From contig JANJGN010000002.1 in the NCBI GenBank assembly GCA_026770705.1, forward strand, positions 209,250,001-209,314,000: a stretch of 64,000 nt of DNA, read 5' to 3'. Shown in pieces: positions 1 through 64,000 of the stretch; within the stretch, counting starts at the first letter, position 1, and each line of letters begins with the position of its first letter. This DNA is from Isurus oxyrinchus (taxonomy: Eukaryota). The position numbers were made by a program, and so were the translations under genes. The notes below the pieces were generated by a model. The model ran no database searches. It saw only the letters and a program-made list of their open reading frames with translations, and had not been told where the DNA came from.

Positions 1-361
1 TCATCCCTGGGCAGGATGAGGTTCCCTAAGGCAATTAAACATCAAATAAAAATTTTATTTTTGAATTGAAAACATGTCCCAGCTCATGTGACAGAGTCAC
101 ATGAGGGGACACGTTTTATGACATTTTTATTTTCTTTCTTTTTTTTTAAACAGCAATTCATCTCCCTGAGGCAGCTCTTTCACGCGCATGCACGAACTGT
201 GCACTAGGCCCACTCACCCTCCTTCCCCCATGCTGCCGCTCGCGTTCCGTGTTGGGAGGGCTTAATTGGCCCACCCGCGTGAAATCGCAGTGCGGAGCCA
301 AAGGCAGGCGGCATCCTGATTGTCCCCACCGAGCACCCCAGCCAAGGGCAAAATCCTGCCC
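1..361. mobile_element. Right part of a Harbinger-type MITE (left end outside window)
   Basis: Ends in AAAATCCTGCCC, resembling the TIR of 3063-3753, and shares internal blocks (ACATGTCCCAGCTCATGTGACA, GTCACATGAGGGGA, AATTGGCCCACCC) with it. Confidence 0.75.
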
Positions 362-949
362 AATGTCTCTATTTATTATGTGCAGGATCCTTTTTTTATG
401 CATTGTTAACCTGTCTTGCCATCTTGAAGGATTCATGCAGCAACACCCTCAGCTCTTTTTGTTCTTGAATCCCCTTTCATCTCACTGACTTCAATTTTGC
501 CACACTAGCATTACCTCTACTCTCTCCTATTCCGTTACCCCTCCCATACATCCTCATGTCCTTTCTCCTGTACCTGTCTTCACTGCTTTCTCCCCTCCAT
601 CCTCCTTCCCCTCATCACTCTTCCTCTGCCCCCTCCCTCCCCAATCAGGGTCAAATTGTTCCTGCTCTCTAATCCTGCTGGGCCTAAATACTTTACTTCA
701 AGTTTGCCTGTGCCTTTTATATACGTTGGTAGTGGAAACTTTTAAGGAACCAATGCAACATTTGGAGGAAACAATTTTATATTCCTTGCTACTGACATTT
801 TTTTTTTACAGAAATCTCCCAAAGTATTAGTATTAATGAGAATGAATGAAGTAGGCATGTTTTAATTTTTAAAAAGTTACACAATATATATTACATATAT
901 AAAGTTTAATCAAATGAATGTATCTAAAGTGTAAAAAAAATTATGGATC

Positions 950-2916
950 ATGCCTGTCAGCTAGACGCTTCAACTGATTAACTGCAATATCTAGCCGAGA
1001 GGCACAATCCCTGTTTTTACAATTTTCTGAACCCCACCTACCACAAACTTGTGTGCCAATCCCAACAGTTGATAGAAATGAATTAATCACTGACAAGGCA
1101 GCTGAAATGGAAAGGTGGCATGAACACTTCATCGGGTTCAACAGACTCTCACAGCTCAGCAGATTCCCTGCATTAAATTGAGCAGTTGCCTGAGAGAGAA
1201 AGCCCGTCTCTTCCTCCTTCCATTGAAGATTAGATAAAGGCAATCAAATCCAAACCCCTAGCCAGATGGCATTCCAGCAGCAATTTGGAAGTATCATACA
1301 GAGCTTGTTAACAAACGTACAGCTGTCTTCAAGGAAACCAGGGATCAGGAAAAGTTTCACAGATGCCAACATAGTCAGCATCTGGAAGTGGAAAGGATTC
1401 AAAAATGTATTTGGCTACTACTAAGGAACAAGTCTTCTCTCAATCGCAGGAAAGATCCTTACAAGGATCCTATTAAACCATCCACTGGATAGCTACGTAG
1501 ATGATGTCCTCTCGGAATCACAGTGTGGTTTTAGGGCTAGTGTGGAACAGCTGATACAGTGTTTGCAGCAAGACAACTCCAAGAAAAGTGCAGAAAGCAA
1601 TATCAAGATCTATATATGCTGTCCATACATAGATCTAAGTAAAGCTTTTGACAGTAAACGCCAACCTGGTCTATAGCATTTGCGCTTCAAGCTAAATGTC
1701 CAAATAAGTGTGTCAAAATCCCACACATACTACATGGTCGCATGGTTGGACATGTTTGTGCCTGTGGCAAGATGTCCGATCTTGCAGCAATCAGCAGCAT
1801 AAAGCAAGGATGCATCATGGCTCCCCAACTCTTCAATCTCTTCTTCACTGTAAAGTTTAAGGAAACCTCCAGAGACATGCCTGCAGCCATTGCTATTAGG
1901 TTCCATTCAGGGAAGCTCTTCAATCTCTCCAGAATGTGCGCCTCCACGGAAGTCACAGAGGCAGTAATCAGAGAGCTTTAGTATGCAAATGATTGTGCCC
2001 TAGCTTCCCACAACAAGGAAGACACCCAGGCTATGGCAAACAAATTCTCGAGTGCTACCAAAAACTTTAGTCTTCACTTCAGTATCGCCAACATCAAGGT
2101 TATGTTTCAACCAGCACCAGGCACATATCATAAAGCACAGACATAACTGTTGATAATACCAGGCTCAAGGTTATAGAAAAATTCTTGTACCTTGACAGTA
2201 TGCTTTCTAAGGATGCTACTATTGATGAAGAGATCAGTGCACACACCCAGAAAGCAAGTTTTGCCTATGCATATCCATGATATGTTTGGAAGCAGCATGG
2301 CATTAAGCTGAAGACTAAAATCAAATTTTGCCAGGTCACTGTCCTTACCACCCTGCTGTGTGGCACAGAATGCTGGGGCTGCTTTAGGTGCCACAAAGCT
2401 CTGGAACACTTCTACCAAAGGCACCCAAGGTCCATCATGAGAATTTGATGGCAGGACAAACCCACAAACAACAAGGTCCTTCATTATGCTGGGCTCAATA
2501 GCATAGAGACCACCCTCAGAAAATTCCACTTAGATGGACTGACCACGTCCCCTGCATAGATGACTACAGAATCCCCAAGCAGATCATCTTTGGAGAACTG
2601 TCTCAATGCAAACATCATCAACATGATCAGTATAGAGGATACAGGAAAACCTGAAAAAGAGCTTTACAAATTTGTACACTGCAGATCACCTCTCTTGGGA
2701 AAACACTGCAGCTGACCGACTAATGTGCAGGCATTAAAATTTGGTTCAGTATGCCTTAAGGACCAACTACACCAAACTCACAACATCCAACTTTACCAGA
2801 GGTGGCCACCTGCAAAACATCCCCCAGGCACCAACAACATGAACTGCCAGTTCTGTTGTCATCCATGCCTATCTTACACTGGACTCTTTAATCATGAGAG
2901 GACCTGCAGAAGATGA
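950..2916 (+). mobile_element. Decayed RTE-clade LINE (RT domain and C-terminal Cys/His motif)
   Basis: Broken-frame motifs PDGIPA, SLLSIAGKIL, ESQCGFR, RQLQEKCR, DLSKAFD, KQGCIMAPQLF, a degenerate YADD (YANDCA) and C-terminal CQFC...HERTC. Many stops and frameshifts. Confidence 0.9.
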
Positions 2917-3062
2917 TGTAGTCATTTGCTGCTTAGACATATTCTGATAACCAACCAACTACCACCATCTGATTAGAAAGTGAACTAAGTCTTTCGTAAC
3001 CAACTGTACAATTGACTAAGGTTATTATTTGCAATAGTATACCTTCATCAGCCAAAAACATG

Positions 3063-3753
3063 GGGCAGAATTTTACTGTTGGCGAGCAGGGGCGGGACCC
3101 GCTCGCCGACACGTAAAATGACATGGGATGACATCGGGCGGAACTTCCAAAGTCACCCCGCCCCATTTAAATTTTCAGGAAGGTGGGGGTGCAGCAAAAT
3201 CATCTGCACACCCACCGACCTGTCAATGGCCAATTGAGGCCATTGACAGGATCAATTAAGCAATTAAGGGACCTGCCCGTCCAACCTTAAGTTTGGCGGG
3301 CAGGCCAGGAGCCCTGGAGGCAACTAGAAAAAACATCCACCGGTGAGATGAGGTTTCATGTAGGGCTTCAAAAATTTTAATAAAGTTGTTATGGAAATTT
3401 TGAACATGTCCCAACTCATATGACATTGTCACATGAGGGGATAGGTAAGGGAATTTTTTTTTTCAATTTTAATATTGTTGAAAGTAGAGTCGATCTCCCA
3501 GGCAACACTTAGCCTGGGAGATGAGTGCGCCCTAACGTGAGCATGCACGAAAGAGCACACTCTCGATTTTAGGCATTTCCCCCGCCTGCACAGGGAGCGC
3601 ACAGCGCTTCCCTGCAGACGTCACGCTGGGCGGGCCTTAAATTGGCCCACCCACGTAAAATGGCGCCGTGCCTCCGATTGGGGCACCGATCGTAAGCATG
3701 CCCGCATACGCCAGCCCATCAACTTCACCCCCAACGGGGGAAAAATTCTGCCC
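3063..3753. mobile_element. Complete non-autonomous PIF/Harbinger-type MITE
   Basis: 12-bp TIR GGGCAGAATTTT...AAAATTCTGCCC, 3-bp TSD ATG (3060-3062 and 3754-3756), CpG-rich interior, no transposase ORF. Confidence 0.85.
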
Positions 3754-3999
3754 ATGAAATACAATGAGAAACTGCAAAGAGCAGAGGTAGATTCTCCGTC
3801 AGATCAGAGATATTTCTCATTTAATTTCATGTGACTCTAATTTTAATATTGTTTATTGAGAATGTGCAACATCATAGACTTCCTTCATCTGTATTAACTA
3901 ACTTATTTAGTCACAGGAGGGTGGGGAGAAGCAATCACTCTCGATGTGAAAGTTGCTCTGTTTTACAGGGACAAATACTGTAAACAAAAGAAAAACTCT

Positions 4000-4412
4000 C
4001 ATTTATATACTGCCTTTCATGACTTCAGAATATCTCAAGGCACTTTACAACCAATGAAGTAGTTTGAAGTGTGGTCCCTGTTGTAATGCAGCAATTACTT
4101 GTGCAGAGAATATCCTACCAACAGCACTGAAATAATTTGTTTTAGGTTTTGATTTAGGAATAAATATTGGCCAGAATATCAGTGCAACCACTACTCTTCT
4201 TTAAATAGAGCCGTAGGATATTTTATGCGCACTTAAAAGGGACAGACAGAGCCTCAGTTTAACATTTCAGCTGAAAGACACCACTTCCGACACACAGCAC
4301 TCCCTCAGTATTACACTTACGTGTCAGCCTAGATTATGTGTGCAAATCTCTGGAGTGGGACTTGAACACATAACGATCTGACTCAGAGGCAAAAATGCTA
4401 CCACTGAGCTGA
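4000..4412 (-). mobile_element. tRNA-derived Deu-domain SINE (SacSINE1/AmnSINE1-like)
   Basis: Minus strand starts TCAGCTCAGTGGTAGCA (A box) and GTTCAAGTCCC (B box), followed by Deu-like core and an L2-like tail. Family recognised from memory of the consensus. Homologous copy at 45692-46226. Confidence 0.75.
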
Positions 4413-7400
4413 GTTAGAAAAAAATGTCAGACAGACTGTCTCTTTGAAACCTATTTGTGTTCCACTAGCGGTGTACTGTGTTGTCATTCTGGTCAACACA
4501 GCAAATATGGCAGGTGGAATTCTTTAAACAATTTGAAAATCATTAGGACCACAATATTCCTCTCGATCATTGCCAAAACAAGCATAACATTTCTTCAGAA
4601 TTTTAAATTTCAGCCCTTCAGTATACATACAATAAAATTTCATGCAAGATACGACTGAAAAAAAAACAAGCATTCTTTTAGTCATGACGAAGTCCTTCAC
4701 AAACTTGATAAAATCACAGAGTTTGTAACAAACAACCTTTCCGGCAAAATGAAGCCAAAAAGTCATGCAAACAGGAAGGGGAGGTTTTGTATCCAAATTT
4801 ACAAAATGATTAAAATTCAACCTGAAAGCATGAGAATAAAATGATTAATTATGGGTGCAATACCCTAGAGATCCTATGGATCCTTGCAGACCCATACTGC
4901 TGAATATTACAAATGACAGAGAAAACAACTCTGTGGCACGCAACTCTGCAACTCCTTTGGAGTTATGGATTTCTGCGTGAACACTACTTATGCTAAAGCT
5001 GGCAGTGAACTTCATTTGAGTTGTGTGAAAAACAGCATTTTTTTTTCCAGATGTCCCACTTTCATATGCTGCTCATTCTGGTGATTCAGAGCAAGAGCTA
5101 AAAACTCACCACAACAAGCTCAATTGGCCTGGCAATCAGATCAAATGTTCTATTTTGTCACGAAGATGTGATTTTAACAGTTAACTTATAAATTTGACAA
5201 GGACAGACAGGAGTACTGTCTGAATACAAAGCCCAATAAAATGCATTACATTCATTGCATGAAAAGCATATATAATTGAATTGTTTCCACAATAATGAAA
5301 GGAGTGGTGCAAAAATTGCAATATGGGCTACTGTACCATGAAAACATTTTGTTTAAGGCATTCATCCACATTAAAAATTCATAGCACGGGAGGCCAGAGG
5401 GAAAATGGGAGCAAAGCCTGACAGGAAGCTGAGCCCTGCTCCTTCCCACCAATATTTATATTTAAGTAGGCGGGAAACGGGAAGCCATCAGTGGAGAAAG
5501 AAGTGTGGGGGCTGGGGGTGATGTGGTGAAGTGAAATGAAGCTCAGGGCCAGGAGGCAACAGTAATCATTGCAGCCAGTTTTTTTTGCTGCTACCTCACT
5601 CAACTGCAAAGGGCAATTCTGAAGAAAGTAAATATGCAATGAATTAAAGCATCCAATGAAGTTACAGGTTTCAGCTTTCACAAAAGATTCCTGCTATTTA
5701 AATTAATGCTGCACGAGGAACATGTCAAAACAAATACTGACACTACTTTATAAGATGTAAATAATAAACAGCCTACCCATACCCATCAAAAAAAAAATGA
5801 AATTAAATGTGCAATTTTCTCATCATAAACACTCTCCCACTGTCGGATCTGTCATCTTTTGAGACAATAACTTACATTAGAGGGCTCACAGTTAGCATTT
5901 GTATATTAAGTAAAACAATTACGCATAACACTATACTGACTATGAATGAGTGAAAGAGCCACTTTAAATCCCGATGCACTAATTTGTTAAAAGCTCCATT
6001 GGAGTAACAGCATAACTCTAGCTTTAGCCAGAGAATAGACCAATCCAATCTTAAAAAGGAAATCAGTTTGCAAGAGTGCAAACACAAGGATTTCATCTTT
6101 CCCTACAATTCAGCTTTTAATATGAGACATTGAATTTGCAAGAACTTAATCCACTTTTGTGCAGGCCATCTTGAAGTATGAATGATGCAGTTGGGAGTTA
6201 AGTGTTTTCTCTCCAAAAGCACAGTACTGTCACTGTTCTGTAAATGGCTTTAAGAAGTTGTGCTCTATGTGGCATATTTCACACCAGAGAAATGAATTTG
6301 ATTTTGTGGGCATCAAGCAAGTTTGTTATCTGCAAGACTCACATTCTACACAAACAACGTTACAGAGTCAAAAATAATGTGCCAATTACAGGCTGCCCAG
6401 CAGGAAATGAAGTGGTCACAAGCAATCATCTCTTGAAGTGGACGATTCAACGCCTCCTCTGGCTAAATATTTTTGATTATGCAGCTGGTTAACAAAACAA
6501 AACATCACTGGCTGCTGGCGCACTCGACCACAATTTTTACTGTGTTTGAAACACTCGGAACAGATGTCTGTCATGCTCCTGTTCTGAAATGGAAGGCAAC
6601 CCTACAGATTGCACCATATGCTTGTTTGCATGAAAGGGTCAGGGAGAAATTTTCCAGTGTATTTTTTTCCTTTATTGAACCTTTCATCCCTCTTTTCCTG
6701 CAACTCTCAGAAGTTTACACTGGGGGTAAGGGTGGGAGGTGCGGTGACGGACGGTAGTAGGAAAGAGGTCATGGTGCTAAGGCCATGTGAGTGTGCAACA
6801 GGCTTAATGGACCAGTTGGTCTTTATGTATATTTCACCAACACCACCCCCACACCCCCAAGGCTGCTTGAAAACCCAGTATCTCTGAAGTTACTCAATGC
6901 TACAGCACAGAGTTGCAGACTGAAGGTAATACATGCAAAATAAATGCGGCGGAACAGGTTTGCATTCTCAGCCAGGAAAAATGCACAGTGCATGAGACCT
7001 AAAGCAAACATATACATTCATAAGTGCATGCTTGTGCCAAATGAAAGATTGTGTTTTCATTCCTACTAGCAATCCAGTCATAGCAGAAAAAGACAGACTG
7101 AAGAGAAACAGTAGATTTTGGAACAAATCTGTTAATCAGGCAAGACACAGCTTCAAATTTGGTCATATAGTTCATAAGCTTGTTATCAGCCCAAAGTGAG
7201 CATTCTGCTGCACAAAGCTCTTAAGTGTAGCGCAAAGAGCATTAGTTTGACAATGTTCACTGGACAAATCCTGAGCATACAATATACAGGAAATGAAATG
7301 TCACACTGTGGTGGACATGTATTTGAGAGGTGAGGGTGCAAGGGAAAGAGTGCATATAATGTTAAGAATAAAGGGGTCTATGTTCAAAAATTTGCACTTG

Positions 7401-8489
7401 AACTGAAATATCCACCAAATCCCTCTCTGACAAAAATCTGACCTCTTTTATATTTAATAGAGTTTTAACTGTTCAAAAATATACACAGAAAGCAATTTTA
7501 TTAATATTTAATTGAGATGTGAATGATGTGAAAGCACTGGGATGTAAGCTGCACAGCAGTGCTGACTCTCTCTACAGGAATATGGAAATCCATTGTACCA
7601 GATCGGTAAGATAGAAGAATTTCATCTACCCAGTTTGAAAAACAACACTTGCAACAGCTGCAGCCTCAGCCAGAGACAGTACACCCAGGGAAAACCAGCA
7701 GAAGAATCGTTCCAATAAAACAAACAAAGCAAATGAATTGATTTCATGCAACATCCTTTTCCACAAAAATTGTCAATTCTAAGGTATTTAGTTACAGTTG
7801 TTGATTCAAAAAGATGAAGGCCTTAAATTAGCATCATTTGCTACTCTTCCCCTTTTCAATATTCATCCCACATCTGCCATTTTAAAACTAGCCCTCAGAT
7901 AAAAATGTGCCTGGTCCAGATCAGACACACTATCAGCACAACAAAAAGGGACCTATGATCTGACCCAGGCTATACCTAAACTTGCCAAAGCTTAATGTAA
8001 TTATCAAAGCAATCAATAGGTGTGAATGCATCATTGTTCCATTCCTCATCACCAAGGAAATCAACTGTATAAAAACTTCAAAAGTCTCTTTCAAATTCAA
8101 ACAGGTGCAACATTCTATAATCTAACAGCCTATAACAATCTTTTTGACTTCTTGCTATTCTTATACTCTTCCAGTTCACTGGCTGCTTCAAAGTTGTTCT
8201 TCTATTTATATACTTCCTCCCATCTGCTCCACACCTGTGCCTTGCTGTTTGATTTCCTCCAAATCTCCGCTTTGCTCTGATCTGCTTGCTCTCCTACTTT
8301 CCTTTCCATTTCTTTCACAAAGTCATCACCCACACCATCTGCATCCCAGATGTCACCGCATTTGTATCACATGGCCTCACTGATGTACTCATCCGTCCAT
8401 GATTTGAGTTATTCCATAAACCATTAGCAGGGTAACTGCAACCTGCAAACCTTGCTGATACTGGGGTCAGATAGTTTCAGATTCAATTT

Positions 8490-8790
8490 GTGTTTAGTAT
8501 AGCACCTTTAACAAAGTAAAGCAAGCCAAAGTGCCTCACAAGAGCAATCTAACAATGTGGCACCTTGCCTTAATATCTCCTTGTGTGGCTAATGACTAAA
8601 GCCTTGGTCAAAGAGGTAGGTTTTAACAAGCATATTAAAGGAGGAAAGTGAGGGAGGGAATTCCAGAGCTTTAGGGTGTTGGCAGCTGAAGGCAGTCATC
8701 AATGGTGGAACGATTCATTTCAGGGACGCTCAGGAGGCCAGAATTCGAGGAGTACAGATATCTCGAAAGGGGCTGGATGAGATTATAGAG
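8490..8790 (-). mobile_element. Old L2-like LINE 3' end
   Basis: Resembles L2 3' terminal sequence (GGAATTCCAGAGC...GGCAGCTGAAGGCA) in reverse. Highly diverged. Confidence 0.5.
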
Positions 8791-9333
8791 ATAGCAGTGA
8801 CCACCATCACAATAAAAACCATTCTAAAGCACCTCCATATCAGTAACACTGTCAGAGTAGGGGGACCTCATGAAGCAGATCTCACTAGGCCCACTGTAGC
8901 ATGGAATTTGACTTTTACGCCAGTTAATATATTATTGTAGTTTTTTTCCCCAATAAACAATGGGAGAATACGTGGCACAAAATATATTTTTCTCTGTCTT
9001 CCACACTTTCCTTCTATTTAATGGATTACACACTGGAAGTTAACACAGGGTTTACTTTTCTAAGTCTATAACAAGAAACCATGCTTGCCACCAATGCATT
9101 GGAAAATTTTGGGCATGTTGCCTGCAATTTTCTGTCCAAGGCTGGAAAATTGTGGGTAACATGTTTGCAATTTTCCAATATTTGCTGGGAGCAGGTAACA
9201 CCGTTGGCATAGACAAGTGCATTAATAGACATAAAAACAAAAAATTGCGGATGCTGGAAATCCAAAACAAAAACAGAAACAGAAATACCTGGAAAAACTC
9301 ATCAGGTCTGACAGCATCGGCGGAGGAGAGCAC

Positions 9334-9372
9334 AGTTGATGTTTCGAGTCCTCATGACCCTTCAACAGAACT
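9334..9372 (-). ncRNA. Minimal hammerhead ribozyme-like motif (pLTR)
   Basis: Reverse complement reads AGTT-CTGTTGA-A-GGGTC-ATGAG-GACTC-GAAAC-ATC-AACT. Confidence 0.65.
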
Positions 9373-9686
9373 AAGTAAAAATAGGAAAGGGGTGAAATAT
9401 AAGCTGGTTTGGCCGGGGGTGGGGGTAGTTTGTTGGGACAAGCAGCCAATAATAGATGAAGATAACCAAAAGCTGTCACAGACAAAAGAATAAAGAGGTG
9501 TTGAAGGTGGTGATATTATCTAAACCTTTAGATAATATCACCACCTTCAACACCTCTTTGTTCTTTTGTCTGTGACAGCTTTTGGTTATCTCCACCTATT
9601 ACTGGCTGCTTGTCCCAACAAACCACCCCCCCCCCACCCCACCACCTTAAACCAGCTTATATTTCACCCCTTTCCTATTTTTACTT

Positions 9687-9725
9687 AGTTCTGTTGAAGG
9701 GTCATGAGGACTCGAAACATCAACT
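9687..9725 (+). ncRNA. Minimal hammerhead ribozyme-like motif (pLTR)
   Basis: AGTT-CTGTTGA-A-GGGTC-ATGAG-GACTC-GAAAC-ATC-AACT. Confidence 0.65.
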
Positions 9726-9994
9726 GTGCTCTCCTCCGCCGATGCTGCCAGACCTGCTGAGTTTTTCCAGGTATTTCTGTTTCTGTTTTTGTTTTGCATT
9801 AATAGACACTTGGTGAGTTAACAAGGGTAAGATAAAAATTAGGCAGGGGGTCTATTCCTGATTATTTAATGGCTACAGTTTGAAAGTATATGTGTGGAGG
9901 TTGGAAGAGGACAGGACAGAACTTGTTTAAGGCTGAAACGCCTGAGGAGAGGGTAAAATAAATCAAGATGAGCAGAGATAAATATAACTAGATC

Positions 9995-10195
9995 TCAAAA
10001 ATAAAACCTGCAAACTCCTAAAAAGTCCATCAGTAACTGAAAAGAAAAAATAGGCGAATGTTTCAGGTGTAGAGCCAACTGGATAAATGAAATATCTAGC
10101 TGCCTCTTCTTTTTAAAAGAGGACAGTTCTGCTGTGTATTTCAAGTATTTTGTGCCTTTATTTCAGATTTCCAACAGTTGCAGCCTTTTTCATTT
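9995..10195 (-). mobile_element. Very old PLE pLTR-tail remnant
   Basis: CTGCTGTGTATTTCAAGTATTTTGTGCCTTTATTTCAGATTTCCAACAGTTGCAG resembles the pLTR tail, with a degenerate inverted partner to the left. Confidence 0.4.
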
Positions 10196-12359
10196 CAACT
10201 GGAACCAACTCATCCCAAGAGATAACTGTTGAAATATGATCAAGGCCAATTGATTGGTTGCTAATTTTTTTTTGTATAAAATCAGTATTCCACTTCCCAT
10301 GTTCTCTAATTGATCATCCTTACAAGAAGTGTTCGCATTTTAAAAATTTCAAGTGGCTTCTAAAGAAATTACCTTAACATGAGGAAAAATCAGTTATGGA
10401 TTAACCTTACAGAAAACAATCAAAAAAAGTATGCGCTTTTTGATCATTCTTTGTCATAACTTCTGAGCTAAACCCATAGAGTATCATACAGTTTCTGAGG
10501 TGACTTTTATGACACTAAGGGATATCATTTCCTTTAATGACTAACATAAATGAAAATGTCAGTGTGACTGCAAAACAGAGAAAACCATCTTATACTTGCA
10601 TTGGTGACGAGAAAAAAGAATGGCATTCCTAAATGTGTTAAGCTTCACAACAGGCAAAAGTACCTGCACACATTGCAGCGATATCTTCATTATAACATTG
10701 CCATAACAATATACAGCAAATTAGCATATATCTAGATGTGGATAGTGAAGTTTTACATGCTCTGTGCACTCATATTCATTCATGTCAGGTGCATGTGTGG
10801 CATCAGTGAATTAATTATCTTTCATACTCACCACTCTAAGGGAAAAAAGCACATTTCCACTTTTTAAATCTAGGCCTGTCAACAATTGCTGTTCTTAGTA
10901 ACGGCATCAAAAATAATCAAAAACACCACCCAACTTACTTTATAAACATGAAAACGTGCCAGAAAAGGAAAGGATCTCTTCAGTTTGTCAAAGCGACGCA
11001 TGCCTGTGCCGTGTTCTGTTTCCCTTAGCTTTTTAGTTATCAAGTTTATAATGTTCTCCCTTTAAGCAAGTCCAGAATTCCAACTTATCCATTCCATTCT
11101 CCCTGGAGTAAAAATTCCTCAACTTCCCATGACTTAGAAAAACTGCCGCTTTTTCTCGGGGCACAATTCTACATCCCAACATTTTCCATTTTCTTGGAAT
11201 TATAAAAGTAGAACTCGTTTTGCATGTTCACTGTTTATGACTCAAGTGATTTCTTGTCGATGGAATAAATAGCAGCTTTCTCCAATAACATTCGTCTCAA
11301 AGCTGCCATACGCTGTCAGAGTCGACCGAGTACTGAATGGTAAAACTGTACTGCTTTGCTATTCAACTGCAACACAATTTGGACAGAAGCCAGGAGGTCA
11401 ATATTAACTGGAGGATGGAGAGTTCATTTCCTGTGGGCCCCTCAGCTGATGGTTTAACAAGGCAATTCTCCACGCCTCCTCACATACCGCCAACCTCCTC
11501 CCCCCACCCTTCCACACTCCCCCATCCAACCAGCACAGGAGCATACAAGATAAAGCAGTGCTGTACTCGGTCCTGTATTTAAAGCTGAAAAAGGCTAACC
11601 TGTGGTTTCTTGTATAAATCCCCAGCGAAATCAGTCAGAAACGGTGAAAGTCTCAGCTGTGCACTTTCCAGAAAACCATTCAATTTAAAGGGACACTGTT
11701 TTTAGCCGTAGAGGTCTGATGATAATTGCCTTTTATTATTTAAAGAACCAGCTGTCAGATATGTAATTTTCATCAAATTGTTACCACATTCAAATAAGAC
11801 TGCTTCTGAAATAAACACCAAGCCATGCACTTGTAAACAGAATGGGGGGCGGGGGGGGGGGGGGGCGCAAATTATCCTCCATCTTATTCTGAAAGCACAA
11901 CATGTTTCAAGACTTTCAGTGATTTCACTATAGATAAGGCTGTGAGAATTCTGCAACAGTTTAAGGTGATCAAAAATCTCAAGGAACAGAATATAGATTC
12001 TGCAGATTGTCCCACTTTCTTTGATATATTGTGGGGTTGTCTATTCATATTTGTATCTTGTGTGCCATCAATGATATTTTGATCTAGGAACATACAGTAC
12101 TTGGAGAAGAAGGGAACAAGGCAGTAGAGCAGGAGCTGAAACATGGAACAAGAAACCTGAAGCAGCCAACCTGCAAGAATAACCAAGCAGCCGCTCTGCC
12201 ACAGGAAGGGAAGATTCAGGAGCAATGCAGGTTTGGGAATGGGAGCAGTGGAGAAAATATACACCATGAATGTGAGCAGGAAAGGCAGTACTAATACAAT
12301 GGGGCTTTATGGCCAGCTTGTTAACTGACGTACAAGTTTCACAGGAGCAAAAACACTAG

Positions 12360-14095
12360 GGGCTGGATATTTGCAGAGTCAGGCTGATTCAGGGGCTCTT
12401 TACAAATGGCAGGTGTACTGCGACTCCTGGATTCCCACCTCCATTTGTGGCACTGGCAATTTCAGCTAGCATGGATAAGGATGCAGATCGCGAGTCCACG
12501 CCCTGCACGTCCCAGTTCGATTGCAGGTTTAGGTATCCCACAGACTACCCCCACCACCCTACCCTCTCCCCCCAAACCCAGCACTAGAATTTTCATGGAG
12601 TTGGGCCAGCTTGTTGAGGACCCCTGGTTCACAAACCCTCGGAGGAATCATGAACTATAGTCTGGATTTGGAACCTTTCAAAAGCTATGTTTAAAAAGGT
12701 CTTAGCAATGCCCCTATTCCTCTTCCATGGCCTCCATGCCACCTCCATGTCCTCTCACGCAGAATGCGCTATGTACCGAACCAATGAGCCTTATAAATAC
12801 AATGGCAAGTCTTGAAATGCTCATGAAAAAAACGCCCATTCAAAAATCTGCTTTGAAAAAAAGCTGATGCTTTTACAACCTTGAATGCCAATCAAATAGC
12901 CATTCATAGGCCTGAATTTTCAGAGATTAGCCAAAATGGCACTGCAGTCCCTGAATCCAGAAGCCCCTGCCCCATATCCAGCACCCACCATTTTCACCTA
13001 CAGGAGGGGTGGGTGGTGTAAAAACAGAGGTGGAACATACTTTGAATATCCATGGTTCACAGAGATAGAGGCACATTGAAAAATGCTCCTACCTTCATTC
13101 AACAGCAATATTTGCTACCAGGATTTCCAAATCATGACTTACAGTATTTAAGGACTAGAGTTCATTGTAGAGGTCAGCTACCCTTTTGGAGAGCTTATCT
13201 CTTTGGCTATGTTCAGCATACACATGAATGTGTGTTAAAATTGGATAGGGGCTGTGGAACTGTCAAGCTGTCATGTCATTTAAATCACCTGCTCTTTATA
13301 TTATGAAATGAAAGCCTGCAGCTGAAAAAATATCAGTGCATGCAACTTCAATAAATGTTTGTTGACATAAGCCTGAGGACTATCATTATAGTATTAGTAC
13401 TACCTGAATGCTTTAACAACCTACCATTATCACAGCCAGGGTTTGCAAGTTCACAGTTTGACTGACAGCTCCAAGTGGTTATAAAGGGATTAGCTGTCTT
13501 TAATGTAGGGCTATGAATACAAACATTTGTTTGTGTAAAGGATTAACTACTTGAGTGGATTTAAATGCATTGAATGAATTGGCACTAAGTGAGCATAGGG
13601 GCTATAAAGAGTCATGGGGATGAGTGGGTAGAGGAGCATAGGTTGACAAAGGGGAGAAAAAGGGCCATTGGGACAAGTGTGAAGGCATGGAATGGTATGA
13701 GAGGCTATGGGGGATAGGGTGGAAGAGCACAGGTTTACATGGAAGCTATGAGGGGCCATGGTGGTGGGTAGAGGAACATAGGTTGGCACTGCAGTTATGG
13801 GGATAAGTGGGGGAGCATGGGTTGGCATGGAAGGTTTAAGGGGGCAGAGGGCATGAGATACCATGGATGGGATGTGGGGAGGGTGTGGGGGGTGAAGGTG
13901 AGGGCTGAAGGGTCTTACTGTTTTTAATTATGACTGGGACGAAGTCCCAGAGCACGAAGGAGGGCCTTTTAACCAGCCTGTCTTGACATATGGGCTCCCA
14001 CCGCACTGTTTGGGGAGGATGCTCCTGAATTTAGTTGGCGGAGTCAGGAAATTTCCCAACCCCGCACATCTAACTTGGGAGCAAAAATTCAGCCC
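12360..14095. mobile_element. Cluster of decayed Harbinger-type non-autonomous elements
   Basis: TIR-like ends GGGCTGGATATTT (12360), GGCCTGAATTTTC (about 12909) and AAAATTCAGCCC (about 14095). The purine-rich GGCATGG-repeat interior is similar to 22050-22350. Confidence 0.45.
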
Positions 14096-15165
14096 GAGTA
14101 TTATTAACAGAAACTTTATCCCTTTTAATCTTGTCCAAATAAACATACTTGAGAAAGCAGATCAAAGAAATAGTAACTTATTAAAATCTCAAAGGTGTCA
14201 ATCAAAGCTAACACCCCCCTTCAACCTGTAAACAGATCCTGCTGAGCTAATCCATTAGTGAGGTTGGAGTTCAGCCAAGCATTCACAATGAGGACATCTG
14301 GGAACTATGTCAACAGAAACAGATGGCCAGGCATCTGTTTTCTAGATTAGGTGAAGGCTAGAAGCATAACAGCTTGTAATACATCTGGGACAAGTCCCAA
14401 GGAACCAAGGCGAGCCTTCTAACCAGCTTGTCTTGTACTTGCCAACCTCCATGGCTGCATCCAAACTGCTTCGAGATTTGTGGGCCTGACTCTATTCTCC
14501 TCCCCCACCACCCCGAATGAAAATAGTGCATATGGGGTGCATTTATGTGGACCTGGGTCTGCTGAGTTGGGAAATTTCCCAACTCAAGCTGACTGTCTCA
14601 TTGATGATAATCTGTCCCTAGATTTCTAGAATCAACAAAGCCAAATCTAACTCCCAATGGTACCACCACTGCTGATCCTAAACCTAATTGTGGGACCGAT
14701 TTCTGGAGCCATTTTCTTTAAAATGCAATAGAGCAGCAATTCTGAGGAGAGAAATTCTAAGGCAATTTCCAAGACTATTGAACACTAGTAGCCTTGATAG
14801 GAGATGGGCTTTTCTGTACACTACTGGATGCCATTGTTAAAATAGGTCTCCAAATCAAGTACAGTAAGCCTCATCAGACACAATCAGAAATTTGTCTGAA
14901 GTGATTAAAGACATGTGCTAAAGTTTGTATCCAATCTGTAATTATGGAATGATACAAAGATAGATGGGGCAGTATGAACATATTCCCATTAAAATTAGAT
15001 ACTCAGACTCCTTCCAGAAGCACTGATTCCACTGAACACAACAGCATAAGAATAGTTGAGCCACGCTGTAACAATGATATTAAGAAATAGAAAAGCAAAG
15101 TGAGAAAAAAAGACAGAGTCAGCGACAGATGGAGTTCTACAGAACCAACATTTCAATCATACAAA

Positions 15166-15992
15166 GGCCTGGATTTTAAACCAGAGATGAGTTTTGTGCA
15201 GGGGGCTTTTGAGGTGGGAAAATCCAGAAGAAGTTTCCTGCAAATCCTATAGAATTTAACTGCAGAGCTCCTTTAAGTAGGGTTTCTACCCGAAGACAGG
15301 CCAATTGACAATCTGAAGCCATTTCTGGTTGGAAACCCGCTTCACAGAGCTGAAAGCTACAACAGCAGGTAGGTGTATTAGGGAAGTGAGTGAAATCATG
15401 GGGTTTGGGCAGGGAGGGGAGTTCCTAATTATGTGGGCAGGGGGTACGGTGGTTTAGGGCTCCCAATTGCAGGGGGTTATTTGGTGGCTTGGGGGCTCAG
15501 ATGGGGGTGTTGGCAAACAGATCACAGGGCAAGTATACTGCTGAACTTGCTGAGCCTGGAGGAAACTCTCCAATTACTGGCCTATCAGCAGTACTGCAAA
15601 GGCACTTATCTCATGGATTCAGGCCCTCTCATCCCCTTTTAAGCTACCAAGTTTCCTCAGCCTGGGAAACTCAGCACTCTGGTTAAAAAGTAGAGTGACT
15701 GTTTAAGTGACGGCATGCAGCCTCTTCATAATATTCAATAGGCCAATTTATGACTGATTCAAACTGATTCCACTGAACGCAACAGCATAAGAATAGCTGA
15801 GCCACACTGTAACAAGATGGAATTCCACAGAACCAACATTTCAATCCCACATGACGAGCAGATTGGTTGTCCATCCCTCAACCCTTGTTCATTAAAACCG
15901 GAAGTGGACGGGTTTTTTCCATTTTAGATTTTTTACATTTTAATTGTAGGTGCGACGCCAATCCACTCATTTTTGGGAGTTAAAATTCAACT
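15166..15992. mobile_element. Decayed MITE-like element containing a copy of its own flank
   Basis: Begins GGCCTGGATTTTAA and ends TTAAAATTCAACTC. Internal 15763-15851 duplicates upstream flank. Confidence 0.45.
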
Positions 15993-16034
15993 CACTGTCC
16001 AATTTGGTACAAAGCTCACATTGGTAGAAACACT

Positions 16035-17140
16035 GGACAAATTTTAGAGTTCTTTGAAGTTGTAACATGCAGGGTAGATAATGGGGTAGCAGTAGATGTA
16101 ATGTATTTGGGTTTCCAAAAGGCATTTAATAGTGTGCTGCACAAAATGTTACTGCACAAAATGATAGCTCATGGTGTTGGAGGTGATATATTAGCAGGGA
16201 TAACATGGCTAACAGAAGGAACAATCAGGATAAATGGGTCATTTTCAGGTTGGCAAACTGTAACTAATGGAGTGCCAGAGATTAATGCTGAGGCCTTATC
16301 TATTTACAATCTATATAAATGACTTGGATGAAGGGACCAAGTGTATTGCAGCCAACTTTGCTAATGATACAAGGAGAAGTAGGAAAGTTGTGAGGAGGAT
16401 ACAAAGAGTCTGCAAAGGGATACAGACAGGTTAAGTGAGTGGGCAAAAAATTGGCAGATGAAGTATTATGTGGGAAAATGTAAGGTTGTCCACTTTGCAA
16501 GGAATAGAAAACAGAATATTATTTAAATGGAGAGAGAATGCCGTATGCTGTGGTACAGAGGGATCTGGGCGGCCTTGTACATGAATCACAAAAAGTTAGC
16601 AAGCAGATACTGCAAGTCTTTAGGAAGGCAAATGTAGTGTTGGCCTATATTGCAATTGGGATGGAACATAAAAGTAGGGAAGTCTTACTATAACTATAGC
16701 ACTTGTGAGACGTTCCTGGAATACCATGTACAGCTTTGGTCTCCTTACTTGAGGAGGGATATACTTACATTGGAAACTGTTCAGGGAAGGTTCATTTGGC
16801 TGATTGTTGCAGGAGGAAAAGGGTTTATTTTTTTCAGGCTAGGTTGAGCAGCTTGGGCCTGCACTCACTGTAGTTTAGAAGAACTGAGATGTGATCTTAT
16901 TGAAACATATATGATTCTGAGGGAGCTTAAAAGGGTAGAAGGTGGTGAAAGGACTTTTCCTCTCCTGGGGGTATATAGAACTGGGGGCACAGTTTAAAAT
17001 CAAGGGAGTCAAGGGTTGTGCAGGACAGACAGGAAAGTGGAGTTAAGGCCACAAGATCAACCATGATCTTGTTGAATGACATTGTAGGCTTAATGGGCCG
17101 AATGGCCTTCTCCTGCTCCTATTTCTTATAATCTTATGAC
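16035..17140 (+). mobile_element. CR1 LINE 3' fragment (RT and 3' UTR)
   Basis: YLGFQKAF, VTNGVP, LEYHVQLWSPYLRRDI motifs and a typical CR1 tail GGGCCGAATGGCCTTCTCCTGCTCCTA. Confidence 0.9.
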
Positions 17141-17206
17141 AATAAAAAGTAACAAATAAAATTTAGTTTGCCAATAAACAAAGCCCTCCTTGCCACCTTC
17201 TCCTTT

Positions 17207-17680
17207 TAGAAACAAAGAAAATAGGAGTGGGAGTAGGCCATTCGGCCCCTCAAGCCTGCTCTGCCATTCAATATGATCATAGCTGGTCCTCCATCTCAAC
17301 GCCATACACCCGCGCGCTCTCTCCATACCCTTCAAATCTTTTAGTGTCTAGAAATCTATTTCCTTCTTAAATATATTCAGTGAATTGGCCTCCACAGCCT
17401 TCTGTGGTATAGAATTCTACAGGTTCACAACCGAGTGAAGAAATTTCTCCTCATCTCAGCCCTAAATTTCTTATCCTGTATCCTGAGACCATAACGATAA
17501 AGGCCCTCCCCCAGACAGGGAAACTTCATCCCTGTAACCAGTCTGTCCATCCCTTTTTATATGTTTCTGTGAGATCCCTCTTATTCTTCTAAATTCCTGT
17601 GAATACAGGCCTAGTTGACCAAATCTCTCCTCATGACAATCCTGCCATCCCAGGAATCAGTCTGGTGAACCTTTGCTGTA
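17207..17680 (-). mobile_element. CR1 LINE 3' end
   Basis: Reverse-complement CR1 tail (GTAGGCCATTCGGCCCCTCAAGCCTGCTC) and ORF2 end (RFTRLIPG-like). Confidence 0.85.
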
Positions 17681-18520
17681 CTCCCTCTTTTTCCCTTTAC
17701 ACCTCACCTCCACTTGCCCTCCCCCTTTATTCTCTCCTATTCACCTTCCCCCCTCTTCAGCTGTCCCATTTCCATTTTCCTATTCCCCTCTCCTCACCCT
17801 TTCCCTTCATCCCACCTTCTCCTTAATCTGTACACCACCTCTTACTCTCTCCTCTTCCCCATTCCTACTCCTTCCTCCTGCTACCTTCTACTTTGCAGCA
17901 GTCCCCTTTCCCTCATTTCCTCCTGAGCCCTTTGCCCTGCCCATCCCCTTTTGTCCCTCCCATTTCCCCACCCTCTCATTTTTCATCTCTCCCTGAACCT
18001 TGTTAACATTTTCTCCTTTGACTCTTCCACTTCTCTCCCTTTCCCCATCCCAGCTACAAACCCTTGCCCTCTATCCACTTTTCTGACTACATCTTTTCTC
18101 CTCTGTCCATCAACTTCTCGTTCTCTCCTCTTCCATACTTTCCCTTCCCTATTTCTCTCCCTTTTCCAAGCTCTGTCTTCCCATCTCCCTCCAACCATTT
18201 GCCCTCCCTCTCTTCCCACCAATCCTCTCTTCCTTTATGCTCTGAACTTTCCCCTACTCCCTCTTCTCCTGTTCCCCATCCCCCCTTCCTCTCCCCTCCC
18301 CACTTCCCCTCAATTCTCCCCTTTCCCTCTTCTCTACACTCTCCATCTTCCCCATCTCTTCAATTCTCCTTTCTCCCTCTGCACCCCTTCATTGCTCCCT
18401 TTCCCTTTTTCCTTAATCTCCTCTTTCTACATCATTCCACTTCGCTTATCACTCCTCTTCCATTTTTCCTATTGTTCCTCGCCTTTTCCCTCTCCACCTC
18501 CCATCGGTTTCCCTTTTCAA
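17681..18520. repeat. About 840-bp polypyrimidine (CT-rich) low-complexity tract
   Basis: Almost exclusively C/T on the + strand. Confidence 0.9.
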
Positions 18521-20387
18521 ATGTCAACAGATCTGTATGTTTTGCATTTTCGGTTCTCATTTTCAGTATTTTTTTTACCTCTCCCATTTACTCAGCCGAA
18601 GTAATTTCTCAGACAACTCTGAATAAAACTGCAAACACCTGGCCAACATTTTACAACCTGAACTCAAGATTTTAAAAAACAAGCAACTGACAGCTACCAG
18701 GAAAAGGCCTCTTTATAAGTCTAGTGTTAAAGCACTTGGCAGCTGGATGTGACAGAAGGAGTCACAAAGGGAGCATCAGCAATAGAGCAACTAAGTTTAC
18801 AGTTTATAAAGCTTCCTTGATGGTATTTGGTGACCTCCCAATTAGCTTGTTAGGACAAGGCTTCACTATATTTAGAAAGTAAGAGATATTTTTACAATTC
18901 AGATTACATAAATTATATAATACAAAATGCATCACGCATGTGTGTAGATGATCTTTACTATAAACTGTGTGTGTGTCTGTCATCTACACAGGAGGGCGAA
19001 AGGAGAATTGAAGATATGGAGAAAAAGAAAGAGTAGGGGAAAATGCAGAGGATGAAGGGAGAGAGGATTGTTAAGTCTGTATGCAGAGTCAGTTTCCTTC
19101 TTTTTCATTTGTTCAGTTTTTTCTATCTGATTAGTCATTTTATTATTTTCATGACTCCTCAACTATTTTGTGCAAAACCTTTATTCCCCATTTTAATTTT
19201 CTTCCCAAACGAATTCCACTAAAAAGCTTCCACAGAACCATATTCTATCCAAACACATTCTACCATTTTGTTCTGATCCACTCCCTCCTGGTCTCTCTAC
19301 ACATCATCAGTAGTTTGTTCCTACTCCTGCAGAAAGAGAAAAAGGGAAAGTGAAAAGGAATGAGACAAAAGTAATGAGGAAGAAAGGGTAAGAGCAAAGG
19401 GCAAAGCTATATGATGATGATAAATAAACACAGAAGTTAATTATTTTTGGCATAACTACAGGGAAGAATAGAGTGGGAAAAACCTCAGTGGGGAGGGAAA
19501 GGGGTAACAGAGGAAGACCGAACATTCTCAGATACCCATTTGATGGGTGGGAGGGAGAAAAAGACACAAGTACACATACTGTGCAGGTGATGGAAGGGGT
19601 AAACAGAGGTTGATTGACCCTATTGGAGGTGTGAGGGGGGGAAAAGAGATAGCAAGACCCTATTTAGCAGCAGCAAAATCAATGAACAAATCTATAGTTC
19701 TGAATAGACTATATTGTATACAGAATCCTTGACAATGGCGTTTACACTTAGTGCCAAGTTACAAAACTGATCAGTCACAATACCAAAATCATGCCTATCT
19801 AACCGACTGTCTCCATGTCTAATTGTATAGGCATGCAGCCAGGGGTCTGGGAGCCAGGAGGATTTGGGGATGGGGGGGTGTGATTGTTGGTAGTATGATG
19901 GAGGGTGCTGGGATTTTAAGCATCCGACAGGCCGTAGGACTATTATTTTCCATAAAAAAAACTAGAGATGGAGCTACAGTACAACCAGAAAGTGTGGCCT
20001 TTTGTTTGCATACTACTTCTTTGGTTTCACTCAACTTCCAGGTGAGGAAGAATTTGACAAGTGGGGCAAAGGTGAGTTCAGTGCAGTATTTTGAATCAGT
20101 CCATGCATTTGTTGCAAGGAAAGATTGAGAGGGCCAGCCTTCACAATCTCTTTCATCAGTAGGCGGAGTGCAGATGCTTCACACAGAGTATTTTTCTTTG
20201 AAAGTCAGGAAACTAATTTAGGATTAAGTTGAAAAACTGTATCATTCATATGGTTCCTAAAGTATAGTCCAATGGAAGTCTTGAACATTCACTCAGTATT
20301 GTGAATGGGTATGATATTTAAATTTAATAAGTCTGAAATAGAATAAGAATCTTGCTCCCACCCACAAATGCCAGGCATACTTATCAT

Positions 20388-20541
20388 CTGGAAAAACTCA
20401 GCTTATATTTCACCTCTCTTCTATTTTCACTTAGTTCTGTTGAAGACTCATATGGACTCGAAACGTTAACTGTGTTCTTCTCCGCAGATGCTCCCAGACC
20501 TGCTGAGTTTTTCCAGGTATTTTTATTTTTATTTTTGTTTT
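20388..20541 (+). mobile_element. Short PLE pLTR insertion with 15-bp inverted stub and hammerhead-like motif (20433-20471)
   Basis: CTGGAAAAACTCAGC (inverted) is joined through CAGC to a direct pLTR end containing AGTTCTGTTGAAGACTCATATGGACTCGAAACGTTAACT. Confidence 0.85.
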
Positions 20542-21648
20542 GCAGTTTATTTTATGATCATCCAGTAGATGGCAGGATTCCACAAGGCAAGCCAGCTACC
20601 ATATTTCCCCCAACTTAAAGATAGAATACTGTACTTCAATTGAAGATTCAATATCTGAGGGGAGTTGGTGGTGATGGATTGGGGGGCAGGGGCAGGGTCA
20701 GGGGGAGGTGGCACATCTTGGGGGTACGCCCCAGTTACATTGCCCTGGAGCTCAGTAGTTACAGCCCAATGTTTTGAGTCCAGTATGACTCTTCTTCGGA
20801 ACACGGCACAAGGCGGCCTACTGTTGGCAATCATTCTGTATGATGTTACTCTGCCTATTTAATGGAGGTATTAACTTATTTAAAATGCACATGTTCATTT
20901 GCGAAGAGGAATGCTCAATATATTTGTTCCTCCATTATCAACAGTAATTTCTAACCTACATTGTTTTATTTGGCAATATTAAAAAGGTCTATTCTTCTCA
21001 TAATGGAAATAAAAGTCATAAGATGCTGCACTCACTAAGGAAACCAAAGCATAAAAAACATGGATTTAAGGAGCAGGTACAAGGAGCTACAGTTCTTTCA
21101 GCTGGTCTCCAGTCTGGGGTTTGCAATTTGTCAATCTCTTATTGATGGTTGTCACTCCTCACGTTTCCGTGATATAAATGAGTGGCTCGCTCCATAGTTA
21201 TTTTTGCTTCCAAAAATATACTTCATTCATAAAACTTCTAAAAATACATTACATGGTCGTTCAAAGTTGCATAAGGTGCAAAACCAAACCTGTTTCTTCC
21301 AATGTTGTAAGTTACTCAGGTTTACAAATACAGTTAATAATTACAATATTCATTACATGCAAAATATACAGCCTGAAAAGTTTTATCCTGTTTCCAGCCT
21401 CTCGGTACACCATGGCTGAAAAGCCTTAGATAGTAGCCTTTCCTCACTGCACCTCTGCAACAGCTGCCCCAAGCTTTACTGCATACCTCAGCATTTAGTC
21501 CTGGACCTTAGAATTTGCCAGTCTTGGGCACCTCTTTGCAACGTAAGACAAGCAAATTTCGGGCAGACCAAAGAGCGCCTTTTACCGAAATTATGGTCCT
21601 TCAGCCACAGGTGATGTTTATCTTGGTGTGCTTCCCTGGGAACTGCCA

Positions 21649-21690
21649 TAGATCACAGAGTCCTAGATCACAGCGTGCTAGATCACAGAG
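21649..21690. repeat. 15-bp tandem repeat, about 3 units
   Basis: TAGATCACAGAGTCC / TAGATCACAGCGTGC / TAGATCACAGAG. Confidence 0.85.
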
Positions 21691-21729
21691 CTGCTCGGGT
21701 TGAACCGCGACAAAAACCACTGCACTCCA

Positions 21730-22020
21730 GGTGTGCAGGAAGGTTCTGAGGGGGAGGGCCCTTCTCACCATCAGCCAAGGTACATCCTGGCACTTGTTTG
21801 AAAGTTCTGGTTATGAAGCATTCTGCCAAATTACTTTGACAGTACGTTCAGGGTACCATCCAAAAGAAGCCACCATCACCTTTCCCACAGGACCTCAAGT
21901 ACATTGTGTGGACCACTGCCTTATAGACTTGTGATCAAAGATGTCCTTCTGCTTAATGTTTCCATGAAGGATGGATGGTACTGTACTGTCCAACTGAATG
22001 GAGCGTTCTATGGCAATGTG
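21730..22020 (+). mobile_element. Possible decayed RTE RT fragment
   Basis: CCACAGGACCTCAAG (PQDLK) and TTCCATGAAGGATGGATGGTACTGTACTG (FHEG-MDGTVL, frameshifted) resemble RTE ORF motifs. Confidence 0.4.
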
Positions 22021-22767
22021 GCTAGATCCATCCTTCACAACACCAGGGGTATGTGTGGAGGTGGTATAGAGGCCATGAAGAACATGAGTTGGCATAGAAG
22101 TGGCATGGAGAGTGTGAGGGGCCATGGGAGGGTGGCATGGAGGAATGAGGGTGTAAGGGGTGAGGTCTAGAGAGCCTAAAAGCTTTTGAAATGGTTGGGA
22201 CAAAAATCACAGAAAACTACGGCAAGTCTTCTAACCAGCCCTCCTTGGCAGTCGCTCGTCCCCATGGTCACCTACTCTCTGCTTCCAAGGCTGGCGTGCC
22301 TGATTGCAATCCACACCCGCACCCCAGGAGTGAAAAATCGCGCGATTCTAGGCACTTTTTGCTGAGTCAGGAACTTTCTGAAGGAGGTGCAGAAGGAAAG
22401 GAACCTGGAGGCGTATGTGCACCAATCGTTGAAGGTGGTGGGTCCACCACCACAGTAGCCAAATCCAGTTCTGTGTCGCTATTTATAATTTATGGGACTT
22501 TCCTTAACCACTTTCTCAACCTGCCGTCACTTTCAAACACTTGTGCATGTCAACCTCGAGGTCCTTCTACTCTTGCACCTCCTTTGGAATTGTATGTACC
22601 CTTCCTACCAAAATGTGTCATTTCACACTGCTCGACATTAAACTTCCTGTTATGTGTCGGCATATTCCACCCAGCCTGTTTAGATCCTCTTGAAGTCCAT
22701 CACTGTCATCCTCTTAGTCAGAGTATTTTGAGGTGATTTGAATTAATCAACAGTGAATGAAAAGCAG

Positions 22768-22974
22768 AGATAAAAACAAAAAAACTGCGGATGCTGGAAA
22801 TCCAAAACAAAAACAGAATTACCTGGAAAAACTCAGCAGGTCTGGCAGCATCGGCGGAGAAGAAAAGAGTTGACTTTCTGTTGAAGGGTCATGAGGACTC
22901 GAAACGTCAACTCTTTTCTTCTCCGCCGATGCTGCCAGACCTGCTGAGTTTTTCCAGGTAATTCTGTTTTTGTT
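22768..22974 (+). mobile_element. 207-bp non-coding fold-back PLE with one hammerhead-like core (22878-22912) in its loop
   Basis: Inverted arms. 15-bp TSD GTGAATGAAAAGCAG at 22753-22767 and 22975-22989. Confidence 0.92.
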
Positions 22975-25900
22975 GTGAATGAAAAGCAGGCTGGTTCCAT
23001 GAAAAAGAATGAACTCTGTGTTGTGAGACTTTTTCTTGCAGTTACATAATCTTGAGTTTTGATTCAATCCAGGCCCACAGGCTTGGCTATAGCTAAGTAA
23101 AATTATTTACAGAAATGTCACATTAGATTAAATGATAGATATTCCCATTTGAGAGGTGCTTTGAAGCAAATTCTTTTGCAGGTTCTCCAAGTAATTTTAT
23201 AAGTCACGATGGTCAGTTTGAAAGCTGACAGTGATAGACTGTAAAATAGAGAAAAAAAACAAGGGGAAAGGAGGAAGGAGAGAGTGAGATAGAGAGAGGG
23301 GTGGAGGGGGGGAGCGGGGGTGGAGAGAAAGAGCAAACAGAAATATAAATCAAGATTTGGGAGACAGAGGGAAGAAAAGGGGCAGACCGACACATATGTA
23401 CACACAGAAATAGACAGTAACAAAAAGTACTGAGTACTGGTGAAAGAACATGAGCCAAATGAACTAAAACAAAAGAATAAATACAGAAACAGCTATGAGC
23501 ACCAGATATAAAGGATACAAGAGTTGGAATTGCAGCTTTTCCCTCTCAGTAGGCATTCAGAGAAAATGTTTCAAAACATGAGAGAATATTAACACTTTGT
23601 AAGATTCAGATTTGTCATAAACAAACTCACTAGTAAATATTTGCTGTCTATTAAAAACAAGAATTAAAATTGCACTGTAATAATACTTCTCGCAGGCAAA
23701 CAACAAAATCTTATGCAAGTATTATTTTCTGGCTGCAGCCAAAGCAATCACAGGCTCGACTTTGACTCTAAATCAAAATATCAACCAAGCGCATCTTAAA
23801 CTCCAGCATAGAACATTCAATTGCGCTTTCAACTCTGTGCATTAAACAGTAAAGAGTAAGTTTACACTCTAAACATGTCTCAGGCCTCAATATTTCTAAT
23901 CCCAAAATGATCTTCACATTTTCAGCTTTGAATGCCTCCAGTACCCTTTCTACACTTGACGTAAAACCATTATATCCTATCATGAGAGCAGACAATAGGA
24001 TGCTGATGCCACATGGAGACACAAAATGCAGATATCCTTGTAAAGTTTACCATTAAGTTTGGCTTTCATTTAGCAGATAAGAAAGAAGCACCTGGGAGGG
24101 CTGGCAAATATTTAGAAATATGAAGGTTACAAAATACCTACTGTAATTATTTTACACAAAAAATATATTTTAATATAATAAAACCCAAAAATCACCTGAA
24201 TAGTAGATAACAAAACAGGGAGGGGGAGGGGTGTTAATATTCTGTTCTTCACAGGGACGGTGCCAGATCAAAGCCCATCCTGGTTCACAGTGTCATTTGC
24301 TCAATCCCCAAGCTTGAACCAGTGAAAATGTATTCTTCCCAAAGGGATCATGAGTTAATTATGCAACAGAGACTATATTCCATTTACAAAACCAACCCAC
24401 AGCAGTGAACTCATCTATGTTAATGTTGCAGTCATGCTGCAATGGAGTGTGTGCTTTAAGTTTGTAACTGAAAACAGCTGCCTGCCACTAATTGGGGAAA
24501 AATTAGGGAATTATTACAAGTGTGTAAAAACGCTGGATGTCCTGGCAGGAGAAGGAGAACAACAGGAATCTGCGTCTGTATTTTGCAGTCTTGTGAATAA
24601 ACCTAGATTAAGAATAAGACTGGCTTCAGATTCATCCTTTCCTCTATGTATGAACAGTGACTTTAACAATCCATAGGATATGCTGCCACCCAGACCAGGC
24701 CCGCAACTTTTATCACGATCTCCAACGAGAATCTCAAATTTTATTATGATCTGGTTACAGACAAGTAACTTTTGTTTTAAAGTGGCCAGAATTAGAAATC
24801 TCTGTTACTTACTAAGACGATAAAGTCACAAAATCCGTGGTTTGAAACAAACAGAAGAACTTTTATTATACAAAAGTCAGCAAAGCAAACAGTCAACACT
24901 ACGTACCTTAATTCTAGATGTTAGAGTTTAACATGAGATAAACATGAACTAACAGGCTCAGGCCCACTGTGACATGTCTCTCCCCCCACCACGGATGTGG
25001 CAAGACATTTAAATTTCCATTCAGTTCAGTGGGACCACAATATCCCACCGGGCAAGAGGAGCTGTAAAATCCTGGCCTGAGTTCACCAAATGCAAGTTTT
25101 AATAAATTAAACATATCAATAAAAGTATTGTTAAATAAAAAGATTATTTGTCACAATAATTCATGCCTTTCTACAAAGTTACATTTCTGTTTATCTGTTT
25201 TACTTGTGTGAGTTACTACAACTACCCATTAAATGAAGGATTAATTTGAGTAATCTTCGAGGGGTTAAGTCCCTTTGCACAAGGGGAGGAATGGCTAGAA
25301 TAAACTCTAGAAGTGTCACATACACAAAAAAAAACACTGGCAGAAAAAACATTCTTGCGGGCAGTGAAATTACCAATACAATATTCAGAAAAGATTTGGA
25401 AAATATTTCTTGGAGAATTATTGCTTGAAATGACACACATTACTGAGCACTAAAGGCCTGTTCCTGTTACAGAATTGAAGATGAAGACTGTAATTTAGAT
25501 TATTTGACAAATTCTAATGAGTATTTTTGAAAAATGTAAATTTCTCACATTAGAATGCAACTTAGTTCCAGATCTAAGAAACATTCCTTAATCACTACTA
25601 CAGTTTCAAAGCAACAGACAACACAAGAGAAAGGAGGAGAAAAGACAATTAGGCTCATCATTTACTGATAGGGAGGGGGGAAAATAAAAAAACACTCTTT
25701 CAATACTCCTGATCATTGTATCCATTGGCACTTGCCGAAAACTGCACATGTTGGTTTGGATCGAGATGGGCAGTCATGCAAACGCTACATGTGTAGTCTC
25801 ACTCATGACTAATAGGTGTTTGAATAAGGTATATCAGTATTCAGTATTTCCCCCACCACCAGCCACCAATCCCCCCAGTCTCCAACCCCTGTCAATTTAT

Positions 25901-26989
25901 CAGTTTCAGTACCTCAAAAGTACCTTTAGGATGTTCTCCCATTATGAATGAACGCCTTCTGGAAAGCAGAAAAGCAATAAAATGGATAGGAAACGAGAAC
26001 ACAAAGTAAGCTTAGTATGCAGATGGATTATTCTGATCCTGAAAGTACTCTTTTTCACACCTTGGCTTGTGAGATATGCAAGACAAATCAATTCTGACAA
26101 AGCCAAATATGATTGCAACATAACCTTTGAATGTGTTGAATAAAGTCTACCACCTGACACTTCCAATTGATGCTAAATAAGGAACAATTTTATGCTGTGG
26201 GCCTCTGCCTACCAAGACCTGTTTATAGATTCTTCCAATGCATTTTGCATCATGCCCTTACAGCCAGCAGTCTGAAAAGGCTTTTACCCCAGCCTTTTGG
26301 ACTAGATTTCAACCAAGACAAAAACCAACGTCTAGTCCACTTTACTACCCAATTCCTTCACATAAACAAAAATCAGTAAAACACACTAAGAACATTTTTT
26401 TCAATTACAACAGATCTACCATGGTGCCACACATAAGCTAAGAAGCACAAGGTTAAAAGCAAATGGTAGGAAAAAGACCAGGCCACCTGTGAGCAGAACA
26501 ATGGATATAAGATAGGGCTCAGATTTGCTAAGAGGCAGAAGCCTGGGAGCAAGCAGAAGGGTGAATGCAAAACATAGAAGATAGCATGTGAGAAAGATGC
26601 AGCTAGCAGTAAGGAGGAATGGGCAGGTTCGAGCTAAGGTGACCCTAAAAGTGTCAGGGCCACAAATCTGCAGCTGGTGTTATGGAAGTAAATTAGAATT
26701 TAGCTCTTTCTGTTTTGGACGTTTGCTGGGTTGCAAAAGAGGTGTCACTGCAACCGAAAGGAAGCCAACACTTTCTTTGCTTCAGTTTTCTGATGTGACT
26801 TTCTACAACAGAAACAGTGAGACAATCAGAAAAAGTTATTATCCGCTTATCAGGTTGCTTCAGCATTTCAAGTGTGGTCAAAATAGGCAAAAAACTGGGG
26901 CATAAATTTTATTGTGAACCGCCAAAAATCTTCTAAGTGAAGTTTGCTCAGAAGAAGAGAGGATTTCATATGGTCACATGGGGACAGCA

Positions 26990-27437
26990 GACTAGTGATA
27001 ATTTTACAGTGGCAATCCTAGATTAATGCTCCAGAGACACGAGTTCAAATCCCACCATGGCAGCTGTAGCAATTTAAATTCAATTAATTAATTAATCTGG
27101 AATAAAATGCTAGTCTCATTAATAATGATCATGAAACTACTGAATTATTGTAAAAGCCCATCCAGTTCACTAATGTCGTTCATTGGATGAAATTTGCCAT
27201 CCTTACACAGCCTGGCTTACATGTCACATCAGACCCATTTAACTGCCCTCTGAAATGATGTAGCAAATCACTAAGTTGTATGACAGCTACAGAAAAAAGC
27301 ACTATGGAAGAACTTATACCACATGGACCGCAATGGTTCAAGAAAGTGGTTCACCATCACATTCGCGAGGACAATTAGGGACCAGCAATAAATGCTGGCC
27401 TTGCCTGCAATGCTGACATCCCAAAGGCAAAAAAAAA
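26990..27437 (+). mobile_element. tRNA-headed SINE with LINE-like tail
   Basis: B box GAGTTCAAATCCC, tail GCAATAAATGCTGGCC...CATCCC plus A-run. Homologous to 29418-29805 and 47330-47720. Confidence 0.8.
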
Positions 27438-27444
27438 GTGAGTA

Positions 27445-27990
27445 TTGCTGAAAAAAGAGACATGTCGAGACTTTTCATCTTGCAATGATCAGGACATTTG
27501 CAGGAAAACCAAACGTAAAGGGAACAACAATTTATACATCATGAGAAGAGAGTGCTGATTGGTAGAAGCGTTGCCATGGAGAATGCACCAATTAACTGAT
27601 GACTGACAAGGGCAAGATATCTCAAAAATTTGAGCAACAGGAAATGCTAGCGGTTTCATGCTGCGGCAGCAACATGAGTGGTGTTCGCCATTAACAGGAC
27701 ACTGCTATCAAGCTAAAAAGACATTCTGCCTATCACACAAATGAGTAATGTGATGTATGAATCTCAGTGCCGGTGTGATGCTAGGTATGCATGTCCCTTC
27801 GGCTGTTCACAACAGGCAAGGTACTGACTGTACCTAAACAGCCCATGCTTACAAAACTCAAAACAGTGTCCAACATTAGGTGTGATTCCGCAATTGGACA
27901 ACATTTGCTAAACAATCCCACGTGTTCTAAGAATTATACTGACAACCAATTTAAGATCATCAATCCAGCTTGCAGTGTTGCACATATGTG
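27445..27990 (+). mobile_element. Second, older Penelope-like family fragment (inverted pLTR plus GIY-YIG endonuclease remnant)
   Basis: KDILPITQMSNVMYESQCRCDARY and DSAIGQHLLNNPTCSKNYTDNQFKII. Inverted decayed hammerhead-like motif at 27464-27495. Confidence 0.75.
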
Positions 27991-29417
27991 TCCATGGGCT
28001 AACCAGGCAACTAGCTAGGAGGGAAAAGAATAAGAAAATAAAGATTACTTACAATGCTATTTTCTGGTCTTAAGACTCATTAACCTGTCGAGAAATTGGT
28101 CAAATTCATGTTTATCTTAAATGTCTACCTGGAGAAAGCTGGCAACTCCAAGCCATCCTTATGTTATTTCTATGCTGACTTTATTACTTTCTGTATAATA
28201 CTAAACAATATTGCAGTCAAAGCACGATGGTCACTACAGTTTTAAACAAGCCATATGCAAGTGTAGTAAGGGAGCTGTGCAGTGCATTGACAGGAATAGC
28301 TATTCCATCTCGATGTAGGTTGTCACCAACAAGTTATTATACCATTGCTTGCCCAACATTGAGGTGAGAGCACTTTGCCACCCCTGCAATGAACAAATAC
28401 TGTTCCAATTCAATCTGACTCATTCCTAGGTTATATCAGATCAGATGCAAGAACATAACAATTTCACAACAAACTGGTTTCTTCCAATCGAGCTGATCAC
28501 TACTAATAAGTCTTGATAATCTCATTCTGATAAAATATTGAACAAAGAAATGTATTATTTTCCATCTTTTTGTTTTAACCTGTCCTGGAATGAAAAAATT
28601 GAGGGTCATTTTGAATGTTATTAAGCCATCTATAAAAACAGAGTGGAATTCAGTGTGTCTGAATTAAACGAGATTTGCAGTGACAATTTCTATGGCAACA
28701 GGCTTACTGCTGCCCTGGAGAAATCATTAAAATTGAAACAGGAGTGGGGAGGTGGTGAGAGAAACAGTTGGAGAAATTTAATTCTTTCATGACAATGATT
28801 TCTCAGGACTTCAACTACAACATTAATTAACAGAAGGCCAATGATTTCTGATCAACAAACACCTTTAAGTCAATAACTTATTTTTGATAGAAACAAATAC
28901 CTTTATTCAATCTGAATCTTATGGTCACTAAATGAGCATGTATGTCATTCCAAGAGCTAAATTGGGGAAAACAAACTCATCAAAGCAAATAATCACACAG
29001 TGCTCGCTAGCTGTGAACAGAATTTCATAATTAATTTATTAAGAAAATAATCAGTGCAAAATAGAAGCAAGTGACTCATTTCTCAGTCACTAAACAAACC
29101 TAAGGTAAGTTGGTTCATGTGATCCGTTCCTCAACACTTTTCTGCAGACAGCAGCAGAATTCATTAACCCTTTGAAGTACTATGTTGTCAGGTGAAACAC
29201 ATCCACGTTTTTTTTAAATAAATCAATCAAAACTCAAGCTCCCAATCTAGCTAATGTACAAGGACAGCATTGTCACAAACCAACCACACAAAAAACAACC
29301 ATTTTTAAATTTGCTAGAGCCAAATAACTGGATCACAAAGAACAAAATGGACACATTTTCAACTGTACCCTGAATAATTATTCCCTGAATAATAGATATA
29401 TTGTATTTTTCTTTTAT

Positions 29418-29805
29418 TTGGAGGTATAGTGGTTATGTTACTGAGCTAGTAATCCAGAGGCCTGGACTGATGATCTGGAGACATAATTAATTAATTCTGG
29501 AATAAAAAGTTGTATCAGTAATGATGACCATGACACCATTTATCATAAAAAGAAACCTATCTGGTTCACTAATGTTCTTTTGGGAAGAAATCTGCCCATT
29601 TTACCCCGTCTGACCTGTATCAGAGTCCAGGTCCACAATAACATGGTTGCCTCTTAACTGTCCTCTGAAATGGCCTAGTATGCCATTTTTCCTAGTATTC
29701 ATCTTAGTATGTATTCAAAGCAGCAACTCACCACTACTTTCTCAAGGGCAATTGGATGGGCAAAAAATGTTGACCTTTTCAGTGACCCTACATCCCATAA
29801 ATGTT
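29418..29805 (+). mobile_element. tRNA-headed SINE with LINE-like tail
   Basis: GGTATAGTGGTTATGTTACTG head, shared body GGTTCACTAATG...CTCTGAAATGGCCTAG, and tail TCAAGGGCAATT. Confidence 0.8.
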
Positions 29806-30044
29806 TAATAATATTCCAGTACAAAAATGTTTCTTTCTGTAAAAGGAAGAGAATTTTCAAATTGAATTTTCGATTCCATTTTTAGCCTTTTGTCAAGTTT
29901 GAGCATCTCATCCCAATGAGCTCGAACTAGAATATTTCCAAAGTGTGAAAGACAATCAGCATAATCCCACATTGCTGCAGATTTTTCATTAAAAAAGAGT
30001 ACTTTTGCAATGGTGTAAAATGCATTTACAGTACACAGCTATAC

Positions 30045-30092
30045 CTCTTCTTCCTCGCTTGATAGCCGCTGGTATTCTGACTGGTCGTTCAT
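30045..30092 (-). CDS. Candidate first coding exon of an unidentified host gene (MNDQSEYQRLSSEEEE, phase-0 donor)
   Basis: ATG with purine at -3, 16 codons, then GAG|GTATAG donor. CpG-containing codons, embedded in several kb of repeat-poor sequence. No homology check was possible. Confidence 0.5.
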
Positions 30093-33000
30093 ATCTGAAT
30101 GATTTATTTCAGTCCTTCACAATGACATGAGAAAATGTAGCTGTTTTCAAGGATGCTGCATTAAAATGCATTGCTCACTTTCTTGCTGTCCTCCACCTCC
30201 CTTCTTCCCTTTGGGTCGCTTTCTCTGTACTGCAATTGTAAATCCCCAAATGTTTTGCATAACATTTACTGACACAGCGACACAAACACACACTGTATAT
30301 ATGTGCTTCTCTCCCACACGCACAACCTCTCAGGCTGCATCAGCTGCTTTTAAACCATTCAGCTTCTGCTTTACTGGTTTAGAGATGCTGCATTAAAAAC
30401 ACATGATCACGCCTTCTGTCTATCCTTCCTATTGTCGCTCTCACACACAACGTAGATACTCTCACTACATATTCCTGTACTATTGTCTCTCTTTGTCAAT
30501 GGCTCAACAGATCCGTTCTCTCTTTTTTGATCATTCATTGCATATTTATTGCCTACGCCTTTTCGATTCTCTATATCTAATTTTTGTTTCAGCTAGTATG
30601 CATTTCTGTGACTGGTTCTGACCTTTGCGAAACAGCTGTGTGACTGTATGCCATACACTAGGACATGGACAAATACACAGACTGCAGTGTCGCTCCGTGC
30701 TGAGTACTGCCTAGCTCACAGGGAAAATTACTATGCTTCATTAATGACTTGGTTGGACGCAGGAAAAAGGGAAAAGAGGCCATCCCATTGTACACAGCAG
30801 TAACACCGATTCAATCAGAGCTTATTAAAACAGAAAAAGACACTGTTTACAGTTGGAACTGCTAAAACAGCCATTCTTTTAGAATTGTGAATTTCTTCAA
30901 TGCCACTTGTGTCTGTTTATGGCTTCCCGGTCAGCAACTGAAAACCGGCTCCCAATGTTTATAGCGCTATTCTGGGTTCTTTAACCTAGCAGCATAATTG
31001 TTAACACAAGAAAAGTGCTAATGCCATCTTGGACAATATAGAATCGCTAAACATCTTGGCACTTTTCAAGTATTTCACTGGTTCAATTACCTTGGCTAGA
31101 TGATAAGATAAAGTGAACTCAAAACTTAATACTCCTGCAACATCTTGTGCTTTGACAGTATCGTCACCCATCATCTTATCAAAACTACACTATCAAAGTC
31201 CACGTACACAGGAAAAAAACTCAAGTCCCTAGCATTATCGTGGCAATCACCTTTTTTGGTTTTGCAACAAGACGTTTGAAATCAGGATTCGTTCTGTGCA
31301 ATTATTCCATTGAAAACCAATAATCTTATGAAAATAAATCAACCAAAAAAACGATAGGCTTTTTCTCTCCTCTTATCAACCTTTGGGATTATCAGATGAA
31401 TGCACTGGAGCAGAAATCCTAGCCAACTATACATGCCAGATTCAAAATAATCCTCTCGGTTTACATACACTGTGAATTCTTTTAAAAAAACAAAGCTTTT
31501 CCAAATTTGAGGAGTGTTTCTAATAGGTTTAATTTCAGAAAATCAAGACAGCCTGCTGCAACATTAGATCGATTAAAGCTTACATTTTACACTTAAATAT
31601 TGCCAGTTTAGTCAGGGGTTGCAGTTCAAAACGTCCAATACATGTTATGCAACGATGCACAAATGTCCACTGTGAAGGAGAGATTTTGGACAAGGCAGAA
31701 TCAACTGTAGTTACAATCCATGCATTTATATCATAGACGAATTTACATTGAGAAAGTTGTGTACCATACAGGTGGCAGTCTCAGTTCACCCTTCCATGCT
31801 CCTGAAAAAACCTCATTTGAATGTGAAACACAATTGGAAGAACTTTCTTGAAACACTGCCATGTTTTCATTTTTGATAACTTTTCCAGCTGCCTGCATGC
31901 TATCACGGAGTGGGTGAATCAATGAATTGCTTCCAGACAATGCCAATACGGGCAGCAAACATGCACAACAGTAGTTAAGCAGAGATGCTCCTGGAGATTC
32001 TTTTCACCATTTGCAAGGTGATGCCTCACTTTTGATCAATACCTGCATATGAATGTGCTCTGTGGCATTATGCACTGATGCTCAGGTCCTATTGGATTAC
32101 TCCGCCTTTCTGAAGTTTTTATTCAGCCCGTTTCTGCCAGATATAAACCCATCTTGGAGCCCATCTGTTTTGCCGCACAGGTTTTGGATGAGTATAACAT
32201 AATAACCCAATCAGCAATACCTGCTTTACATGTGCTTCATTCAGACCATTTAGACAGCTGTAAAACATCACTGACAAAAAAAAATACAGCAATTAATAGC
32301 TCAGCAGGGCTGAAGAAAGAATCCTGCTCCAACCTAAATCTCGCCCTGTACCAATAAACAAAGATTAGCCACAATCACATGGTTTTAACAGATTCTGAAA
32401 TTGAAGTCCTCCTTCCATTTCATACTTCAACTCAAACACCTGCAAGTGCCCCACAGCTGCATTGTAAAGGGGGCTTTTAGTAGCTCTGAGCATCAACATT
32501 TAATCCTGGGTTGTGTGCCAACAGAAACACAAAGTCCCTAAAGGCAGTCAGCACTGAAATGCATCTGCAGGATGCATTCTGGAGGTTAATAGGGTGACAC
32601 AGTCAGTCACCAAACACAACAGCAAAAATGTCATAGGCTGAAAGAAAAAAAATCAATGCATATAATCTTGGCTTAACTCCTGGAAGAACACATTAAACCA
32701 AACATTCTGATTGAGCATGCGGAGGCTGTTCTGAGAACTACAGGCAGATATTTTTATTTTATGTCATTATACATGTAAAAATACACACATATTCACTTCA
32801 CTTTATTCCCCTCACTAGCCTAATGAGGTGCTGCTATTAAAGCTGTGCTGGTGGTTACCATGTGCTGATGGTTTATTTGAGTGTATCTCAAATCTATATT
32901 TAGGTCTGTGTCAGCTGTAGAGTATTGTTTTCAAAACTAAATATAGGTTAATGTCAAAGGGTTTGTGATGAATAGAAGTATGTTTTTGCTTAAATAGCAA

Positions 33001-33887
33001 ACTTTTCTTACCTGTAAAACATGGTATAGTAAAATCCTAACAGGTATCCCTGCAGTTACCGAGACAATTAACGCATGTAAAATCTTAAGCACATATTCCT
33101 ACGCACAACCACAGACTCCTAAGAAAATATCTGCTCTCTGTGTTAACAGTATGCTCGCACATACTCATATTAGCCCCCTTGATCTTTTTTACAATTGCTA
33201 GTACCCATTTTATCTACAAAATATGAAGAGATTTATTGCAAGCAACATAAACAACAGGGTGTCAGCTCACATTGGCAATGTGTACTGCCTTATGCAGTTG
33301 CATAGCCAGACTGCCGAGACGACAGTCAGCTCAAAATGAGTAAAAATCAATTAGCACTTCCTGAAAAGACTTGCCCTGTACAGCTGTGCATGTTGGTGTG
33401 TTAGTGGCTCCTCACTATTCTATCCTTCAGTTTCCACACAGACAGAAAGCAGCCACTTACACAGTGTAAAGGGACAGACTTTTGCTATATTTTATAAAAG
33501 TTGGCACCCAAAATTGCCAGGACAAAGAGCTTGTCTATGTAGTACAATATGTTGAACATTTTATTAATGTCACAAAGGAAAAGGGTAAATAATATAAAGT
33601 GTTTCAAAAAACAAATATAATTAGGAGAATAAAACAATAAAAATGGCATAAAATATTTAATATTTTAAACTTGGCATGTGGGACATGTATTTCATTGACA
33701 ATTCATTTTAAGCACCTGTTACTCCTGTATGTCTACCATAATAGATATTTTCAATGCTCACAGTGTCACAACATGTAACACACAATAGCTACTATCTTAG
33801 AGTGCCAGTATACCACCCTGCAGTTGCACTGACCACCAGATATGGTGAGCTGTGAAAGGAAAGTGGGAGTGGGGGATGCCTGTTGAA

Positions 33888-34165
33888 GAACATAAGAATG
33901 TGAGTAGGCCATTTAACACTTCAAGCCTGTTCTGCCATTCAATTAAATCATAGCTGACCTGTAACACCATTTACCTATATTTAACACATACATCTGGATA
34001 CCCTTTGATAAAAGCAAAATACTGCCGATGCTGGAAATCTCTCTCCACAGGTGCTGCTGGACCTGCTGAGTTTTTCCAGCATTTTCTGTTTTTATTATCC
34101 CTGGATACCCGTACCTGATTTTAAAAAGTCTATCGATCTCAGCCTTGAAAATTTCAATTGACATT
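33888..34165 (-). mobile_element. CR1 3' end interrupted by a mini PLE
   Basis: GTAGGCCATTTAACACTTCAAGCCTGTTCTGCCATTCAAT tail and IEIFKAEIDR ORF2 end. Confidence 0.7.
34004..34100 (+). mobile_element. About 100-bp mini PLE-tail insertion without ribozyme
   Basis: Inverted stub GATAAAAGCAAAATACTGCCGATGCTGGAAATCT plus direct tail. Flanking repeat CTGGATACCC at 33994-34003 and 34101-34110. Confidence 0.7.
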
Positions 34166-34437
34166 GCATCCAGTTTTGGAGGTCATCTTAATTCATCTAT
34201 TTAGGAAAAAAAACTTCCCCCCCATGGCTTAGCAATAATTAAATGATTCCAGGATTTTACTTCCAATATCCCATCTAAATATCTATTCCAAGTGTGAAGA
34301 ACTTCTGATCATTAGGTGCATGTTTCTCTTTAGATAAAAACAAAAAAACTGCGGATGCTGGAAATCCAAAACAAAAACAAAAACAGAATTACCTGGAAAA
34401 ACTCAGCAGGTCTGGCAGCATCGGCGGAGAAGAAAAG

Positions 34438-34476
34438 AGTTGACGTTTCGAGTCCTCATGACCCTTCGACAGAACT
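34438..34476 (-). ncRNA. Minimal hammerhead ribozyme-like motif
   Basis: Reverse complement reads AGTT-CTGTCGA-A-GGGTC-ATGAG-GACTC-GAAAC-GTC-AACT. Confidence 0.75.
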
Positions 34477-34780
34477 TGAGTTCGAGTCCAAGAAAGAGTT
34501 GAAATATAAGCTGGTTTAAGGTGTGTGTGTGGGGGGCGGAGAGAGAGAGAGAGAGAAGTGGAGTGGAGTGGGGGTGTGGTTGTAGGGACAAACAAGCAGT
34601 GATAGAAGCAGATCATCAAAAGATGTCAACAACAATAGAACAAAAGAACACATAGGTGTTAAAGTTAAAGTTGGTGATATTATCTAAACGAATGTGCTAA
34701 TTAAGAATGGATGGTAGGGCACTCAAGGTACAGCTCTAGTGGGGGAGGGGAGAGCATAAAAGATGTAAAAAAATTTTTAT

Positions 34781-37215
34781 ATGAACACATAGGAACACAC
34801 TCGACCTCTCCCTCCAGCAGCACCGCCGTACCCTTTTTCAAAGTTGCACATGCCCCCAGTTTCATTTTATCCTTCGGCTCATCCGACGCCTCAACAAGAA
34901 ACTTTTTCTCTTTCTCTCAACTGCTAAGGAACGCAAGCTCCAACAACTCATCGACACCAACACCCATCTAGGACCCTCCACCCCGGCCTGTCAACTCCGT
35001 CCCCACCCCATCTTCCAATCCCAACCCCAGCCGTGCATTCACTATACCCCCTGACCTTCCCCTCTCCGATGCTGAACGTTCAGTGCTCAGCAAAGGACTT
35101 AGTTTCATACCCTTACGCCCTCACCTCAATGAATTTCGGGCTCGGCATGATGCTGAACTCTTCTTCCGCCGTCTTCGTCTCCGGGCTCACTTCTTTGGGC
35201 AGGAGTCCTCTCCCAGTTCAACGGATCCTTTTACCCATCTCCAATATTCTCCCTCCACCTGGAACCCTCCCTCTGGATTCTTAACTTCTCTTGATCTTTT
35301 CATTGAGAACTACCGGCACGACATTAGTCATCTCAATTTCTCTGCTCCTCTCACCCAATCTAACTTGTCTCTCTCTGAACTTACTGCACTCCATTCTCTC
35401 AGGTCCAACCCTGACATTGTCATCAAACCCGCTGACAAGGGTGCTGTTGTTGTCTGGTGCACTGACCTCTACCTCGCGGAGGCTGAGCGTCAACTCGCAG
35501 ACACTTCCTCCTACCTCTCCCTGGACCATGACCCCACCACTGAACATCAAGCCATTGTTTCCAGGACTGTCACTGACCTCTGAGGATCTCTCTCTCATAG
35601 CTTCCAACCTGACAGTCGCTCAACCTCGGACGGCCCGCTTCTATCTCCTACCCAAAATCCACAAACAGAACTGCCCCGGTAGACCGATCGTCTCAGCTTG
35701 CTCCTGCCCCACAGAACTCATTTCTCGTTATCTTGACTCCCTTCTCTCTCCCCTTGTCCAGTCCCTTCCCACCTACATCCGTGATTCCTCTGACACCTTA
35801 CGTCACATCAACAATTTCCAGTTCCCTGGCCCCAACCGCTTCCTCTTCACCATGGACGTCCAATCCCTCTACACCTCCATCCCCCACCAGGATGGTCTGA
35901 GGGCCCTTAGCTTCTTCCTCGAACAGAGGCCCGAACAATCCCCATCCACCACTACTCTCCTCCGTCTGGCTGAACTTGTTCTCACGCTGAACAATTTCTC
36001 CTTCAACTCCTCTCACTTCCTCCAAATGAAAGGTGTGGCTATGGGTACCCGCATGGACCCCAGCTATGCCTGTCTCTTTATGGGGTATGTGGAACATTCC
36101 TTGTTCCAGTCCTACTCCGGCCCCCTTCTCAACTCTTTTTCCGGCACATCGATGATTACTTCGGTGCCGCTTCATGCTCTCGTCGGGACTTGGAAAAATT
36201 TATTAATTTTGCTTCCAATCTCCACCCCTCCATCATTTTCCCATGGTCCATCTCTGACACTTCCCTTCCCTTCCTTGACCTCTCTGTCTCAATCTCTGGT
36301 GATAGACTGTCCACCAATTTACATTACAAACCCACCGACTCCCACAGCTAGCTCGACTACAGCTCCTCACACCCCGCTTCCTGTAAGGACTCCATCCCAT
36401 TCTCTCAGTTCCTTCGCCTCCGTCCCATCTGTTCCGATGATGCTACCTTCAAAAACAGTTCCTCTGACATGTCCTCCTTCTTCCTTAACCGAGGTTTTCC
36501 ACCCACGGTCGTTGACAGGGCCCTCAACCGTGTCCGGCCCATCTCCCGCGCATCTGCCCTCACGCCTTCTCCTCCCTCCCAGAAACATGATAGGGTCCCC
36601 CTTGTCCTCACTTATCACCCCACCAGCCTCCGCATTCAAAGGATCATCCTCCGCCATTTCCGCCAACTCCAGCATGATGCCACCACCAAACACATCTTCC
36701 CTTCACCCCCCTTATCGGCATTCCGTAGGGATCGCTCCCTCCGGGACACCCTGGTCCACTCCTCCATCACCCCCTACTCCTCAACCCCCTCCTATGGCAC
36801 CACCCCATGCCCACGCAAAAGATGTAACACCTGCCCCTTCACTTCCTCTCTCCTCACCGTCCAAGGGCCCAAACACTCCTTTCAAGTGAAGCAGCATTTC
36901 ACTTGCATTTCCCCCAACTTAGTCTACTGCATTCGTTGCTCCCAATGTGGTCTCCTCTACATTGGAGAGACCAAACGTAAACTGGGCGACCGCTTTGCAG
37001 AACACCTGCGGTCTGTCCGCAAGAATGACCCAAACCTCCCTGTCGCTTGCCATTTCAACACTCCACCCTGCTTGCTTGCCCACATGTCTGTCCTTGGCTT
37101 ACTGCATTGTTCCAGTGAAGCCCAACGCAAACTGGAGGAACAACACCTCATCTTCCGACTAGGCACCTTACAGCCTTCCGGTCTGAATATTGAATTCAAT
37201 AACTTTAGGTCGTGA
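34781..37215 (+). pseudogene. PLE reverse transcriptase / GIY-YIG endonuclease ORF, disrupted
   Basis: LSKGLSF, IKPADKG, FYLLPKIHK..PGRPIVS, MDVQSLYT, GVAMGT, FRHIDD (YIDD variant), Cys linker PCPRKRCNTC, and LVYCIRCSQCGLLYIGETKR..RFAEH. Frameshifts near 35580 and 36125, and a stop near 36350. Confidence 0.95.
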
Positions 37216-37607
37216 GCTCCCTCCCCCATCCCCACCCCCTTTCTGTTTCCCCCTTTTTTCCCCCTTTTTTTTCCTATAAATTTTATAGATTTTTCTTTTC
37301 CCACCTATTTCCATTATTTTTAAATATTTTAAAATCTTTTATGCTCCCCCCACCCCCACTAGAGCTGTACCTTGAGTGCCCTACCATCCATTCTTAATTA
37401 GCACATTCGTTTAGATAATATCACCAACTTTAATTTTAACACCTATGTGTTCTATTGTACCATTGTCACTGACATCTTTTGATGATCTGCTTCTATCACT
37501 GCTTGTTTGTCTACACAAGCACCTCTGTCTCTCTCTCTCTCTCCGCCCCCCCCACACACACACCTTAAAGCAGCTTATATTTCAACTCTTTCTTGGACTC
37601 GAAATCA

Positions 37608-37646
37608 AGTTCTGTCGAAGGGTCATGAGGACTCGAAACGTCAACT
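37608..37646 (+). ncRNA. Minimal hammerhead ribozyme-like motif
   Basis: AGTT-CTGTCGA-A-GGGTC-ATGAG-GACTC-GAAAC-GTC-AACT in the 3' pLTR. Confidence 0.75.
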
Positions 37647-38959
37647 CTTTTCTTCTCCGCCGATGCTGCCAGACCTGCTGAGTTTTTCCAGGTAATTCTG
37701 TTTTTGCATGTTTCTCTTTCACCATTTTGAACGTGTGCCTTCTTGTTACACCACCAAAATTGTGTCCGTTATATTATTCTAGATTTAACTTTTACATGTC
37801 ACTTACTATCCTATACAGTTCTGAGGCTCTTTGCTAGTCATCTCTTTTCAAGACCCAAGGATTCTTCAGCATTCAATTTGTTAAGTTTATTGCTTCTCCA
37901 CTGATTAAATGGGACATATTAAATGGCAGGTCTCCAAACATTCCTAGATCTCCAAGATAAATTTGGATCTTCTTAAATGAAATGTGCCTTTCTTGTAAGA
38001 AATTCCTGGCAGCACTAGGATTGTTATATATTTGTGTGAATGCAAGTACCATGGCGTTTTTGATAATGGATCATGTCTGTGTAATATGCCCATACAAACA
38101 GCAGATGGTGTGTTTATACTTTACAGGGCAAATACGAAGTGAATGGTTTTGATTAATTCCCCAGATGGGTGACACACAAACCAAAGACAGACAGAGAAAT
38201 AAAAAAGCCATAGACCTCACACACAAACGTACTACTGCTAATGTAGGTAAACACAAACTAACCACTGTGATAACAGATACCTCATTTTCTGCATTTTTTA
38301 TCATTAAGGCTGCTTCTTTTTAAATCACATGACATCACTTCAAAGACTGCCCCACTGCTACTACTACATGTATATTTAGATTTCAAAATACACTCTCCAT
38401 TAATGGCTAGTGCCACATCAAAGTTTGATGCTTGAACAATAACTTGCACTAATGTAGGGCCTCTCCTGTTAAAAAAAATAACCACAAGGGAGAGAAGGGG
38501 TGTAAAGGGAAGACAGAAAATTGAAGGGAAGGTACAGCCAAAAATAGATTTTTAAAAGACTTTTGAAAGAAGATGAATGAGCAGTAAGGTCAGTAGTTTT
38601 GGAAGGCAATCCTAAAGAGCATCAGCATAGTAACTGGAAGATCAGCTTCTGATGTGGAAGTGAAGGAATTGGGGAGTTAGGGACCGGAGAGTATAGGCTG
38701 GTAGATATAATTGCAGAATTCAGTATGAGTGCAACAAAGCCATGGTGGATTCTGAAAACATGAATGAGGACTTTAACATCAATTGTTTGAGACATCCAAT
38801 AATGTGAGGTACCAGAGGGAACAGTACACTTGTGAAACAGTACTCTAAAGTATAACTTGGAGCTGCCATTCACTAAGATGAAACAGTGTTCTAGAAAATG
38901 GGAGTCAAACTTTAATATGTGAGCCACATACTGCCCTTGATCCCTAGAAATTAGATCAT

Positions 38960-39200
38960 ACAGGCCAGGAATGTCTCAGTTTAGATCCATAATCCATGCT
39001 GGGTTAGCTAAATCAAACTGGAACAGCAGACAACAGGAGGAGGAGGATTGACCTCAGCATCCCTAGGCTAGGGAGGGACCATAGACCTGATCACCGTCAA
39101 GCATCTACTACTGGAATAACGTATGTGTTGACATGAGCTAAGTGCACACTTGGCTGTGATGGCCAATTGCTTGAATAATCCATTGTTGACTCTCGATATG
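38960..39200 (+). mobile_element. Ancient SINE-like remnant, family uncertain
   Basis: GCTGGGTTAGCT...CCTCAGCATCCCTAGGCTAGGGAGGG...GGCTGTGATG resembles an old vertebrate SINE body, from memory. Confidence 0.35.
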
Positions 39201-39738
39201 TGTGCAGATATGTAAGTTTGAGAGCCAAAGTACTGGTCGTTAGAAAAGCGGATCTAGAAACACTGTTTTGTACTTCTGAAATTCAGAACAATTTATTCCT
39301 CAAGTAAAATTCCAGAATAGCCATTCATTCCCACCATTCAGTTTTGGCCTATAACATTTTCACACTGGGCATTTTCTTGGACCCAGCAGTACAGTAATCA
39401 TCACATTTCAAGGAACCTTTGCGGCAACATGCAAATAAATATTCAAAAAAATTCTGATTAAGTATGAATTGGACACGATTGTTAGCTTATTCAATAGAAA
39501 ATTATTCACGGTATCTGAACAGCCTGTCCTGCTAACTTGCCCTGGCAGGAAAGCCCATTCTAGCAAACTGCTTTGTGTTGTGTTTGACAACTTCTTACTG
39601 TCTCAACATTGAAGCAATCTGCAAAATTAATCTAAATTGATTGACCCATCTTATATATACTAGCCACCATCCAATCTAAATTTCTAATTGGTTATGTACA
39701 GTACACTTTGTGTTATGCAGCACCCTACCAACGAGAAT

Positions 39739-39846
39739 CAAGTTCTGTCGAAGGGTCATGAGGACTCGAAACGTCAACTCTTTTCTTCTCCGCCGATGCT
39801 GCCAGACCTGCTGAGTTTTTCCATGTAATTCTGTTTTTGTTTTGTT
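39739..39846 (+). mobile_element. Solo PLE pLTR end beginning at the hammerhead-like motif (39741-39779)
   Basis: Nearly identical to the end of 37606-37704. Possible 6-bp TSD GAGAAT (39733-39738 and 39847-39852). Confidence 0.88.
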
Positions 39847-41340
39847 GAGAATTCTTACTAACCGGAATTTCTGTCAGATCTGTTTTTTGACTGGAGATGT
39901 CTCTCATCCCTCAGAAGCTGATGGTAACACTCACACCCTGACACAACTGCTAAAATTTGTCAAACTCATGAGTAGTTGTTGTCCGTGGTTTGTCCTCATT
40001 CCAGCCTACTGTTCTGTAAACCCATGTTTCCTTGAAGCTGCTCACTAGATTCACGCACTCCCACACCTATCGCAAAACCTCAACACCCACATCACTATGA
40101 GATCACCCAGGAGCTTTCTGATTGGTTGAAAACACGGAACTCTTAGGTAACCAGAATTTTTGATTAACTGGCACCACCCATTCCCCGCACAAGCCAGTTT
40201 ATAGAAGTTACTGTATTTCTGAAGTAAACTCTTGGTAAGCAGCATTCAACTGCATTGTAATGTGATGACATTAATTAGACCAAAATCCCATTTCAGCAAG
40301 TAGGTAAAAATCCCAACATATTTATGGCAATTACGATACGGTAATTACTGATATGTTGTTTCTACTGGCCAGTGAGAAATTAATTTATGATAATCGCAAA
40401 AAGAACTAAAATGAAATTAGGGAAGAATTCTTTACATTAAGGCTGGTAGAATATAGAACCCTCCACCACAAACTGTTATGAAAGTAGGATATCTAAATTC
40501 TCCTTAAAGCTAATTCGATTATTTCTTGATAAAGAAGAATATTAAATGATATGGGGAATGAAGAGATTTAGAAGGCATGTGTTCAGGGTTTCTACTTGCC
40601 ATCCCACAACTTAACTGTCCATTAAAATTTATGGAGGAAAATAACATGGTACAAAGAGAAAACCCTGGCCATACTTCAAATAGAGTGTCATCAGTTATCA
40701 ACAGGAAATTAGAATCAAATGTAAAGTGTCCATTAAAACTGATGAAAAAAATTGTGTGTTTTTTTAATTATCAAAGTGGTTTCAATATCAAGTTGTTTAG
40801 ATTGTGATCTGTGACTCTCCCAGCATACTATCTGCTGGTTAGAACACGAAGTGGCTCCACTGGAGGGGAAATCTACAAACTTGTTTTATCTCATCTAAAC
40901 CTCCCATTATTCATTTGTCCTGCATGAAATTCAGGATCGCAGCAAACATCTCTTGAAGGAAAGATTGGAAGGGAGCAAGTCGTGGGCAGTACACAGAAAG
41001 TATAAACAATGAGCTGAAGAAAAAAGCAAATAAATGTTTAAAATAAAATCTGCTTGGCTGGACATAATTTAACCCCTTCATTATTTTAAAAGCCTCAATC
41101 ATATTCCCTCAAAGTCTTTGCTTTTTTAATATAAAAACACTGCCCCAATAACATAACAAAGAGTCCTTCAACTAGGTTTCAATCAAGTAGCCCAGCTACA
41201 GACTTCTTCCTAAGGCCTCAACATTCTTCACGTGAGATAACCAAGCAGGGACAGGGTACTTTGGAGCCAGGCAGAACAATGTGCTGCACAAATAAAGAAT
41301 TGTACTGATAAACTTTATAAAAAACTAACACCCTATTCTC

Positions 41341-42514
41341 CCATCTCCCGCACGCCTTCTCTTCCCTCCCAGAAACATGATAGGGTCCCCCTTGTCCTCA
41401 CTTATCACCCCACCAGCCTCTGCATTCAAAGGATCATCCTCCGCCATTTCTGCCAACTCCAGCATGATGCCACTACCAAACACATTTTCCCTTCACCCCC
41501 CCCCCGGCGGCATTCTGTAGGGATCGCTCCCTCCGGGACACCCTGGTCCACTCCTCCATCACCCCCTACTCCTCAACTCTCACCTATGGCACCACCCCAT
41601 GCCCACGCAAAAGATGTAACGCCTGCCCCTTCACTTCCTCTCTCCTCACCAAGGGCCCAAACACTCCTTTCAAGTGAAGCAACATTTCACTTGCATTTCC
41701 CCCAACTTAGTCTACTGCATTCGTTGCTCCCAATGTGGTCTCCTCTACATTGGAGAGACCAAACGTAAACTGGGCGACCGCTTTGCAGAACACCTGCGGT
41801 CCATCCGCAAGATTGACCAAAACCTCCCTGTCGCTTGCCATTTCAACACTCCACCCTGCTCTCTTGCCCACATGTCTGTCCTTGGCTTGCTGCATTGTTC
41901 CAGTGAAGCCCAACGCAAACTGGAGGAACAACACCTCATCTTCCGACTAGGTACTTTACAGCCTTCCGGACTGAATATTGAATTCAACAACTTTAGGTCC
42001 TGAACTCCCTCCTCCATCCCCACTCCCTTTCTGTTTCTTCCCCCTTCCTTTTGTTTTTTTCCAATAAGTTATATAGATTTTTCTTTTTCCCACCTATTTC
42101 CATTATTCTTAAATATTTTTAAATCTTTTATGCTCCCCCCACCCCCACTAGAGCTATACCTTGAGTGCCCTACCATCCATTCTTAATTAGCACATTCGTT
42201 TAGATATATATCACCAACTTCAACACCTATGTGTTCTTTTGTTCTGTTGTCTGTGACATCTTTTGATGATCTGCTTCTATCACTGCTTGCTCATCCCTAC
42301 AACCACACCTCTCCCTCCACTTCTCTCCCCCTACCCAACCACCACCCCCCCCACCCCCACACACACACACCTTAAACCAGCTTATATTTCACCCCTTTCT
42401 TATTTCTACTTAGTTCTGTCGAAGGGTCATGAGGACTCGAAACGTCAACTCTTTTCTTCTCCGCCGATGCTGCCAGACCTGCTGAGTTTTTCCAGGTAAT
42501 TCTGTTTTTGTTTT
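41341..42514 (+). mobile_element. 5'-truncated PLE (GIY-YIG part plus pLTR with hammerhead-like motif 42412-42450), no inverted arm
   Basis: ORF 41674-42003 LVYCIRCSQCGLLYIGETKR. 11-bp TSD ACCCTATTCTC at 41330-41340 and 42515-42525. Confidence 0.94.
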
Positions 42515-44515
42515 ACCCTATTCTCTTTTACAGCAGCTTCTTAACAATGGTCATGGGCCTTCAGCGATTCATGAACTACAAACTGCAGACACTTCTTCCA
42601 TTCAGTAACCTTAACTAGTCAGCCCTGCATGGGAAATCCATGCTCAGAATTGCATCTGTCCAACTGCATCATTTTGATGTTAAACTGAAAGCTACTTGCT
42701 AGACATGGGCTCATTTTCCTACACCACTAGCTCCACCTACAAATTACTTCATTCATCAAAGGTTCTAGGACCACGTATATCTTCATGTTATTTGCAAACT
42801 TGTGGATTAATTCACTTCCCCCACCACTGCAACGGTTCAAGAAGGCAGCACACCACCACTTTCTCAAAGGCAATTAGGAATGGGCAATAAAAGCTGGTCT
42901 AACAAGAGATGCCCACATCCCCTGAATGAATTAAAAAAGGAAACAAAACTTTCATCTAGTTCATTGATAAAGCTGGTGAAGAACAATGACCTCAGTACCA
43001 ATCTCTACAGGTACTCATCAACCACCACATAAATCTGTCACTTTGAATAACTATTTACTGTGTACGTAAATGCAATGAAATGTTCAATCCAACCCGCCAA
43101 TTCCACAAAACATAATGATGCTCAACAGCCTTTTTGTGCAGCACTTCATCAAAGGCTTTTCAATTCACAAAGTCTATCAGGGTTTTTACCTCGGCAAAGG
43201 ATTTGATCAAGTTCATGAGATATGACCTTTTCAGAAGCCATGCTGCAAACGCCTAACAGTTCCTCAGTTTCATGTACATACAACATGTCTCTAATTATAC
43301 CTTCCAGCTAAGTACCTATAACAGAAATTCAAATAATGAGCATATAGTTTCCTGGTTTTAACTTTCTCCCCTTTTAAAACATAGGGAATGCATCAGTCTC
43401 TCCTGTCCATGGAAATAATCCCTTGACTTCAGCAAGTTTCTAAATATATGAGCCACTACATTAGCACATGGGAAATTTTCTTCTTTCTGGCATTAACATT
43501 AAAAAGCCACATTCTATGATAGATCCATTTAAAAAGTAAAATAAATTCCATCTTCAATTTTAAGTTACATGCTAGACAAATAATGCGAGAGAGGTCTTTG
43601 TGAGATATGCTGAAAGTAAAATGTATTTTAAACATCATACCTTTTTAGATGTAGTAATATTAACCAAGGGGAACTAGACTTGCCAACAGCCTGCAGCCAT
43701 GCTCGAGGTCTTCAGTGAGGAATTGTGCTATAGTTGTAACTTTAACCCTGATTTCCTGTCATGCTGCAATATTATTCACAATTCTGTAACTGATTTCTGA
43801 ATTATGAACTATGACTGAAAATGTGGTCTGGTGTGCACAGTTCACTTAAAGGAACAAGATTTGCAAGGAAAATGTGCCCTGAAAGGCGCTATGCCACGTT
43901 AGTAAGTAGAATTGGCCATAACTATAGCATCTGGTCATTTGACACTAGATATGTAAAACTTTATCCAAACAATTCTTCAATTAAAAACATACAAAGAAAG
44001 CAATCCAAAGGTTTGTACTGGAGAAAAGAGATGTCTTATGGCTGTACAAATTCAGCCTTTGGTCACCGCTGGGGCAAGAAGTGGAGTTTCAGAACAGACA
44101 ATCCAGGGGACACAAACCTCCGCAACACCACTTCTCACCCAAAAATGTTTTTTTACAACAGAGCTCGTCAATAACTTGTCCTGAATATTACTGGAAGTTT
44201 TGCACTGGGTCCATGCACATTCAAAACTGAATTAATTCTGTCATTTCCTATAGATTGCAGACAGAGAACACTTTCATCACATCAGCTCCAGACAGAGCTG
44301 GGGGGGCACCAACCCTTATCAAATGTTAATTATGGATGTCATAAACTAGTGGAGTGTTCTAGCACTCATGATGTTGATAATGTGCTATAATGGGTGAAAA
44401 TGCTTGAGATTTTTAATTGGAGGTAAAAAAAAAGTTTTAATTAAAAATTCGTTGTTTGCAAATTCTGTGCTCATCAAGGAAACAAACATCCAGTGCTAGG
44501 GGAAATTAAATTAAA

Positions 44516-44752
44516 AACAAAAAATAAAAACAAAAAAACTGCGGATGCTGGAAATCCAAAACAAAAACAGAATTACCTGGAAAAACTCAGCAGGTCTGGC
44601 AGCATGGGCGGAGAAGAAAAGAGTTGACGTTTCGAGTCATCATGACCCTTCGACAGAACTTGAGCACTCAAGTTCTGTCGAAGGGTCATGAGGACTCGAA
44701 ACGTCAACTCTTTTCTTCTCTGCCGATGCTGCCAGACCTGCTGAGTTTTTCC
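44516..44752 (+). mobile_element. 237-bp non-coding fold-back PLE with two opposed hammerhead-like motifs (44622-44660 minus, 44671-44709 plus)
   Basis: Palindrome centred on TTGAG-CA-CTCAA. 13-bp TSD AAATTAAATTAAA at 44503-44515 and 44753-44765. Confidence 0.93.
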
Positions 44753-45691
44753 AAATTAAATTAAAGTCAAACTTCCTTCTATTCTGTGTCTCCAAAGTAT
44801 CCCAACCTCAAAACATGAAGTTTCCCATTTCTTAAATCAGCTATCTCATGGCCTCCAACTGGGATTCATAGTTTAGTGACAATTAAGGCATATTATTCTT
44901 AGAATATCCTTCCCCCATTAAGTACCCATATCAGACTCAATCCTTTAAAGTGTCTCAAGGGTGGTTATTTTAATTTTAAAACTGAGAGTTACAGTAATCA
45001 GTACAAAGAGCAATACTTCAATTGGTGTAATGTGCCAATGTGGAGGGGTTGAAATAATAAGTGGCTGTCTCTTACTGTTAGATCAACTTTAGCATTCAGC
45101 CTACTCAAATACATGGTAATCCACTGGCTTTGTTTAAGGAAATACCACTCAGTGCGTGAGCTCATTGCATACCACCCTTTACATCAGATTGACAGCCAAT
45201 AAACAGACCAAAAAAAAACTGACTCTGGCAATATCCCTGTAGGATCCCGAACACGGCAGGGCAACCTACACACCATAAGCACTGTCACTTCAAATGCAGC
45301 CCACATTACAGCATAAATTACTCCAATTTTGTTTCAACTCCAAATAAAATCTCTTCTGTGACAAAACACAGCTGCAAAGAATTCCCTCAATAATACAAAG
45401 CACAAGTCATGTTGAACAATGTCTTTTGATGTTGATCACTGAATGCCAAATCCAGAAGGTTGTGACCATGAGCCCCCTGCCTCCATACACATTCAAACTC
45501 ATTCTTCCACATTCAGTGAGTTTGGGTAGATTTCCCTGCTGGAGCATGTGACAGTGGGGCTTTATTCCAAGCAGAGGACGCATGATACAACTACACCTGT
45601 TTTACTTTGGCTATACATAGTCATGCCACAAAGTAGCCTGATAGTATCTTCTGGAGAGATTCACAAACAGGCCATATTCGGAAGAAAAAAG

Positions 45692-46226
45692 TTGCATTTA
45701 CATAGCATCTTTCACATCCGCTGAACATCCCACACATTTCATTGCCATAGAGCTATTTTTGAAGTGCAGCCAAAAGCAGCAGCCAAAATCACACTGAGCA
45801 AAAATCCCACGAACAGAAATGAGATAAATGACCAAGCAATCAGTTTCTGCAGTGTTGATCAAACAAATTTTCAATTAACATGCAAAGAAAGCACTACAAA
45901 GGCTTGCACTGGAGACAACTAGATGCCTTATGTCTGTACAAATTGAGTTTTTGGTCATCACTGGGCATAAATTTTGGCCTGGACATGATCTTTTTCAAAT
46001 AGTGTCAAGAGATCTTTTATATTCATCTTAACGGGCAGGCAGTACCTCGATTTATAGTCTCATCCAAACAATAGGACCTTCAAAAGTGCAGGATTCCCTC
46101 AGCACAAGTAGCAACCCCTGAGTAATGCTGTGATATATCTGTTTAGATTGCATGCTGAAGTCCTGCAATATGGCTTGAACCCACGATCTTCTGGCTCAGA
46201 GCTGAAAGTGCTGCCATTGAGCCAAC
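45692..46226 (-). mobile_element. tRNA-derived Deu-domain SINE with internal insertion
   Basis: Homologous to 4000-4412. Minus-strand head TGGCTCAATGGCAGCAC...GGGTTCAAGCC. Confidence 0.7.
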
Positions 46227-46446
46227 TGGCGCTGTCCAGTTGGAGAGAAGATGATAATGTACCAGTCTGCAACCTGTCTTCCTAACAAGAGGGGCAATAG
46301 AAGCATTGGGGAAGATGATGACACAGATAAGAAAAAAGGCATATAATTAGAAGTTTCAGGATCTCCTTTATTAGGGATTTTATAAACTCCCCAAATGACT
46401 TGAAGTTTACAGACAAGCGCAGCAGGCATTTGAGAGCATCACCATT

Positions 46447-46822
46447 AAATCATAGAATGGTTACAGCACAGAAGGAGGCCAGTAGGTCTGTCATGTCTGC
46501 AAGCTCTCTGCAAGAACAGCTCAGCCAGTCTAACTCCTCTACCTGGTTCCTATCAGTTTACAAATCTTTTCTTTTCAGATACTTATCCAATTCCATCTTG
46601 AAAGTCACAACTGAATCTGCTGCCACAACTTCTCAGGCAGTACATTCCAGATGCTAACCACTCACTGCATAAAAGTTTTCTTCAGGTTGCTTTTGGTCCT
46701 TTTGCCATTCACTTTAAATTGGTGTCTTCTGGTTTGCAGCCCTTCTGCCAATGGGAACAGTTTCTTCCTATTTACTCAATGCAGACCCTTCAGTTTGAAA
46801 ATTTGCATCAAATCTCCTCTCA
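46447..46822 (-). mobile_element. CR1-like 3' end
   Basis: ATCATAGAATGGTTACAGCACAGAAGGAGGCCA tail in reverse orientation. Confidence 0.65.
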
Positions 46823-47329
46823 GGTTAGGGCTGCATCTTCCAAGGAGTGGCAATCACTGGAGCTCTGCATTTCTCGCCCAGATTTCAGACTCAGAGTCCT
46901 TCCTCATTGTGCAGGATCATTGGTGGAAGCCAAGCCATGTCCTACTAGCTGCCATATTTTGGTAAATCTTCATTCACCAACACAATGAAACGTTTTGGGA
47001 CATTTAAATAGCTTTTCACTGTGTTAGCGAATGAGTGTGAATGAGGTAAGTGGGCTGGCACAGTGGCAGGTCACAGGGTTGGCAGGGTGGGTTAGTACAG
47101 CAAAGTGGTTGGGTGGGATGGGTGGCAGGGTGGTGAAGTTGGTTCAGGGGGAGTTAGAGGGTCGGGTGGGAGAGTCAGAGATTCGGTGGGGGGAGAGAGA
47201 AAGTCAGAGAGTCAGGTAGAAGGGGGGAAGGGGGATGGAGTCAGAGGGTCAGGGAGGTTGGAGGGGCATCAGAGGTGTCAGTTGTACAGTTACCCAGGAG
47301 TTAGACATGGTTTTTCCTGCTTAACATTT

Positions 47330-47720
47330 TTTTTTAATTCTTTCATGAGATGTGGGTGTTTCTGGCAAAGCCAGAATTTGGTGCACATTCCTAACTGCCC
47401 TTGGAATGAGTGGCTTGCTAGGCCAATTCAGAGGGCAGTTAAGACTTAACCAGACTGATGTGGATCTGGAGTCACACATAGGCCAGGCCACGCAAGGATG
47501 ACAGATTTCCTAAAGGACAGTGAACCAGATGGGCTTTTACAACAATCGATGATAGTTTCAAATAGTCACCATTACTGAGAATGCTTTCAATTCCAGACTT
47601 ATTAATTGATTACAAATTCCAGCTGCTGTCATAGTGGGATTTGAACCCATGTACCCAGGGCATTAGCCTGGGCCTCTGGATTACTTGTTCAGTGACATTA
47701 CCACTACACCACCGTCTCCT
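47330..47720 (-). mobile_element. tRNA-headed SINE with LINE-like tail
   Basis: Minus-strand head GGTGGTGTAGTGGTAATGTCACTG...GGGTTCAAATCCC. Same family as 29418. Confidence 0.82.
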
Positions 47721-48915
47721 CATCTCTCCTGGGTAACTATTCTGATAAGTGAGTCAGAACCCTCTGAAGTATCCTCCAACTCACAGTTGGAGACTTTGTC
47801 GGGTTCTGGGTGGAGGGAAATTGCCATCAGAAGTTGAAACATCCCAGGCAACTCCCGCAGAATCCTTGCGTTGGGGCTTCCACAGGATCTCCCGGTGCAT
47901 CTTCTGGGGTACCTCCGGGGTACAACCATCTAGAAGCCGCAAGATCTGGGCCTTTGCCTCTATGTATAAAGGGTAGCCTTCTGAAGGCCTTATTAATTGC
48001 ATTCTCAACTTTCCCGACCACCCTCAACAATTTGTGCATATATAATGCGAAGGTCTCCCCCCCCTTTAAAGGGCTGTTAATTTGTTTGTTAGTTAATTTG
48101 TTTATTTTATGGATTTTTAAAGGAACATATAACCCCTGGTGCCTCTGCTCCTGCACTCCCTTTCGAATAGTATTATTTTATATTGCTTTTTCTCATTCTT
48201 TCAATGAAAATGCACCACCTGCAAGCTCCCCTCCTAATTACATGCCATCACAACTTGGAATATATGGCCATTCCTTCATCATCACTGGGCCAAAATCATG
48301 GAAATCCCCATATAACAGGACTATATGTGTGCCTGCACCATCCAGAAAGGAGTCCAAAAAGGCGGCTCACCACTATATTCTTAAGGGCAATAAAAGATTG
48401 GAAGTGAATACTGACATTGTCAGCAAAGCCCACATCCCATGAATGAATAGAAAGCTGAATTATAGCATGCATTTTTTTGTTTTAAATGATTCTTTTATGT
48501 TATTACTTTTCCCAATTTTGATTTGGTGAGGTGGTCTTGTGGCTGTAGGTAGCATCCCTGCCTCTGCACCAGAATCTCTGGATTCAATTGCCCCTCTGGG
48601 GCTTGTTGGACCTGAAAGGAGCATTCATAACACAGTTCAACAGATTGGTAACCAGCCTGCTAATCCTTTCAACACTTCCCCACTATTCCCCAACAAAACA
48701 AACAATTGGTAATTGTTTCATGATAGTTAAAAAACAGATAAAAACAGAACCAACAATTGCTCCCACTGGAATTTCAATGAGAAACACTAAACATTCGAGT
48801 AAACCTTACACACATCTCAGGTATAATGTTTAAACATTACAGTCAGCATTGTCAAGGTCAGGTCACAGGAAACAGTGAGCATCTGTAATGAAAACACTAC
48901 AAAGATTGCAACTAA

Positions 48916-49447
48916 GATAAAAGCAAAAAACTGCGGATGCTGGAAATCAACAACAAAAATACCTGGAAAAACTCAGCAGGTCTGACAACATCTGTGGAGA
49001 GGAACACAGTTAATGTTTCGAGTCCGTATGACTCTTCAACAGAACTAAGGAAAAAAGAAGAGGTGAAATATAAGCTGGTTTAAAGAGGGGGTGGGACAGG
49101 TAGAGCTGGATAGAGGGCCAGTGATAGGTGGAGATAGCCAAAAAATGTCATAGACAAAAGGACAAAGAGGTGTTGAAGGTGGTGATATTATCTAAGGAAT
49201 GTGATAATAGGCAACATTAAGGGTAGAAAGCAGGACGAGCAAGCCCTAGTGGGGGTGGGGTGGGGGGGAAGGGAATCGAAATAGGCTAAATGGTAGAGAT
49301 AAAACAATGGATGGAAATACATTTAAAAATAATGGAAGTAGGTGGGAAAAGAAAAATCTATATAAATTATTGGAAAAAAGGGCATCGGAAAGGGGGTGGG
49401 GATGGAGGAGAGAGTTCATAATCTAAAATTGTTGAACTCAAAATTCA
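48916..49447 (-). mobile_element. Isolated inverted PLE arm (complete pLTR plus last ORF codons) with hammerhead-like motif 49008-49046
   Basis: Reverse complement of EFNNFRL-stop plus pLTR with full tail. Stem II here is GAGTC/GACTC. No TSD found. Confidence 0.9.
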
Positions 49448-49449
49448 CT

Positions 49450-50825
49450 TTACAGCCTTTTGGACAGGAAGAAGTTTTTCCTCACATCACTTCTAGTCCT
49501 TTTGCTCATTAGTTTGAACCTGTGCCCTCTAGTTCTTAATGTACTCTTGAGCAGGAACAGCTTCTCACTATTTACCCTGTCCATTCCCCTCAAAATCTAA
49601 AATACCTCTATCAAGTTTCCCCTCAGTCTTCTTTTCTCCAAGGAAAACATTCCCAACCTCTCCAATCTGTCCTCATAACTACAGTTGTTCATCCCTGGAA
49701 TCATTCTTGTGAATCTGCTCCATACTTTCTCCAATGCCTTCACATCCTTCCTCAAGTATGGCGCCCAGAACTGGACGCAGTACTCCAGATGAGGCCTAAC
49801 CAGTGTCTTATACAAGTTTAATATGACTTCCTTACTCTTGTACTTAATTCCCCTTTGATAAATCCTAGGATACCAAATGCTTTATGAGCTGCTCTCTCAA
49901 CATGTCCTGCCACCTTCAGTGACTTATATACGTATACGCCGAGGCCCCTTTGTCCCTTAAGAGTTTCTCCCTTTATTTCATACTGTCTCTCCACATTCTT
50001 CCTGCCAAAATGAATCACCACACACTCCTCTGCATTAAACTTCATCTCCCACTTGTCTGCCCAATCCACCAACATGTATGAACTTTTGAAGTTCAAGACT
50101 ACGCTCATCACTGTTGACAACGTTTCCAATCTTTGTATCGTCTGCAAATTTTGAAATCATGCCCTGCACACCACAGCCTAGGTCATTAATATATATCAGG
50201 AAGAGCAAGGGTCCCAACACTGACCCCTGGGAAATTCCACTACAAGCCTTCTTCCAATTTGAAAAACAATCATTTATCACTACTCTCTGTTTCCTGTCAC
50301 TCAGCCAATTTCTTATCCAAGTGTCTACTTTCCCTTTTATTTCATGAGCTAGGATTTTCCCCACAAGTCTGTTGTGTGGGCTTTTTGAAAATCCATATAC
50401 ACCACATCAACAATATTGCCCTTATCAACTTTCTCTGTTACCTCCTCAAAATAACTCCAGCAAGCTAATTAAACATGATTGGCCATTGATGAATCCATGC
50501 TGGCTTTTCTTAATTATCCTGCGCTTGTCTAAGTGACTATTGATTTTGCCCCAAACAATAGTTTCCATAAGTTTCCCTACCACTGAAATGAAATTGATTG
50601 GTCTGTAGTTGCCAACTTTATCCTTGCACCCCTTTTTGGATAAGGGTGTAACATTCACAATTCTTCAGTCCTCTGGCACCTCTCCTGTGTCTAAGGAAGA
50701 CTAGAAGATTATCAATAGCGCCTCTGAAATTTCCATTCTCACCTCCTTCAGTACCTTTGGATGCGTTTCATCCTGTCCTGGTACCTTATCTATTTTAAGT
50801 AAAGATAGCCTTTCTCAAACCTCCC
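49450..50825 (-). mobile_element. CR1 LINE RT fragment
   Basis: GNYRPI, QGSVLGPLLFLIYINDL, SKFADDTK, YKTLVRPHLEYCVQFWAPY. Confidence 0.93.
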
Positions 50826-50829
50826 CCTA

Positions 50830-51140
50830 CATGAATATCAAAAGGTTAGTATGCAGGTACAGCAAGTGACCAGAAAGTCAAATGGAATGTTGTTTATTGC
50901 AAGAGGAACGGAACAAATGTAGGAAAATTTTCTACTGGGCATTGGTGAATCCACCTTCGGAGTAATACGTACAGCCTTGCTCTCCTACTCAAGAACGGAA
51001 TAAACTGCGCTAGAAGCATCTCAGAGAAGGTTCACCCAACCAACTCCTGGGATGATGGGGGTATCCTATAGAAGAAGGGTTGGACCTTATCCATTGGAGT
51101 TTAGAAGAATGATAGGCGATCCTATTGAAACATATAAGAT
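50830..51140 (+). mobile_element. CR1 ORF2 fragment in the opposite orientation
   Basis: KVSMQVQQV..., QRRFT..., GVTAGAAGAATG-like CR1 sequence. Confidence 0.75.
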
Positions 51141-52355
51141 CATACAAACAGGGAGCAGGGGTAGGCCATTTGGATCCTCAAGCCTTCTCTGCCATTCAAT
51201 AAGATCATAGCTGATCTGACAGTAACCGCAAACCTGCATCCCCGATAATCTATCACCCCCTTGCTTACCAAGAATCTATCCATCACTGCGTTAAAAATAT
51301 TCAAAGACTCTGCTTCTACCACCTTTTCAGGAAAAGTTCCAAAGGCTCACGACCCTCTGAGAGAAACAAGTCGCCTCATCTCTGTTTTAAATAGGTGACT
51401 CTTCTTATTTTTAGACAGTGACCCCTCATTCTAGACTCTCCCACAAGAGGAAACATCCTTTCCACATCCACCCTGCCAAGACCCCCTCAGGATCTTATAT
51501 GCGTCAATCAAGTCGCCTCTTACTCTTCTAAACTCCAGTGGATACAAGCCTAACCTGTCCAGCCTTTCCTCATATGACAACCAGCCCATTCCTGGTATCA
51601 GTCTGGTAAACATTCTTTGAACTGCTTCCAATGCACTCACATCCTTCCCCAAATAAGATGACCAACACTGGACTCAACCCTCCAGTTGTGGTCTCACTGA
51701 AGCATAACCTCCCTACTTTTGTATTCAGCTGCCCTCGCAATAACATTCTATTAGCTCTCCCAATTGCTTGCTGTACCTGCATACCAACCCCCTGCGATTC
51801 ACACACTAAGACACTCAGATCCCTCTGTACCTCAGTTCTGCAATCTCTCACCATTTAGATAATATGCTTCTGTTTTATTCTTCTTGCCAAAATGGACAAT
51901 TTCACATTTTCCTACATTATGCTCCAATTGCCGGATCTTTGCCCACTTACTTAATCTATCCATATCTTTTTGTAGCTTCCTTATGTCCTCTTCACAACTT
52001 ACTTTCCTACTTATCTTTGTGTCATCAGCAAATTTGGCAACCATCCTATCCATCCCTTCATCCAATTCATATATATAAATTGTAAACAGTTGAGGTCCCA
52101 GCACTGATCCCTGTGGCACACCACTCGTTACACCTTGCCAACCTGAAAAAGGCTCATTTATTCCTACTCTCTGCTTCCTGTTGGTCAGCCAATCTTCTAC
52201 CTATGCCAATATGTTACCCCTTATGCCATGAGCTTTTATTTTATGCAATAACCTCTGATGTGGCACTTTATTAAGTGCCTTCTCTATATCTAAGTACAGT
52301 ACATCCACCGGTTCCCCTTTATCCACAGGGGAACTTCCCAAAGAACTCCAATAAC
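51141..52355 (-). mobile_element. CR1 LINE RT fragment with 3' UTR
   Basis: PQGSVLGPQLFTIYIYELDEG, AKFADDTK, RLIPGMGWLSYEERLDRLGLY. Confidence 0.93.
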
Positions 52356-54054
52356 TTGAGGGGACTTGACAGGCTGGCTACTAAAAAGATGTTTCCCTTT
52401 GTGAGAGAGACTAGAAGGCTTCACCTGCTGCGCCCATTACAGCCTGGCATTGCAATGCGGAGAGGAACTGGCTGATGAAGAGATGCAGGAGTTGGAGGTC
52501 TCTTCTGATGAGGAGGACATAGACAGTGATGAGGGTGAGGAGGCGACAAAAATGGCGATGAGGCCCTCACACTGGCCAGTTGGGGCAGGTGCGCTCAGGA
52601 GGCCCTCATAGATGCTAGATTTGTGAAGGATGATGACAACGACATGCAGTGAGGAGACACCATGGACCCTCACATTGCATCTATGCATATTTGACTCTAT
52701 TCTGGCTTATGGTAGTGCACATACCCTCTGTGATAATGCTCCTGTCATTGAGATGCAGTGGAGGCCCTAATAGTCACCTGATTGTGGGAGGATGATGATG
52801 ATATACAGTGAGGACACTCCATAGATCTTCACATAGCCTCTGTGAATGTCTGACCCCTGTCTGCCCGAGGACAGCTCACGTACGCTGGGTGATCAGGGTC
52901 ATATCATAGAGACACAGCCATAAAACTTTAAAAGCATCTTATCCTTCATCTGTCTTCAGCATCTGAACCCTTCAGGAGCACTGCATCACTGGTCACAGAT
53001 GCTGAAGAGATGAGCGCCAGACCCATCTTAAAGATCCTGAGAGTACAGAGAGAGTGATGGAACTCTGTAACATCTGCCCATGACATTCTTGCAGCAATGA
53101 CAAGCACCATCGAGGTGCAGGCATCACTAATATGTCCAGGGAGTATGAGTCCGGGCCATCACTTTGGTCTGAAGGCAGGAACAAAGCACAGGGAAGAGGC
53201 CCTCGACTGAGACATCTGCCTTTATCTTGTGCAGAAAGGTTTCACATCTAAGTGACATGAACACTGCTCATCAGGACAAGGGGCCATAGGCAGGGAGACA
53301 TTCTTGGGAGTGTATTTACAATAGCAAACATTATGTACAAGTGATTAACACCTGTGCTCAGCCTGTGCAAGAACAATTTAACTTTCCTAACCATGCCGCT
53401 ACATCTTGGTGCTCCCTGACATCCACAGTGGAGGTGGATGCAGCCTGCTGACTATGACGCCCTGTCTGTGATGACCTTGGTGGGTGTCCTCTAGAGGGCC
53501 GAGGCCTGGAGGGTACCAGCCTTCTTGGGGTCCTGCTGTGTGGCAGTGGCATCCCCCGTGCCCTGTGGAGCTGGAGCTGCTGAGGTCACACAAAGAGGGG
53601 ATTCAGATGGGCCGGACACTCCAGGAGTCACCTGGATGGATGGCCCCAGGGGGTTATACCTGCTGATCCTCTTCCTTATGGATGCCCAACAGCCCCTTGA
53701 GGAGAAAGGGTAGCTGGAGTGAGATCAGGTGTCCCTGCACCACTTTCGGGTACACTGTTGGGGGTCATTTATAGTGTCAGTGATGGAGTTCAGCCCACGC
53801 AGCAGTGCAGGAGCAACATCCTGGACCTAGATCTCCATGGCGGCAGCCATCCTAACATATTGATCTCGGTAAGTTGGCATGTCGGTGCTATCACCTCAGG
53901 AGGCAGATGGACTCCTCCATTGTGCCTTGCAATCTGAGGAGCGTAACAGGCATCCCTTGCTGATGTTCCTGTGCTTGGCTTTACAGCCGATAGATGGGAA
54001 TACCCCCACATGGAAGTTGCCCTCCAAGTCACTCACCATCCTGACTCGGAAAAT

Positions 54055-54243
54055 ATATCACCTTCACTGTCGCGGGGTCAAAATCCTGGAACTCCTTTCT
54101 TAACAGCACTGTGGGTGTACCTAAACCACAGATTGCAACAGTTCAAGAAGGCAGCTTACCACCACCTTTTCAAGGGCAACTAGAGAGGGCAATAAATGCT
54201 GGCCCAGCCAGCAAAGCCCACATTCCATGAATGAATAAAAAAA
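54055..54243 (+). mobile_element. LINE/SINE 3' tail insertion
   Basis: GTTCAAGAAGGCAGCTTACCACCACC...GGGCAATAAATGCTGGCC...CCATGAATGAATAAAA. Similar tails at about 42830-42940, 48255-48450 and 59655-59730 (minus). Confidence 0.75.
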
Positions 54244-54559
54244 GCTCCAACAACTGACATGACCGAGTCTAAAGGCTCATCATCTGACTCGGACCCAGCA
54301 AGTCTTTGGCCTCCAGTAGTCCTCCGAGTGCCAGGAACCTGGGAAACCCCTGCCTCCGCCTGCTGTGGATCAGAAAGTGCGATGTGCTCACCAGATTATG
54401 ATCCTGAGGCTACTCTAAAGCTAGGTCCCACCGAGGTGTGTCTCTCTGCACTGGTGGAGGGTGTGGGTAAGCGCTGTGACAGAACTTCAGGCAGGGTGCC
54501 TTCAGATTCCTTTTCAGAAGTTTCTTCAGGGCTTGATTGGAGGCCCTGGGTCGTGGACT

Positions 54560-56874
54560 CAGTCTGCTGTTTCGCAGGTGTCTCTGCGAAAGCAAGGGGA
54601 GATAATTAGTGCATGGCAGTGGTCTGTGAAACAGGACACATCAGTCATAGCATGGTTGTATGACAGATGTTGCACTTCTGGATCCTCGCTTGGTACAGCA
54701 CCGCTGACCTCACCGTCAGCACAGGAGCAGTCCAGATCCTCGCTGGACAGCTGGATGGCTCTGTTTTCAAAGTCCATGAGGACCTTCATTTCAGTCATTC
54801 CTCCACCAGTCTGCGACCTCTCCCTGTTGTTGTGTGCCAGCTTGTCCTGCATGAATAGTGATGGAGAAAGAGTAAACAGGATGCCTGTCTGGCCAGATGA
54901 TAAGTATAAAAGCAAAAAACTGCAGATGCTGGAAATCCAAAACAAAAACAAAAATACCTGGAAAAACTCAGCAGGTCTGGCAGCATCTGCGGAGAGGAGC
55001 ACAGTTAACGTTTCGAGTCCAAATGACCCTTCAACAGAACTAAGTAAAAATAGAAGAGAGATGAAATATATAGATGAAATATCAGCTCCTCACACCCCGC
55101 TTCCTGTAAGGACTCCATCCCATTCTCTCAGTTCCTTCGCCTCTGTCGCATCTGTTCTGATGATGCCACTTTCAAAAACAGTTCCTCTGACATGTCCTCC
55201 TTCTTCCTTAACTGAGGTTTTCCACACACGGTCGTTGACAGGGCCCTCAACCGTGTCTGGCCCATCTCCCAAGCATCCGCCCTCACACCACCTTCTCCCT
55301 CCCAGAAACATGATAGGGTCCTCCTTGTCCTCACATATCACCCCACCAGCCTCCACATTCAAAGGATCATCCTCTGCCATTTCCACCAACTCCAGCATGA
55401 TGCCACCACCAAACATATCTTCCCTTCACCACCTCCACCCCCACCCCCCCTCCCCCCCGGCAGCATTCCGCAGGGATCGTTCCCTCCAAGACACCCTGGT
55501 CCACTCCTCCATCACCCCCTATACCTCAACCCCCTCCCATGGCACCTTCCCATGCAACTGCAGAAGGTGCAACACCTGCCCCTTTACTTCTCCTCTCCTC
55601 ACCGTCCAAGGGCCCAAACACTCCATTCAAGTGAAGCAGCATTTCACTTGCACTTCCCTCAATTTAGTCTACTGCATTCATTGCTCCCAATGCGGTTTCC
55701 TCTACATTGGAGAGACCAAACGCAGATTGGGTGACCGCTTTGCAGAACACCTTCGGTCTGTCCGCAAGCATTACGCAGACCTCCCTGTCACTTGTCATTT
55801 CAACACTCCACCCTGCTCTCATGCCCACATGTCCGTCCTTGGCTTGCTGCATTGTTCCAGTGAAGCTCAATACAAACTGGAGGAACAGCACCTCATCTTC
55901 CGACTAGGCACTTTACAGCCTTCCAGACTGAATATTGAGTTCAACAATTTTAGATCATGAACTCTCTCCTCCGTCCCCACCCCCTTTCCAATTCCCCCCC
56001 CCACCTTTTTTTTCCAATAATTTATATAGATTTTTCTTTTCTCACCTATTTCCATTATTTTTAAATGTATTTCCATCCATTGTTTTATCTCTACCTTTTA
56101 GCCTTTTTTGATTCCTTCACCCCACCCCCACCAGGGCTATCTGTAACTTGCCTGTCCTGCTTTCTACCCTTATTTAACACATTCCTTAGATAATATCACC
56201 ACCTTCAACACCTCTTTGTCCTTTTGTCTGTGACATCTTTTGGTTATCTCCACCTATTACTGGCCCTCTATCCAGCTCTACTTGTACCACCCCCCTTAAA
56301 TCAGCTTATATTTCACCTCTCTTCTATTTTTACTTAGTTCTGTTGAAGGGTCATTCGGACTCGAAACGTTAATTGTGCTCCTCTCCGCAGATGCTGCCAG
56401 ACCTGCTGGGTTTTTCCAGATGTTAAGTATGCCTGGCAAATGTGGGTGATGAGTGGTCCCATAGACAGGATGAGGACAATGAAGGTGTGTGTGAGAGTGA
56501 ATGGTGATGTCCCTTGAACTGGCAATGAATGAGGGCCCTGTGGATGTGCAACGGGTTTGTGCTTGTGTGAGTTGAGAGTGATAAGAAGAGTGACTTAGCC
56601 AGGCAAAATGAAGGAAATCATTCATCCTCTTGTGGCACTGCGTGGCTGTCCTCTTTTGCAGGGCATTGGCGCTAACCACCACTGCCACTACCTCCCAAGC
56701 CGGAATAGTGATGTTGCTGCCCATCCTGCAGCCAGAGCGGGGGTGGGGGATATCATGGCGGGCCTCCTCGGCGTCCAAAAGACACTTGAGAGGCACATCA
56801 TTGAACACAGAGGCTGCAGTCTTTTTGCCTTTCAGGGCCTTGTTTTCCATGCAGCAGTCCTGGGCTGGAGGCAC
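54560..56874 (-). pseudogene. Harbinger Myb/SANT-like DNA-binding protein, two exon remnants (about 56597-56874, and 54846 downward)
   Basis: LLDAEEARHDI...AWEVVAVVVSANALQKRTATQCHKRMND, then acceptor TTCATGCAG|DKLAHNNRERSQTGGG. The PLE sits in the intron. Confidence 0.75.
54908..56415 (+). mobile_element. 5'-truncated PLE with inverted arm (hammerhead-like motifs 55003-55041 minus, 56336-56374 plus)
   Basis: GIY-YIG end LVYCIHCSQCGFLYIGETKR. 15-bp TSD CCAGATG(A/T)TAAGTAT at 54893-54907 and 56416-56430. Confidence 0.94.
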
Positions 56875-57099
56875 TGAGAGGTGTGTGTACAGCTGTACTT
56901 TAAATATGGTGCCCAGCGTGAAGTGTCAAGGTTATGGTGTAGCGGGCAAATGAGAGCCTGCCTGCCATGGAAACGGTGTGTTCCATGGGTTTGGGACAAT
57001 ACAGCGCAAGATGCTGTCATTGCGGCCAGTGGGTAAAACATCGTTTTCGCAACCCGCTACCGCACTTAGTACAAACGTGGGATGATTCTGCCCCCAGTC

Positions 57100-57976
57100 T
57101 AGCAGCTATTTCCTTTAGGACTCGGCCAGCTCAGTCTGTACCGAGCCATTCTTGGTGATGGACACTGACGTCCCCCACCCAGAGTACACTCTGCGCTCTT
57201 GCCACCCTCAGTGCTTTCTCCAAGTGGTGTTCAAAATGGAGGAGTACTGACTGATCAGCTGAGGGGCAATGGCACATTGGAATCAGCAGAAGGTTTACTT
57301 ACCCATGTTGACCTGATGCCATGAGGCTTCATGGGGTCCGGAGTCGATGTGGAGCTCTCCAGGGCAATTCCCTCCCGACTGTGTATCACTATACCACCAC
57401 CTCTGCTGGGTCTGTCCTGCCAGTGGGAAGGTGGTGTCTGGGACATTGTCCATAAGGTATGATTCCATGCGTATGACTATGTCAGGCTGTTACCTGACAT
57501 ACCCTGACATAGTCTGTGAGACAGCCCTCCAAATTTTGGCATAAGCCCCAGATGTTACTAAGGAGGGCTTTGCAAGGCTGAGAGGGCTGAGTTTGCCGTT
57601 GTTGTTTCCAGTGCCTAGGTCAATGTTGGGTTGTCCTTCCGGTTTCCTTATTGTCTCGTTTTTAGCAGTTTGATACAACTAAGTGGCTTGCTAAACCATT
57701 TCAGAGGGTAGTTAAAAGTCAACCATATTGCTGCCAGTCTGGAGTCACATATTGGACAGGCCAAGTAAAGATGGCAGATTTCCTTCCCTAAAGGACACTA
57801 GTGAACCGACGATCAGCAATGGTTTCATGGTCATCATCAGACTTTTAATCCAGGTTTTTATTGAATTCAAATTCCGTAATCTGCCGTGGAGGGATTCAAG
57901 CCCAGGTCCCCAGACCATTACCCTCGGTCTCTGGATTACCAGTTTGGTGACAATTCCACTATGCCACTGCTTCCCC
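57100..57976 (-). mobile_element. 5' part of a LINE with tRNA-like head and APE endonuclease remnant
   Basis: Head GCAGTGGCATAGTGG is identical in type to the local SINE and runs into NIWGL.PK and SHWQDRPSRGGG (APE-like). Confidence 0.75.
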
Positions 57977-59954
57977 TAAAATTGTGGGGCCATCAATACA
58001 AGATACTTACCTAATAAGTCCAAAGGGAAATATGGAGACATCTTCTTACTTGGAGTGATTAGAATCCCTCCAAAAGTGGTTGAGGGAAGTAACTTTGAAG
58101 CCATGAGAGAAAAGGGAACAGAAAATTAGCTGAAAAGCTAAGATAGGTAGATGGAATGGAAGGAGACTTGCATGGATCAGAAAATGTCAGCATGGGGCAG
58201 ATAGGTCAAATGGCCTGTTTCTATAATGAATGTTTTGTGCAATTCTATGTAATTGGTCAGGTATGTTGAGTTTTGTATCTGCTAAGAATCTTAAGTCTCA
58301 GCTTCATTCTCAACTATTTCAAAATCATTAATTAAGTATATGTGTCCTTTATTGTTTCTCCCTACGTGCAGTAAATTTGCCCACATTAAATTGCATCTGT
58401 CAGTATTCTACCCACTTACATATTCAAGGCAACTGATTCTGTATGAGCCAATTTCTCTGCATCCACTACCTCTCCTTGTTTTCTAAAATCTGCAAGTTTG
58501 ACCATTGGGTTCAGTTTCTGAATCCAGGGTACTTACATAAATTAGAAATAGTGTGATTCCATACCTAGACCTGAGGAATTCCACTCAGTTCTCTTCCCTG
58601 CAATCCCCACTCCTGGAAATAATCATTCTAATGATTATTCATTGTTTACAACCTTTAACCAATTCATTATCTAAAATGCCTAACACAGAGTTTAACAAAT
58701 CCTCTTCTGTGTTGAACACTATAAGATCCCTTAACTCATATCTAGCGTTTGTCAAAAGTACAATGAAATTGCACAGTGGTACACAAAATGTGTATAAGGA
58801 CGAAACACTGGGATAACTTATGACGGATAGATGTCTGTGTCTTTCTGTTATCATTCATAAGAATATTTACAAACCTGGCCACTGATGTTCAACACTGTTC
58901 TTCTTTTCCAGTATAAGCTGATAAGTAGCAAGCCTAAAGAGCATTCTCTCACTAGTATAAATTCAACTTTAAAAACAGCCAGAAGCAAAGCTTTACTGTT
59001 GTGCTCTTAAGTATACAATTAATTTACAGATGCCAAATGTTAATACAGGCCACCACCCTGCACCACATCTGCAGAAGCTCCAATGAAAGTGCACAAAAGT
59101 GACATCACCATTTCTCCCCCTCACAGCACAACATTGACTTAACTCTTAGGTCACTTTCCTCATTTCCACCCTTTAAAACCACATGTGCCATGATGACGTC
59201 AAAACAAAGAATATGGAATGTGGAGATGGAAACTGTCTACAATATCATTCAGCCTGTAGCTAGAACACAAACCCTTCAAACCAAGTGAATTTTCTCTCAG
59301 TTTAACATGCAACTCAATGGTGAATACTAATCTCTTAACAGAATTTTTTCAGTGTTTCAGGTTATGTGCTCCAATTACATGGATAAGATGTGTCTTCATA
59401 TTAATTCTGGCAGAGGATTCCCATTTAAAACTTTAAACCTGTCCATTTTGCTGCCTAAGCGATTGCCGCTCCAGAATGTTCTCCTCTTCCCATATTTGTA
59501 AATTTCTTTTTTATCCGAAGTGCACGTCTTACAATTTCAATAGTTGTAACTCAATCCCAAAGTTCAAAACAAACTGCGGGATTTACAAACTGGATCACGT
59601 GTTCAAAGTTTACACTGAACCATGTCAGAAGATAGACCTATTACATATTTAAAATTAATTCATGGGATGTGGGCTTCGCTGGCTGGGCCAGCATTTATTG
59701 CCCATCCCTAGCTGCCCTTGAGAAGGTCATAGAGCAGATCTGTGACAAGGAAACATTCAAGATAAAAAAATCCTGTTGAAACAGTACAACAATCCTCAAC
59801 AAATGAATACCAAAAATAAAATGGTTCACTAGTCATTTCATCTTTTGCGAGAACTAATGTTTCCACATTCTCACGGGCAATTAGAGATCGGCAATAAACA
59901 CTATCCTTTCCAGAGGCACTCAAATCCCAAGAACGAGTATTAAAAAAATCAATA

Positions 59955-61105
59955 AAAGTAGTGGTCCGAGTAGCAATCCTGGGGACCCCATTGTATACCC
60001 TCCTCTGGTCAGAAAAATAATCGCTCATCACCACACACTACTTCTTGTCACTCAGCCAACATAATACCCATGCTGTCACTGTCTTTTTTATTTCATGGGC
60101 TTCACTTTTGCTTGCAAGCCTATTATGTAGCACTTTATCAAATGCCTTTTGGAAGTCCATATACACATCAACTGCATACCCTCATCAACCTTCTCTGTTA
60201 CTTCACCATGAAATTCAATCAAGTTAGTTCAACACAATTTGCCTTTAACAAATCCATGCTGGCTTTCCTTAATTAATCCATACTTGTTCAAGTCCCTTTT
60301 TATTTTCTTCCGGATTACTGCTTCTAAAAGCTTTCCTATCACCTGTAGCTGCAGGGTTTATTATTACAACCTTTATTGAACAAGGGCGTAACATTTGCAA
60401 TTCTTTAGTCACCTTGCAACATGCTTGCATCCAAGGAAGATTGAAAGATTATGCTCTCTGCAATTTCAACCATTACTTCCCTCAGCATCCTCAGATGCAT
60501 CCCATCAAGTCCTGGTGACTTAAGGTTACAGCCTTTCTAATATCTCCCCTATCAACTTTTAGTCATCCAGTGTCTCAACTACCTCCTCTTTCACTATGAC
60601 TTTGGAAGTATTTTCTTCATTGGGAAAGACAGATGCAAAGTACTCATCTAGTACCTCAACTGTGCCCGTTGATTCCATGTATAGATCTTCTTTTCAGTCT
60701 CAAATTGGCCACACCCCTCCTCTTAATACCTTTTTAGTGTTATGCGCCTATGGAAAACTTTGGTTCCTTTTTATGTTAGTTGCCAATCTCTTCTCATATT
60801 CTGTCCCTCTTTTTCACTTCCCTTCTGAACTTACTATATTCAGCCTGGCTCTCACCTGTATTATCAACCAGACATTAACTTTTTCTGCTTCATCTTACTC
60901 TGCCTTTCGTCATCCAGTCACTTATTTGCCCTACATTTGCCCCATGTGGAATTTACCTCAACTGTACCTGAAACCCCACTTCCTCTTTATACTTTTGCCT
61001 GTGAATCTTTGATTCCAATTTACCTGGGGCAAATTTGTTCCCATCCCACTAAAATTGGCTCTCCTTCAAATAAGTATCTTTACTTTAGATTATACCTTGT
61101 TCTTA
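59955..61105 (-). mobile_element. Decayed CR1 ORF2 fragment
   Basis: Reverse-strand VYNGVP, VYMDFQKAFDKV, ESQHGFVKGK, EVLDEYFASVF motifs. Confidence 0.85.
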
Positions 61106-63008
61106 ATGAGAGCAGGAAAAAAGTGCACCATGATTGGAAGATCAGCAGTCTTGAGCACGAGGAGGGGAAGTGTGTCAGGAAGTGGACAGCACGTGGCAAG
61201 GGCAAGAAGTGATGAGTCAGACATGGTCTCAGAGCCCCAGAAGAGACTCAACTTCTGTCAGGTGAGAGCACTCCAGATTCATCAATCAAGGGTGTGGGAG
61301 GAGCAGAGACTCAGGAAAATTTCCAGCTGGCTGGTGGCCTATGAGGGGAGGGGCTGAAACCTATGAAAGTGACAGGGCTCCCAGATAATCTGGTTGTTAT
61401 CCCTGGATTACAGCAAGACTTGGAAGAGCTCCCCATTCAACATCTTCCAATGATCCAGGAATGAATCTGACACCAAAAGTCCCAGAATGGATATTTAAGG
61501 TTCCTTATGATTTAAACCCTGACTTTCAAGCTGCATGCATCCTCCCCGCTCTTTTCGCATCTCACCTACTCTCCTGAAAGGGAGAGCTCGTTTCAGAAAG
61601 GGCGAGCTAACAGTCCATGTGTGGGTTGTATAAGGAGGCACAGAATAGGAAATTTTAAGAGAGATGGATAGACACAGGTGACAGTCGTACAATGTGACCT
61701 ATTAGAGGGGAGGTGGATTGGGACCAGTGAGATATGAAGGTGAATGGAACCTTTGAAGAGAGAGGGAATGAGACCAATGAACAATAATCCATCTAAAGTG
61801 TGTTGGCCACACAGTAATCTGGAGTGCTCCACACATTGAAATAAAGAGGCTGCTCACAGCTTCATAAAATTTCAGGATCTTTTAAAATGTAAACCGCTCA
61901 TGGACAATAACATTATTGCTCAAAGGAGTTTGAGGAGAACAAAGAAACTTTTGAGGGAACATTGCTGATGACGTAATTTCCTTGCAATAAAAACAGGTGT
62001 AGATTACATTATAATGTGTGCATTTTATCTGACTTGTCAAACATTTTACCCAGCAGACTGTTCACAGGTTCATGTTGCTTTGCTGCAACATCATTGGAGT
62101 ATATGTGATAAGTAAACATTGTTCATATGCCAGACTCCTGTTTTTACATCGCTAAGACTGGATTACTTTTTCTAAGTTGGAATCACGGACCAACATTTCT
62201 TTTATGTTAAAAATTATTGCATTGGGATAAGTTCAAGTAATGTAGCACAAGGAGCTGATACTTGGTCGCTGTCCTGTGTTCAGAATTAGAGATACGTCAA
62301 ATATAAAAGAGCCGTGATTCCAACAATGCTACACTGATAGAAGCCAGACCCTTTCAGGCAAATCCTGTTTAAACAGGAACATTCTGAAGCAGAGCATATA
62401 TTTCATTCATTTTTGTTTTGAAGCTGTTCAATTCTGAATTCAGTCAAATAATCAAGTCAATCGCAAATTTGAGCGATCGAAAACAATGGTGTGTCAGCAT
62501 ATTGAAGTGCATCAGCGATAAGGAGCTCTACCTTAGCCCCATCATTGTTCGGTGGCACAGACTGAGAATTTCCCAGCAGCAAATTATTCCCAAGGCAGTA
62601 GTGAGCCTCTCAGCAGTGGCTTCACAGCACCACTGACAGATAGAGGATGTCTAGCATCCTGAAGACATAAGCAGTCCAGCGAGATGGGGGTAGGGAGGGA
62701 GGTTATCCTAGAATTTAACATTTTTTGAAAAAGTGAACAGAAAAACTGCTAATTTAAAAATCATCCTAAATAAGGAATTACCAGGACATTTCAAGGCAAT
62801 GCTTTGATCAGATACATCAATGTGAGCCATTGAAATATCATCTGTCAACTATATTGAGGGCACTTATGATGGGGAAAAACTTGTCTTAGATGGTTGAACT
62901 TCATCACTATGCAGAAAGGAGACTTCCTTTGGGCATAATGATTAACAAAATCAAAAAAATATTCTTCATAAGTACAGTTCTGTCAGGAAGATATAATAAT
63001 TTTCATAA

Positions 63009-63840
63009 TGTTATCGGAATTCATTGTAAAGTAGCATAACAGTGGGGTCTGGGTCTGTGTCTGTGTGTGCGGGGTGTGTGATTTAACTGAATTAAAGGCA
63101 GTTGGTCTGAAGGATTTGATGTAACAGAACATAAGCTAGGTTTGAAATATTAAGTAGGTAAACATAGTGTAAAGGGGACATCTCCATTTTTAAATAAACC
63201 AGGTGGATTGATTTCAAAAGAGGGGTGAAATGTTTCACCTAGCCAGGAGAAGTTAAGAAACAGTGTGTTTATTTTTTCCAAAGATTACTGGTAAAATTGG
63301 TACTATGAGATTTTTTATTATTAGAGACGTAAAGTCCAAAGACATAGTGAAACAATGGGAATTTGTGTTCAAAGGGGAAAATATGGTTAAAGGAGAGAAG
63401 GCTGTGTGCAAGGGAAGGCATTCTAAGATCTAACATGTGTGAAAAGCCTCCAGCATCTAAGCTTCACGCTGCTGTCTACAAAGAACTGAAGAAAACTCAC
63501 TTTGCATTCAACTGTTTCAGGGTATTGCATGTTACTCTGCTTGGGTCTTTTAAAATCTGTGTATCTTACTGTTGCCTTAACGAGTAACTGGGAGCTAAGT
63601 TAACTAGGGCATTTAGAAGTGATCATAGTAGTAATTTGCAGATCTATGTGTGCGCTTAAAATCATTTCTTCTATTAATATTGGTTTTAATTTAGTTTTGT
63701 AAGAAACCTAGGAGCCTCGGTGGTCTTATTACTACTGAAATCAAGGCACATATCTTAAAGTTTATACAAATTGGCAGTTGTTTCAAGTTTTCCTGTGGGA
63801 TTTCAGCAGCTCAGCATTTACCATCGGCTGTGCCATAACT
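63009..63840. mobile_element. Possible solo LTR
   Basis: Starts TGTTAT and ends CATAAC(T), an inverted terminal motif, about 830 bp. No TSD match. Confidence 0.3.
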
Positions 63841-64000
63841 AGCTCACATAAAGCTGAGGAATACTTGCCTAACTCCATTTCTGGGGTAGATCTATTTACT
63901 TAAGCTTTACCACCAATGAATTACGTCAAATGCTCTTACTTTTTAAAATTCTCAGAGTTTGAACATTTATTGTCCAGCAATGGTTGCCGTGAGGTGGTAC

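Follow-up and report, generated by a model that had tools for sequence, protein, structure and literature searches.

Hammerhead motifs and their host element

At positions 37608..37646 (+) of the window, the 64-kb stretch of Isurus oxyrinchus DNA analysed here, lies, within a pseudo-LTR belonging to a Neptune-type Penelope-like element, a 39-nt motif that, judged from its letters, is a minimal type I hammerhead with the U6C7 core of the youngest stage. Stem I of this copy pairs 37608-37611 with 37643-37646 (+), the core starts with C3 at 37612, with U6 at 37615 and an additional A at 37619 (+), stem II pairs 37620-37624 with 37630-37634 (+), and GAAA at 37635-37638 is followed by a cut predicted after 37642 (+). 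The motif has stems I and II, an extra base after A9, the G10.1-C11.1 pair, GAAA, a palindromic stem III and an NUH site, and the canonical core CUGANGA with A6 is absent from the window and found in older subfamilies. Upstream (37570..37607, +) is pseudo-LTR sequence formed of a 14-nt anchor and then a tract, with insertion 5' ends clustering at its 3' edge, and downstream (37647..37706, +) are a linker and a conserved tail, in which 0/30 positions at 37662-37691 have changed since the first U6 stage. The same insertion contains a broken, 5'-truncated reverse transcriptase (RT) and GIY-YIG frame (34788..37215, +), which is 95% identical to an intact unit and includes a C-x4-C-x2-C linker, and an inverted pseudo-LTR (34327..34776, -) with its own U6C7 motif at 34438-34476.

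Using the 39-mer at 37608 as query, we scanned both strands of the window ungapped and detected 13 matches at 0-6 mismatches, the next match, at 15 mismatches, being unrelated; a strict pattern search found 12 of the 13. These are the 13 copies listed in the initial annotation, with the one placed at 22878 present but spanning 22874-22912, and its claim that every copy has U at position 6 was also confirmed (13/13). The motifs derive from ~9 insertions, four of which are inverted pairs. U6U7 copies at 9334..9372 (-) and 9687..9725 (+) form the two arms of an inverted pair (9226-9798), and those at 55003..55041 (-) and 56336..56374 (+), the second with an AUUCG loop, are the inverted arm and the 3' end of one element (54908-56419). 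Likewise, U6C7 copies at 44622..44660 (-) and 44671..44709 (+) are the arms of a tight head-to-head pair. Two further U6C7 copies are found in a 107-nt solo insertion that begins a few bases 5' of stem I (39741..39779, +) and at the 3' end of a truncated element at 41347-42514 (42412..42450, +). The remaining copies are an old U6U7 motif in a solo fragment at 20399-20545 (20433..20471, +), with a C.C mismatch in stem II, one at an inversion junction with the stem I 5' strand partly missing (22874..22912, +), and one of the oldest U6 stage, with an A-U pair in stem II and an AUACG loop (49008..49046, -).

Stem III is ACGU in 10/13 window copies and ACAU in 3/13, the latter a CpG transition of the former. 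The stem II loop had been described as varying freely, which does not hold, as AUGAG is present in 8/13 copies and AUAUG and AUUUG are CpG decay products of AUACG and AUUCG, respectively. Among the eight distinct window sequences 95.8% of cells across the stems are paired, with no pair changed on both sides. An Rfam scan of the window gave no hammerhead match at E values up to 5, its matches being limited to hairpins of microRNA families at the inverted pairs, and the hammerhead assignment therefore draws on comparison with the A6 relatives and with the consensus published for minimal hammerheads, which the anatomy matches except at position 6; on these grounds the earlier proposal that the motif is a Penelope-like element's minimal type I hammerhead stands. 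Elsewhere in the window we observed a tail-only fragment of an older relative of the element, lacking the hammerhead (34042-34101), fragments of another RT-bearing retrotransposon at 50035-50406 and 51832-52200 (-; RVT_1 E=1.7e-11 and 8.5e-9), and other dispersed repeats at 17213-17288, 33884-33959 and 51141-51216.

The motif sits ~400 nt 3' of the GIY-YIG frame and just 5' of the end of each insertion. Full 3.35-kb units occur in tandem at one locus (L061), and this and a second locus (L062), both among 20 loci selected for closely spaced motif matches, each contain one unbroken 926-codon frame with a U6C7 motif on either side. The L062 frame, of 918 codons when counted from the first Met, matches RVT_1 (E=3.4e-6) and GIY-YIG (E=0.0023), each below the Pfam cut-off, and has DKG and YIGET motifs and a C-x4-C-x2-C linker at residue 792. 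A CX2-5CxxC linker between RT and endonuclease is described for Neptune and also for Nematis (PMC8557442), and it is this linker motif, rather than a tree with named Neptune elements, that gives the name Neptune-type. Other hallmarks of endonuclease-bearing Penelope-like elements are also present, namely a single frame with RT plus a GIY-YIG endonuclease at its C terminus, partial tandems with pseudo-LTRs, inverted 5'-truncated copies, of which inverted arms are also found in the window, and a 3' tail. We rejected a non-LTR retrozyme, described as short non-coding tandem units with a hammerhead in each (bioRxiv 10.64898/2026.07.22.740005), as the motifs here stand at the ends of elements with coding capacity or of insertions that are truncated. 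Measured from C3, the long frame's first ATG is 169 nt downstream, and in the youngest type two upstream frames of 18 and 10 codons fall between the motif and this ATG (37625-37681; L062:2584-2770). The first upstream ATG originated in loop II at a time when U6 had already abolished the AUG that A6-U7-G8 formed in the old core.

Position 6 across the genome

Genome-wide, U6 followed by a pyrimidine at position 7 gave 105,319 exact matches, compared with 0 for a reversed-pattern control. U6C7 accounts for 74,745 of these and the oldest U6 type for 6,587. In the same motif frame there were 5,362 exact matches to A6(U/C)7, with 8,505 non-U6 matches in total with a pyrimidine at 7, and a further 7,549 with a purine at 7, which by hand count comprised ~65 A6A7 and 28 U6G7 among the 100 matches listed. 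An ancient short-loop family (75 matches, counted by hand) has A6 in 58 and U6 in 6, and one A6A7 subfamily (L196, L199, L200 and L215; 1497-1535) shows a C.A mismatch in stem I that is absent from later subfamilies. When copies were picked by anchors outside the motif, U6 was present in 118/123, and the sole recurrent changes at invariant core positions in these copies were CpG transitions and U4-to-G in three. Exact counts are biased toward young copies: after removing 136 of 385 copies that had been picked by core pattern, the exact-match rates were 57/85 for U6C7, 28/70 for U6U7, 4/15 for A6U7 and 1/13 for A6A7. The low A6 rates imply tens of thousands of A6 copies, so that these families too were once abundant and the expansion is not creditable to U6.

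We built a tree from the endonuclease region only, excluding the motif. Of 274 motif copies, 68 covered 380 nt or more of this region, and dropping one row whose upstream sequence came from a neighbouring young copy left 67. The tree forms a ladder from A6A7 through A6U7, U6U7 with an A-U pair and U6U7 with G.U to U6C7, and the 54 rows of the U6 line split from 13 old A6 rows with support of 98/89, although the bootstrap is not fully settled. A lone A6 row inside the U6 clade is a back-change in a young background, and grouping it with the old A6 rows was rejected (p-AU 1e-13). Divergence of the frame from the group majority was 1.0% in the youngest copies (n=41), 4.7% in the oldest U6 group (n=8), 5.3% in A6U7 (n=12) and 9% in A6A7. 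From the tree and the order of divergence, U6 therefore arose once from A6, in the master lineage, and stayed in the active line. The youngest copies, including those with intact 926-codon frames, carry U6C7 and not A6, and the initial view of a family-level natural variant rather than decay holds in so far as U6 was inherited from a master lineage; the variant is not fixed, with older subfamilies having A6. A C6 master stage was rejected, since the C6 rows require three changes on the tree and C6 is thus mostly sporadic, or at most a small branch. In contig runs from two organisms U6 was dominant in both, and the very youngest upstream type was common only in organism A, in each case among the matches listed.

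Constraint, insertion ends and cleavage after the change

Our preferred reading, with a probability of about 0.5, is that the motif is a weakened ribozyme still held in shape, in a lineage that changed A6 to U once. The master lineage made this change, which likely reduces self-cleavage strongly, and continued to transpose. Insertions end in the tail just 3' of the motif, where, by analogy, RT likely starts, so that cleavage at the 3' motif copy would detach the tail used for priming from the coding part, cleavage at the 5' copy would take off the likely capped start, and RNA left uncut would serve as template. If cutting were rare, perhaps confined to dimers or to the presence of the element's protein, it would then be tolerated or favoured: if transcripts start at stem I, cutting would remove the cap, and weak cleavage would cost little and may help.

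A close rival to this, which we consider possible but less probable, is that U6 killed the ribozyme and the motif persists through lack of time or through another role of the same bases, which might act as internal promoter with the start of transcription, serve as splice acceptor or bind protein. The pattern of change since the first U6 stage bears on both. Only 1/31 hammerhead-constrained positions changed up to the youngest stage, an A-U to G.U change that preserves pairing, compared with 4/7 of the free positions, N7, loop II and N17 (Fisher p=0.002), so that the changes fell where the chemistry leaves the base free, which argues against a dead motif. Likewise, N7 is U, C or G in amplified subfamilies, with the C3-G8 pair, G12 and the NUH site kept. 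Along the same line the frame is under purifying selection, with 9/326 second codon positions and 20/163 four-fold sites changed. Measured against this synonymous rate, ~4 changes would be expected in 31 sites where one was observed (P of at most one=0.09; Fisher 0.21), a difference that is not significant and that a dead ribozyme could also give, and the probability of no structure-breaking change in 31 is ~0.017, a value that assumes any change would be structure-breaking. Change at the free positions outpaced that at synonymous sites (4/7 vs 13/115, p=0.007), and the contrast of 4/7 with 1/31 may thus partly reflect fast free sites. In addition the tail (0/30) and the upstream anchor (0/14) match the core in their constancy, and constraint in this region may thus have a source other than the ribozyme.

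No compensatory pair has appeared since U6 among the eight distinct window sequences. Across families there is one, with G-C in 15, A-U in 10 and G.U in 10 of 35 rows, these rows having been picked by patterns that fix stem II, and it belongs to the A6 period; stem covariation, proposed earlier as a check, is thus absent within the U6 clade and the lone example predates it. The case for hammerhead constraint after U6 is best described as suggestive, and selection probably still acts on the remainder of the fold. The non-coding part of the pseudo-LTR (37216-37607) apparently changed faster along the master line than synonymous sites (40/131 vs 13/115) in gappy alignments, for which reason we set this 3' UTR aside as a neutral control; such fast change would fit a promoter under host pressure.

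Insertion 5' ends provide a further line of evidence. They fell between C3-10 and C3-2 in 23/136 U6C7 copies, compared with 5 in the following 30 nt, where 20 of the 23 are inverted-pair arms and some loci had been chosen for close pairs. An unselected listing, counted by hand, contained 11 head-to-head pairs at 30-42 nt spacing, equal to 22 among the 100 matches listed, and the A6 families show the same clustering at the first bases of stem I. Sites where 5' ends or inversion centres pile up include 37602-37611 and 44660-44671 in the window and loci L017, L078, L080 and L152. As the simplest explanation of this pile-up, transcription likely begins with the opening bases of stem I, and old copies resemble an initiator element at its 5' edge. 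A splice acceptor at the stem I edge would be an alternative to a transcription start, and in old subfamilies (37570-37609; L031, L164) the anchor, pyrimidine tract and AG resemble a branch point and 3' splice acceptor. Both roles would serve a dead ribozyme, as would the shared pile-up in U6 and A6 families, and they have parallels in the internal promoter reported for Penelope (PMC2377424) and the intron in D. virilis reported to end at helix I (PMC4209133). The pyrimidine tract upstream of the core was lost in the youngest stages, and the tract at 37584-37607 was replaced stepwise over the subfamilies by a look-alike of the hammerhead 3' half and linker. This look-alike could pair with the stem II 5' strand; read as a permuted type II hammerhead, it was rejected on inspection, as stems I and III lack room. 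An extra G at insertion 5' ends, considered as a cap signature, was seen by eye at ~5/15 non-inverted junctions and was unconvincing. Contig runs showed neither an end pile-up nor a GT..AG joint; contigs show no RNA ends.

Published work on position 6 suggests that U6 likely weakens or abolishes self-cutting of the RNA. An A6C hammerhead cleaves at <0.1 per min (PMC3088659), its activity is strongly cut at 0.3 mM Mg2+ and rescued by Mn2+ and by 10 mM Mg2+ (PMC7151607), and in a type III hammerhead the CUGA-turn mutants reported all had low activity except a C-G swap (PMC9901934); a published measurement of A6U was not found in our literature search. In folding predictions for the isolated motif, stem II had a probability of 0.79-1.00 at most stages and 0.61 for A6A7. 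In flanking context its probability was 0.4-0.8 before the G.U change and 0.00-0.06 once this had occurred, and stem I was near zero at every stage, A6 included. The isolated U6 and A6 versions alike collapsed into alternative predicted pairings, and folding therefore does not separate U6 from A6. A new rod pairing of G5-A9 with U16.1-C1.3 through U6 had a probability of 0.00 at every stage and was discarded. Where the initial annotation had left the choice between an active variant and an attenuated RNA element, the published A6 data and the folding favour the attenuated one. As the element made >100,000 copies after the change, full-strength self-cutting is likely unnecessary for its spread.

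These data also bear on a reading that we regard as rather doubtful, in which U6 is a working core variant that cleaves about as well as its A6 ancestor, with the element's protein, as a dimer or in other cations, the change being neutral. Every other defining base has been kept since U6, A6C is rescued by Mn2+ and 10 mM Mg2+, and for an anole Penelope-like hammerhead cutting is reported to need protein (PMC11167929). There is also an excess of junctions at the predicted cut: by hand count 24 among 100 of 947 matches listed, or ~230 copies, had a 5' junction there, compared with 10 among 100 of 587 listed (~59 copies) one base upstream and 14 among 100 of 741 listed (~104 copies) one base downstream. 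However, this 2-4x excess over neighbouring bases involves ~0.3% of copies and can stem from microhomology between AA and stem I, A6 changes are deleterious in Mg2+ in the three studies above, and stem II weakened later. Only 1 junction within 11 nt of the cut was seen among the 100 matches listed for a mostly-A6 older subfamily, and cut RNA is not a main template in the U6 copies or in this subfamily. That U6 is copy-by-copy decay, or the motif not a hammerhead, scarcely deserves credence despite the lack of an Rfam hammerhead match and the 6/75 U6 copies in the ancient family (hand count), being largely refuted by the U6 and A6 counts and the tree, with one derived U6 clade and 105,319 exact matches, by A6 relatives that equal the published consensus letter for letter and by the one compensatory pair across families.

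Related systems and meaning

In 2014 Cervera and De la Pena (PMC4209133) described minimal type I hammerheads from Penelope-like elements of metazoans, and the motif shares with these hammerheads its position in the pseudo-LTR, the 4-bp stem I and NUH site, the extra base between A9 and G10.1, the G10.1-C11.1 pair and palindromic 15.2-16.2, a U-rich 5' flank and opposite-strand pairs near each other. Their representatives, as presented there, have A6 in 56/56, partly by construction as the descriptor was built on the conserved core, include no cartilaginous fish and show U3-A8 as the reported core variant, whereas here U6 marks the dominant and youngest lineage. The phage Bcep176 A6C hammerhead is likewise a natural position-6 change with the remaining core intact (PMC3088659, PMC7151607). 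However, it has C and not U, is a single phage sequence, and is self-cleaving in assay, with low activity in Mg2+ and rescue by Mn2+, whereas the motif here is minimal, is present in >100,000 copies alongside A6 ancestors and is known from sequence alone.

Poseidon of Anolis carolinensis (PMC11167929) also has a hammerhead upstream of an insertion-end tail and encodes RT and GIY-YIG. It belongs to another clade, its frame begins within the ribozyme and its cleavage has been demonstrated with protein, unlike the present element, in which the first ATG lies well past C3 and the linker points to Neptune. In the anole element, as reported, RT starts 3' of the hammerhead and uncut RNA is the main substrate, and cleavage requires the element's protein and is dispensable for insertion in vitro (PMC11167929); by analogy 37647..37706 likely contains the RT start region. 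Naiad and Chlamys reach high copy numbers without a canonical hammerhead, as here, and the very high numbers of hammerhead-free Naiad fit a motif that no longer cuts, as do the small C6 groups inside the U6 clade. However, Naiad and Chlamys are described without the motif or its stems and with an N-terminal endonuclease (PMC8557442), whereas here the whole fold is kept and one core change can be ordered in time. For viral hammerheads, a role in translation start is reported to have needed the intact catalytic base (PMC13725137).

Hammerheads in Penelope pseudo-LTRs and rare natural core variants are already known. Our literature search found no U6 hammerhead and no shark Penelope hammerhead, although Lunse et al. 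2017 may report core variants, and what appears to be new is a position-6 change fixed in a lineage that is dominant and was active recently, in a genome that also retains its A6 ancestors. Why Penelope-like elements retain a hammerhead is a standing question, given that cleavage is weak in vitro. The genome records, as a natural time series, how the canonical core gave way to another while transposition continued to near-identical copies, and a canonical core is thus not required for spread in vivo. Most copies in this genome would escape searches restricted to CUGANGA, and the natural A6 and U6 sequences, one core letter apart, suit direct assay. A bolder extension, which we think unlikely, is that cleavage by the U6 core persists in the ribonucleoprotein of the element itself and that the A-to-U change was a selected dial on self-cutting of the template. 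If U6 does cleave in the ribonucleoprotein, this would be a hammerhead that functions although its CUGA turn lacks A6, present in >100,000 copies and with single-letter A6 ancestors alongside.

What the first reader, a model, noticed from the sequence alone, without database searches (positions are those of the whole stretch)
44516..44752. Tiny palindromic element made only of two opposed ribozyme motifs
Seen: 237 bp, near-perfect hairpin with a 2-nt centre, one hammerhead-like motif on each strand 10 bp apart, a 13-bp TSD and no coding sequence. Inference: transcription in either direction yields a ribozyme motif plus its antisense. This is a rod-like RNA resembling retrozyme or viroid-like architecture, or a Dicer/ADAR substrate. 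It may be a one-off truncated insertion or a self-propagating non-autonomous family.
Basis: partly seen in the sequence, partly recalled or inferred. Interest (0 to 1): 0.7.

Follow-up and report, generated by a model that had tools for sequence, protein, structure and literature searches.

The report
Mirror-image stub of Penelope retrotransposon
This 237-base DNA hairpin is real but ordinary: it is two short, head-to-head copies of the end of a very abundant Penelope-type jumping gene, one of thousands of such stubs in this genome that likely each arose as a separate insertion, and its two ribozyme-like motifs are predicted not to fold or cut.

Summary
Real, but not a new element. The 237-bp insert and its 13-bp TSD are confirmed. 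The hairpin covers only 176 bp (87-bp arms); the other 62 bp are unpaired and include the 34-nt 'tail' typical of Penelope-like elements (PLEs). Both arms are the hammerhead-bearing pLTR end of a Neptune/Nematis-type PLE (55,900 exact copies of the motif; an intact RT + GIY-YIG ORF found elsewhere in the genome). The exact junction occurs once in 4.98 Gb. However, 4,681 look-alike hairpins exist. In 50 sampled there were 31 different centres and all TSDs differed; copies sharing a centre carry different subfamily marks. They are therefore recurrent insertion products, not an amplifying family. Inverted pLTR + one-sided tail + TSD, and opposite-strand hammerhead pairs, are published. In a read-through RNA the hammerhead helices have pairing probability 0.000, and the core carries U at A6. 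One residual point of interest: arm 5' ends pile up at the hammerhead's 5' edge (31 of 94 arms within 11 nt), about 30 nt below a TATA-like box. This suggests run-off at the transcript start with both arms primed on one RNA (inferred). The scan already found this structure, and this idea, at other loci of this genome.

The parts
44503..44515 (.). Left target-site duplication AAATTAAATTAAA (13 bp)
   Evidence: Exact repeat of 44753-44765; modal TSD of the family is 13-14 bp
44516..44523 (-). 8 extra nt at the 3' end of the tail arm, resembling a slipped repeat of the T-rich tail end
   Evidence: Sequence; 13-nt-spaced repeat D1; origin inferred
44524..44557 (-). 34-nt PLE 'tail', present on this arm only
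   Evidence: Unpaired in the fold; tail motif on exactly one arm in 49 of 51 hairpins; lies just upstream of the ORF start in full units
44516..44664 (-). Long arm: 5'-truncated pLTR end of the PLE, offsets -5 to +143 (0 = G of GTTCTG at 44659)
   Evidence: 94.6% to the end of the long window copy at 34334-34480
44622..44660 (-). Minimal type-I hammerhead-like motif, core CUGUCGA (U at position 6, 44653); private loop-2 change at 44639; nominal cut between 44626 and 44625
   Evidence: layout compared with PMC4209133; activity untested
44665..44666 (.). Centre of the hairpin (CA): best parsed as one non-templated base (44665) joining two arms that start at offsets -5 and -6
   Evidence: upstream variant ...GAACTCAAG seen in long copies; 20-mer across it unique in G000
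44666..44752 (+). Short arm: same pLTR end, offsets -6 to +80, no tail, about 20 nt shorter than the usual tail-less end near +100
44671..44709 (+). Minimal type-I hammerhead-like motif, core CUGUCGA (U at position 6, 44678); helix II GGGUC/GACUC, helix I AGUU/AACU, palindromic ACGU in place of helix III; nominal cut between 44705 and 44706
   Evidence: exact 34-mer in 55,900 places; activity untested
44753..44765 (.). Right target-site duplication AAATTAAATTAAA
34334..37706 (+). Long relative in the window: inverted pLTR with tail, broken RT/GIY-YIG ORF, tail-less pLTR, 15-bp TSD. Same architecture with longer arms (parent family, not shown to be the donor)

Best explanation
This is a 237-bp insertion made of two 5'-truncated, head-to-head copies of the hammerhead-bearing end (pLTR) of a Penelope-like retroelement, with the 34-nt tail on one arm and a 13-bp target duplication; it likely arose once, as a dead-end product of ordinary transposition, and not as a copy of a self-propagating hairpin. 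Likely mechanism (all inferred): the element's RT-endonuclease cut both target strands 13 bp apart and primed cDNA from each nick on the same RNA, one at the end of the tail and one at or inside its start. Both cDNAs ran off the RNA's 5' end, probably the transcription start at the hammerhead's 5' edge, and were joined there with one added base. The hammerheads are passengers from the pLTR; in a read-through RNA they would be locked in an 87-bp duplex. Shown: anatomy, family identity, uniqueness of the junction, diversity of look-alikes, pile-up of 5' ends. Inferred: twin priming, run-off at the transcription start, inactivity of the ribozyme.
For: Family: arms match PLE ends in the window at up to 98-99%; a tandem copy has an intact 918-aa ORF with RVT_1 (E 6.9e-08, above cut-off) and GIY-YIG (E 8.9e-04, below cut-off) right after the same hammerhead and tail. 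One-off: junction 20-mer 1 match in 4.98 Gb. Recurrent class: 4,681 hairpins centred at the hammerhead's 5' edge, 3,485 centred within it, 209 centred about 40-55 nt upstream. In the first 50 plus this one: 31 centres among the 50, 51 distinct TSD strings, 42 of 51 with TSD of 8 bp or more, mostly 13-15; tail on exactly one arm in 49 of 51. Same-centre copies differ in subfamily marks and orientation (TTCAA 4 / TTGAA 2; A 4 / T 1; TT 1 / AA 1). One template: arms share 34 minority variants versus 2.8 +/- 1.7 in 2,000 shuffled pairings, max 10; 5' ends of paired arms correlate, rho 0.76, n = 36. Not simple fold-back: in 16 of 36 one-tail pairs the tail arm is shorter at its 5' end, so each arm holds sequence the other lacks. 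Pile-up: 31 of 94 arms start at -8..+2 versus 17 in the next 62 nt upstream; 9 of 30 in a downstream-anchored sample. TTATATTT sits at -34. Literature: two RT start sites bound the tail and both strands are cut and extended (PMC11167929); inverted pLTR + tail + TSD (PMC3846280; PMC8557442). Hammerhead helix probabilities 0.000 in both whole transcripts.
Against: No RNA 5'-end data: only assembled contigs were available, and they cannot show starts. In D. virilis the Penelope promoter is reported as internal and TATA-less, with the start 46 bp above a 75-bp intron whose 3' end maps to helix I, so a start at the hammerhead edge is not general. The short arm here ends at +80, not at the usual +100 site (13 of 51 short arms end before +95), so for this copy fold-back synthesis or end trimming cannot be excluded. 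Shared arm variants could also come from gene conversion between arms. Small clusters with the same centre, orientation and similar tail exist (L006/L047, L010/L035), so rare re-mobilisation is not excluded. Only 50 of 4,681 hairpins were examined, all from one contig; the two 5'-end samples overlap.
Confidence: 0.88

Rival explanations
1. Self-propagating non-autonomous palindromic family (MITE/SINE-like or retrozyme-like): the hairpin RNA is itself re-transposed by the PLE protein.
For: 4,681 similar hairpins; some centres recur (6, 6, 5 and 3 of 50); the unit keeps the tail where RT starts, so it has the cis signal in principle.
Against: This junction is unique. Recurrent centres sit on different subfamily haplotypes and in both orientations. 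The same 5' end appears in solo arms and in arms paired with much shorter or longer partners, and arm lengths form a continuum up to full length. No promoter-like sequence is included: the TATA-like box at -34 is cut off.
Confidence: 0.04
2. Same origin, but the second arm is made by fold-back (self-priming) of the first cDNA or of an antisense template, as proposed for A. vaga Penelope, rather than by a second priming event on the RNA.
For: Near-symmetric centres and shared variants; palindromes at inverted junctions were read as self-priming in PMC3846280; the short arm of this copy does not end at the usual +100 site.
Against: In 16 of 36 one-tail pairs neither arm contains the other, for example 34334-37706, where the tail-less arm is about 2.9 kb and the tail arm about 0.45 kb. 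Most short arms end at a fixed site near +100, which matches a second RT start.
Confidence: 0.2
3. The pile-up of 5' ends marks an RT stall at the hammerhead fold or an RNA-processing site (splice acceptor AG|TT at offsets -1/0), not the transcription start.
For: AG|TT follows a pyrimidine-rich tract; in D. virilis the intron end maps to helix I. Many junctions also lie inside the motif.
Against: Solo arms ending there abut their TSD or flank directly, with no constant upstream exon. The three joints listed from RNA-like contigs have no GT..AG ends, and loose ends before offset -1 agree only 0.46-0.56. The motif's fold is weak (-5.9 kcal/mol), and the nominal cut site is +33, not -1.
Confidence: 0.25
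4. The locus was kept or co-opted as a source of dsRNA (Dicer/ADAR substrate) with a host function.
For: An 87-bp, 97% duplex would form in any read-through RNA. PLE copies give small RNAs in A. vaga.
Against: It is one of thousands of equal hairpins. Its three arm mismatches are uncompensated. No host-gene domain was found in 106 of the 108 window ORFs of 85 aa or more that were scanned, though short exons would be missed.
Confidence: 0.04

Closest known systems
Inverted-pLTR insertions of EN+ Penelope-like elements with one-sided tail and TSD (Pen2a_Av/Pen2_Av of Adineta vaga, PMC3846280; general scheme in PMC8557442 Fig. 2 legend; D. virilis Penelope, PMC2377424 Fig. 1 legend)
   Same: Head-to-head pLTR copies, a 30-40 nt tail on one side only (34 nt here), a TSD around the whole unit, a palindrome at the inverted junction.
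   Different: Here no ORF remains between the arms, and the short form is present in thousands of copies with a preferred mirror point; the cited examples are few and mostly ORF-containing.
Minimal type-I hammerheads (min-HHR) in metazoan pLTRs (Cervera & de la Pena 2014, PMC4209133)
   Same: Short helix I, one extra nt between positions 9 and 10.1, G10.1-C11.1, palindromic 15.2-16.2 with no helix III. That paper also reports dual min-HHRs on opposite strands about 100-700 bp apart in S. mansoni.
   Different: The motifs are 10 nt apart. The core has U at position 6 across the family (192 of 198 motif counts CTGTCGA, 5 CTGTTGA, 1 CTGCTGA, 0 with A; overlapping loci counted more than once). Helix II is 5 bp.
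PAc (Poseidon of Anolis carolinensis; Frangieh et al. 2024, PMC11167929)
   Same: Two preferred 3' ends bounding a tail downstream of the HHR; AT-rich target; both strands cut and extended; HHR cleavage dispensable in vitro.
   Different: PAc is Poseidon clade, with the ORF starting inside the HHR. Here the ORF starts about 173 nt after the HHR start and has the CX4CxxC linker of Neptune/Nematis. The parts read do not treat inverted products or a 5'-end hot spot.
Non-LTR retrozymes (PMC7229834; bioRxiv 10.64898/2026.07.22.740005)
   Same: Short, non-coding, carries type-I hammerhead motifs, related to PLE pLTRs.
   Different: Retrozymes are head-to-tail tandem repeats with same-strand HHRs that release monomers and circles. 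This unit is head-to-head, its motifs are antisense to each other, and it cannot release a unit-length monomer.

Membership tests
EN+ Penelope-like element insertion (inverted pLTR type) | Sequence is the pLTR end of an element encoding RT plus C-terminal GIY-YIG | tested here: met
   Arms match 34334-37706 and the L062 tandem units; 918-aa ORF with RVT_1 above cut-off and GIY-YIG E 8.9e-04 just below cut-off; another window copy passes the GIY-YIG cut-off
EN+ Penelope-like element insertion (inverted pLTR type) | Inverted 5'-truncated copy adjacent to the 5' end | tested here: met
   Head-to-head arms; 39 such pairs involve 56 of 94 sampled arms
EN+ Penelope-like element insertion (inverted pLTR type) | 30-40 nt tail at one end only | tested here: met
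   34 nt at 44524-44557; one-sided in 49 of 51 hairpins
EN+ Penelope-like element insertion (inverted pLTR type) | Target-site duplication around the whole unit | tested here: met
   13 bp; 42 of 51 with 8 bp or more. The empty pre-insertion allele was not seen.
Neptune/Nematis-type PLE | CX2-5CxxC linker before the endonuclease, plus CCHH motif | tested here: met
   CPRKRCNTC and YCIRCSQCGLLYIG...H...H in P0001, against the definition in PMC8557442
Neptune/Nematis-type PLE | Phylogenetic placement of the RT in Neptune versus Nematis | not tested
   No reference PLE set was fetched, no tree built
Minimal type-I hammerhead (min-HHR) | Helix I and II, extra nt after position 9, G10.1-C11.1, palindromic 15.2-16.2 | tested here: met
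   Constrained fold and sequence against PMC4209133
Minimal type-I hammerhead (min-HHR) | Canonical core CUGANGA...GAAA...UH | tested here: not met
   CUGUCGA: U at position 6 in both arms and family-wide. A6C is reported to lower activity strongly in Mg2+; A6U is not mentioned in either paper.
Minimal type-I hammerhead (min-HHR) | Self-cleavage (as dimer or protein-assisted) | not testable with these tools
   Needs an in vitro assay; folding predicts both helices absent in the hairpin RNA
Non-LTR retrozyme | Head-to-tail tandem units with same-strand HHRs | tested here: not met
   Head-to-head, opposite strands against the definitions
Non-LTR retrozyme | Expressed as unit-length linear or circular RNA | tested here: inconclusive
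   Only contigs of runs guessed to be RNA; no listed piece spans the locus
Self-amplifying non-autonomous family (MITE/SINE-like) | Many copies with the same internal junction at different TSDs | tested here: not met
   1 match for this junction; recurrent centres on mixed haplotypes and orientations
Viroid-like rod RNA | Circular RNA replicon with ribozymes active in each polarity and no genomic insertion footprint | tested here: not met
   TSD-flanked genomic retroelement end; ribozyme helices masked in both polarities. Circularity itself not testable here.

The most novel reading that the evidence does not exclude
The mirror point marks the 5' end of the Penelope transcript. These thousands of hairpins would be fossil products of a dimeric RT-endonuclease priming twice on one RNA, at the two ends of the tail, and running off its start. 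They would then give a genome-scale readout of the still unexplained step that makes inverted PLE insertions, in a family that amplified to over 100,000 ends with a non-canonical (U6) hammerhead core.
Probability: 0.45. Interest if true: 0.45.

Novelty: new member of a known kind. Interest (0 to 1): 0.18.

Why it matters
The locus itself matters little: it is one decaying insertion among thousands. The class has modest value. How PLEs make inverted insertions is described as unresolved in the papers read, and this family offers thousands of young junctions, an intact ORF and clear predictions (5' ends at -8..+2, two 3' ends, 13-15 bp stagger). It also warns that opposed hammerhead pairs in such genomes can look like viroid or retrozyme RNAs in sequence-only scans. 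If many of the roughly 8,000 short hairpins counted lie in introns, they would be a large unplanned source of dsRNA; this was not tested.

Tried and rejected
Rfam: no family at gathering score in the window; sub-threshold miRNA-precursor hits are generic hairpin matches and were rejected. RNA evidence: 24 runs listed, all as contigs, only 1 on record as RNA. Runs X1 and X9 (guessed RNA) had no cover on the unique flanks while X19 and X22 (kind unknown) covered most of them; no listed contig spans the element or has 31 nt on both sides of a border. This is no evidence for or against transcription, editing or presence in other individuals. Laying four guessed-RNA runs on a pLTR-ORF junction showed no start pile-up (contigs cannot show it) and three joints, none with GT..AG ends. 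Splice-acceptor origin of the hot spot: considered and ranked lower. Cap-derived G at the junction: considered; the G/C at the commonest asymmetric centre lies on either arm, so no conclusion. Host-gene context: 106 of 108 ORFs of 85 aa or more were scanned (two low-complexity ORFs at 17927-18672 left out); only retroelement domains were hit. Pfam did not detect RT in the broken window ORF 35285-36886; RT was shown on the intact L062 copy. Literature searches for a shark-specific description (Penelope, shark, palindrom, hammerhead; Penelope-like, hammerhead, inverted, pLTR; Penelope, pLTR, transcription start, promoter, initiator) listed none by title or abstract start; the library omits most subscription papers and Repbase/Dfam, so this is not proof of absence.

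Full report
OBSERVATION. The insert 44516-44752 is 237 bp and lies between two exact 13-bp repeats, AAATTAAATTAAA. The inverted repeat is 44578-44664 / 44667-44753: 87 nt, 97% complementary, 2-nt centre. It folds at -169.3 kcal/mol, z = -21.9. The left 62 bp are unpaired, so the hairpin is not the whole element. A 39-nt hammerhead-like motif lies on each strand, 10 nt apart. Rfam has no hit at gathering score and only generic hairpin hits below it.

WHAT IT IS MADE OF. The arms match many places in the window; 13 motifs of this type lie in 64 kb. One is a 3.4-kb insertion at 34334-37706 with an inverted, tail-bearing end, a broken ORF with a GIY-YIG match (E 1.9e-04) and a tail-less end. In G000 (4.98 Gb) the 34-nt motif occurs exactly 55,900 times and a 30-mer further downstream 113,780 times. 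Locus L062 holds head-to-tail units of 3,353 and 3,340 bp. The second has an intact 918-aa ORF starting 173 nt after the motif, with RVT_1 (E 6.9e-08) and GIY-YIG (E 8.9e-04, under cut-off), a CX4CxxC linker and a CCHH motif. By the definitions in PMC8557442 (passages) this is a Neptune/Nematis-type Penelope-like element; no tree was built. That the host is a cartilaginous fish is my recollection of this repeat and is also stated in earlier scan notes; it was not tested. With offset 0 at the G of GTTCTG, the long arm is -5 to +143 on the minus strand, including a 34-nt tail (44524-44557) and 8 extra nt. The short arm is -6 to +80 on the plus strand. One base at the centre is not templated.

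The junction 20-mer occurs once in the genome. Hairpins of the same kind with a centre of up to 30 nt number 4,681. I fetched the first 50 listed, all on contig C1, and analysed them with this locus. There were 31 different centres among the 50, 51 different best TSD strings, and 42 of 51 TSDs of 8 bp or more, mostly 13-15. The tail was on exactly one arm in 49 of 51, and on neither in 2. Recurrent centres (6, 6, 5, 3, 2, 2, 2 copies) mostly sit on different subfamily variants and tails, and three of the five asymmetric classes occur in both orientations relative to the tail. That fits repeated independent formation at a preferred point, not copying of a master. Two pairs (L006/L047, L010/L035) share centre and orientation, so rare re-mobilisation is not excluded.

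HOW THE ARMS RELATE. Within insertions the two arms share 34 minority variants (23 of 51 insertions) against 2.8 +/- 1.7 for shuffled partners, maximum 10 in 2,000. This locus shares none; its three differences are private and uncompensated. For a sample not chosen for being a hairpin I took 94 of the first 100 places (3 in the reference locus and the last 3 were left out). These gave 39 head-to-head pairs and 38 unpaired arms. In 36 of 39 pairs one arm had the tail. The tail arm was shorter at its 5' end in 16, longer in 6 and equal within 3 nt in 14; the 5' ends correlate with rho 0.76. In the 16, each arm has sequence the other lacks, so neither is a plain DNA copy of the other. Both probably come from one RNA, although gene conversion could add to the shared variants. 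This fits PMC11167929 (parts 1-2 of 4 read): a PLE protein cut and extended both strands, RT started at two sites bounding the tail, and hammerhead cleavage was not needed. PMC3846280 (passages and Discussion) instead reads junction palindromes as self-priming; that remains a rival, most of all for this copy, whose short arm ends at +80 rather than near +100.

WHY SO MANY ARE TINY. Of the 94 arms, 31 start within -8..+2 and 17 in the next 62 nt upstream (p about 1e-14). That sample needs an intact motif, so I also took the first 30 places of the downstream 30-mer: 9 start at -8..+2, 7 at +3..+35, none at +36..+60, 2 at -9..-70 and 12 further upstream (p 2.6e-4 against the downstream side). The two samples overlap. 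Genome-wide, hairpins centred at the edge, inside the motif and about 40-55 nt upstream number 4,681, 3,485 and 209; the three patterns cover subfamilies unequally. A TATA-like TTATATTT starts at -34 in most long arms. From general knowledge of TATA spacing this would put a start near -3. Run-off at the transcript's 5' end is therefore my preferred, inferred reading. Support: a TATA and Inr in the A. vaga pLTR. Against: an internal TATA-less promoter further upstream in D. virilis (PMC2377424, passages). RNA data could not decide.

THE RIBOZYMES. The motif has the min-HHR layout of PMC4209133 (parts 1-2 of 4 read), which works, weakly, only as a same-strand dimer. That paper already notes pairs on opposite strands about 100-700 bp apart. 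Here the core has U at position 6 in both arms and across the family. A6C lowers Mg2+ activity strongly (PMC7151607 and PMC3088659, passages); neither mentions A6U. In either read-through RNA, helices I and II have probability 0.000; in the isolated arms helix II is 0.13-0.37 and helix I under 0.06. Non-LTR retrozymes are same-strand tandem repeats (PMC7229834, passages; bioRxiv 10.64898/2026.07.22.740005, part 1 of 5 and passages), which this is not. No supplements were read; those of PMC4209133 and of the preprint (closed) may list cartilaginous-fish motifs.

CONTEXT. Pfam scans of 106 of 108 ORFs of 85 aa or more found only retroelement domains. Whether the locus lies in an intron is unknown.

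EARLIER NOTES. My reading, including the run-off idea, was entered before any note was shown. The scan had reported the same structure at several other loci of this genome, the fixed start (e1-9883823), the transcription-start idea (e1-9269521), priming from both target ends (e1-9502768) and the altered core (e1-9904347). These are unchecked AI notes and are not counted as support.

VERDICT. It is a dead-end, head-to-head pLTR insertion of a known kind (confidence 0.88 for identity and one-off origin; about 0.45 for the full twin-priming and run-off mechanism). Interest 0.18.

Noticed in passing
window:22770-22977: A second mini-hairpin of the same family, about 205 bp, 15-bp TSD GTGAATGAAAAGCAG; its tail arm stops inside the hammerhead near the nominal cut site.
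   Followed up: partly
window:9231-9798: Older-subfamily symmetric inverted pair with about 280-bp arms, tail on one side, 14-bp TSD.
   Followed up: partly
window:34334-37706: Near full-length PLE insertion: inverted pLTR with tail, broken RT/GIY-YIG ORF, tail-less pLTR, 15-bp TSD.
   Followed up: yes
window: 9291-9768, 20433-20545, 22770-22980, 34334-34481, 37605-37706, 39738-39844, 42412-42514, 48914-49046, 54906-55041, 56336-56419: 13 hammerhead-type motifs of this family in 64 kb, including the two of the finding; 7 CTGTTGA and 6 CTGTCGA cores.
   Followed up: partly
L062:2908-9800 (G000:C1, about 462,200-469,100): Head-to-tail array of 3.34-3.35 kb units; the second unit has an intact 918-aa RT + GIY-YIG ORF, so the family was recently active.
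   Followed up: yes
L034 (right arm, about 130 nt after the centre): The tail arm is followed directly by a second same-strand hammerhead-to-tail unit, a mini head-to-tail tandem of about 135 nt that is closer to a retrozyme layout than the finding is.
   Followed up: no
L082:3783-8017: Three separate mini-hairpins within 4.3 kb, two of them about 530 bp apart.
   Followed up: no
L062:6241-6260 region and long arms: The young subfamily carries a partial duplicate of the hammerhead's 3' half (GGACTCGAAATCAA) just upstream of the motif; meaning unknown.
   Followed up: no
window:50038-50406 (-), 51835-52200 (-): RVT_1 fragments of another retroelement, probably a LINE.
   Followed up: no
window:34052-34096: A more diverged short hairpin-like stub of a related PLE end.
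   Followed up: no
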